From contig CP086569.2 of NCBI GenBank assembly GCA_009914755.4, forward strand, positions 9,920,001-9,984,000: a DNA stretch of 64,000 nt. The letters run 5' to 3'. The stretch is from the human T2T-CHM13v2.0 reference genome, Homo sapiens. The notes under the pieces were generated by a model. That model did not search any database and was not told where the DNA came from. It saw only the letters and a program-made list of their open reading frames with translations. Positions 1 through 64,000 of the stretch are shown piece by piece; the first letter of the stretch is position 1, and the number at the start of each line of letters is the position of its first letter. Both the position numbers and the translations under genes were made by a program.

Positions 1-67
1 GTAAGAACTTCCACTTGGATGTTCAGAATGATCTCTACCACGGGCCTCACCATAGCCATCCTGATCA
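1..67 (-). pseudogene. RBMY-like C-terminal exon fragment (SDQDGYGEARGRDHSEHPSGSSY), partial
   Basis: Matches RBMY [23 protein letters not shown]. A tttag acceptor lies at 68-72. The exon continues beyond the window edge. Confidence 0.7.
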
Positions 68-152
68 CTAAATTGGAAAAAAAAAGTTTTCTTAATGCTA
101 GAATAAACAATTTAAGAAATCTATTTGACAAATCTGGAAAACCTTATAGTAC

Positions 153-263
153 CTATATTCTCTAGAGGAATGTTCAACCTGAATAGAATGACCATAATCA
201 TGGTATGCATAGTCTCTAAGTGGTGGAGCATAATCCCTGGTTTCTGGGGAACTTGGATGATTT
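153..263 (-). pseudogene. RBMY-like SRGY-box exon of 111 nt ([36 protein letters not shown])
   Basis: Matches the RBMY SRGY box [38 protein letters not shown] cacacag acceptor and a GTACTA donor are present. Only one SRGY box was found in this copy. Confidence 0.75.
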
Positions 264-1129
264 CTGTGTGCATAAGTTTAAGCTAAACAAATTTTAAATT
301 TTCAACTTCTAGTATCCAAAACATAACTAACTTACAACTTAAACAAAATTAAAAGGCCAAACATCTAAATAGATATTTCTCCATATAAAATAGACACCTG
401 AAAAGCACATGGAACAGATACTCATAATCAGTCATACAGAAAACGCATTTCAAATCCCAAATGAGATACCATACTTCACACACACACTGGAATGGCAATA
501 AATTTTAAAAAGCAGGAAATAACAAGTGTTTGATAGGATGTAAATAAATTGGAACCCTGATACAATGCTAGTTGGAATGGAAAATGATGCAGCTACTATG
601 GAGAAATGTGGTGGTTCCTCAAGAAAACAAACATAATTATCACAGGACCAAGCAATTCCACTCACATACACCCAGAATTGAATAAGCATACTCAAACAAA
701 TATTAGTGCGTAGAAATACTGCCATGGAAACAACCCAAATAAAATAATGGGTTAACAGCTTGTGGAAGGAGTAAAGTGCTGTGATGTAAATGAATCTTCA
801 GGACATCACAGATGTGAAAAGTGTGTAGTGTTTGAGCCCATTAACATTAAATGCTCCCAACCAGGGGTTCAGAGTTAGAACACAGATTGGTGTTTGCTAG
901 CAGCTGAGGAAAGGGAAAAAATGGAAGGGACTGCTTAACTGGTAGTTGGAGGTTTATTTTGGAGTGATGAAAATGTTTTGGAACTCGATGGAGGTAGTTG
1001 GTGTGTGACACAGAATGTATTAAATGCCACTTAACTGTTTACCTTATAATGTTTAATTTTGTTATGTGAATTTCATCACCACAAAAACAATCAACTGTTT
1101 TTTAAAAATTTTTCCTTTACCCATCCTTA

Positions 1130-1235
1130 GTTGCATAACCGTCATCTCTTGGTGACATATGGTTATTTGCCAGGAAGAGATTGGCTTTCTGCATGGAGGA
1201 CCTCCATAATTCTCTCTTCCATATGATATGGGACC
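1130..1235 (-). pseudogene. RBMY-like exon 5 (GPISYGRENYGGPPCRKPISSWQ, then a frameshift, then NNHMSPRDDGYATKDG)
   Basis: Matches RBMY [39 protein letters not shown]. Copy 1 lacks 1 bp relative to copy 2, reading tggcaaataacc against tggagaaatgacc. This shifts the frame. A GTAAAGG donor is present. Confidence 0.7.
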
Positions 1236-2327
1236 TTTAATATTAAAAATGATGGAACATTATGAAAAGAACACTATTTTCTGAAACACTATTTTCTCTT
1301 CTCTCAAGCAACTTTTTAAAATTATTTCTTCTATGTCTCCATTCCTCATTCCTTAAATCGCTAGACAGTCATGATACTGTGAATATTTCTTATGGCTTTG
1401 GATAATCTCATGGCTCCTGCAAGGCCAATTCTTCTAAGGAAGCTGAAGCCAAACATTAATTCATAGGTAAAAGTTCATTTGTAATGGTTAATAACTACTT
1501 AGTTATTATTTTCCTTTTTCCTTAGTTATTATTTTCCTTTTCATATGAATTACTGATTACTACTAATGGCACATGGACAAATGTAAAACCATCAAACTCT
1601 TCACTGATTTTAAAGTTTATGTACATTGTCCTTTCTCAGCTGAAGAAGGTAAATTTTCCCTTGTTTACTTCATCTCACACACAAACACTGCCACCTTTGA
1701 ACAACTCCATGCTAAATTTTTACATAAAAGTTCTCCTTTATCTCTAAGTGGTTGGCTTTATTTTAAATGTTGACAAATTAAAATGTACTAGAGAAGATAT
1801 TCTAATGATGGCCAAGATTTATTTTATTGCAATAAGCAATTCTATTAAAGGGGAGATTACAACATTGTTGCTATTTCAAAATAGAAAAGGTTCTCCTGTA
1901 ATATACTCTTCATGTGCTATTTCTTAGAGGTCAGTCTTTCACCTATGATATGTTCACTGGCTAATTTTCCAATGGAAATATGTTGGCTTATGTATCTTGA
2001 AGTTGATAAATACCTAACTTCACCAATACTCTACATATGAAATGTAAAGTTGAAAATGGCAGTTTTCAATTTCCTCCATATTGGGATGGAGGACTAAATA
2101 AGAATTTTAATTAGTTCTGCTTAAGCTTCTTTACTAGGAAATTTAATTTATTGTCTTGCTTTCTTCTGTACAGTCTGCAATCTTACAATTTTCCTTCTCA
2201 AAATATTACTTCTATTCAGTCCTACCGCTCACATCATATTGCTTAGTTCTAAATTCTCTCCTCAAACAATTTCACTTCTTGCACTAAGGATCTTGTGTTA
2301 ATGTTTAAACATCCAGGTACAATCTCC

Positions 2328-2852
2328 TTTTTTTCTTTATTATTATTATTATTATTATTATTATACTTTAAGTTTTAGGGTACATGTGCACAATATGCAG
2401 GTTAGTTACATATGTATACATGTGCCATGCTGGTGTGCTGCACCCATTAACTCGTCATTTAGCATTAGGTATATCTCCTAATGCTAACCCACCCACCTCC
2501 CTCCCCCCACCCCACAACAGTCCCCAGAGTGTGATGTTCCCCTTCCTGTGTCCATGTGTTCTCCTTGTTCAATTCCCATCTATGAGTGAGAACATGTGGT
2601 GTTTGGTTTTTAGTCCTTGTGATAGTTTACTGAGAATGATGATTTCCAATTTCATCCATGTCCCTACAAAGGACATGAACTCATCATTTTTTATGGCTGC
2701 ATAGTATTCCATGGTGTATATGTGCCACATTTTTTTAATCCAGTCTATCATTTTTTGACATTTGGGTTGATTTCAAGTCTTTGCTATTGTGAATAGTGCC
2801 ACAATAAACATACGTGTGCATGTGTCTTTATAACAGCATGATTTATAGTCCT
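2328..2852 (-). mobile_element. L1 3' end fragment flanked by a 12-bp target-site duplication
   Basis: This is the reverse complement of the L1PA 3' UTR and ORF2 end. A (TTA)n tail lies at 2338-2366. The TSD caggtacaatct lies at 2314-2325 and 2853-2864. The element is absent from the homologous position in copy 2. Confidence 0.85.
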
Positions 2853-3099
2853 TCAGGTACAATCTTAATTATTGATTTCACTTCCCCTTATATTTCACAA
2901 CTCTGCACTACTGTGATATCCAGTTAATTTACGAATATTGGACTCCTTCATGTCTACCTTTCAAGCCTTAAATTTATATTTAAAAAATATTTAAACCCAG
3001 GGATGCCTTTTCTGCCCAATGCTCTTGTATTTCTTTTGAGTCTTTATATAAGCTGTAAGAATGCCTTGTACATAAGCATTATTGAATTCTCAGAAGCTG

Positions 3100-3395
3100 G
3101 ATGGCCATGCTCAGCGGCTCACACTATGAGCTAGTGTGGAAGGTTGAGGCAGATGGACTGCTTGATCCCTGGGCTTTAAGGTCAGTTTTGACAATATAGT
3201 GAGATCCTCTCTCTACAAAAATACAGGAAAAAAATTTTTGCTAGGTGTGGTGGTGCATGCTGGTGGTTGCAGAAACTCTGAAGGCTGAAACGGGAAAATT
3301 AGTTGAGTCCAGGAATTTGAGGCTGTAGTAAGCCATCATCTCACCTATGCACTCTGACCTCGTAAGAGCAAGACTCCAATCCAACAAACAAATGT
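3100..3395 (+). mobile_element. Alu, older and diverged
   Basis: The right arm reads ..gctaggtgtggtggtgcatgctggtggttgcag..aggctgtagtaagccatcatctcacctatgcactc. An inverted counterpart lies at 56045-56320 in copy 2. Confidence 0.7.
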
Positions 3396-3789
3396 AACAA
3401 GCAATTTTTAGATTGGGACACCAGGGGACCATTACCAGGGGACCTAGAAAATGGAAGAATTCATTAGATGAAGAAACCTACCATCAAAGAATACTTCTAG
3501 GAGCTTTTAGAAAAATTAAGATGAATCTGCTAGCAACACAGGATGAAAAGGAATGTCAGCCTCAATCCAATCACTTCGTCGATCTGCAATGAGAGGCTCA
3601 AGTATATTTTCACCATAAATCTGAAATGTACTTAGTGAGATAGAAACTATAATAAAAGTTATCGATCTGTAATTATGCCCATGTATGTGTCACTTCTCTT
3701 GTTTGATGAACTTAAAATTAAGCAGACAGGTAAAATAACTCATTTTTATTCATACAAAAAATACAGTCTTTTTATCAGGTAGCATTTAC

Positions 3790-3936
3790 CTTGGCCTCCC
3801 ATCCGACTATTGCTTCTTGTCACAGGAGCAGATTTTGTAGGAGGAGGACCTCCATTTCTTGAAGATGGACTTCTTTTAATTGGAATGGGTCCCCTAGAAG
3901 AACTCATGTTGAAATCAAGAGTGTATCCACCATCAT
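3790..3936 (-). pseudogene. RBMY-like exon 4 ([48 protein letters not shown])
   Basis: Matches RBMY [51 protein letters not shown] and [43 protein letters not shown] donor is present. No AG acceptor is visible upstream: the sequence reads cacatgATGG. Confidence 0.75.
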
Positions 3937-4814
3937 GTGTATTTCAAACAAAATCTTTTTAGTTGACTAACATCACTGTTTCTTAAATGGCTAAGTTTTG
4001 GTTGTTTATAAAGGTTTTCTACATATTAAAATCTTACAAATTCATATTTATCTAAACTAATAAAATTAACATTTCTATATGAAATTAGTGCAATTCATGC
4101 AATAAAAGTCCATTTAGAAAATCTAGAAAGAAACTCAAGAATCATAATATGTTGGTGAGAGACAGAGATGTGGGAAAAGTGGGAAGTGAACACAGAGCAG
4201 AAATCTATCAGTAAAATATCTAAGTATAATATACATAAAAATACTAAAAGAAAAATGAAAAATGACTGTTTATATCATTCTGTTATGAGGAAAAATTTTC
4301 AAAGCATATCATAAACTAAATTCCATTCAAAGAAATTTAAATATTTACAATATCAAAACGTGACACATCAGGAAAATACATTATCACTAAAAATTGTTAA
4401 TATAATATAGAATTCTTACGATTCTCTTACAAAACACTAATCTTCAGATTAGACTATGCTAAATTTTAATAATCTTTAAGAATTGCACATTGAATAATAT
4501 ATAAATATTTTTATATATCTACCAAAAATGTAGATATATTCCAATTTCCAGGTGGTGTTTCAGGTTAGACTATGCACATTCTCCTTCATGGCAGAGTATT
4601 ATTTAACCTCACCCTCAAGACGAATAGAGACAAAGTAACCATGAAGCTATACATCTTAAAATGGAGCAAACACTGTAATTTCAACTTTTTAAAAAATCTC
4701 CAATTAATTATACATCTGGTTATTAAAACTCAAACTTAAATGTTAGATTTTTGAAGCTTGGTTAATACATAATACAAGTTAACCAATAGGCTTGTTTGTT
4801 TGTTTATTTATATA

Positions 4815-5105
4815 TTTATTTATTGAGAAGGACTCTTGCCCTGTCCCCCAGGCTGGAGTGCAATGGTGTGATCTCAGCTCACTGTAGTTTCTGCCTCCCA
4901 GGTTCCGGCAATTTTCCTGCCTCAGCCCCCTGAGTAGCTGAGATTACAGGTGTACACCACCGCACCAGGATAATTTTTTGTATCTTTGGGAGAGACAGGG
5001 TTTCACCATGTTAGCCAGGCTGGTCTGGAACTCCTGACCTCTTGGTCCACCCGCCCCATATTCCCCAAGTGCTGAGATGACTGGCGTGAGCCACCTTGCC
5101 CACCC
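4815..5105 (-). mobile_element. Alu
   Basis: The reverse-complement Alu reads gagacagggtttcaccatgttagccaggctggtct. A counterpart lies at 54925-55215 in copy 2. Confidence 0.85.
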
Positions 5106-5852
5106 CATCTAATAGTTTTTTTTTCTTTTTTTAAATACGTGGTTTGTTTTTCTTTTTTATGTAAAAATTGACCCCTGATTTCTATTGTGTAAATCACAAA
5201 TAAATATCATTTTCAGTGATTAACCCTCCAGCAAAGAAAGAAACATACATATCTGTGAAGCAGTGGTGTTTAGACCTTTCCAGAGTAGCAGACTCTTTTC
5301 AGAAATTAAATTTCTGCATTTCTTAAATTGAAAATGCTTTATGGCAGGCCAATGTACAAACTCCCTGTATCGAAATTACAAAGCAATAGATTTGCTTAGA
5401 TATTTGCACATGTATACATAAATAAAACAAATACTGCAAAATCAATCTTAAATACTGAGTTACTTTTTTCCTGTTGGAAAGTTTTAAATATTCCATCATA
5501 TTTTGATAATACAACTGATATGAAGTTCTGGGCCTCAAATTAGAAAACTCTAAAGTATAATGAATATAAATGAATTCTGCAGAAAACCTGTTGAGTACAG
5601 GCAATCAGCATTCATAAACTCAGTTCAGTTTAAAATTTGTGTTATTTTAATGCAAAGTTATTACAATGTTAAAACAAATTTTAGATATTAGTTTAATCGT
5701 TCTTATAATACACTTTAGTACTTAGAAATAATTTTGCTTATCATGTTAATTTTCTGTTCATAAAGGAAATAAAAAAAATTGAGAAATTCCAGTATCTTCA
5801 AACTTATTTTCTTTCAGTCCTATGGTTCCATCTTTATATTTTAAAACATTAC

Positions 5853-6027
5853 CCACGTGTCCTTCATGTGAGGGAAGCCACCCTCTTGTTCCTCCACTAC
5901 TTCCTCTTGCAGATCTCACACTTCCTGAAGGGCTTCTGTTTCTTGAAGGTGGTGGTCTCCACCTACCACCACTTTGAAAAGATAGTTTTTGGCTTTGTTC
6001 TACTTTTATTGCCTTTCCATCAAAAGA
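5853..6027 (-). pseudogene. RBMY-like exon 3 ([58 protein letters not shown])
   Basis: Matches [62 protein letters not shown] cttttag acceptor and a GTAATG donor are present. Confidence 0.8.
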
Positions 6028-7084
6028 CTAAAAGTATTAAGGGTACTATCAATAACATTGGCACGTTTAACCTAAGCACATTTTACTAACAGTTTTACAT
6101 CAACTATAATTCAATTCTATATATTTTCACCCAAAACAACCTTTTTTTCTCCTAAAATGAACACATCTTTCTCAATGCCAAATTTGAGATATTTACTGAG
6201 CACATGCCTTCCATTATGGAACCAAACACAAATGTTATTATTCAAATTCCTTGAAAACTCCTCCATTATTAAAACAAAAACACCTCAAACAAAAAAAGAT
6301 TAACCTATCACACATTCTATGAAATAATGTGGCACATTTATAATCCACTTCATCTTTGTATTCACAACACTGATTTAAAACTTTCAGTGTCGCAGTGAAA
6401 CTTGTGTCATTTAAAAAAGTGAGGTTACCTATTCAAAGTGATTAGTCACATTATTCATTATGAGTTGTTTCTTGTTTGATCTGCTAATACTTACATAAAA
6501 TACCCCCATATGATTTACAATTATATATTTACTCTAGAAATGTTTCTATAAATATGATCCTTGTTTGGTCTTATTAAGGTTTCTTGCCTTACTCATTTCT
6601 TATTTTGTCTTAGACTTGTCCATAAAAAATGACTCTTAATACAGTACTCCATGTAATTTCTCAGAAATCCTTAAATGTTCTAATTAATTTCACAATAACA
6701 TTTTTCAGTGTACTCTTTTCTGTAGGCCACTCTAATTTTTGAAAACAGCTCAGCTAAGAACTTGATTTAAAAACTGCATGGCTTTTGTTATTTGGGGGAA
6801 GATATTAAATACCTTATAGGACCTTTTGCAGCCACATCGCCAGTTGCTCCTACCATGGAACTTTTTTTGTTATTTCTGGGCCCAAAATATTTTCCCTAGA
6901 TTTCTGCATGGCTGCTTCCTTCCCAGTGTTCCAAAGTCATCCAAAATTCCTTAAACTGTTAATTCCCCCTGAAAACTCTAAGAACCTCCTTTACTGGCCA
7001 TCTTAACATTTATGTGCATGTAACATTCAAATTAATTTTTACACAGTAAAATATGTGAGGGGAAGTAATTTAGAAATAACATTG

Positions 7085-7392
<308 letters not shown>

Positions 7393-7555
7393 CTACACAA
7401 ATTACCTGCTCTTGTGCTCAAAAAATAGGAGGAAAAAAGAAATTATCATAGATTACTGTGCCTAAGTCAAAATTATCTCCATACCTACCACAAAGCTATG
7501 AACCAAAAGCCACTCTCAGTTTTTACCACAGCTTAAAATACTAATTTATGAGTGA

Positions 7556-7861
<306 letters not shown>

Positions 7862-8194
7862 TTATAAGAGTGAATAAAAATGTACTTTCTTCTATGTGCC
7901 AGGAAGTGTGCTAGATGTAATAGAAATAAAAACAACTAGAAAGACTTAAATATGCACTATAGACAATTTAACAATCAATAGTTTAATACATGATACAGTG
8001 AGTATAAAATACCTACGATATGCAATGAGGAAGAAAATATGAAATTTAAGGGGTTTCTTTGAAGCATAAATTGTTATTTTTAGACATACACGGGGAAGGA
8101 TAATTCTCAAGGAGTCCAAAAAAGCATTTGGGGGATAGCATAGAGAGTAACAGGAGCTAAAAACACATTGGGATAATGTTATTTATGATTACTT

Positions 8195-8488
8195 TTTGTT
8201 TCTTTGAGACAGAGTCTCGCTATGTTGCCAGCCTGGAGTGCAGTGACTTGATCTCGGCTCACTGCAAGCTCTGCCTCTTGAGTTCAACTGATTCCCCTGC
8301 CTTGCCTCCTGAGTAGCTGGAACTACAAGTGCACACCAGCCTGACCAACTAATTTTATTGTATTTCAGTAGAGATGGGATTTCACCATGTTGGCCAGGAT
8401 GGTTTCCATCTCCTGACCTCATGATCCGTCTACCTGGACCTCCCAAAGTGCTGGAATAATAGACTTGCGCCACCACGCCCTGCCTGAC
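8195..8488 (-). mobile_element. Alu
   Basis: The reverse-complement Alu reads gagacagagtctcgctatgttgccagcctggagtgcagtg. Confidence 0.85.
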
Positions 8489-9308
8489 TGGGATAATGTT
8501 ATAAATAAAAAAAACCTCTAAAGGGCCCAGAATGGAAGGATGTTGACTACCATGTAAAAGAATTCAATAGCTAATAGAATTATATGAAAGTTTAAAGCTT
8601 TAGTAAACACACAATCCCTAGATTTAAGACTCAGTAGGACAAGAGACCATTGGTTGGATCAAAACAAGTCCTCAAACACACTGGGAAAAATGAGTTATTA
8701 GGTATTCCTGTTACATAAATCACTCTGGTGACAGGAAAAAAAAGTCCTTAGGAGAAGAGAGCAAGGATGAGGCAAAAATGCCAGTTACTTCTTCTGTTAT
8801 CCAACTTCAATGTTCTCATATTATTTTCTATTTTCAAGTACTTGACACTTCCATAAATATAAAGGTCTTATTTAAATATACTTTCTCAAAAATATATTTT
8901 CAGAAAGTGGGAGAGAATCTTTCCTTTTTGTGAGTCTGTCTAGATGTCTATCCACAGTTTGTCTATGCTCTAGGAGTATTTCCATGAATTGGATGTAATT
9001 CCATTAATAGCATTTAATAAATATTGACTTATTCCTTTCATTCACATGAGGATTCCTTCTAAGTTTTAAAGATCTTCAAAAGCTTCAAAAATCTATCTAT
9101 AGAAATAAAAACATAGAAAAAGGTTATCATATATTAATTTATATAATGTTTATTCCAATACCCTTCAAACTACACTTGCATGTATATGGCAAAAAGAAGA
9201 ACATGGCTAAAGCATTTTGGTTCAGATGGCATTTATAACCTTCAAAAGTTTAGTAATAATAAAAATACATGGAAATTCTGTTAATTGAAGAACAGCATTA
9301 GAATATTA

Positions 9309-9430
<122 letters not shown>

Positions 9431-9828
9431 TTAAAACATATGAAAACATTTTACATTTATATAATGGAATCACCAAGGTACTATCTGAAAATTACATCAA
9501 ACCAAAAAATAACTGCATTTCACATCACTGCTATGATTCTTAATACTAAGTCACCCCTATAGTCAGCCTATTTTATTCCAGTTTGTTCCTGAACTCCACA
9601 ACACATTTACTTTTCCTCATTTTCCTTTCTAAGTAGTAGGTGATCCTTACCACAAACCCTTCATCTGGTGCTATGAGATTTTCCAAATATCAAACAGAAA
9701 CTTCAAAGTAAGAATTTAAAAATGATAAAGCATTTTAGTGTATGCATACAATGAACTTTGAAAAAAATATATTTTTCAAAACATATAACATATTTTAAAT
9801 ATACATATTGAAGTATACCTATGAAAAT

Positions 9829-9853
9829 ACACACACACACACACACACACACA
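9829..9853. repeat. (AC)12 microsatellite in the first intron of RBMY-like copy 1
   Basis: Read directly from the sequence. Confidence 0.95.
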
Positions 9854-9859
9854 GTTTTA

Positions 9860-10300
<441 letters not shown>

Positions 10301-10329
10301 ATCTATGAGGTACAGTGTGATATTTTGTG

Positions 10330-10473
10330 TATTTTTTTTTCTTGAGATGTATATCTCTTGTGGCCAGAGTGCACTATTTACTGCAGCCTCCTCCACCCCA
10401 CCTCAACTATCCTCCCACATCTCAGCTTCCCAAATAGCTGGAACTACAGGGGCTTTCTACCAGAGATGGGCAA

Positions 10474-10514
<41 letters not shown>

Positions 10515-10635
10515 AATAGACACTGGTTACCCCATATTGCCCAAACCCTCCAAATCCTGGGCTCAAGTGATCTGCTGTCTTGGGACTACCAAAGTTATGG
10601 GATTTCAAGGGTGAACCACCACACCCAGAATGATA
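10330..10635 (-). mobile_element. Alu, old, with an internal (GT)n expansion
   Basis: An Alu-like reverse complement with a (GT)18 at 10477-10513 inside it. Confidence 0.6.
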
Positions 10636-11879
10636 TTTGGATAAAAGATTAAATCAAGCTAATTAAAATGTTCTTAGGGGGGAACACTTTAAATAGTTTA
10701 CCATCTTTTAGTAATTTGAAATATACAATAGGTTAAGGATTCCCAAATCTTGGTCTTCAACCTGTACCTGTCTGTGGCCTGAATGTAATGCCTGAGGATG
10801 ACCTGTAATACCTGTCTGTGGAGAATGTAAAGCTTGAGGATGACCTGAAGTAGTATAGTTTTATCCAGAAACCATCCTCCCTATTCCCCTGCTGCCCCAC
10901 CCTGTCCCTGTGACAGCCCCGCTGCCCCACCCGCCCTCTGTCACACTGCTCCCACTGGAAGCCCAGCCCCACCACGTGCCCCTCCGGGCCCTGCTGCCAG
11001 CCCCCACTGCCAAAGGTGTCCACCTTGCCACCTTCTTCCCCTGTGTAACCCTTGTCTGAGGAAAAACTGTCTCCCACTAAACTGATCCCCATTGCAAAAA
11101 TGGCAATATATTAAAGGAGCCCTTTATGTTACCCAGGCTGGTCTCCAACTCCTGACCTCAAACCATCCTCACACCTCCTCTTCCCAAAATGGCAGGTTTA
11201 CAAGAGTAAGTCAGTGTGCCAGGTTAATAGAATAACTTAAGCGCATTTATTTTGTTCCCGTTTTAGGCTATCTAACTCCATTTATCTTGATTACATCCAC
11301 TTACTTAGTTTAAATTATTTACGCTGCCAGAGATACCTGAAACATGTTTCAAATACTGTCATGCAAGGAAGAAGACAATTACAGTTTTTACAGAGGCAAA
11401 TTTAAACTGAGATTATTTATGGCCCCACATTTCTACATACATGAAAGTCACACAATTTATGTCAAAATTTGATAATTCCTTCCAAGCAAATCAGACATGT
11501 GACATGTGCTGACGAAAAGTATAAGTTTTTAATTGCAGTGGTTAAGTATATTGCCTGTATTTTGAATGATGAGCACATTTCACAGTGAAAAACTACTTTA
11601 ATATAAAGTGCACATGAAAACAATGTCACCTTAGCACCATCTCCCGCAACTTGCCCACCTGTCGGACATATCCAACAGTTAAAGGTAGAATCCTCAAGAA
11701 GAATCAGTGAGTTTAACAAAAATGAGTTAATAGTACTAAGGAGTTCTTTCCCTATTGTCTCCTCCCACAATTCAACACCCGCACATGGAAAACCCATCCC
11801 CTTTTACAGACAAAATCCCAAAAGTTTGCTTTCTATTCTTGCCGAGAGACCAACCTGTCCAGAGAAACAGAAAGTGGAG

Positions 11880-12470
11880 GTGCTTTTCAGTAGGACAAAC
11901 AGCCTCAGGATCCGGGCCTCTGGTCCTATGCATCCTGTTTTGGGACACTACAGGGCCAACTGCAGGAAGGACACCTGGAGCTGGCCTGAGCTGGAAGGAC
12001 GGGAGAAACCATTCCCGGAAATCCTGCCTACCTCCAGTGGCCAATCATTGCAAGGGCGGTGGGCATCGGCCAATTATTGCGAGGGCTGTAGGTGTCTCCC
12101 GAGGTGCCCCGCCCCTTCCTGTCCCACAGCTCCAGCCTCCCCTGGTAAGCATCCCCTGAGAAGCTGCTTGTGCCGCGCGGCGGTGGATTCATTCACACGC
12201 GGACTGTGAGCCGTTTGGAATTGTGGGCATGGAAGGCCTACACCCTAACTGGCATGCTGAGTGTGGCAAAACATTGATCCACAGGGAACACATGAAACAC
12301 CTCACTTCATTAGGCAGGCTAGGCTGATGGTACTGAATATTGCAGATCCAGAGGAGAGAGAGAGGGACCAGAGCCGCCTGCTAGGGCGAGGGCAGCAGTG
12401 GTGGCTAGGGGGCGGTTGGGCAGGGCTGGTACGTGGGAGGAAAGTCGACTGGTACATTGCTGGGGTGGAT
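11880..12470 (-). pseudogene. TSPY-like 5' fragment (5' flank plus start of exon 1), head-to-head with the TSPY-like pseudogene at 12628
   Basis: Homologous, in the same plus-strand orientation, to 29300-29880. In that other block the segment carries the TSPY-like ATG and upstream flank on the minus strand. Confidence 0.5.
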
Positions 12471-12627
12471 TTCATCTGCACCAGAAGCCAAAACCCCACA
12501 AGGACTCTCAGGTCTAGGCAAATGCAGACTCCGAATTCCACACTTCCTCCCTGAGGATACTCTACTCACAGGGGCATTCCAAAGGACCTCTCATCCTGTG
12601 CCCTGGGCACACGGGAGGCCAGCCGCC

Positions 12628-15300
12628 ATGGTCCCCCATTCGATGACCCATGTGCACTGCTTTGCTGGCGCAGAGTCTCCTGCAAGAGCAGTAGCAGCCG
12701 TAGTGCCTGCTAGCGGGGCTCTGGAAGCCCAGGGCCTCGGCCTCCGACTCCAGGGCTACTGTGCGCAGGTAACCCTGCTGGGTGTCTGGGCCCCATGAAG
12801 AGCGCGGCAGGCTGTGGGCCCTGAGGAGCTCCCCAGGAGCCCTGTATACACCTAGGTGTGAGACGTGGTTCTCAGCAGGGCTAGGCCGGCGGGCTCCTCC
12901 GGGAGCTTCCTCTAGAGTCTAGGGGTGCTAGGGAGGTGAGATGGGGGGTGCAGGCCTTAATCTGTGGGAGCCTCAAGGAGGGCACTGTGTTAAGGCTTTA
13001 GGCTCTGCAGGAGAGGGCGGACTGTGTGAGAGCAGGGAGGCAACCCTGCGGGAGGAGGCATGGCAGTGGGGGATGACACCATGGCAGAGATGGAGGTGGT
13101 GACCAAGGAGGCCAATGTGGAGCGGCAGTTGGAGGACTAGCAGGCATAGCCTGGCCCAGGCCCCAGTACGCCACGGCCCACAACAGACTCTCTGGACGTC
13201 CTTCACTTGGAGCTGGACTCCGTGAATGCCGCAGGCTGCAGGGCATCCCCTACTTCTGGGCCAGAGCCATATCTTTGCAGCTGCCAATTCAGCGTGGCTG
13301 GCAGCAGCGGGTGGGCATCAAGCTCCCGGGAGAGGGTTTGGGAGAAGCATGGTGGTAGGCACCAGGGGTCAGCAAGATTCAGGGGCTGGGGGACAAGGAT
13401 GGCAACCGAGGACAGGCTCCTGCAGATAGGAGGGCAGCTTGCTTGCGGGTGCCCTGAGGGCACGTGGTAAGAACAGGAAGCCAAGCACAACACACACAAG
13501 GGAGAATAACAGCGCAAAGGACCCTTCATAAACAGCAGAAAGTTGAAGGACAGGTTTCACTGGGAAAGTCCCTGCAGGAAAGGGAGTCTGCATGCCCATG
13601 CCAGCCATGGAACTACTCCTGCTCCCCATGCCTGTGTCCAGCAGACTCACCCCAGAAACACAAGGTGCTCAAGACTTGGGTTCACAGTGCACAGGGCTGC
13701 TGTACCCTGCAAGGCAGGCAACAGCTCCCAAGACAGGATTTCTTCCCTCCCCCGGCACTGCACCCAAAGACGTGTAGGCCCTGAGCATATATAACCTCCC
13801 CTGAACCCACACGAGCCCCATGGGGAGAGCCAGGCATAGCCCTGCAGCCACTTCTACCCACAGAGGTTCCCTCGTGTGTACAAGCCCACCCCTCAGGGAG
13901 ACCAGGAGAAGGGGAGAGCGCACATCCGGACAGCAGCAGAAGCTGTCCAGCACCCAGCACACGAGGGCCTCCTGCAGCTCAGGAACTCTGAGCAAGTAGC
14001 CGCCTGACACCACAATACCCCGCCCACAACCCCCTGACCACTTCTTCTGTGTCTGACCCTGGTCAGAGCACGCTGTCTGGGCGGCCAAGACCACCACAGC
14101 CGCGATGGTGCCCCCCATGCCAGACAGAGACAAAGGACCAGGAAGGGAAGGTGCTAGACCAAAGTCCTGCGAGGTAGCCCTGCCCCACACTCTCCGTGCT
14201 CTTGCAAAGTTGCAGGGTGTCTCCTTGCATGCCCACCCAGTCATCTGGCGGCTCCTTGACCAGAGGCAGATTGTGCGGCACACGCAGATGTTGGCCAGGA
14301 TCACAAATGATAATGAAGTCAGTCTTCCTAAGCTACTTGACGGATTTGTAGGTCAGGCTAAGGAACCTGGGTCTGCAGGAGGGATTCAGTTTCTGAGTGA
14401 GTTTGAGGTCGCTCTGGGGCCGCGGGGTGTCTCAGCGGGAGAGCTGGAAAGGGGAAACGCGTTCTTCACTCCAGCTAACTCAGTGAAACTCCATGAAACT
14501 CAGCCTAGCTACATGAAATGGTCCTTTGAGTCCGTCCTCTTTCTTCTTCTTGGCCAGGTAGGGAGAGGAACACAGCCATCCTGAGTACCAGTGGCAGGAT
14601 GAAGTTTTCCTTTCATCATAACCTTTATTTCCACAATGAAGGTATCATTAAGGGATATTGTGTTGGCATCCTCTGTAAGGAGGGCCTCCCAGCATAATAG
14701 GGGAGGTGGAGTATGGGAGGGTGGGTCTGGCATGAACCTGTCTGTCTCCTCTCTCTCTAGGATACAGGGTATCTCATTCCACTGCAGTCCAGTGGTTGTG
14801 GCATCCTGAAGGTCAATGCTGCAGGCAGTTACACCTCCTACCTGAGCTTTTTCAGCTGGTTGGCTGACCATGGGTGCCCAGGTTCTGGCAGAATAGCTGA
14901 GGTAGGCACCATGGTGGGGCATCATGGAAAAGAACCTTGCTGGTCATTCCTTCACCTCTGGGTAATTGGCTTTGAGCCATGACCTGATTTGTCCTGTAGC
15001 CCCGTCTGCAGTCCCCCAGATCGTCAGCCAGGGCCTGTGCTCAATACCCTGCGTACATTCCAATGGAGGGAGGCCATTAGAGAGGGAACAGAGAGGAGGT
15101 CAGGTGAGCAGTCTAGGGCTGGGGACTGAGAGGCCTTTGATTCCTGGAGTTGTGCCCCACATGGAGAACCTGAGCCTCAGGGAGGTGACTGCAGTGAGCA
15201 ATCCCAAGCCATTCAAGGGGTGGTGGAGAAATGGCCATCAGAGAACTGTAACACCCACATTTTAGGATTGGGGCACCTGAAGCCTCCTAAGGGGCATAAG
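12628..15300 (+). pseudogene. TSPY-like (testis-specific protein Y-encoded, NAP-domain family) pseudogene. It is near full length and degenerate, with frameshifts.
   Basis: The ATG at 12628-12630 sits in a GCCGCCATGG context. Translated pieces match TSPY at MRPEG.., FCGVGRAAQALV.., DDIMAEVEVV.., PGPGP.., FWA, EEEKHPVHL.. and FFNWFSDHNFAGSNKIAE. The last of these corresponds to FFSWLADHGCPGSGRIAE at about 14830-14900. Several frame changes are present. The 3' boundary is uncertain. Confidence 0.6.
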
Positions 15301-16226
15301 TGTTTAAGGCCAGTGGGTGAGAAGCAAGGCTCAAGGGATAGCTGTCTCATCATCCCTGCCCGCTCTTTTCCCTGCCCTGAGGCCGGCTACCACTTGGTGC
15401 TCAGTTTGGGCTCTCTCACTCTCTCTCACCCTCCACACAGATGTCCCCCAGGGCCAGTCTCTGTGTCCTCCCAGAATGGCTCTCCCAGGCCCATCATTTT
15501 CAGTTACAATGATCCCAGGCTCCCCTGACATGTTTACTCCCCTCTGCCATCCTCACTCACACTGGCCCACTCCTCCAGACGAGAGGCCACTGCACAGGGA
15601 ATCTGAAGGACCACACTGGGCTTACAGGGGAGGAAATGTGAAGAGACTGCAAAATAGCTGGGGACCTTCAGTGTGTGTCCAGGGAGGGAAACTGGTGGGG
15701 AATTAAGGCCCACCTGAGTACTGGTGTGGACACCCAGTGTTACTTATCATGATGAAGACCTGCTTTGTCACATCCCCTAATATTAATATGGAAGTTATTT
15801 TCTTGGAATAGTGAAACAATGAGTAAGAAGAAATACTGTTTGTTCAGATTTGTATGGAAATACTGCAGATGCATCCATTTTCCATTACAATTCTTATGTG
15901 AGACTTGAAGTGTTTATTGAATTTTAAGATACATTTTGATTGTTCTGCTCCTGGCAAATTTTATGGTCATGTTTGCAATGTACAGACATAGAATCCGAAA
16001 ATTTTTGAGTGACTTTTAGCTTCTTTTAGAGTACTTACTTGTAAATTTTGAATTTTTTCTCCTGTGGTTCTCTTCAGTTTATTATTTGAACTTTATATGC
16101 AAGGTGATAAATTTGTTTTCTTATTTGCCTCTTGTGGAATTTTTAAAGGACTTTTTTTTTCTGTTAGATATGTGAGTTTGGCTGTGAGTACCTTTTCTAG
16201 TACAAAATTTTTATTTTCATTGGTTA

Positions 16227-16261
<35 letters not shown>

Positions 16262-16263
<2 letters not shown>

Positions 16264-16545
16264 GAGATGGAGTCTTGCTCTGTCATCCAGGCTGGAGTGA
16301 ATTGGCAGGATCTCCACTCGCCTCAAACTGTGCCTCCCAGATTCAAGCAATTCCCCTGCCTCAGCCTGCTGAGGAGCTAGGATTACAGTCACATGCCCCC
16401 ATGTCCAGCTAATTTTTGTATTTTTAGTCAAGACTGGGTTTCACCATATTTGCCAGGCTGCTCTCAAACTCCTGACCTCAAGTGATCCACCTGACTTGGC
16501 ATACCAAAATGCTGGGCTTACAAGTGTGAGCAACCATGCCTGGCC
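16262..16545 (-). mobile_element. Alu
   Basis: Reads tttgagatggagtcttgctctgtcatccaggctggagtg.. through ..ccatgcctggcc. It is preceded by a (GT)15. Confidence 0.85.
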
Positions 16546-16844
16546 TCATTTGTTTTTTTATGTATTTGAACGCTTGTTCTATTTTCTTCATGTACATGTA
16601 TTTTAGAGTTACTGAAATAATATATTTTATTTATTTACTGAATACTGTAGTAGGATTTTAAAAGTAATATTTTTATTCACTAAATACAGTATTGTGAATA
16701 GGTTCAACCTTGTGTAGTACTGTTATTCTTTCTTTCATATATTCTTCAATAACTCTGTTACTGTTTTTCCCCCACCTGAGGAGAACATGCAGATAGTTAC
16801 AAAAAATTGTGTGAGTGAGTGTGTATGAAAATGTAATTTGAAGG

Positions 16845-17173
<329 letters not shown>

Positions 17174-19224
17174 TTAAAAGCCAGTATAATTTTAATTTTA
17201 TTGTAGTCATCACCTTCAGACATTGTTTATTTTGGAGAAGTGATTATGGAAATCTGAAATATCAAGGCCTGATGAGAATACTTAAATTAACCACACTCCA
17301 GAAGTCCAAATCTGAAAAGCAAAGATGTTTCTGATATAATAGCCCAAATTCTGCATTTCCTCTCTATTGGGCAGTATGATATTGTACACATGAAAAACAA
17401 ATGCAGTGTTAAATAAAAAGTAATGGGATTAAGAGGAGTCATTGCTTAGTGAGTTAAAATGACACACAAATAAATTGAGAAGAAAACAAAGACAACGATA
17501 GAAAATACATTGTCTATTGATTTAATTCAGAATAATTTTCATTTTTCTCTATTAGCACTAAATAGTACCATTAACATAATATAATTTTGTATATTGACTT
17601 CTAACATGTGAGTGGCTTTTATTTTGTATATTTGGAAACCTAATCAAAGATTCTTTATACATTTTTCCCCCAAATTTGCTAGCCAATAACTAGCTAAATG
17701 CTAGTTGACTGAATACCACTCACTAAGTAGTTTGACTGTTCCCATTAATTTTAATATGAACTTTGGTCTGTATTTTGTTGACATCTTTACTAAATCTGTA
17801 GGTGGTGACATTGTTCAGGTCTCAGTCATGGATCCTCTTGGGTTTTCTCAAGGCTAAAACACCCTTTTTGTGCTGACCATTAACAAATTCCCAGTTTCAG
17901 GCCAGATCTTTGTTCTGACCTTCAGACTTGGCATATCCAACTGCATGCCTTACATCTCCACTAACAAAACCAGATCTTCATTTCATCCTCCAAACATGTT
18001 TCCTCCTACAGTATTCCACTATTTCAGAAATTCACAGCACCAAATACCCTGTGTTTCAAGCTAGAAATGTAGAGGATGATTCTTCAGGCAGCCTTTTCTC
18101 AATGACTCTTCATCATTCACATCCAACTCTTCACAGGTTGTGTGTCCCCTCTGAGAATTATATAGTCTCAGTAAATAATGACTGGCCCCTAAACAACCTT
18201 CAATCATCCTTTTTTTTTTTCAATTTGTGTCAGTTTCTCTACAGAACAGCTGGAGCTCTGCAATATCAATGTTGGAGAAAGTACCATTCTCTGCAAATAT
18301 TACTATTTTATTTATCACGAGATAAATGTTCCTTAAAAATGCCCACATGAAGCTATGTTAAGTAACACAATTAAATGAGGGCTTTGTTTTACAGACAAGT
18401 ACAAGGCAAATAGAATCCATCATTACATGATCTTTATAACTACATATACAGGTACTAGATATTTTAGACCCCACTTCATATGTCTGAAATTTGGGTCTCA
18501 AAATACTTAACTTCTCTTAAAGTCTAATTTCAGATTACAAAAATACCTCTTTCCACAATATTGTGCTATCTCCCTTTAAGATCCAGATGGGGAATCATTA
18601 AAAACAACAACAACAACAAAAACGTCATTTTCTTCCACCTCTCCTAGCTGTGCCAAAATCTAAATTTTCTGTGGAGATGCTGTCATGTGCAATTTCACCA
18701 AAACTTTTACAACTCTAACCACAGTAGTGGCCTACCTGTTCATCCAATACCTGCACACCTGCTTTAACACAGAAAAATTTGGAAGTTAATATGATTATTA
18801 ACTATTATCATTATAGACAATGGCATCTGAAGATGCTTTCCAATCTTCCTTGAATGTATGAAATTCAAAATGCCAGTACAATCTCCAAATTGTCAGTTAA
18901 TCTTAGTAGCAGTGGATCATTTACAGAAGGTAATTTTGCTGCAGTGGTCAAATATTTTTGTTAAATACTGCTATTTTATAGCCATACATAGCATTAACTG
19001 ACACACAGGGTATAGCTAGAAATATGATCCTAAAGAAAATGTTAAGAAATAGGTTTCTTATTTTTTGCTAAATTGCAAACTAACAGGTTAATTACTACTC
19101 TGAAGTGCTAGATAGTTGGAGTAGTATTTGCCAAGAATGAAAATGCATTTAGGGGCATACAACTTGAGAAGCCTGGAGTGAGGGAAGGATAAGGTATTTA
19201 TTCCTGACTCCTGACTTGATGTTC

Positions 19225-19226
<2 letters not shown>

Positions 19227-19259
<33 letters not shown>

Positions 19260-19320
19260 TTTTTTATTTTTTTTGTGTTTTGGGTTTTTTTTGTTTGTTT
19301 TGTTTTGTTATTTTTTTACT
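19227..19320. repeat. (GT)15 followed by a T-rich/(GTTTT)-like low-complexity tract
   Basis: Read directly from the sequence. Confidence 0.9.
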
Positions 19321-22300
19321 TTCTCTTATGTGTGAGACCAAAGTTTCACAAACAACCCCAAATAATTATGTGGGTCATAAAATATATGTCCAGATACTTC
19401 CAGCTATTTTCCTTCAAAATCCTGGTTCAATCATCTGAAATGAGACCTGGAGAACCAGTAATTCTAACAAGTATGCTAAGAGATTATTAACAAATGACAA
19501 TTGTGAGATATTTAGAAAACCATGCAGGAGCTAGGTAATCAACATTTAATAATTTGTTCTTACTATAAGGGTAAATGATTTTATTGAAATGACTATTTAG
19601 ATGAGTTTTATGAAAAAGACATAATTAAGCACTTCAGTGCTTTCTAATTAGTATCTTTAAAGTATGTTTTGCTAAAGTGGCAAAATTATTTTTTCATTTG
19701 AAGTTAGCATCATAGCCACAAATGACTTCTGAGTTAGCCTTTTGAAAATCTTCAGATCATAAATTCTAAAAACTATCTTGAGTGTTTATAAAACTCAAGA
19801 AAAATCACTAAGAAAAATATAAATAAAAATACCAGTATCCAAAATAATAAAAATAACTCTTACAAATATACAAGAAAAAATATATACAATCTAGCCCAGG
19901 AGAAGGAAAAAGCAGTACAGGTAAGTAGTTAGATCTTTTTCAGAAAAGAGGAAAGTCAAATGACCAACGAAAAATGACTAGATGCTTGAGCTCATTAGTA
20001 ATCCAGGGATATAAATCAAAACCACATTAGGTTCTAACTTTCCTTCATTAGCTTGGCAACTATTAAAATAATAACACTGAGTGGAGTCAAGAATGTAAGA
20101 AAAGTGTAATTTTTTCCATCAATCCACAGGACTATCTAATGATATTTAGTAAAATTAGGGTGACTACAAGGGTTATTGTTCCAACGGAAATTTTTTTTAG
20201 GATAAAAGAGTCCTAACATATACAAAACCATTTATTATTTAGTATATTATTTCCTTACAGGCAAATTGTTTTTACTATATCGATGGATCTATTACATAGT
20301 TATCTTCCAACTATTTTTGAAAATGAAATTCCTTCAAAAATTTAAAACCACAATTACATATCTTCAAGCAAAACAGAAAAATAGCTTCTTTACATTTATT
20401 ATTTAAACATTAGAAATAGTAGGCAGAATAATGACCCCGGAACATATTTATATGAACTGATCTGTTTCTTATCAATAATTATCCATAGTTCTTTTCTGGA
20501 AAATGCATTTCTTTCAATTTTATATTGGTTTTTAAAATAAAGTTACTTGCAAGCTTTTCCAAAGTTGCTTCTTGTTACCAATAAAAGTTATCAACAATGT
20601 TTAGTGTAACTGAACATTAAAAATCATTTGTCACATTATTCAATGTTTTATTTCTCGCACAATAAAATTTCAAGAGCTTTATTTTAATTCCAATGATTGA
20701 CTAAATGTTCAAACCATTTTTAATTTAATTTTCTGTTTGAAACATCTAAATGTCATTATTGAATTCTTTTGGAATTTCTTCTGTAGCTAATGGAGCTAAC
20801 ATACTAACAATTACTGATGCATATTTCTTAACTGCAAAAAAATTAGAATTAAAATATATACACAATTGATTTTTTAAAAAATAGTAATTTGATGTAAATA
20901 AAAAGCCCTGCATCTCAGAATTATATGCTTAATTTTTCCGAATTCACATACTAAACCTGTGAAAATGTCATCTTCAGGCACAGTTTTCTTAATGTAACTA
21001 AGTATTACCTTCTGAAATAGCAGCTGCTTTTTCCCCTCAGCTTTCTATATGCTGGATTTCAGGATATCACTTTTAGCCTTGTGGTTCTAACATGGAATAC
21101 AAGGCTTTATGATTACATCATTTGTTTATTGGCACTTTTCAACCCATAATTTGATTTAAAGGGAAATTGAGAAGTTTTTAATTAAATACCTACTTGCATT
21201 TTTCAACCATTGCTGCTGAAACAGATTTTTGTAAAATAGTCATTAGCAAGCAGCCCATAAATAGTTGTAGGTATATGAGAGATGACAAAACCACTGTGGC
21301 CAGACCAATTAACTATGCTCTGTGTGTTAAGCTTCTATTTCTAGCACATAATTTACGTATATCTAGCCTATTATTTCCTTCATTTTCCCCAAACCTACCA
21401 CACGATGATCTGGGAGTGTCATATAAGTGGACCACATAGAAAGAAAACAAAACAAAACAAAAAATAAACCATGTCAAATACTTCTTCCATCACCAGGCAA
21501 GATTGGAAGAAACTACTCATCCCTAGCTACTACTGATTCAGTGCATATTGATTTACCGTCACTCAGTCTGCTACATGCAGTCCTTGAAAAGTAGCAGGAT
21601 CTATGTTTTGTGTGAACTGTGTCAGGAAACTAAAGTTGATTTTCAGATTATCCCCACACTAAAGTCATCGTTCTGTTAACATTTTATTTTTCTCACATAC
21701 TGATAGAGGCCTGACAAGCTGTAATTGTTAAACAAAATGAACATTTAGCACACACATGCTGGTTCTAATTAATGTAACTTATAATAATACTTCACTAAAA
21801 ATGAAAAATCTAAGACATATGCTAAGCTGATTAGCATGGATCAACAATAGTAATAAAGTGGTAGTCCAGGGAGCTAATGAGAATATTTTATCTCCTCAAA
21901 ATTAAAACTGTACACACACTGCAGTCCTGACATTCTTCTAGTATATTCATTAGAAACTCTCACATATGTGTAACTGGAGGGATAGGGAAGGTTTTTCATT
22001 GTAGCATTTCAATAAAGCCATCATGGAACATAAGAATTCAGTAGACTGCGAACTATGCCATCAATAATGGCAGCTGTCAACAAGAATCTTAACAGAAAAA
22101 AAATGTGAAATAATACACACATTATAATATTGACATAAACACTCAAAATTCACAAAACACCAGTATTATTCAGAAATAAATATTTTAATAAATTTTAAAA
22201 ATATGAATATAATACCAGTTCCTGATAATGGTGCCTAAGAAATGGTAAAAAGGAAACTAACCTGAGGGCGAATATTCCAATTACAACCAGAGGTAATGTA

Positions 22301-22692
22301 AGTAGAAAAAGGAATATATTAATAGCTGCTATTTTTAAGTGGGGTTAAATTGGTATTTGTTATATTATTTTGTATTTCTATATCTTTTTAAATTTTCCTC
22401 AAAACCAAATAATTTTATAATACCATTTACATTGCAATCACCTTGTGAAGTAATTGCTTTACAATTTCCTTGTCTCAATTGTCACTTCCAAGAAATTAAA
22501 AAAATTAAAAATTAGAACAAGTGGTATTTTCAAAGAAAAACATTTTACAAGTGTGAGATAAAATATATTACCAGCACTTCACATTTTTTGACTCATTATC
22601 CATGTAAAATCACGTAGTAGAAGAGAGAAGGACACAGGCAGAATTTCATGTATAAGTAGAGGAAACATTTGTATGTTTATTTAAAATATCTT

Positions 22693-25289
<2,597 letters not shown>

Positions 25290-25290
<1 letters not shown>

Positions 25291-26152
25291 AAATTTTAAA
25301 AATATCTTCTTAAGACATACTAGTGGCCAAGAAACATAAGAAAAGTGCTCAACATCACTGATCATCAGAGAAATCCAAATCAAAATCACAACAAGATACC
25401 ATCTCATACCAAGTCAGAATGACTATTATTATTAAAAAGCGAAAATAATAAGAATGATGTATGTGGGCAAGGCTGCAGGGAACAAGGAACTCTTATACAC
25501 TGGTGGTAAGAATGTTCAGTCACTGTGGAAAGCAGTTTGGGGATTTCTAAAAGAACTAACAATAGAACTACCATTCCACCCAGCAATCATATTACTCAGT
25601 ATATGCTCAAAGGAAAATAAATCATTAAAGCTACCAAAAAGACACAGGAAATCTCATATTCATCACCATAGCGAAGACACGAGGTTAACCTAGGAGCCCA
25701 TCCATGGTGGATGGGATAAAGAAAATGTGGTACATATGAACCCTGTACTAGCACACAGCCATAAAAAGAACAAAATCATCTCCTTTACAGCAACACGGAC
25801 TTAGCTGTGTTATTAACCTAAGCAAATTAATGAGGAAACAGAAAAACAAATATTGAATATTCTCAATTATGAAACAAATATTGAATATTCTCAATTATGA
25901 AAAAGAGCTTAAACTTAGGTGCACACAGAAATAAAGACAGGAACATTATACAGTGGGACTCCAAAGTGGGACAGAGGGAGAGAGGCAGGGGCTGAAAATC
26001 TTCCTATTGGGTACAAAGTTCGGTATCTGGGTGATGGGATCAACAGAAGACTAAACATCGGCATCACACAATATGCCTTTGTAACAAGCCTGCACATGTA
26101 CTCTCTGAATCTATACTAAAAATGAAATACAAATAAAATAAATACACTACTA
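25290..26152 (+). mobile_element. Older L1 (L1PB/L1MA-like) 3' end fragment
   Basis: A diverged ORF2 C-terminus (KCSTSLIIREIQIKITTRYHLIP..) and 3' UTR. It ends in an A-rich tail near 26150. It contains a 23-bp tandem duplication near 25845-25895. Confidence 0.6.
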
Positions 26153-28915
26153 AAGGAAATAATATGTTACATTACAGAATTGACATTATTGCAGTGATAC
26201 GTAATTGAAACATGCTAATAAAATCTATATAAGCTTTGTGGAAACGGTGATGTCTCCTGACTGTCTTTAAAAGTATAAAAATGGGATGGCTACCTTATGC
26301 AAATTAATTAGACTTCAGTTGCCCTAATTAAGAGAGCATCAGCTGAGTCAAACAATAATAGATAAGTTATAATTCATGTCACCATTCTACCTTATTATAT
26401 TACCTCCGAAATCATATCCCAAGTTTTCTTCTATTTTGAGAAACATCACTCTACATACATATAGAACAAAGATTGGTTTTGCAGATTAGCATGATTTTAA
26501 TAGAGCAAATTCCATCTTCAAATCTGATAAGCACTTTCCAATCCATAAAACACTGTTAGAAAAACCTATCAGGCTAGACACATTTCACAGAGCCTGTGAA
26601 GTTATAAATCACTTATACCTCCCTCTTGTGTTACCATGATAATGCATAGCACTTACATACTGTTTCTTAGCTTGAAAGAGCTGAGGAACTTTAATTAATC
26701 CTTAGACTACCCAGTGAGAGAGTGAGAAGAAGACTGGTGAAGAGATCATTTAACTACATAATTCACACTTGCTTATATGTAATTCAGCATATGTGTCATG
26801 TTGTATTCTCCTAGCTTTCTATTTCAATCTTCAGAGAAATAATATTTATGTGTGAATGTATGATGCATAGGCATCTATTATGAATAAAATTATGTAGACT
26901 GCACTCTGTCTGCCACTAAAAGCTAACAGATATATGTACATCCAACACACAAAAAACATCTGGTACATTCTGCTGTATTTTCTTTTCTTATTCATTTCAT
27001 ATATCATCTTCAGGCATTTCAGAGTGGACTTCTTATATTTGAATAGGCTAAAAATTTTAAATAAGGAATATACAAATCTCTTGTTAATTTTTATAATTAC
27101 TTTATTTTTTTGGGAAATGTATTAAATATAAATGTTTATAAATGAATAAAAGAGAATATCGTATGTGAACGCTTCACTGAAATGAAAGAATATTTAACTA
27201 TTCTATTTATAATTCTGTTCAGCAGGATTTCCTTCTCTGCAGGTAGCTGGTTAGAGGGGTCTACCAAAACAAATCTATTTCTGCAGTGAATACCAACACT
27301 GGGTTACTCAGGAAAGAACTCTTTCAGTCTGCAAAACACAATACATCTTTTCCCTGAGCAGTGTAAATTCTTATACAGTTTTACTGTTCAACTAAAATTT
27401 CAATTTAAACATTTTCCTTCTTATTACAAAGAAAATCTGGTTACTTCTAATTGCTTGCCCAAAATCTAATCTCTATAAGTATATAAAATTACATAGACAT
27501 ACACACATGCATAAAAAAAAACTGTGCAACTGGAAGACCAACTGTTGTGTACATGTGTTCTGTTTTAAAAAACTTTCTACTGTACTATTTGCATTAAGGT
27601 TATAGTTGTAATTCAATCAATGACCCATTTTAAACGAGTGGCTAGGACATCACTGGAGAAAGTGTGTACAATGCAAGAAACATTTCCCTATGCATCACTT
27701 TATTTGTAAATACATTTATACTTTATAGTTAAAATGGTTAACTTTTTTGTCAAAGACTGATACTGGCAAAAGTTTTGTTTCTTAATATATTCTTTAATTT
27801 TTTCCAAAATGTTTTTAAATATCATTCATATATTTATTCTAATTTCTTCTGGGAATAAATGGCCAAAGAAAAATGGAGAAAATAATTTTTTTCCTATAAG
27901 TTTATCATCTCCTGAGTGTCAAACTTGTCATGAAAGGAGAGATGCATCTTCTGCTCTTACTTTAGGACCAGAGTTTCCACCAACAGATTATAAATGTGAA
28001 AATAACTGCCTACTTAAAGACACTGTTCTGCAGAAAACACTATTACAGTCTGAGATTGAACCCTAAGGACTGGCCTTGGGAAACTTGAGACTTTGGTCAA
28101 CTAATTTCTAAGGATGTTCTCTGTTGCAAGGGTTATTGACTCTTCAGTCAAACACTGTATCATGGAAAATCTAACCTAGTTGGCCATTTGGTTATGAGAT
28201 GATAAAAAATAAGAAAAATATTCCTGGAATGCAGATAGCCAGAACTGTAGGTCTTCAAGGAAAAGTACTCTCAGTAACAATGTGAAAGTTTGTCTGAATT
28301 TCCATTTCCACATTATGATAATTATGCCACATTTTTTAGCATTTCTGTAAATTATTTCTGGTTTTGAAAATCTTTACTTTTGAATGTGGATTTATCTTTA
28401 AAAATTAATATTGTTTCATGGGACCATTTGCTTGTATAAATTATGCAACATTTTATGGGAGCTCATATACAGACATCTCATACAAAGCAAGTGATGAGAC
28501 ATATGTTTGAGATGCATTAGGGTGGATGAAAAGGAAGCAGTGTTTTTACTCTCTTGGTCTCTCACTTCTGATAAGATAAACTACAAAATACTTACAAACA
28601 AAAGTTTAAAAAAGAATGACTGAATCTCTTGTGTCCGACTGTTGTTTTGTATCCCATAAACCCTTTATGCTATATCTAAGACTTAAAGTGTTTTAAACAG
28701 TAGATATTGGTCTTTAGGATATCAAGTGGAGGCAGGGTGACACAAGCAGTTGCTGCCTGGGGGATATTATCTAACGAAAGAAGTCAGCAACAGGCAGCTG
28801 AAAGGGCAGTGGTCCAGTGCCAGCTGTTTAGCTGAGACTTGTATAAGTTTCTCAAAAATTGATAGATGCCGAGCTGCCCGTAAGTTACTTACACTTCCCC
28901 AAGAGCACCTCTCAA

Positions 28916-29416
28916 CTAGAAAGGCAGAAGAAACACTGAAAAGGATACAACATTGGCCCAGAAGCCAGGGATGCTCTGGATGATGGCCCCTCTGCGGTCC
29001 AGGTGGGGCTTGCACCTCCGCTCCATCTTTTCCCGCTGCCGAGAAAAGGCCTTCCTGGCTTGGGCATTAACCAGCTCCAGCCCCACCCGAACGGCCAGCA
29101 GCTCCTCCAGTGCAGACTCTGGGGTCATGGGCCCAGGGCCAGGCTGTGCCCGCTGGTCCTTCTGCCGCTCCACGAGGGCCTCCTCCTCGGCCATCACCCC
29201 CACCTCCGCCATTATGTCATCCAACACCAGCACTGTCTCCTGCTTCAAGGTTGCCTCCTCCCTCTGCGCCTCGGGCAGAGTGAAGACGGTGCACCCTGAA
29301 GACGGTGTCCTTCTCCGGACTCCCATAGACCACCGCCTGTGCAGCCCGACCCATAGCACAGGAACCCTGCGCTGCCCTTTCTGTAGCCTGTGGGTGGGCG
29401 GGAACTCAGGGCGCAT
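28916..29416 (-). pseudogene. TSPY-like exon-1 fragment (..[94 protein letters not shown])
   Basis: Strong match to remembered [102 protein letters not shown]. Homology stops just after FWANV, and no downstream exons were found. The open frame extends upstream to 29452. Confidence 0.75.
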
Positions 29417-29880
29417 GCACCTGGCTTCCAGGCGCCACCTAACGGACTGCACTCAAAGGGCACCTGGAGCCGCGCCAAGACCGCCAGCCTCCCCCTGCGG
29501 CCAATCAGTGCGAGGCGGTGCGCATCTCCCTGGGCGGCACCAACCAAGGCTGGCCTGCAGTCCCAGCCTCCCGGGGTAAGCCTACTCTGAGAAGCCCTCA
29601 GAGCTAGTGCCAGGTAGCGCTGCATCCAGGCACACGCGGGCTGCGTGACCTTTGGAAATGCTGGCATGTGAGCCCTGTGCCCTAACTGACATCCTGAGTG
29701 TGGCAAGCCATTGACCCACAAGGAACACATGAAACGTCTCACTTCATTACGCAAGCCAGGTAGATGGTACGGAATATTGCAGATCCGGAGAATTCTCTGG
29801 CTGCTGGGGCGAGGGCAGCGGGAGTGGCCTGGGGAAAGTGGGTCCAGGCCGGCGCGTGGGAGAAAAGTCGCCTGGTTATG
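29417..29880 (-). promoter_or_regulatory. 5' flank of the TSPY-like fragment, duplicated at 12045-12470
   Basis: Called from its position upstream of the TSPY-like ATG and from its second copy in the window. No motif was verified. Confidence 0.2.
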
Positions 29881-31639
29881 CTGAGGTTTTAATCATTGTT
29901 CTATTTTCTTCATGTACACATATTTTAGAGTGATTGAAATCACATATTTTATTTACTTACTCAACACTTGGTAGGATTTTAAATGTAATGTTTTCATTCA
30001 CTACAGTATTGTGAATAGGTTAAACCTTGTATAGTGTCGTCATTCTGTCTTTCATAAATTATTCAAGAATTCTGATGCTGTTTTTCTCCCACCTGAGGAG
30101 AACATGCAGATAGTTATAAAAAATTGTGTGAGTGGGTAGGTATGAATACATAATTTGAAAGCATAGTAAAGTTCACAAATTCAATTTCACATTTGTATTT
30201 TGCATCATTTTGAAATTTTTATTTGCTGACACATGAAATTCTGTATTGACTTTCATGTTAAATAGACACTTCTGAATCAATCTGAAGAATGAAAACAATC
30301 CAAGGCCAAGCATTAGTTCAGGAAGTAAGTAGAAAGCAGTTGTTATGTAGAAAAAGCATATTTATTGAAGGTATATTTAGAGATATTTTAGGAGGCTTAA
30401 GTCAATATTTTGTTTTTGTTGTTCTGGTGTTTTATCATACTGTGAGCAGACTGTAGCATCACTAGTTATAGTCACTAGGCTACCAAAGTCTCAGGGCTGC
30501 AGTAATTATTATTGAAGAAAGTGGCAGTGTGGTTGGCTGTTTAAGGAGACTAGAGGACTTAGGAGTTTGCGCTCAAGGCATAAGGGCCTGGTTTAGTGGG
30601 TGGCCTTCTTTTGCTGAAGTAGATAAGATCCAGGAGAAGTGTGAACTCACTGTAGTAGCTAGGGCTTTGAGACTATTGAAGCCTATATGTCTCCAACTGC
30701 CATTGCCAGATATTGGTCTGCACATAATGGCACTTCCTGGACTCACTGACTCCTGTAAATTCAAATGCAGAATTTGGATTTAAATCCCTGTTCCAACATC
30801 TTAAACTTACATCTAATAAATGGATAATAAAATATGTATTCAGAAGAAAGTGAGACATCAGATAAGTACACAAGAAAATCATCCTGATCAAATACATTCG
30901 AAAATATTACTACAAAAAAATCAGAGGATTAAGCCTTAAAAAGTTATTTAATTGGGGAAATAGGAAAAGGTTAGACTGTTTTCAACTTTGAGGTGTGAAG
31001 ATACTATTATTAGAATATGGGAATTATATATAATGTCTAATTTGTTTCAAGTGCAGCATGCTAGCTATTTAGTATGGCTAGAGATTAACAACCCATGTAA
31101 GAAAACTCAGAGATTAACAACAAATTTTTTTCAGAGATTTTTTTCTGTAATTAAAGACTTTTAAAATGGTTTCCTGTTGATCAATGATTCACTTAAATTT
31201 TTCATTTAAGCATATGCTGTATACCCTTTAACATAGGGACAAAGTTATATTTTCTATCATGTAGATAGAAAAAACATTTGACTGTGTACACATTTGCATT
31301 AGAGTCTTTGGCCTGGGTAATGAAGCAAACAATGGAACTGCCTATGTCAGGGTACAGGTGGGCACAGCTGGAAGCTTCCATCACTTGCACCTTTAACATT
31401 TCTAGAAACTCATCATTCTCTCCTAGGAAGAAAAATGGAGTATAACCATCCTAAGGAACATATGTTACATTTAAACACTAAGTATTGAGATAAAACCATG
31501 AACTGTCTTATCACTGTGTCATCATTACTTTAAACTTGTACGTATAACCTATACAAATAAATTCAGTTTATTTTGTCACCATTACCATTTTACATGATAT
31601 GTTTATGTATTTCATTCGCTTTCTAGTCCTTGATTTTTT

Positions 31640-32228
<589 letters not shown>

Positions 32229-32970
32229 CTTTAATCACTTTTTAAATGCCACCCTTCAAAAGTAATAAGTAAATTTTTACTTACGAAATTCCAAATTCCA
32301 AGTCAAGTTCAGCTTCTTTTTCACAAAGAGGGAAAAACAAACAAAACAAAACAAAAACTTCTTTTTCCTTTTTTTTTAGTCACCAAAGAGTTGGAAAGCA
32401 AATCATCTCTACTTTAGTTTACAAAATTGACTGTACAGAGAAAGATACTCATATAATTGTTTTCAGATCTAAAATCCTATGAAGTTATCATCAGAACCAT
32501 CAACTTATAACATGAAAACAAATTTCATATTGGGTTTTTTATGTGCATTAAATATCTTATAATTAGTAATTTATACAGTTGTGATCATACTTCTTCCTTG
32601 AACCATAATATTAAAAATATGAACCTCATTTTGTAGAACTGCTACCCTAATAAGAAAACTCACTGCTGACCTGGTATAATAATCTGTGGTGCAGACAGCC
32701 AGCATTCTGAACTATTCAGGTTCTTCAGATAGCCCAAGGGTGCTGAGAGCCAAATGGGAGTCTGGACATCTTGGAGGAGTAGCAATGCCAGGTCATTCCT
32801 TGCTGCCCCATTCACCAACTGGCACCTCTCATGCAGTAGAATGGTAGACACCTTCACAACTCTCATTGGTGCCCCAGGGTGCCTCAGGCCCAGAATCACA
32901 GCAGTGTCTTCAGGATTCCTGTATGCATAGGCAAATATTTATTATAGTACATTCTTTAGAAAACCTGAAA

Positions 32971-33209
32971 CTTCCGCAATGGTTGAACTAGTTTACTGTC
33001 CCACCAGTGTGTAAAGGTGTTCCTATTTCTCCACATCCTCTCCAGCATCTGTTGTTTCCTGACTTTTAAATGATTGCCATTCTAAGTGGTGTGAGATGGT
33101 ATCTCATTGTGGTTGTGATTTGCATTTTTCTGATGGCCAGTGATGATGAACATTTTTTCTTGTGTCTGTTGGCTGCATAAATGTCTTCTTTTGAGAAGTG
33201 TCTGTTCAT
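32971..33209 (-). mobile_element. Inverted 5' piece (L1 positions about 5250-5475) of a twin-primed L1
   Basis: This is the reverse complement of the ORF2 segment [46 protein letters not shown]. Confidence 0.75.
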
Positions 33210-33790
33210 TCCTCCAGGATCTAGAACTAGACATACCATTTGACCCAGCCATCCCATTACTGGGATTATACATGAAAGATTATAAATCTTGCTGCTATAA
33301 AGAAATATACACACGTATGTTCATTGTGGCACTAGTCACAACAGCAAAAACTTGGAATGAACCCAAATGTCCATCAAAGATAGACTGGATTAAGACAATG
33401 TGGCATATATACACCATGGAATACTATGCAGCCATAAAAAGGATGAGTTCATGTCCTTTGTGGGGATACGGATGAAGCTGGAAACCATCATTCTCAGCAA
33501 ACTATCCCAAGGAAAAAAAAACAAACACCACATGTTCTCACTCATAGGTAGGAACTGAACAATGAGAACACTTAGACACAAGAAGGGGAACATCACACAC
33601 CAGGGCCTGTCATGGGGTGGGGGGAGTGGGGAGGGAGATAGTGTTAGGAGATATACCTAAAGTAAATGATGAGTTAATGGGTGCAGCACACCAACATGGC
33701 ACATGTTTACATATATAACAAACCTGCATATTGTGCACATGTACCCTAGAACTTAAGGTATAATAAAAAAAGTTAAAAAAAAAAGAAAAC
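33210..33790 (+). mobile_element. Forward 3' piece (L1 positions about 5470-6020 plus poly-A) of the same twin-primed L1
   Basis: The L1 ORF2 end and 3' UTR are followed by a poly-A tail at 33765-33790. A TSD-like agaaaacct(g/c)aa lies at 32957-32969 and 33783-33795. Confidence 0.8.
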
Positions 33791-36700
33791 CTCAACCTTA
33801 AGTCTACATCAGGCTTTCCAGTATATTGCTTTAGTCATGATACACAAGGTCCCTAGCTCATCTTCGGAGAAATCAGAAATCTATGAATAAAGAGTCCATA
33901 GACAATGGGATTGCAGAGGAATTAACTAACAGAGGTACTATAAGCCAAACACAGTGAGACAATTTCTTTTTAGCCTAAAAAAAGTTATCTGTACAAGTGA
34001 GATGGTCATGCATTATAGAAGTGAATTTGGACATAGACACCATCAGCAATGTAATTATGGGATAATGAGTTATACAGTTGAGAAGAGGCAGGCACAATCT
34101 TACACGTTGCTAACATAGTGGGCAGCTGTGAGAACCCAAGAGCTGCTAACTATGGCAGACATGACTGCCAAAGATGTTGATCCCAGCCTTCCAAGGCATG
34201 GCGTATTCAAGAGAAATCTGATCTGCTGAAGCTGAGGAGGAATAATAAGCTAACTGTGCTAATTTAAATAGAATTGCCATTTGTAGACCATTTTTTAAAG
34301 TTTTAAATCCCTCCTATTTCTGCTATTTGAGTCAGAATTGTTAAATATGACTAACAAAGACAAACTTCTACTTCTTCTGTGTTTATGAATTTTTCTTGAA
34401 AATAAGTATGCCTCTTATTATCTTTCCAAGATCATAGTTTCTTTAAGTCCTAGCTTAAGTTTATTTAATCAAAATACTGGGAGTCATTCCAGCTTTCTCC
34501 CCCATTGCAACATTTATATATCTATGATTTTAGCTACTTAGAAGTCACTGAAGTAGATAGGCAACAAAAAATGCAATGATTTGAAGATATTAGATAAATA
34601 ATGAAAAATTTGGAGATAAAGCACCTGTCTCTAAATTGGAGAGGGCTTATCTTCATAAACTTATAATGTTAGTAAGATACCAAACCAATACTTTAAATAG
34701 AAAATCCAAGTCTGAGTTTCAGGAAAGAGCTCATATTTTTAAAATCATTTGAGAGTTCCTCAGAAAATTGAGTGGAAGATATACTCATCATTATATAAAT
34801 AGGGAGAGAAAAATGGTGAAGATAATCTGTCTATAGAAGGGGTAAGCAACTAGAGATGAAATTGGAAGCATAACTAAGATCTTATATGTAATTGTCTCTG
34901 AATTAGACTTTGGAGGATGTGAGCAAATAATTATGGCCTCCTTTATGTTTTAAATGTATTATTCACCGTAGCTATGGCAATGGGTGTTAGGTATAAAATA
35001 GCTGTGGTTAAGAGCATGTTTAATTGATGAGACCGAAAGAGATGTCTCAATTTCCAAGAAAATAAGAGGATAGACAGTAATGTGAAATAGCCATTGCTAA
35101 TATTCTGGTAGGTTTTCTAGCAGCCAAGGGAAGGGAGAAACTGATAATCCCAATGTAATGCAGTCTGGTACACCGTCACCTACATCTCATTACTTACCAA
35201 CTATGCTGTTTCCAAATATCATATCTTTAACTTAAAATATACTTAATTTAAAATAACTCTATTACAAATGTAAGCTTCTGTGTGGTAGTAAAGAAATATC
35301 TTTGTATTAGGAGAGTGTGTCTTAATGATAACCCAGTTCATCTTTTGACATGGGAATTTGATCAGTCCATTGTATTTATGTAGTATCAGAATATACATTT
35401 AAGATAAGTATAATAATCATGTTATGTGTTCTATATCAGAGTAATCTATGGGGATACTCTGGGAATTGTATCATATATCAAGTATGAAATGCCTTTGTAA
35501 GCCAAAAAGAAAATAATTTCTATGATTTGGTAGATAAAAAACTCATGCATTTCTCAGGAAGAGCTTTAGCTCCCATTTCCTTCTCTCTATTATTTTATAT
35601 TTCCATTTTCTTCTTCCTTTACTTGTCCTACCAGGTTTTTGAGCCTTACTCTGAGGCTGTGGCAGAGAGATGAAATGTGGCCACATTGAAGTGGGAGTGG
35701 GGATAAAAGCTGAAGCATTTGTAGAAGTAGACTGAAAGGGACATGGAAGCAGAAGTAGTCATGGGCCCTTGGTGTTGCCAGGGTCCATGGCTAGGTCATG
35801 TCACTCCTTGGAGCCAGAAAAGGAAAGAGTGCACTTGCCTGAAGACATAAGGCTTTGTGCAATGCTCCTCAAAATGACTCAAGATTCCCACTTGCACCCA
35901 AGTGTCCTTTTGGTGTAGATGGCACACCAAAGGTGCTGCCAGTTCACCCTGCAAGAAACAAGAGAGAAGATAGCAATCAATATTTTGAAGGAGGGCCAGA
36001 AGTAACTTTTGGTGTTCAAGATATTCCTCTTTCTCCCTGGCAGTCACACCCCGTGAATTTGTCACCTTACAGCCAGGCTCCCACATAGCTTTCTGGGCCT
36101 CCACACAAAAAGTGAATTCCTTCAGCTTTGGGCAAAATTTGGTACAAGTGCTGACTTGTAGGACGCTCAGGTGCTGTTTTTGCAGAACTACAGGACTTCC
36201 TGATAGAAAACAGAGAAGAGGTGTTTGTGTTTGCTTGTTTTCAAACCTAGCCTAGATTAGAGAGAGAAGTATGGTGAAGAGAAAGACAAGTTATTTATTA
36301 TTCAAGAGAGGATAATATTATCTTTCCAAACATGCTTCTCTTCCATCCCACTGTCTTCTTCATTACTCAGCCCTCATAAGGGACCAACAGGTAGTCAACA
36401 GCCATATACTAGTATAAATTTCTCCTGTTCCAGACTCTCCTTTGGGCATATAGGAAGGACCAGGGTTTGAAAATATAGTGGCTGCTTCAGGAAGATCAAT
36501 ACAGGTCCCAGAAGTCCCTTGGGACCTAGGTAGGGTATGGCACAGTCAATGCTGACAGTCTGAGCAGAATCCAGAAGATGATTAAGCCCCACTTGGACCA
36601 GGACCAGGGCTGCTGAGTTTTTCAGGGGAAAAAAGTCAATAAAAAGTCATATTATTTCTACATTTCAATTTGAATAAAGCCCTGGAGGTCACATGAATCA

Positions 36701-36804
36701 GATGAAGTCCAGCAAAGCACTAAAATACAAATACTCCTCTAGAAACTATTTTCAAGGTTTATTTGAGAACAGGTGGGCAACATGATAAGACTTTAATTCT
36801 GCTG

Positions 36805-36976
36805 AAAAAAATAGCCAGATGCATTGGTGTGTGCCTGTGGTCCCAGGTACTCAGGAGGCAGAGGTAGGAGAATTCCTTAATCTTGGTAGTTTGAGGCTAC
36901 TCTGAATCATGCCACAGCACTCCAGCCTGGGCAACAGAGCAAGACCCTGTCTCTATCTATCTTTCTCTCTGTCTTT

Positions 36977-36978
<2 letters not shown>
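36805..36978 (+). mobile_element. Alu right-arm fragment
   Basis: Reads ..ggtcccaggtactcaggaggcagaggtaggag..cactccagcctgggcaacagagcaagaccctgtctc. Confidence 0.7.
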
Positions 36979-37013
<35 letters not shown>

Positions 37014-37020
37014 ACACACA
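36979..37020. repeat. (CA)n microsatellite, about 20 repeats with one interruption
   Basis: Read directly from the sequence. Confidence 0.95.
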
Positions 37021-38039
37021 AATAAAGGGAAATATATTCATTTATAATCTCAATGTTGTTATTGTTTTATAATGATATCTTAATCTTAAGATGAATTACT
37101 TAGACTCACATAAAATTGGCACATCTAGCTGTAGTAAGGAACCACTGTTCATTTAGTATGGAGCCAGCACAGACATGAGAGAAAGTGGTACAGCAACTAT
37201 CCAAGGGAATTCACCAATTTCTGACTCCCAGCAGTTGGGACAGAGGGTGACATTGCCAGGGCATAATCCACACTCTGCAGAAGGAATATACATATGGAAT
37301 AGAGTGAGATTAGTGTTACTACTCTTCCATTTCTAAAATCTAATTTTAGGTTTTTAGGAATAAGCTTGGAAATTCAGTATCTTCAATCTGAGAAAATCCT
37401 TGGAAATATACATTATTCATCCTACAAGTTTAGATATACTACAGAGGTTATCTGCATGCTTTTCCTTCAAATAATAATTTAATGTATATATAAATATATA
37501 TCTTATTATTTATATCCAAGATATTATACTATTATCCAATAATGTGTGTATATATTTATATACCTCAAGTGGAATAATAAATCCTTTCTAAGAAGTAAGA
37601 CTATCTTTAAAATACTGTTCTCTGAATAGAATTGTGTTTATAAAACATAGCCCACAAATCCTGTCTGGCAAAAATAAGATATTCTCTCAATATTGGGATG
37701 TCTGTGCTGATTCATACAATAACATAAATTTTGGTTTTGCAAAGGTTTGAGGACATAACCTCTGATCTTACAAACTGTGGTTTTAGGGTTCAACAAGAGT
37801 CTTTGTACCAGGTATAATAACTTAAACATATGACTAGACCAAAGGTGTCTGTGGTTTCATGAGAAATAACAACTATTCTGAAGAGCCAGAAAGCCTGCAA
37901 ACTTTCTTTCCAGATCACAGCTAGTTGACACTCAACCAGGGAAACATTTGAGTTCTGAATGCCTAAGAGGTTGTTGTTCAGACTTGGGTCCAGATTGTCC
38001 AGGCATCAGATGAGGTTATTTTGTTAAAAGTGTGGCTGC

Positions 38040-38320
38040 AGCAGCATGCAAGAATGAAAAAGAATGAGAAAGAATGGACTCTTCAGGAAATGTTGAGGAA
38101 AATATTTTCTGAAGGGCGTTAGCAGAAGAGGCTATGGAAAGGAGAATAGGAGAGGAGACAAGAGGAGAAATAACTGAACAAGATGGGAAAATGAAGAATG
38201 AAGGGAATGTACCAGAAGAAAAGACGGAACAAGAAGGGCACAGTGTACATGGAGATGGAAGAGAATAAGAAAGAGGAAGGAAAATGGAGGAAGAAAGAGA
38301 GATAAGAGAGGTACCTGGGA
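38040..38320. repeat. Purine-rich (GA/GAA-rich) low-complexity tract
   Basis: Reads aggaaggaaaatggaggaagaaagagagataagagagg and similar. Confidence 0.7.
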
Positions 38321-38569
38321 CATCAGGGCATTGTTTTATTTGGATAATTTTTAATTTCCTGCTTTAGTGCTGGTAAACAGCTCTTCCAGGAAGCCAAATG
38401 CTTGTAAGCTGGCTTGGTTGGAGATAATTGATTTCATATTGGCTTTCTGAGGCAGTTATCTCAGTTAACAGAGAGATAAAATACTGATCTGGGAAAGAAA
38501 CAGTTTTTTACAGGCAAAAAGAGTGCACGTTTAGACAAGCAGCCAAAATGACTCATTAATAGTGTCTCT

Positions 38570-41500
38570 CAGACTCAATTTCAGGAGGAGAAAACTATGC
38601 ACTTATATCAGCCTTATAATGGGTTCTGGGTCTTAGTATTTCTGTTTCAGGCTGGATCCAGGTTCTTACTATGCCAGCTTTAAAAACACCAAAGGATTCA
38701 ATAATATCAGCTTCAGACTGGATCCAGTGTCTGTCTGCTTAGGTTACAGGCAGTATCCAAGATATGAGTGTTCTTCCCATAAGCAAGGTCCATGTTTTGA
38801 CTACTGGAGATGGAACCTTGGGCCAGAATCTTAGTAGGAAGGATTCAGACTGGATAAAAGATGGAATTATATCAACTACCAGCTGGATCCAGGGACTGAC
38901 TCTTTGAGATTTTGAATAAGCCCGTGATCTGCCTTTATTCATGTGAATGTAAAATGAAGATCTGACTATATCAGTTTCCTGCTTGATCCAGGATCTCACT
39001 GCTTGGGTTTCAGGTGGGTCCAGGTTGGATATGTAGCAACTCTTTGCTGAGTCTAGGGCCAAAATATACCAACTTCAGTCTGGGGCCAGGGAGAGAGCAG
39101 CTAACTTTCAGGATGAATCCAGGGTCTAACTGTATCACATTGAGTCTATAAGCAAGATGTGACTGTATCAATTTCAGTCATGTTGCAGGGTTTCATTTCT
39201 TGACTTACAGTCCAAATTTGGAATACTTCAGTTTCAGGTTGGTTCCAAGATCTTATTGAATTCGAATCTGGAACCAGTATCTTATCACTGTATTGGCTTC
39301 AGAGTGGGTCCAGGGATGAATTTCAGAATAAGTCTATTGTATGATTGTAGCAGGTACATGCTGAGCCCAAGGGTAATTTATGCTAATTTGATTCTGGGTC
39401 CAGAAGTGTGTCATTTGAGATTCAAATTTGGTCCAGGTCCAAACTGCAGCGCTTTGAGCTGGGGACCAACTTGTCAACATACCTGCCTCAGGTCAGGTCC
39501 TAATTGCTTGAGATTCAGGCTCAGTCCATTGTTTTATTTTATCAGTTTCAGAATGGGCCCAGAGTCTGACTGTATTGGTTTCAGCATAGATCCAAGGTTG
39601 CAGAACATCACCTTCAGACTGGGTCCAGGGTCTGACTGCATTCTTTTCAGATTGGTTCAATGGGTGGATTATTTGCCATTCTGGCTTCATCCGGGTAGTA
39701 ACTCTGTGAGAATAAAGTTGAGTACCATTTCTTCTTACACTGTTTTGGGTCTGAAACCCAGCACTCAGAGTATTAATGTCAGGCATGGTCAAGCATTTCA
39801 CTGCCTGCATTTCAGCCTGATAAAGTAGTGTATCAGACAAGGATCGTATTAGTTTTACCTTGAGTCCAGGGGTGGATTGTGCCTGTTTCAGTCCAGATCC
39901 ATAGTTTTACTGTAGCAGCTTCAGAAATGATCTGGGGTCTCATTGTACCTACTTCAGATTGGGTACACAGGAAGGAGGCATCAGTTTCACATTGGATCCA
40001 TGTTATAAATGTTGTAGTTCTCTGTTTGGCCCAGGATTCAATTTTACCAAGTTCAAAGGGAGTAAATGTGCTTAATGTTTGAAATTCTGACTGAGCCCAA
40101 GGTTTTATTTTTTCTGTTCCAGTTTTAAACAAAGTTCTGTAACTAGAGCTTCAAGTTTGGACCATGGTTTTGCTGCCTGAGGCATAGGCACTATCCAAGA
40201 TACAAGTGTTCCAAATTTAGGCAAGGTCCATTCATCGATATTTTCAATTTAATGATGTGTCCATAAAATTGATGCTTGATTTTCATCTTGGATCAAAGGT
40301 TGTATGGTATCAGGTTGAGACAGTAATGAAATTCTATAAATAATTTAGCTTCAGGCATTGCCCAGAGTTTCTTAGCTTCAGTTTTAAGCATTGTCCAAAA
40401 TGAGCCCATATCACTCTGTGTATAAGAATTTGCAGCGGGAAAATCATCATAGGTCCACTTTGTGTCTGTGGAAGCTGCGGTCTCTGTCCATGTGTTTACC
40501 ACTGGAGACTCAGACTGGGATCATGGCATGATTGATTCAGACACAGTTAGTGTCCAGGCTTTTTCTGCTGAAGAGATATCCTGTGTCCATGGTAACACTG
40601 AGGAAACTATGGCCCATGCCCCTGGATTTTCTGCTGAAGATTCATCATATGTCCACGATGTAAGTATATCAGATACAGTCTGTGTCCAGGTAATTCCTAC
40701 TGGATACTGGGCCTGCAGCCACAGTATAATTTTGTCAGATACTGGCTGTGTGGAGGTAATGACTGCAGAAGATTCAGCCTGAGTCCACAGTGCAACTATA
40801 TCAAATATGGGATGTGGCCAGGGACTTGTTGCTAGAAGTAAAGCTTTGGTCCATGGGGTGACTTGGAAACTATTGACTCTATCCACGATTGACTGCTAGA
40901 GATACAGGCTGGGTCCACAATGATAATTTATTAAATATAGGCAGTAATCAGGGATTTACTGCTGAAGATTCAAATTGGATCAATCCTATGTATGTCTCAG
41001 ATACAGGCAGTATCCACATAATTAGTGCTGCAGATTCAGATTGGGACCATAATCTGGTTGTATTAGGTGAAGGTTGTGCACAGTCCTTTACTGTTGCACA
41101 TACAGCCTGTGCCCAAATTGTAGCTTTATAAAAAACAGGCTGTGTCCAGGTATTTATTGCTGGAAAATCAGCCTTGGTCCAGAGTGTAACTTAGGAAGCT
41201 ATAGCCTCTGTCCAGGTATTTATGGGTAGACATTCAGTTTGATGCCCTGTTTTCAGTGTAGCATGTAAACTTTGTGAAAAGAAGATTAATGATGGAGTTA
41301 CAGGCTGTGTACACAGTGTGAGTGTATCAGCAACAGGATTTGTCAAGGCATTTACTGCCGAAGATTCCGTCTGGGTCCATGGTGTGACTGTATCAATAGT
41401 CTTATCCTGCAACAGAGGACCTGGGGCTGGAGATTTGGACACTGTCCAGATGTTTACAATTGGAGACTTAGACTTCATCATGGGATTTACAGCTGGAAAT

Positions 41501-43160
41501 TCAGCCTCATTCCAAGTGATTACTTAGATGTTTTGTTTAGGTCCATAGTGTGACTGTATCAGGTACAGGTTGTAACCAGAAATTGATTGCTGAAGATTTG
41601 GTCTGTGTCCATGTTATGACTGTATCATCTAGAGCCTCTGTCCTGGGAATTATTATTAGAAATACAGCCATGTACTGCAGTGTGACTATACCAGTCACAG
41701 CCACTGTTAAGTGACTTATTGCTGGCAACATATCCTGGGTCCATGATGTGACTTTCTCAGTTTTAGACTGGCTCCATGGATTTACTGCTACATAAACATT
41801 CTTAGCCAATGGTTTCAATCTATCAGTAGAGTTTGTGTACAGAGATTATTGATTGTAGAATCAGCCTGAGTCCACAGTAAGACAATTTCTGCTTCAAGCT
41901 CTGTGGAGGGATTTACTGCTACTCTTACCTGCTTGGTTCTGTGGTATAACTAACTGTAGCAGGTATAGGCTGTGTCCAGGCATTTACTTTTGGACATTTA
42001 GTCTTGGTCCACTGTGTGAGGATATCAGTTTCATATTGTTTCCAGAGATGTATGGCAGGTGATTTGACTTGGTTCCATAGTTTGATTGTATAACCTATTG
42101 CCCTTGTCAAATGCTTTACTGCTGAAGACTCAGCCTGGGTCCATGGTATGAGTGTATCAGATACAGATTTGATCCAAGGCTTTCGTGTTAAAAATTCAAA
42201 CTGAGTCCACGAAATGTATCAGCTACAGGTTCTGTCCAGTACCCTACTACTGGAGGTTCAGCCTGAGGCCATAATGTGTCTGTATCATTCACAGGCTGTG
42301 TCCAAAGATTTCCTGCTGGAAATTCAGACTGTGCCGTTAGTGTGATAGTAGCAGCCCAAGGCAGTATTCATGGAAATCCTGCTGTTAATTCAGCCCCTTT
42401 CTATAGTGTGATACTATCAGCTATGGAGGTTGTCCAGGTATTCACTGATAGATATTCAATGTGGGTCCAAGCTATGACTATCAAAGGTATAGGCTGTGTC
42501 CATGGAATTTCTGCTGGAGATACAGCCTGGGCCCATGGTATGACTGTGGAAGTAACATCCTCTATGCACAGATTTACTGTTGGAGACTTGGCTTGTATCC
42601 ACAGGATAATGTTATCAAATTCAGGTAGTGTACAGAGTTTTACTGCTGAAGACTCATCTTGGTCCCATGGTTTGATTGTATAAGATAGATACTGTGTAAA
42701 TGGATTCATCGCTGGAGAGGCATCCTGAATCCATGGTATGTACTATCACCTAGAAACTTTGTACAGAGATTTATGGCTGGAAATTCAGGCTTGGTCCACA
42801 GCTTGTCTGCATCAGCTATTGTCTATGTCTATGAATTTACTGCTAGAGAATCATTCAGGATCAACTCTTTGACTGTATATGTTTCAGACTGTGTCCATGC
42901 ATTTCATTCTATAAATTCAGCCTGATTCCTTGGTAGGACTGTTGCGGAAGTCAGGAACCCTGAATGGAGGGACCAGCTGAAGCCATGGCAGAAGAACATA
43001 AATTGTGAAGATTTCATGGACATTTATTAGTTCCCCAAATTAATACTTTTATAATTTCTTACGCCTGTCTTTTTTTTATTTTTAAACTTTTTAGTAAAGA
43101 AATTAACAAAATTGACCAAATGTCAGGTGAAAGAAAGCATATTAATCTTAAATACATATA
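38570..43160. repeat. Degenerate tandem satellite, part 1. It has a 33-bp unit, and from about 40.4 kb onward a 66-bp dimeric higher-order unit.
   Basis: Near 39.5 kb the units repeat like atcagtttcagaatgggcccagagtctgactgt. Near 41-42.7 kb they repeat like ctgtgtccaggtatttactgctgaagattcagcctgggtccatggtgtgactgtatcagatacagg. There are hundreds of consecutive periodic copies in one orientation. Confidence 0.8.
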
Positions 43161-43918
43161 ATTATTATTATTTTTCTTAATTAATTTTTTTTAATTTTAA
43201 GTTTTAGGGTACATGTGCACATTGTGCAGGTTAGTTACATATGTATACATGTACCATGCTGGTGCGCTGCACCCACTAACTCGTCATCTAGCATTAGGTA
43301 TATCTCCTGATGCTATCCCTCCCCCCTCCCACCACCCCAAAACAGTCCCCAGAGTGTGATATTCCCCTTCCTGTGTCCATGTGATCTCATTGTTCAGTTC
43401 CCACCTATGAGTGAGAATATGCGGTGTTTGGTTTTTTGTTCTTGCGATAGTTTACTGAGAATGATGATTTACAATTTCATCCATGCCCCTACAAAGGACA
43501 TGAACTCATCATTTTTTATGGCTGCATAGTGCATGGTGTATATGTGCCACATTTTCTTAATCCAGTCTATCATTGTTGGACATTTGGGTTGGTTCCAAGT
43601 CTTTGCTATTGTGAATAATGCCACAATAAACATATGGGTGCATGTGTCTTCATAGCAGCATGATTTATAGTCCTTTGGGTATATACCCAGTAATGGGATG
43701 GCTGGGTCAAATGGTATTTCCAGTTCTAGATCCCTGAGGAGTCGCCACACTGACTTCCACAATGGTTGAACTAGTTTACAGTCCCACCAACAGTGTAAAA
43801 TTGTTCCTATTTCTCCACATCCTCTCCAGCACCTGCTGTTTCCTGACTTTTTAATGATTGCCATTCTAACTGGTGTGAGATGGTATCTCATTGTGGTTTT
43901 GATTTGCATTTCTCTGAT
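43160..43918 (-). mobile_element. L1 3' end fragment (ORF2 C-terminus plus 3' UTR) inserted into the satellite
   Basis: This is the reverse complement of the L1PA 3' end, for example ggtgcgctgcacccactaactcgtcatctagcattaggtatatctcc. An A/T-rich tail lies at 43160-43200. Confidence 0.85.
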
Positions 43919-43919
43919 G

Positions 43920-44890
43920 TATGCCTGTCTTTACTGCAATCTCTGAACATAAATTGTGAAGATTTCATGGACACTTATCACTTCCCCAATCAATACCCTT
44001 GTGATTTCCTATGCCTGTCTTTACTTTAATCTCTTAATCCTGTCATCTTTGTAAGCTGCGGAGTATGTATGTCACCTCAGAACCCTGTGATGTTTGTGTT
44101 AACTGCACAAATTATTTGTAGAGCATGTGTGTTTGAACAATATGAAATCTGGGTACCTTGAAAAAAGAACAGGATAACAGCAATGTTCAGGGAACAAGAG
44201 AGATAAACTCTGACTGCCGGTCAGCTGGGCAGAACAGTGCCATATTTCTCTTCTTTCAAAAGCAAATGGGAGAAATATCGCTGAATTCTTTTTCTCAGCA
44301 AGGAACATACCTGAGAAAGAGAATGTGTCCCTGAGGGTAGGCCTCTAAAATGGCCATTTCAGGGGGTGGCCGTCTTTTATGGTCAAAGCTGTAGGGATGA
44401 AATAAGCCCCAGTCTCCTGTAGTGCTCCCAGGCTTATTAGGAAGAGGAAATTCCTGCCTAATAAATTTTGGTCAGACCGGTTGTCTGCTCTCAAACCCTG
44501 TCTCCTGATAAGATGTTATCAATGACAATGTGTGCCTGAAACTTCATTAGCAATTTTAATTTTGTCCTGGTCCTCTGGTCCTGTGATCTTGCCCTGCCTC
44601 CATTTGCCTTGTGATATTCTATATACCTTGCGAAGCACAGGATCTCTGTGACCCACATGCTATTCGCACACTCCCTACCCATTTGAATATTACTAATAAA
44701 AACTTGCTGGTTTTATGGCTCTGGGGGCACCACGGAGCCTGCCAATGTGATGTCTCCCCCAGACACCCAGCTTTAAAATTTCTCTTTTGTACTCTGTCTC
44801 TTTATTTCTCAGAGTGGCCGACACTTAGGGAAAATAGAAAAGAAGGTATGTGAAATATTGGGGGTGAATTTCACCTGATATCTGGCTGAA
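43920..44890 (+). mobile_element. LTR-like element, family not classified
   Basis: It starts with tgtgaagatttcatggacacttatcacttcc and carries an aataaaaacttgctgg polyadenylation-like signal near 44700. About 60 bp of its 5' end is also found just left of the L1, at 42985-43090. Confidence 0.4.
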
Positions 44891-46900
44891 ATTCCCCTGA
44901 TAGGACCATATCAGCTGTAGCCTTTCTCTAGGGATTCATTGCTGGAGTTTCAGTGATAATCCATGGTTGAGTCCAAGACATTTGTGGATGTTCAGCATGG
45001 ATACATGGTAGGAATATATCAGGTAACCAGGGACTTACTTCTAGAGTTTCAACCAGAATCCATGTTGTGACTATATCAGTTTCAGACTGTGTCCAATGAT
45101 TTAATAATAGTGATTCAGCCTGGATACACATGATCATATCAGATAGAGTTTATCCATGAATTCATCGCTAGTGATTCAGCATGTGTCCCTAGTGGGATTA
45201 TATCCATTTCCAACTGTTTCCAGGAATGTTTTGCTGAAGACTCAACCTGGATTCATAGTGTTATTGCTTCAGTATCAAACTGTATCCAGTAATTTACTGC
45301 TGGCAAATAAGCCATGGTCCACAATGAGACTGGATTAAATTCAGATGGGAGTCAGGTATTTCCTTCTAGATATTCAGGCTGCAATTTTGTCCTTGGATTT
45401 ATTGGTGACATTTCATCAAGGATCAATTGTATGACGGTTTCAGCTGTAGTTTTTCCCAGGGATTCATTGTTGGAAATCTATCCTGGATCCATGGTGTGAC
45501 TGTCTTAGCCATAAGACTCTGTCAAGGGAAATAAGGCTGGAAATTCTTCTTGGTTCCAACATGTGACTTCATTCGATACAGAGTGTGTCCAGAGATTTAC
45601 TGTTGGAGATTTGGCAATAGTTCACAGTATGATTCGATCAGTTTCAGACTGTCTTCAGGATGTTTACCCTTGTAATTCAGCCTTTGTCCATGTTGTGAGT
45701 GTATCTGCTAACATCTTGGTCCAAGATAAGAAATTATTGGAGTTTCATTCTGGGTCCACAGTGGGACTGTGTGAGTTTCAGATTGTGTCCAAGGATGTAA
45801 TTCTTGAGACACTCCCTGCATCCATTGTGTTAATACAGTAGCTTTACCTTGTACCCAGGGGTCAATTACACCAATGTCTTTCTGATTCCAGGGTCTCAAA
45901 GTATCATCTTCAGCTTGGGTCAACAATTTGACTTTAACACTTTCAAACTTGCCCCAGAGTCTAAATGCATAAGCTTCATGTTGTATCCAGTCTTTTAACT
46001 TATCAGCCACAGGTTGGTTCCAAAACATCACTATTTCAGTTTCAGACTGTATCCAATGGTGATCTGTCAGAGTTACTGGTTCTCTCCACTGTGTGACTGT
46101 CTCGGATTGAGACTGAAATAAAAGTTTGATGATATCAGCTTCAGTGTGATTTCAGGGTCTGGATCTATCACCTCCAGTTTGGGGCCTGGGTACCACTGTT
46201 TCCATCCCAGTTTGGGACCAGTACCTAACTGGATCTGCTTCTGGTTGGGTCCAGTGTTTTTCTTTCCATTCTTGAGTCTGGGCTCTGGGCCTCAATATTT
46301 TAAATTTATGCTGAATGCCGAGTCTCATTCTTTCAGTTTCAGTTTGTAACAATGGTTTAATCATATCAGCTCTCAAGTGAATCAAGAGTCTTCCTGATTG
46401 AGATTCTGGCTAGATCCAGGTAAGGACTATGGCTGTTTTAGGCTGACTTCAGGGTCTGATCATGTCAACTTTGGAGTGAAGGAAGGGCTCAATTATATTC
46501 ATAATAGGATGTATTAAGATCCATATCTGCATCAGGGGTTTGAGTATAATAGCCTCATGTTTACTAAATGGACTACATCTATTGATTTGATTTGAGGGCC
46601 TGATCATACTGGTTTTCTGTTGCACCCAAGCCTTAATATTGTCACCTTTTGACTTAGCACATGAAGAGTATGCAGTATAGAAGAAATCCAGAACTGAGTG
46701 GACTCAGGTTCAGTGAGAATCCAGTATCCATCTGAGCTTTCTATAGTTTCTTGAGGATCCAAATACATTTAAAACTAGCTGACACCATGTTTCAATGGTA
46801 TGGGTTACTGTAGTATGCTGAGATCAATCTTCATCGAGGGATGAATGAGCCCATAGTTCAGTTTTATTATCTATGAAAGGTACTGGTGGAATCTAGTTGT
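44890..46900. repeat. Degenerate tandem satellite, part 2. It continues the same array after the L1 and LTR-like interruption.
   Basis: The same 33/66-bp monomer family resumes. After about 46.05 kb it grades into monomers closer to the 38.6-40.3 kb type. Confidence 0.75.
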
Positions 46901-47889
46901 AAGTTACCGGTTTAGCGCCAGGGTTAGCTCTATGCACTACATGATACATTTTTTTTTTCTATTGCTCTCTTCCCTGGATTGAATCTACATCACTGTTCCT
47001 GTTTTATAAGATAAAAATTGTTTCCAAGCTTCAACTTCAAGGGTAATTTCTAGCCGAGGTCTAACTACAAGTTGCCCATGAGATGGAACATTAATAGATT
47101 GAACTTGAGACAGATGAGTATCCCTCTTAACAGGAACTTGAGATCCACCTATCCCACTTGAAAAGAGAAACCACGATCTACCAGCATTAACTAACTGCAG
47201 AGTATGAAGCCTAATTATACTAGCTAATGTATTAATCTAGAATCTTGCTGAATCAGTTACAGCTTAATATTTATAATTTATTGTATTTTTCTCAGGAAAA
47301 TTCCAGGGTATAGGTTTAATAGCTGTTTGGGAGTTCTGGGGTCCAGAAAAAAAGAAATATTGAGATTTGTCCATTTCTGGGGTGCCCCAGCATTCAGCTG
47401 TATCAGGATGATCCCACAGTTTGGCAACAGGAGAAATCCAGGATCATACCATTGGGAATTTGCTAGCTGAAGAGAGGTGACCACTTTGAAAGTGTAATGG
47501 TCTATTGGCATAAAATAGTCTCTATTATTTGAACCAAAAAAACATTGAATGAAGGTTCCAGTGCCTTCTGTTCACTGAGGAAGTGCTTAATCTTCTCCTA
47601 CATGTTTGTTCTCAGAATCCATGAAAGAGCAAAGTGACAGAGCCTGTGTTAGAGCTAAGTGTGTTTTGTGGACTATCTTCTACTCCAGGATAAAATTGCA
47701 AGGTAGAGAAAAAAATGGGACCCAGTGGTTTCTGGGATGCCTTGATAAGCCATCTCATTCAAGATATGTATTGGGCTGTCCTGATGAAAAGTACAGGGTC
47801 ATAACAGGCTTCTGAGGTAAAACTGACCAGGCCTACCAGTTCCCAGTGACTGCCAAAGAGGCAAAGAACAGGACGACTTTGCTCTACGT

Positions 47890-48290
47890 GAATGGTTGGA
47901 AACAAAGTTAACCATATATATTAGAAATACTTATAGACATGTAATATACATGGATTACAATGTATAATGCATAAATTACTTATGTATGCAATACATATAC
48001 AAATTATAAAATACACAGATACATATCTTGTATATGTTTATGAATACTTATATCTATAAATTGGTTATATAGCTTATATGGTTTATACAAATATTAAATT
48101 AAAATATAATAAATTATAAGTTATACTTTTCTATCACATGTAAATTTTATATTACTTGATGGGCAGTAATAAATATTACATGGTACATACTTCAAGAGTT
48201 CCATATAACACTTAGGCTTAAATAATTCTAACTCTGGTTAAAACAGTAAAATCAAATACTAGAAAGAAATTAGAGGAAGGTTCCAAACAA
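47890..48290. repeat. AT-rich block A. It is duplicated as block B at about 51100-51480.
   Basis: The two blocks are about 80% similar, for example ..tatgcaatacatata..attataaaata.acagatacatat.. and ..tctatcacatgtaaattttatattacttgatgg.cagtaa.aaat.ttacatggtacatac.. Confidence 0.6.
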
Positions 48291-51104
48291 TAAAAAATCA
48301 CCTACATACTCATTACATTTGTTGAAGCCATCATTTGTTTGGTCTCCCTGCTTGATTCTGATACCCACTTGCAGCTTACAGTTTGTTCTCCCAATAGCCA
48401 GAATTACACTCAGAGTAAAAGCACTTATTCTAAAATTGACTACATAATTGGAAGTAAAACACTCCTCGGCAAATGCAAAATAACAGAAATCATAACAAAC
48501 AGTCTCCCAGGTCACAGTGCAATCAAACTAGAACTCAGTATTTAAAAATTCACTCAAAAGTGCACAACTATGTGGAAACTGAACAACCTGCTCCTGAATG
48601 ACTACTGGGTACATAATGAAATGAAGGCAGAAATAAAGATGTTCTTTGTAACCAATGAGAACAAAGACACAGCATACCAGAATCTCTGGGAAACATTTAA
48701 AGCAGTGTTTTGAGGGAAATATGTAGCACTTAATGTCCACAAAAGAAAGTAGGAAACATCTAAAATTGGCACACTAACATCAACATTAAAAGAATGGAGA
48801 ACAAGAAAAGCAAAAGCAAACAAATTCAAAAGCTAGGAGAAGACAAAAATAACTAAGATCAGAGCAGAACTGAAGGAGACAGAGACATGAAAACCCTTCA
48901 AAAAAATCAATGAAGCCAGGAGCTGCTTTTTGAAAAGATCAACAAAATAGATAGGCCACTATCCAGACTAATGAAGAAAAAAATAAGGAAGAATCAAATA
49001 GACTCAATAAAAAATGACAATGGGGATATCACCACTGATCCCACAGAAAAACAAACTACCATCAGGGAATGCTATAAACATCTCCATGCAAATAAACTAG
49101 TAAATCTGAAAAAATGGATAAATTCCTGGATGCACACACCCTCCAAAGCCTAAACCAGGAAGAAATTGAATCTCTGAATAGACCAATAACAAGTTCTGAA
49201 ATTGAGGCAGTAATTAGCAGCCTATGAACAACAACAACAACAAAATCCAGGAGTAGACGGTTCACAGAAGAATTCTACCAGAGGCACAAAGAGGAGCTGG
49301 TACCATTCCTTCTGAAGCTATTCCAAACAATAGAAAAAGAGGCAATCCACCCTAAGTCACTTTATGAGGCCAGAATCATCCCGATATCAACATCTGGCAG
49401 AAACACAGCAAAATAAGAAAATTTCAGGCCAATATCTCTGATGAACATTGACGCAAAAATCCTCAATGAAACACTGGCAAACCAAATCCAGAAGCACATC
49501 AACAAGTGTATCCACCATGAAGAAGTCAGGTTCATACTTGGGATGTAAGGCAGAATCAACATACACAAATTAATAAACATAATCCATCACATAAACAGAA
49601 TCAATGGCAAAAACCACATGATTATCTTAATAAATCCTGAAAAGCCCTTCGACAACATTCAACACAACTTCATGACAAAAACTCTCAATAAAATAGGTAT
49701 TGATGGAACATATTTCAAAATAATCACAGGTACTTATGACAAAACCACAGCCTGGAAGCACCTGGAAACTTTCATTTTAAAAACCTGCACAAGACAAGGA
49801 TACCCCCTTTCTCACCACTCCTATTCACCACAGTTTTGGAAGTTTTGACAAGGGCCATCAGGCAAGAGAAAGAATGAAGTGTATTCAAATGGAATAAGAG
49901 GAAGTCAAATTGTCTCTGTTTGCAGATCTCAAGATTGTATATTTAGAAAACCCCACTATCTCAGCTCGCAAAAATCACAAGCTTTCCTGTACACCAATAT
50001 CAGACAAGTAGAGAGTCAAATCATGAGTGATCTCACATACACAGTTGCTACTAAGAGAATAAAATACCTAGGTATAAAATATACAAAGGATGTGAGGGAC
50101 CTTTTCAAAAACTACAAACCACAGCTCAAGGAAATAAGAGAGGACACAAATACATGGAAAAACATTCCATGCTCATTATAGGAAGAATCAATATTTTGAA
50201 AATGGCCCTACTGTGCAAAGCAATTTATAGATTCAATGCTATCCCCATAAACCTACCATCTAACAATGGACAATCTAACCATCTGACAACAGACCAATAT
50301 CCACAATCTACAAAGAACTTAAACAAATTTATGAGAAAAAAACTAAACCAACCCATCAAAAACTGAGTGAAGGATATGAACAGATGCTTCTCAAAAGAAG
50401 ACAGGTATGCAGCCAACAAATATATGAAAAAAACTCATCATCACTGGTCACTAGAGAAATGCAAATCAAAACCACAATGAGATACCATCTCATGCCAATT
50501 AGAAAGGTGATCATTAAAAAGTCAGGAAACAACAGATGCTGGAGAGGATGTGGATAAATAGGAATGCTTTTACACTGTTGGTGGGAGTGTAAATTACTTC
50601 AACCATTGTGGAATACAGTCTGATGATTCCTTAAGGATCTAAAACCAGAAATAGCATTTGACCAAGCAATGTCATTTTGGGTTATATACCCAAAGGATTA
50701 TAAATAATTCTACTATAAAGACACATGCACCCTTCTGTTTATTGAGGCATTGTTCACAATAGCAAAGACTTGGAACCAACCCAGATGTCCATCAATGATA
50801 GACTGGATAAAGAAAATGTGGCACATATACACCATGGAATACTAAGCAGCCATAAAATAGGATGAGTTTATGTTCTCACTCATAATTTGTAGTTGAACAA
50901 TGAGAACATATGGACATAGGGAGGGGACATCACACACCAGTGCCTGTTGGGGGTGGGGGGCTAGTGGAGGGATAGCTTTAGGAGAAATATATAATGTATA
51001 TGATGATTTGATGGGCTCAGCAAACCACCATGGTGGATGAATACCCATGTAACAAAACTGCACTTTCTGTACATGTACCCCAGAACTTAAAGTATATAAA
51101 AAAT
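48290..51104 (+). mobile_element. L1 (L1PA/L1PB-like), 5'-truncated, running from ORF2 aa about 150 to the 3' end. It is degenerate.
   Basis: ORF2-like translation: [58 protein letters not shown] and, near the end, [16 protein letters not shown]. Confidence 0.75.
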
Positions 51105-51479
51105 ACATATAGACATATACTATACATGAATTAAAATATATATAATGTATAAATTTAATCTATATGCAATACATATATATTATAAAATATACAGATACAT
51201 ATATTGAACATGTTTAGGAACACATATTTATAAATTAGTTATATAACTTATAGGTTTTATACATACATTAAATTATAAGATATTGACTTAAAAGTATAAA
51301 CTATACTTTTCTATCATATGTAAATTTTATATTACTTGATGGACAGTAAGAAATTTTACATGGTACATACCTAATGATTACCATATAATACTTAGGCATA
51401 AATAATTTTAACTCTGGTTAAAAGAGTGAAGTCAAATACTAGAGGGAATTCAGAGGAAAGATGTAACAATAAAAAATCA

Positions 51480-51715
51480 CCTACATACTCAGCATCGCTA
51501 TCTGAATATTATTTACACCATCAGCCAAGTAACTTTCGGCAAAGCACAACTTATACAGTCACATAAAATGACTGCTTGTATCACCTCCTCTGCCATTACG
51601 TTTGTTGAAGCATCATCATTCGTTTGGTCTCTCTGCTTGATTCTGATACTCACTTGTAGCTTAGTTTGTTCTCCTGGTAGCCAGAATTATACTCGGAATA
51701 AAACCAAAAGGATTT
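51480..51715 (+). mobile_element. Second copy of the L1 ORF2 5' region, truncated. It follows a second copy of the AT-rich block.
   Basis: Similar to 48290-48420: tttgttgaagc(c)atcat..gtttggtctc.ctgcttgattctgatac.cacttg.agctta. Confidence 0.6.
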
Positions 51716-51954
51716 GTCTTTGATCTCACTTAAGCGTTTTCCTTTGTTCATCTTGCTACATGATGACAGTATGACTATTTGCTTAATTCTAGTGTCGGAA
51801 TTATTTCAATGATTATGTTCTCTGCCTGGAATTCTATTCCTCCAAATATGTTCCTAGATTACTTCCCCAAAGGTTTAGTCTTTGCTCAGTTAAAGCATTT
51901 TTAGAGACACTTGACTTCTGGCTTAGGATTGACTTGGCAATGCAGGCTTTTTTG

Positions 51955-52311
<357 letters not shown>

Positions 52312-53790
52312 CTAAGCCAAAAGAACAAAGCAGGAGGCATCATACTACCTGACTTCAAACTATACTACAAGGCTACAGTAACCAAAATTGCATGTTACTG
52401 GTACCAAAAAAGAGATATAGACCAATGGAACAGAACAGAGCCATCAGAAACAATGCTGCATATCTACAACTATCTGATCTTTGAAAAACCTGACAACAAC
52501 AAGCAATGGGGAAAGGATTCCCTATTTAATAAATGGTGCTGGGAAAGCTGGCTAGCCATATGTAGAAAGCTGAAACTAGATCCCTTCTTTACACCTTCTA
52601 CAAAAATTAATTCAAGATGGATTAAAGACTTAAATATTAGACCTAAAACCATAAAAACTGTAGAAGAAAACCTAGGCAATACCATTCAGGACATAGGCGT
52701 GGGCAAGGACTTCATGTCAAAAACACCAAAAGCAATGGCAACAAAAGCCAAAATTGACAAATGGGATCTAATTAAATTAAAGAGCTTCTGCACAGCAAAA
52801 TAAACTACCATTAGAGTGAACAGGCAACCTACAGAATGGGAGAAAATTTTTGCAATCTACTCATCTGACAAAGACTAATATCGATAATCTACAATGAACT
52901 CAAACGAATTTACAAGAAAAAAACAAACAAAACCATCAAAAAGTGGGTGAAGGATATGAACAGATACTTCTCAAAAGAAGACATTTATTCAGCCAACAGA
53001 CACAAGAAAAAATGTTCATCATCACTGGCCATCAGAGAAATGCGAATCAAAACCACAATGAGATACCATCTCACACCAGTTAGAATGGTGATTATTAAAA
53101 AGTCAGGAAACAACAGGTGCTGGAGAGGATGTGGAGAAATAGGAGCACTTTTACACTGTTGGTGGGACTGTAAACTAGTTTAACCATTGTGGAAGACAGT
53201 GTGGCGATTCCTCAGGGATCTAGAACTAGAAATACCATTTGACCCAGCCATCCCATTACTGTGTATATACCCAAAGGATTGTAAATCATGCTGCTATAAA
53301 GACACATGCACACATTTGTTTACTGCGGCACTATTCACAATACCAAAGACTTGGAACCAAACCAAATATCCAACAATGATAGACTGGATTAAGAAAATGT
53401 GGCACATTTACACCACGGAATACTATGCAGCCATAAAAAATGATGAGTTCATGTCCTTTGTAGGGACATGGATGAAGCTGGAAACCATCATTCTCAACAA
53501 CTATCACAAGGACAAAAAACCAAACGCCACATTTTCTCACTCATAGGTGGGAATTGAACAATGAGAACACGTGGACAGAGGGTGGGGAACATCACACACC
53601 GGGGCTTGTTGTGGAGTGGGGGGAGGGGGGAGGGGGGGGAGGGGGGAGGGATGGCATTAGGAGATATACCTAATGCTAAATGAAGAGTTAATGGGTGCAG
53701 CACACCAATATGGCACATGTATACATATGTAACAAAGTTTCACGCTGTGTACTTGTACCCTAAAACTTAAAGTATAAGTAAAAAAAATAA
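52312..53790 (+). mobile_element. Forward 3' piece (L1 positions about 4710-6020 plus poly-A) of the same twin-primed L1
   Basis: The segment [27 protein letters not shown].. is followed by the 3' UTR and a poly-A at 53781-53788. It directly abuts the inner edge of RBMY copy 2. Confidence 0.8.
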
Positions 53791-53932
53791 AGACATGTGA
53801 CTTCAAAAATACTTCTTCCAATATCTCCCTATCACCTAATTAACTATGAACTCTAGTTGATGTAAAAATGTTTGTAAAATGTGCTTAGGTTAAATGTGCC
53901 AGTGTTATTGATAGTACCCTTAGTACTTTTAA

Positions 53933-54108
53933 TGTTTGGATGGAAAAGCAATAAAAGTAGAATAAGCCAAGAAACCATTTTCAAAGTGGTGGTTAGCAGA
54001 TACCACCACCTTCTTCAAGAAACAGAAGCCCTTCAGGAAGTCTGAGATCTGCAAGAGGAAGTAGTGGAGGAACAGGAGGGTGTCTGCCCTCACATGAAGG
54101 GCACTTGG
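53933..54108 (+). pseudogene. RBMY-like exon 3 homologue in copy 2 ([12 protein letters not shown].., with a frameshift)
   Basis: A Gln codon reads TAA (gaa TAA gcc). One base is deleted in the KKPSFQSGG segment. The acceptor AG reads AA. A GGTAATG donor is retained. Confidence 0.7.
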
Positions 54109-54848
54109 GTAATGTTTTAAAATATAAAGGTGGAACCATAGGACTGAAAGAAAATAAGTTTGAAGATATCAAAATTTCTCAATTTTATTTATTATCTTTA
54201 TGAACAGAACATTTATTATTCATTTATTTCTAACTAGCAAAGATTTATTATAAGAATGATTGAATTAATATCTAAAATTCATTTTAAAATTGTAATAACT
54301 TTGCATTGAAATAAGGCAAATTTCAAACAGAATTGATTTTATGAATGCTGATTGCCTGTAAACCGGTTTTCTGAAGAACTCATTTATATTCATTATACTT
54401 TAGCGTTTTCTACTCTGGGGCCCAGAACTTCATATCGGTTTTATCATCAAAATACGATGGAATATTTAAAACTTTCAAATAGGAAAAAGTAACTCAGTAC
54501 TTAAGATTGATTTTGCAATATTTGTTTTTTTGTGTATTCGTGTGCAAACATCTGTGCAAGTCAATTGCTTAGTAATTTTGATATAGAGAGTTTGTACATC
54601 ACACTGCCATAAAGCATTTTCAGTTTAAGAAATGTAGAACTTTAATTTCTGAAAAGAGTTTGTGACCCTGGAAGTGTCTAAGAACCACTGCTTCACAGGT
54701 AGGTAAGTATCTTTCTTTGCTGGAGGATGAGTCACTGAAAATGATATTTATGAGTGATTTATGCTATAGAAATAAGGGGTCAATTTTTACATAAAAAAGA
54801 AAATCAAATCATGTATTTTACATATATATAAAATATATATAGATACAT

Positions 54849-54869
54849 AGATATATCTATATATCTCTA

Positions 54870-54920
<51 letters not shown>

Positions 54921-54923
54921 ATC
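54849..54923. repeat. (TATC)n / (ATCT)n tetranucleotide STR. About 13 pure repeats plus degenerate flanking repeats.
   Basis: Read directly from the sequence. It lies immediately 5' of the Alu at 54925. Confidence 0.95.
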
Positions 54924-54924
54924 A

Positions 54925-55215
54925 TGGGCTGGGTGAGGTGGCTCATGCCTGTCATCTCAGCACTTGGGAAATATGGGACAGATGGACCAAGAGGTCAAGA
55001 GTTCCACACAAGCCTGGCCAACATGATGAAAACCTGTCTCTCCTAAAGATACAAAAAATTAGCCTGGCATGGTGCCTTGCAGCTCTACTCCCAGGTACTC
55101 AGGAGGCTGAGGCAGGAGAACCACTGGAAATACAGAGTTGGAAGCTGCAGTGAGCCAAGATAATGCCATTGCACTCTAGCCTGGGGGATAGGGCAATAGT
55201 CCATCTCAATAAATA
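54925..55215 (+). mobile_element. Alu
   Basis: Reads ggctgggtgaggtggctcatgcctgtcatctcagcac.. through ..gcactctagcctggggg. Confidence 0.85.
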
Positions 55216-56044
55216 AACAAATAAATAAACCCATTGGTTAACTTGTATTATCTATTAACCAACCTTCAAAAATATACTATTTAATTTTGAGTTTTAATAA
55301 CCAGATTTTTTATTAATTGGAGATGTTTTTTAAAGTTGAAATTACAGTGTTTCCTCCATTTTAAGATACACAGCTTCATGATTATTTTGTCTCCATTGAT
55401 CTGGAGGGTGGGGTTCAATTACACTCTGCCTTGTATAAGAATGTGCATCTTCTAACTTGTAACAGCGCCTGGCAATTGGCATATATCTACATTTTTATAG
55501 ATATATAAAAATATTTTTATATTATTTAATATGCAATTCTTAAAGATTATTAATATTTAGCATAGTCTAATCTGAAAATTAGCATTTCATAAGGGAATTG
55601 TAAGAATTCAATGTTATGTTAACAAATTTTAGGGATGATGTATTTTCCTGATGTGTCACCTTTTGATTTTGTAAATATCTTAGTTTCTTTGCATGGAATT
55701 TAGTTTATCTTTATGATTTGCTTTGGAAATTTTTCCTCATAACAGAATGATAAAAACAGTCATTTATCATTTTTCTTTTAATATTTTATGTATATTATAC
55801 TTAGATATTTTACTGATAGATTTCTGCTCCCAGTTCACTCTCCATTCTTCCCACATCTCTATCTCTCACCAACATATTATGACTCTTGAGTTTCTTACTA
55901 GATTTTCTAAACATACTTTTATTGCTTGAATTGTACTTCTTTCATATAGAAATGTTAATTTTATTACTTTAGACAAATGTGAATTTGCAAGATTATAATA
56001 TGTAGAAAATCTTTATAAACAATTAAAACTTAGTCCGTTAGGAT

Positions 56045-56320
56045 GGAGGCTTACTCTTCCCAGGTCAGAGTGCATAGGTGAGATGATGGCTTACCACAGC
56101 CTCAAATTCCTGTGCTCAAGCAATTGTCCTGTTTCAGCTTCCTCAGTTGCTGCAACTACAGGCATGCACCACCACGTCTAGCTAAATTTTTTCCCTATAT
56201 TTTTGTAGAGAGAGGATCTCACCACATTATCAAAACTGACATTAAAGTCTTAGGCTCAAGCAATCCAGGTGCCTCAGAGTTCTACAATGGCCCACAGTGT
56301 GGGCCAGTGAGCCTGGCCAT
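56045..56320 (-). mobile_element. Alu, old. It is the inverted counterpart of the Alu at 3100-3395.
   Basis: Shared sequence agtgcataggtgagatgatggcttac.acagcctcaaattcctg. Confidence 0.7.
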
Positions 56321-57613
56321 CTCGGTTCCGAGACCTCAATATTTCTTATGCACAAGGCATTTTTAATGCTTATATAAAGGTTCAAAAGAACTACAAGAGC
56401 ATTTGGCAGAAAAAGAGGCACTGGGCTTAAATATTATTTAAAAATAAATTTAAGGCTTCAAAGGTAAACATGAAGGAGTCTAATATTCTTAAATTAAGTG
56501 GATATCACAGAAATGCAGAGTTGTGAAATACAATGGAATGTAAATCAATAATTAAGATTGTACCTGGATGTTTAAACATTAACACAAGACCTTAGTGTAA
56601 GATTTAAAATTATTTGAGGAGAGAATTTAGAACTAAGCAACATGAGTTGAGCAGTAGGATTGAATAGAAATAATATTTTTGAGAAGGAGAATTGTAAGAT
56701 TGCAGACTGAACAGAAGAAAGCAAGACAATAAATCAAAGTTCTTAGCGATGACTTTTAGCAGAACAAAATAAAATTGTTACTTATTCCTCCATCCTAATA
56801 TGGAGGAAATTGAAAACTGCCATTTTAAATTTTACATTTCATGTGTAGAGTATCAGTGAAGTTAGGTATTTATTGAATTCAGGATACACAAGCCAACACA
56901 TTTCCATAGGAAAATTAGCTGGTGAACATATCATAAGTGAAAGGTGGACCTCTAAGTAATAGCACGTGAAGAGTATATTAAAGGAGAGTCTTTTCTATTT
57001 TGAAATAACAACAATGTTGTCATGATCCCTTTAACAGTATTGCTTATTGCAGTATAAGTAAATCTTGGTCATCGTTAGAAAATATTCACTAGTATACTTT
57101 AATTCGTCAACATTTATGATAAAGCCAACCACTTAGAGATAAAGGAGAAATTTTATGTAAAAGTTTAGCATGCAGTCATTCAAAGGTAGCAGTATTTGTG
57201 TGTGTGAGATGGACTGAACAGCATGGGAAAATTTACCTTCTTCAGCTGAGAAAGGACAATGTATGTAAATTTGAAAATCAGTGAAGAGTTTGATGGTTTT
57301 ACATTTTTCCATGTGTCATTAGTAGTCATCAGTAATTCATATAAAAAGGAAAATCATAACTAAGTTGTAATTAACTATTACAAATGAACCTTTACCAAAG
57401 AATTTATGTCTGCCATCAGCTTTGTTAGAACTAGCCTTGCAGGAGCCATGGGATTATCCAAAGCCATAAGAAACATTCACAGTGTCATGATTTTCTAGTA
57501 ATTTAGGGAAAAAAGAGTGGAGACATAGAAGAAATAATTTTAAAAAGTTGTTTGAGAGAAGAGAAAATAATGTTTCAGATTTGGTGTTCTTACATTATGT
57601 TCCTTCATTTTAG

Positions 57614-57737
57614 CATTAAATTTAATGGAAGAGAGAATTATGGAGGTCCTCCACTCGAGAAGCCAATCACTTCATGGAGAAATGACCATATGTTGTCAAG
57701 AGATGGTGGTTATGGAATTAAGGATAGGTAAAAGAAA
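57614..57737 (+). pseudogene. RBMY-like exon 5 homologue in copy 2 (..RENYGGPPLEKPITSWRNDHMLSRDGGYGIKD)
   Basis: Matches RBMY [34 protein letters not shown] in a single frame. A GTAAAAG donor lies at 57738. The 5' end lacks the ggtcccatatca segment present in copy 1. Confidence 0.7.
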
Positions 57738-57744
57738 AATCCCA

Positions 57745-57915
57745 CTTAGCTGGAATTACAGACACACACCACCATGCTCAGCTCTTGTGTTTGTGTGTGT
57801 GTGTGGTAGGGACAATGCTTCCATATATTGTTCAGACTGGTCTTCCAGGCTTAAGTGATCCTCCTTCCTTGGCCTCCCAATGTGTTGTGATTATAGCTGT
57901 GAGCCACTGAGTCTG
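57745..57915 (-). mobile_element. Alu fragment
   Basis: A partial reverse-complement Alu with an internal (GT)n. Confidence 0.6.
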
Positions 57916-58079
57916 GCATATCACTTATTAGTATGAGTGACATTCCACCTTCGCTGTTTTAATTCTTCTCAGATATACAATAAATCATTATTAAGTGTAA
58001 TCATCCTGGGCTACTGAACACTAGATTGTATTCCTTCTAAGCAACCACAATTTAACCCACCCCCTTCCCCTCTTTGATC

Positions 58080-58190
58080 TCAAGGTGTTGGCCAGGCTGG
58101 TCTTGAACTACTGACCTCTGGTGATCCACCCACCTCATCCTCCCAAAGTGCCGGGAGTACAGGAGTGAGCCACTGTGCTCAGCCTTTTCT
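58080..58190 (-). mobile_element. Alu fragment
   Basis: Reads ggccaggctggtcttgaactactgacctctggtgatccacccacctcatcctcccaaagtgc. Confidence 0.7.
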
Positions 58191-58233
58191 TCAGCCTTTG
58201 ATATCATCTATCTTTGAAAACATAAGCAATTAA

Positions 58234-58464
<231 letters not shown>

Positions 58465-58744
58465 TAAAGAAATGAAATACATGAAGTTCCAGAAGTTTTA
58501 CAGTCCATAATTCTTACAATTAACATACTAATCTGCAAGGAGGAAGCACTTTCTTGGTAAAATTTTGACAAGATCATCAATTTTTAGAGGGTAAGTGTGG
58601 AAATAATTTTAAAGACAGAAGTTACCAACTTTGAATTTCAAGTGAGTTCTTCATGTTATGAAGTTGTGTTTTCATTCACCTATAATGTAGCATTGTGAGG
58701 ACGAAGTGAAAAGATAAAACTCCCTAGTCTTGTGTATGTTACTG

Positions 58745-59030
58745 TCCAGGTGTGATGGCTCAGTCTTTTAATTCCAGCACTTTGGGAGGCTGAGACTTGC
58801 AGATCACTTTAGGTCAGGGGTTTGAGACAAACCTGGCCAACACTATGAAACCCTATTTCTACCTGAAATAAAAAAAATTATCTGGGCTTGACGGCCCATG
58901 CTTGTAGTATGTTATAGTTAATTGGGAGGCTCAGGCAGGACAATTTTTTGACCCTGTGGGCCTAAGGCTGAAGTGAGCTGATATTGCACCTTGCACTGTA
59001 GCCTGAGTGACAGAGCAAGACTCCAAATCA
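58745..59030 (+). mobile_element. Alu
   Basis: Reads ccaggtgtgatggctcagtc..cactgtagcctgagtgacagagcaagactcc. Confidence 0.8.
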
Positions 59031-59078
59031 AAATCAACAAATATATAAATAATACATAGCTTATCCTTCATTTCAAGC

Positions 59079-59080
<2 letters not shown>

Positions 59081-59123
<43 letters not shown>

Positions 59124-59399
59124 CACAGGGTCTCACTCTGTTGTCCAGCCTGGACTGCACTGGCACCATCGTACCTCACTGCAGCCTTGAACTCCTGGGT
59201 TCAAATAAGTGAGACTTCCATTTCAGCCTCCCAAGTAGATAGAATTATAGACACACACCACTGTGCCCCACTTTTGTGTTTGTGTGTGTGTGGTAAGGAC
59301 AATGCTTTGGATATATTGTTCAGGTTGGTCTCAGACTCTGAGGTTTAAGTGTCCTCCTTCCTTGGCCTCTGAACGTGTTGTGATTATAGCCTTGAAACA

Positions 59400-59410
<11 letters not shown>
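59081..59410 (-). mobile_element. Alu with a 40-nt poly-T (poly-A on minus) tract
   Basis: T(40) at 59081-59120, followed by the reverse-complement Alu agacacagggtctcactctgttgtccagcctggactgcactgg. Confidence 0.8.
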
Positions 59411-60330
<920 letters not shown>

Positions 60331-61479
60331 CGACCCATGAAGTCCAGCTGTCTTCACCTCTCAATGCCACAACTGCTGTTGGGAATTGGGCAATGACCAC
60401 TCTAGCTACTTCCTGCTGGTTAGAGGTGAAGAAGGGGCCCTCCAGTGTTAGTGTCCTCTACAGGGGAACTCTCTAGGCCAGCCAAAGGGCCAGAGGGATG
60501 ATCCAAGGTCTTTGGTAGAAGTTGTTAGTTGAGCTCATTTGGGGTTCCATTTGTAAGACCACCTGTAACCTCGATCCTATAGGAAATAAATATGACAAGG
60601 TGGTTAAAAATACAGGGCCTGAAGGCGAGTAATAGCAAGATGGCTGTCCTGGGACCTGGAAAGGGAAGAAGCCATATTGCCCAACACCAGAATTTGGTAT
60701 AAGAGTTTGAAAGGAATTGTCTGATTTCAGAAGCCTTTTCCTTTAAATGCCGGGCGGCATCTTATACTATCCCTGACTGGTTGTAGAGCTTTCCTTTCTC
60801 AGCAGTGAGGAAGTCTAGGCCTCGGCAGTTTTGGAGAGTCACTGCTGCCAAAGAGTCTATTTTGGATTGCAGAGAAAGGATAGATTTTGTTATTTTTCAC
60901 AAACTGTCTGAGAAATCCTTTGAGAGTGTGAGGTAGTAGGATAAAACATATTACACTGCTAACTTTTAGCAAATTTTACCTTCATTGAAAACCTTCTAAT
61001 TTTGAGATTTCAATTATTCTTTGCTATTAATAAGACCTCATTCAGTCCCTATTAACTTAGAAATTGTATAGATGGCTCCTTCCTGATTCTGTAAGTACAT
61101 TAAGGTTTGACTGAGTGAAAACAGCTCTCATGTTTGAGCAGACAAATTATTAGGTAATTTTCCTAATTGCTTCTACAAGTGTTCCCTTATCACTTACTGA
61201 ATACCCATTCTGTCTTTTCCCCTTAATTGCCTGGAAAGAACCATCTATCATCCTGTCCTGAAGGGAGATCCTCATAGGTCTGGTTGGACTTTTGTATGGT
61301 AATTAGTTAAGACTTAGATCCCCTGTTAGGAAACCTGCCGTGTTTAACATTTTTAATAGGAGGGCTAGGGGTTGTCAGTAGCCTTAGTGATTTCAGGCTA
61401 TGCCCTTGTTTACACTGACAACAAGGTGGTATTGGTGTGTTACAGGGTCATTGAGAAGACCTTCAATTATCAATTATAG

Positions 61480-61833
61480 GTTTTAAATTTACCCTGGCTT
61501 TTAAAGGAATAGGGTACACTGTTTTTTCTTTACCACTTCTATCTCTTTCTCTCTCTTTGGCTCCTTCTTTGTTTGTCTCTTCCTCTCTCTCTTCCCTTAT
61601 GTATTTGACTTTGTCTCTCTCTTCCCTTCTGTATTTGACTTTGTCTGTCTCTTTTTCTTTCTCTCTGACTCCCTCTTTGCCTATCTCTTCCTCTCTTTGT
61701 CTCTTTCTAACTGTGTGTCTCTTTCTCTCTCTTTGACTCTTTCTTTGTCTGTCTCTTCCTCTCTTTCCTTCTGTCTTTGACTTTGTCTCTCTCTTTCTCT
61801 TTCTTTCTCTCTGAATCCCTCTTGGTGTGTCCC

Positions 61834-61867
<34 letters not shown>

Positions 61868-61910
61868 GACTTTCTGTCTCTTCCTCTGTCTCTCTGTTTC
61901 TTTCCTGTCT
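61480..61910. repeat. CT-rich (TC)n-based minisatellite with a period of about 40 bp
   Basis: Repeated units like ctcttcccttctgtatttgactttgtctctct, and a pure (CT)15 at about 61845-61875. Confidence 0.8.
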
Positions 61911-61949
61911 GTTGGTCGTTCTCTGATGCTGCCAGCCACTTGTGCTGCT

Positions 61950-64000
61950 GTTCTCCCCTCTCCTTCCACTTATGTTGGCTTTGGCAGTGTAAGACTGCCA
62001 CCTCCTTGGACTTTTGCACAGCATTCAATAACTTCATGGTTTCCTCATGATATTTAATGGAGGTTTCTCCAGAGGTTAGGAATTCATTTTCTTTCCATAT
62101 TGCAGGATGGGCATGTAGGATTAGATAAGCATATTTACTATCCATATACACATTTATTCTTCCCTTTCCCGGTTCAAATGCTTGGGTAAGTGCCACTAGT
62201 TCTGTTAACTGGGGGCTGGTCTTTGGTGAAGAGGCTTGCTTTCAAGTACTGTTACACCCCTAATTATGGCATAACCTGCCCTTCGTATCCCATTCTCCAC
62301 AAATGAACTTTCATTGGTATATAGGTTAAGGTCAGGATTAACTAAGGGGACTTCTAAGAGATCTTCTTGGGAGGCATAATTTTGGACTATAATTTGTTGG
62401 CAGTCATGCTCGATTAGTGTTTCCCATCCTCTAGGAGAAAAATGGCATGGTTGAGGCCTGCACATATGCATATTTGAAGCATATGTCCCTCAAGGAGTAG
62501 TACCTGCTATCTAAGCAAGCTGTCGTCTGATAGCCATAAACTTCCTTTGTCACCTAGTGTGCCATTTACATCATCAGTAGTCCAGGCAGTGAGATCCTTT
62601 CCTTGAATTATTTTGATAGCCTCTGACACTAAGATGGCCACCACCACTACTACCAGTAAACAGTGAGGATGGCCTTTTGCTACTACATCAATTTCCTTAC
62701 TTATGTATGCCACTGGTTGTGTGGTTGTCCCAAGAGTTTGAGTAAGGACTCTAAGAGCTATTCTTACTCTTTCTGTGACATATAAAGAGAAGTTTTGTCC
62801 TGTGGGAAGGCTTAAGGCTGGAGCTTGAGTTTGTTTCTTCTAATCCCCAGACTTCAGGGTTGACTACCTCCTCAAGCAGGGGACAAGAAATGGGTAACTT
62901 TTTCCCCATATTCATGTAGACAATAGTGCCAGCTTTGGCCAGTATGTCCCTCCCTAATAAAGTATGGGTCGTTCAGGCATAACAAGAAAAGCATGTGAAA
63001 AGAGAAAAGTCTCCCAATTACAACTGAATAAGTGGGAGAAACACCTGGTTACAGGCCATCCCAGGATTCGTTGGATGGTAACGGACCTTGAGGAAAGCTG
63101 TCCAGGACAGGAGATTAACACTGAGAAGGCTGCACCAGTGTCCAGGAGGAAGTCAATTTCCTGGTCCTCCACAGTTAAATGTACCTGGGGCTCAGTGAGG
63201 CTGATGACATGAGCTGGTGCTTGTCCCAGGCACCCTCCCGCCTGTTGTTGGAGCATCTGGTTGGGGGCCTCTGGCCTAGAGAACCTTTGTCCTCTGGGGC
63301 AGTGAGCCTTCCAGTGATTGTTTTGGCATAGTGGACATGTGCAAGAAGGCAGCTTGTTTCTTGTGGGACAATCTGTTTTAAGGTGCCCTTGCAAACCACA
63401 CTGGTAAGAAACCCTACCATGCAATTGGCCTGCTCCATTTTCTGTCCTCTCTGAACCACCAAGGTTTGTTTATCTGAGGGCCATGACTAAGGCTGCAGCC
63501 TTTCTCTGATCTCACTTTTCCTTTTTGGCCAGTTCCTCTTGGTCCCTATAATAGAACACCAAGGTTGCCAGGTTTATTAAAGCCTCCAGATTTTGTTCAG
63601 GGCCCAGCTCTGATTTTTGGAGCATTCTCCTGATATCTGCAGCTGATTGGGTAATAAACTTATCTTTCAGGATCAATTGACTCTTGAGGGAGTCAGGTGA
63701 CAGGTAAGAATATTTCCTTAAGGAAATACAGCTATTTCCTTCCTGTAGCTGCTCGAGGAAGGCAGAATGATTTTTTTCCTATGCCGGAGTCATGATGGAC
63801 ATCATTGCATCATTCATGAGCTTTTTCCTAATTCTCCTTTGTCCTTCTAGAACACAGGTCAACAGATGTTTGTGAAATCAGTCCCAATAATCTGAGTTGA
63901 GACCCCAGTGGGGTTCCATACTGGGGATGACTTGCTTATGGGTAGGGAATTTGTCCCTTTCTTCAGCTGTCATTCTGTCATTTACTTGACTAAGATACCA
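61950..64000 (-). mobile_element. Endogenous retrovirus internal fragment of class I (gamma-like). It has gag-NC, protease and pol RT/RNase H. It is truncated and runs off the window.
   Basis: Minus-strand ORFs give a Zn-knuckle-like YQCGLQGHLKTDCP, then the protease motif FLLDTGAAFSVL (62954..63424). An RNase H-like segment KYAYLILHAHPAIWKENEFLTSGETSIKYHEETMKLLNAVQKSKEVAVLHCQSQHK lies at 61681..62196. Confidence 0.7.

What the first reader, a model, noticed from the sequence alone, without database searches (positions are those of the whole stretch)
38570..46900. About 7.4 kb degenerate 33-bp satellite (66-bp dimeric form), in one orientation, with monomer subfamilies grading along the array
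Hundreds of periodic copies are present. One monomer type (..atcag.ttcagactgggtccagggtctgactg.) occupies the edges, at 38.6-40.3 kb and 46.05-46.9 kb. A dimeric 66-bp type (ctgtgtccaggtatttactgctgaagattcagcctgggtccatggtgtgactgtatcagatacagg) occupies the centre. Because 33 is divisible by 3, both strands keep stop-poor frames, which show as many ORFs of 60-190 aa in the track. I cannot assign the array to a named satellite family from memory. It is not alpha, beta, HSATII/III or DYZ1 pentamer type.
Basis: seen in the sequence. Interest (0 to 1): 0.65.

Follow-up and report, generated by a model that had tools for sequence, protein, structure and literature searches.

The report
Decayed repeat exon of PRSSLY pseudogene
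The "33-bp satellite" is the rotted remains of a protein-coding 11-amino-acid repeat inside the giant exon of PRSSLY, a testis gene already known to be a dead pseudogene in monkeys and apes, so it is real but ordinary.

Summary
The periodicity is real. Identity at lag 33 is 0.42 and at lag 66 is 0.44, against 0.26 in shuffles (z about 31-33). That makes about 179 monomer equivalents, all in one orientation. The edges are 33-bp type and the core is 66-bp type.

It is not a satellite. Read on the minus strand, the unit encodes an 11-residue repeat, P-W-T-Q-x-E-x-x-x-V-x. The array lies inside a ~10-kb exon, followed by trypsin-like exons. The locus is collinear with bat and sea-lion loci. In the bat the same periodic zone is one stop-free frame of 2103 codons.

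The gene is PRSSLY (dog DYNG). It has a published giant exon and a published "array of divergent repeats", and it is reported as a transcribed pseudogene in human, chimpanzee, gorilla, orangutan, rhesus and marmoset.

In this window the exon needs at least 54 stops or frameshifts (bat: 1). The protease exons also carry stops and frameshifts, and the splice donor is lost.

The window is a simian sequence but not human: it is 78-87% identical to the published human and rhesus models.

Verdict: already known, low interest.

The parts
37850..47885 (-). Relic of the PRSSLY giant exon. It is about 10.0 kb here, or about 8.1 kb without the transposon insert.
   Evidence: It is collinear at the DNA level (65-77% identity) with bat L001 5282-12925 and sea lion L002 12922-22731. 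tblastn gives P0002 aa 96-500 at 47887-46670 and P0001 aa 568-964 at 39029-37847. An AG acceptor lies near 47886. The donor GT seen after ...HETT in the bat reads 'ac' here at about 37849. The exon needs at least 54 disablements.
44917..46470 (-). The 5' part of the repeat array in gene orientation. It is core-like up to about 46.05 kb and 33-bp edge type beyond that, fading towards 46.9-47.6 kb.
   Evidence: nhmmer copies span 44895-46467. Sliding lag-33/66 identities support it. Stop-free relics such as ...HPWTQSETHTVPLWTQNETP are visible.
42940..44910 (.). Transposon insertion that splits the array. It is an LTR-like element flanked by the 6-bp direct repeat TAGGAC (42934-42939 and 44911-44916). 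A 5'-truncated L1 3' end is nested at about 43063-43925 on the minus strand.
   Evidence: The sequence was read directly. The ORF at 43469-43909 (-) is a primate L1 ORF2 C-terminus; that recognition is from my own knowledge. No 33-bp copies occur here. L1-like matches to other window sites were seen. The LTR class could not be verified because no Dfam was available.
40300..42939 (-). Core of the array. The 66-bp dimer encodes the 22-mer PVSDTVTPWTQAESSAVNTWTQ.
   Evidence: Lag 66 (0.48-0.53) exceeds lag 33 (0.40-0.43). The minus frame 0 of the consensus is stop-free. The strongest nhmmer copies are here, E 1e-11 to 1e-19.
38600..40300 (-). The 3' edge of the array in gene orientation. The 33-bp monomer encodes ..D.VRPWTQSE...
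   Evidence: Lag 33 is at least as strong as lag 66. It aligns with bat and sea lion at the DNA level, in blocks, over most of this stretch. P0001 aa 166-476 maps to 40138-39268 at 44-47% identity.
46471..47885 (-). Weakly periodic linker plus the C-terminal end of protease-like domain 1 (...PVLCLFGSHWELVGLVS...).
   Evidence: P0002 aa 96-170 maps to 47887-47663 at 65% identity with an in-frame stop. P0002 aa 96-500 maps to 47887-46670 at 44%.
37109..37329 (-). Trypsin-like domain 2, first exon. It is disabled by a frameshift.
   Evidence: Overlapping tblastn HSPs lie in frames -2 and -1, with a stop in the -2 continuation.
36377..36625 (-). Trypsin-like domain 2 exon, with an in-frame stop (YGC*LP).
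   Evidence: 66-68% identity to dog P0005.
35636..36221 (-). Trypsin-like domain 2 exons, including a short intron that the alignment read through. There is a stop (GVT*PSH) and a frame change.
   Evidence: HSPs in frames -3 and -1. The 39-residue insert between GCK and GELAAPLVC is intron-like.
34103..34226 (-). Trypsin-like domain 3, first exon. It carries a frame change.
   Evidence: HSPs 34226-34155 (-3) and 34156-34103 (-1).
32666..32917 (-). Trypsin-like domain 3 exon.
   Evidence: 79% identity to dog and bat proteins.
31277..31423 (-). Trypsin-like domain 3 exon.
   Evidence: 61-75% identity.
30495..30767 (-). Last exon: end of domain 3 plus the hydrophobic C-terminal tail. It has an in-frame stop (MP*AQT).

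Best explanation
The array is the repeat-coding part of the giant exon of PRSSLY (protease, serine-like, Y-linked; first described in dog as DYNG). It lies on the minus strand and is preserved here only as a long-dead pseudogene in a simian primate.

A 33-bp in-frame unit encoding the 11 residues P-W-T-Q-x-E-x-x-x-V-x was amplified by tandem duplication. In the core it evolved into a 66-bp (22-residue) higher-order unit. This happened before bats, carnivores and primates diverged.

In species with a working gene, the array is translated as a long linker. It sits between an N-terminal trypsin-like domain and two C-terminal trypsin-like domains, and none of the three has a complete catalytic triad.

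The repeat sequence itself drifts almost neutrally, yet the frame stays open. I infer this is because any stop or frameshift would cut off the conserved downstream domains.

In the simian lineage the gene died. Since then the exon has collected stops, frameshifts, a lost splice donor and an LTR+L1 insertion. The 33/66-bp periodicity is still visible because substitutions erase it only slowly. At present the DNA has no demonstrated function beyond the low-level transcription reported for simian PRSSLY pseudogenes.

Shown here: periodicity, homology, collinearity, the open frame in the bat, and the disablements in this window. Inferred: the origin by in-frame tandem duplication, the reason the frame is maintained, Y linkage of this window, and the current lack of function.
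For: - The stitched minus-strand translation hits only two proteins among 5.8 billion, both mammalian proteins of this gene. One is bat P0001, which has 700 aa of the same repeats plus two trypsin domains. The other is sea lion P0002.
- tblastn and blastn show exon-by-exon collinearity over window 48257-30495.
- Bat L001 has a stop-free frame of 2103 codons (6677-12985) covering its whole 33-bp periodic zone. It needs 1 disablement in 7.5 kb, against 10 in the sea lion and 54 here. The opposite strands need 58-71 and shuffles need 70-95.
- In the bat frame, W residues are 11 apart in 78 of 122 intervals, and the same layout of edge (..R) and core (..N, lag 22 > lag 11) units is present.
- The trypsin exons here carry stops and frame changes, and the donor GT is lost.
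- Naming: homologs include 'TPA_inf: Y-linked serine-like protease-like' entries from koala and wallaby. The published human and rhesus PRSSLY pseudogene models align to the window at 78-87% identity.
- Literature: PMC9178871 reports the giant exon, Ka/Ks of about 1 in the upstream ORF, testis-specific expression, and transcribed pseudogenes in human, chimpanzee, gorilla, orangutan, rhesus and marmoset. PMC3759724 reports a ~1300-residue array of divergent repeats in dog DYNG.
- The exhaustive HMMER search finds only 71 representatives among 1.84 billion. These include open 2357-aa and 3058-aa proteins in which 11 is the commonest W spacing.
Against: - There is no codon-position bias, either among repeat units or between the bat and sea lion orthologs (0.316/0.288/0.300 per codon position). 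The coding claim therefore rests on frame integrity and homology, not on the substitution pattern.
- The exons of the first protease-like domain were not found upstream in the window.
- The chromosome and species of the window could not be determined.
- The bat copy lies 0.35 Mb from the end of a 118-Mb chromosome record, which does not look like a typical Y.
Confidence: 0.93

Rival explanations
1. It is a non-coding satellite or minisatellite that merely happens to lie in or next to a protease gene.
For: There is strong 33/66-bp periodicity in one orientation, with a higher-order dimer in the core. There is no codon-position bias among units.
Against: The orthologous zone is one 2103-codon open frame in the bat, where the opposite strand needs 58 disablements and shuffles need 70-88. 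The array is continuous with non-repeat coding sequence at both ends within one exon. TRF cannot detect it. The array edges align between mammalian orders at the DNA level, in blocks and without concerted homogenisation.
Confidence: 0.02
2. The exon is still protein-coding in this genome, as a functional PRSSLY or a shortened product.
For: Stop-free relics of 100-147 codons survive in the repeat frame. Several downstream exons keep 75-80% identity to functional orthologs.
Against: At least 25 frame switches and 29 stops are needed across the exon, which is close to the opposite strand (69) and to shuffles (71-90). A 1.97-kb transposon lies inside the exon. There are stops or frameshifts in most of the protease exons (5 of the 7 listed, including both first exons and the last), and the donor is lost. 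The literature reports no usable ORF in any simian examined.
Confidence: 0.02
3. The decayed locus has been taken over as a functional non-coding RNA, and the repeats act as RNA or DNA elements.
For: Simian PRSSLY pseudogenes are transcribed at low level, with many transcript forms in marmoset (PMC9178871).
Against: No Rfam family reaches threshold anywhere in the window. Divergence from the human and rhesus models is 13-22% (78-87% identity) in both the array and non-repeat parts, with no sign of extra conservation. Reported expression is about 0.1-0.2 TPM in human.
Confidence: 0.03

Closest known systems
PRSSLY / DYNG (Hughes et al. 2022, PMC9178871; Li et al. 2013, PMC3759724), including its simian pseudogenes
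   Same: It has the same gene architecture: a giant single exon with an array of divergent repeats, followed by trypsin-like exons. It is directly homologous to the published human and rhesus pseudogene models and to walrus, koala and wallaby entries. It is in the same pseudogene state reported for simians.
   Different: The window is not the human or rhesus copy (78-87% identity). It appears to sit outside the human-macaque pair, so it may be a New World monkey. The papers' main texts do not state the 11-residue period or the edge/core layout, and one says the long ORF is homologous only between close relatives. Here the array flanks align between primate, bat and sea lion.
PRSS55 (GPI-anchored testis serine protease; named as the closest paralog in PMC9178871)
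   Same: It has a trypsin-like fold, a hydrophobic C-terminal tail and testis expression. Bird PRSS55 is the next-best hit at 28-30% identity.
   Different: PRSS55 has a single domain, no giant repeat exon, and is autosomal. The PRSSLY domains examined here lack a complete catalytic triad.
Giant repeat-coding exons such as MUC16 and other mucin tandem-repeat exons
   Same: These are very long single exons made of in-frame tandem repeats, and copy number varies between lineages. In lizard PRSSLY homologs the same linker position holds an S/T/P-rich mucin-like stretch.
   Different: The unit here has 11 residues and is anchored on Trp. It is not S/T/P-rich, and no O-glycosylation-type composition was shown.
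Classical satellite DNA (alpha, beta, HSATII/III)
   Same: It is head-to-tail periodic DNA with a higher-order dimer.
   Different: This is a single gene-internal array. Neighbouring copies match at only about 40-50% of positions, it originated as coding sequence, and there is no sign of homogenisation.
11/22-residue proline-punctuated helical repeats (apolipoprotein A1/A4/E type) and bacterial eCIS-associated W-x10 repeats
   Same: The period is 11/22 with frequent Pro at unit boundaries. Weak hits (E 1e-11 to 1e-4) go to bacterial proteins with WIxGKADAAR 11-mers, some of which match Pfam Apolipoprotein below threshold.
   Different: No Pfam match was found for the two PRSSLY proteins tested, P0076 and P0002. 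The AF2 model is unusable, with pLDDT 32. The resemblance is probably convergent and is only a lead.

Membership tests
PRSSLY (DYNG) locus | Trypsin-like exons orthologous to PRSSLY proteins | tested here: met
   The exons at 37329-30495 match bat, dog and gopher proteins at 44-85% identity, in order and on one strand. The homolog set includes TPA 'Y-linked serine-like protease-like' entries.
PRSSLY (DYNG) locus | Giant upstream exon containing an array of divergent repeats | tested here: met
   The exon spans about 37850-47885 with a 5.9-kb periodic zone. The bat counterpart is an open 2103-codon frame. The feature is described in PMC9178871 and PMC3759724.
PRSSLY (DYNG) locus | Direct similarity to published PRSSLY sequences | tested here: met
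   The human model aligns at 78-86% over 2.8 kb. The rhesus model aligns at 87% over 1.06 kb. The walrus N-terminus maps to the sea lion locus that is collinear with the window.
PRSSLY (DYNG) locus | Y-chromosome linkage (usual in eutherians) | not testable with these tools
   No primate genome collection is available. The sea lion ortholog lies on a 3.99-Mb chromosome record, and the bat ortholog lies near the end of a 118-Mb record.
PRSSLY pseudogene (simian state) | Disabled reading frame in both the giant exon and the protease exons | tested here: met
   The giant exon needs at least 54 disablements. The protease exons carry stops and frame changes. The donor GT is lost. This matches the table in PMC9178871 supplement 3.
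Satellite DNA | Head-to-tail copies similar enough to be detected as a tandem array | tested here: not met
   TRF finds no array at score 50 or score 30. Identity at the repeat lag is only 0.38-0.53.
Satellite DNA | Non-coding origin | tested here: not met
   The orthologous array is an open frame in the bat and is largely open in the sea lion. Other open 2357-aa and 3058-aa homologs exist.
Satellite DNA | Many or large arrays at several genomic sites | not testable with these tools
   Within the window there are no copies outside 38.6-46.9 kb.
Functional protein-coding exon | Uninterrupted reading frame and intact splice sites | tested here: not met
Functional protein-coding exon | Fewer substitutions at codon positions 1 and 2 than at position 3 | tested here: not met
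   Bat versus sea lion gives 0.316/0.288/0.300. Bat versus window gives 0.287/0.280/0.289. Unit logos show no relaxation at the third position. The test is uninformative for this exon because it is negative even between the bat and sea lion copies, whose frames are open or largely open (1 and 10 disablements).
Catalytically active S1 (trypsin-like) serine protease | His57-Asp102-Ser195 triad | tested here: not met
   The alignment to bovine trypsin used the trypsin sequence from memory. Domain 2 has I/R/N, G/N and L at the three sites. Mammalian domain 3 keeps His and Asp but has Pro at the Ser position. Lizard domain 1 lacks His and Ser.
Apolipoprotein-type 11/22-mer helical repeat | Match to Pfam PF01442, or a confident helical model | tested here: inconclusive
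   There was no Pfam hit for P0076 or P0002 or for four window ORFs. The AF2 model has mean pLDDT 32, with helices in the repeat part only at very low confidence.

The most novel reading that the evidence does not exclude
The PRSSLY giant exon may be built from an 11-residue Trp-anchored protein repeat, P-W-T-Q-x-E-x-x-x-V-x, that has not been characterised. Its layout of 33-bp-type flanks and a 66-bp-type core has been kept since before primates, bats and carnivores split. Meanwhile its sequence drifts with no codon-position bias. The frame would then be kept open only as a read-through spacer, so that the downstream non-catalytic protease-like domains get translated. The simian array would be the neutral decay product once that need vanished.
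Probability: 0.35. Interest if true: 0.35.

Novelty: already known. Interest (0 to 1): 0.15.

Why it matters
For the scan, this removes a candidate new satellite: the feature is a known pseudogene. It also carries a practical caution. Coding tandem repeats that evolve at Ka/Ks of about 1 look exactly like degenerate satellites in raw sequence. A codon-periodicity test will not separate the two; only an open frame in an ortholog does.

The biological interest is modest. The window gives a dated-looking neutral decay series for one exon: 1 disablement in a bat, 10 in a sea lion and 54 here. It also shows that the array's architecture is older and more widely shared than the 'homology only between close relatives' statement in the literature suggests.

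Tried and rejected
- Tandem Repeats Finder at default and minimum score found nothing in the array.
- Pfam on four window ORFs, on P0002 and on P0076 gave no family for the repeat.
- Rfam at gathering thresholds on the whole window gave 0 matches.
- AlphaFold2 on P0002 without an alignment gave mean pLDDT 32 and pTM 0.23. The model is unusable, so no fold search was run.
- Codon-position tests, both among units and between orthologs, showed no third-position excess. The test is uninformative for this exon.
- I searched for the exons of protease-like domain 1 upstream of 47.9 kb using walrus, sea lion and lizard N-termini and using bat and sea lion DNA. They were not found. The only result was a duplicated copy of the intron/exon-boundary region at 51.1-51.7 kb.
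- I first took the window to be human, then rejected that after comparing it with the published human model.
- I first suspected that the GC-rich block at 12-15.5 kb was a CpG-island promoter. Its CpG observed/expected ratio is only 0.03-0.45.
- The weak bacterial hits with W-x10 repeats were judged convergent. They are eCIS-core proteins with alanine-rich helical 11-mers.
- The third word-indexed protein search was left unused because the exhaustive HMMER search covered the question.
Full report

Yes. Tandem Repeats Finder reports no array between 38 and 47.5 kb, even at its lowest score, but a plain autocorrelation shows the period clearly. With the transposon removed, the array is 38600-42939 plus 44917-46470, which is 5894 nt or about 179 monomer equivalents.

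- Identity is 0.418 at lag 33, 0.441 at lag 66, 0.379 at lag 99 and 0.396 at lag 132.
- Shuffles give 0.26 (z = 23-33). Unrelated lags in the same DNA give 0.258 +/- 0.015.
- Two 8-kb flanks show nothing comparable.
Lag 33 is at least as strong as lag 66 at 38.6-40.7 and 46.1-46.7 kb. Lag 66 (0.50-0.53) exceeds lag 33 (0.40-0.43) at 40.4-42.8 kb.

It is an LTR-like insertion flanked by the direct repeat TAGGAC, with the 3' end of a primate L1 nested inside it. The ORFs on both strands follow from the consensus 66-mer, which has exactly one stop-free frame per strand.

**2. What is it?**

On the minus strand the stop-free frame of the consensus reads PVSDTVTPWTQAESSAVNTWTQ. The edge monomer reads ..D.VRPWTQSE. 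This is an 11-residue unit anchored on Trp.

A conceptual protein stitched from the stop-free relics hit only two proteins among 5.8 billion:
- A Rhinolophus sinicus protein, P0001, which has 700 aa of the same repeats followed by two trypsin domains.
- A Zalophus californianus protein, P0002, which has the end of a trypsin-like domain, a linker and then the repeats.

tblastn places these collinearly on the minus strand of the window:
- P0002 aa 96-500 maps to 47887-46670.
- The repeats follow.
- P0001 aa 568-964 maps to 39029-37847.
- Trypsin-like exons follow at 37329-37109, 36625-36377, 36221-35636, 34226-34103, 32917-32666, 31423-31277 and 30767-30495.

The genomic loci of both proteins align to window 48257-30468 in the same order at 65-80% DNA identity. 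This includes the flanks of the array.

**3. Coding in relatives, dead here**

In the bat locus, the whole zone with 33-bp periodicity lies in one stop-free frame of 2103 codons, L001 6677-12985. In that frame:
- Trp residues are exactly 11 apart in 78 of 122 intervals.
- The consensus is P-W-T-Q-x-E-x-x-x-V-x.
- The layout matches the window: flank units end in R, core units end in N, and in the core lag 22 exceeds lag 11.

I ran a dynamic programme that charges one unit per in-frame stop and one per frame switch:

| Sequence | Length | Minimum disablements | Opposite strand | Shuffles |
|---|---|---|---|---|
| Bat exon | 7.5 kb | 1 | 58 | 70-88 |
| Sea lion exon | 9.3 kb | 10 | 71 | 83-95 |
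| Window exon (transposon removed) | 8.0 kb | 54 (25 switches + 29 stops) | 69 | 71-90 |

The downstream protease exons in the window are also broken. There are in-frame stops in the linker, in the exons at 36625-36377 and 36221-35636, and in the last exon. There are frame changes in three exons. The GT donor that follows ...HETT in the bat reads 'ac' here. The locus is therefore a thoroughly decayed pseudogene.

**4. Name of the gene**

Searching with the protease part returned unnamed '-like' models from many mammals and lizards, plus a koala entry called 'Y-linked serine-like protease-like'. That phrase led to PRSSLY.

Hughes et al. 2022 (PMC9178871) describe PRSSLY as follows:
- It is a testis-specific gene, usually Y-linked in eutherians.
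- Its ORF can exceed 10 kb and sits mostly in one exon.
- Ka/Ks is about 1 in that exon.
- It is pseudogenised, though weakly transcribed, in human, chimpanzee, gorilla, orangutan, rhesus and marmoset.

Li et al. 2013 (PMC3759724) first described it in dog as DYNG. [quoted passage not shown]

The human pseudogene model printed in the 2022 supplement aligns to the window at 78-86% identity over 2.8 kb. The rhesus model aligns at 87%. The walrus cDNA printed there shows the same repeats. The wallaby TPA entry also turns up among the exhaustive-search hits. The identification is secure.

**5. Where the window comes from**

Alu-like and L1PA-like sequences mark it as a primate. That recognition rests on my own knowledge. 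It is not human.

Over one stretch of about 110-125 nt that I compared by eye, human and rhesus differ by about 10%, while the window differs from each by about 14%. This suggests a lineage outside the human-macaque pair, perhaps a New World monkey. That is an inference from a short stretch, not a result. Y linkage cannot be tested with these tools.

**6. How it works**

*Shown.* The array is one exon-internal, in-frame repeat. Its architecture predates the split of primates, bats and carnivores. The flanks align between orders, whereas the core differs in length: about 1.2 kb in bat, about 4.3 kb in sea lion, and about 2.6 kb here without the transposon. This is what unequal exchange among the more similar 66-bp units would produce.

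*Shown.* There is no codon-position bias among units, where information per codon position is 0.53/0.61/0.58. There is none between bat and sea lion either, where differences per codon position are 0.316/0.288/0.300. This agrees with the published Ka/Ks of about 1.

*Shown.* None of the protease-like domains has a complete catalytic triad. Lizard homologs have the layout: signal peptide, domain 1, S/T/P-rich linker, domain 2, domain 3, hydrophobic tail. The mammalian repeat therefore occupies a linker position.

*Inferred.* The frame stays open in functional species because a stop or frameshift would prevent translation of the conserved downstream domains, not because the repeat sequence itself is constrained. 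Once the gene died in simians, the exon decayed freely. The period remains visible only because substitutions erase it slowly.

What the intact protein does is unknown. [quoted passage not shown] My structure prediction was unusable, with pLDDT 32.

**7. Rivals**

- A non-coding satellite is contradicted by the open orthologous frame, by the continuity with coding sequence at both ends, and by the lack of homogenisation.
- A still-functional coding exon is contradicted by the 54 disablements, the transposon and the broken protease exons.
- A co-opted RNA cannot be excluded. It has no support beyond the reported trace transcription, and Rfam finds nothing.

**8. Novelty and score**

The gene, its giant exon, its repeat domain and its pseudogene state in simians are all published, so this is already known.

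The papers' main texts, as far as I could read them, do not state three things: the 11-residue period, the conserved flank/core layout, and the fact that the flanks are alignable between mammalian orders. One paper says the long ORF is homologous only between close relatives. These are small additions. Interest is 0.15.

Noticed in passing
window 51093-51706 versus 47917-48423: This is a direct duplicate (83-86% identity) of the intron/giant-exon boundary region, lying about 3.2 kb upstream with L1 sequence next to it. The matching bat and sea lion DNA hits both copies.
   Followed up: partly
window 47900-64000: The exons of protease-like domain 1 are present in bat (L001 1502-2720) and sea lion (L002 9518-10690), 3-4 kb upstream of the giant exon. 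They were not detectable in the window, so they are deleted, decayed or pushed beyond the window end by L1/ERV insertions.
   Followed up: partly
window 12000-15500: This 3.5-kb block has 57-62% GC within a ~35% GC region, but its CpG observed/expected ratio is only 0.03-0.45. It is not a live CpG island and its identity is unknown.
   Followed up: partly
L001 (Rhinolophus sinicus CM080126.1, 349-379 kb of a 117.9-Mb record): The near-intact bat PRSSLY lies 0.35 Mb from the end of a very large chromosome record, not on a small Y-like record. It may be pseudoautosomal, X-linked, autosomal or on a fused sex chromosome. A single frame change at about L001 6680 separates the domain-1 tail from the 2103-codon frame; it could be real or an assembly error.
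   Followed up: no
P0101, P0104, P0113, P0115 (bacterial and metagenome proteins): These are large proteins of 1600-2000 aa. P0101, P0113 and P0115 match the Pfam eCIS_core domain (P0104 was not scanned). All four contain runs of an 11-residue Trp-anchored repeat, WIxGKADAAR. They give weak hits to the PRSSLY repeat (E 1e-11 to 1e-6), and two of the three scanned (P0101, P0115) give sub-threshold Pfam Apolipoprotein matches. The resemblance is probably convergent.
   Followed up: partly
window 60104-60222 and 61000-63500: A 24/48-bp tandem repeat (TGCTGATTGGTCCATTTT...) typical of an ERV LTR lies next to retroviral gag/pol-like ORFs on the minus strand and a 30-146-bp CT-rich tandem array at 61538-61856.
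   Followed up: no
window 36979-37020: A (CA)21 microsatellite lies in the intron between two PRSSLY protease-like exons.
   Followed up: no
window 42990-43060 versus 43935-44015: An ~80-bp segment of the LTR-like element (..cataaattgtgaagatttcatggaca..cctgtcttt) occurs on both sides of the nested L1. This is longer than a normal L1 target-site duplication.
   Followed up: no
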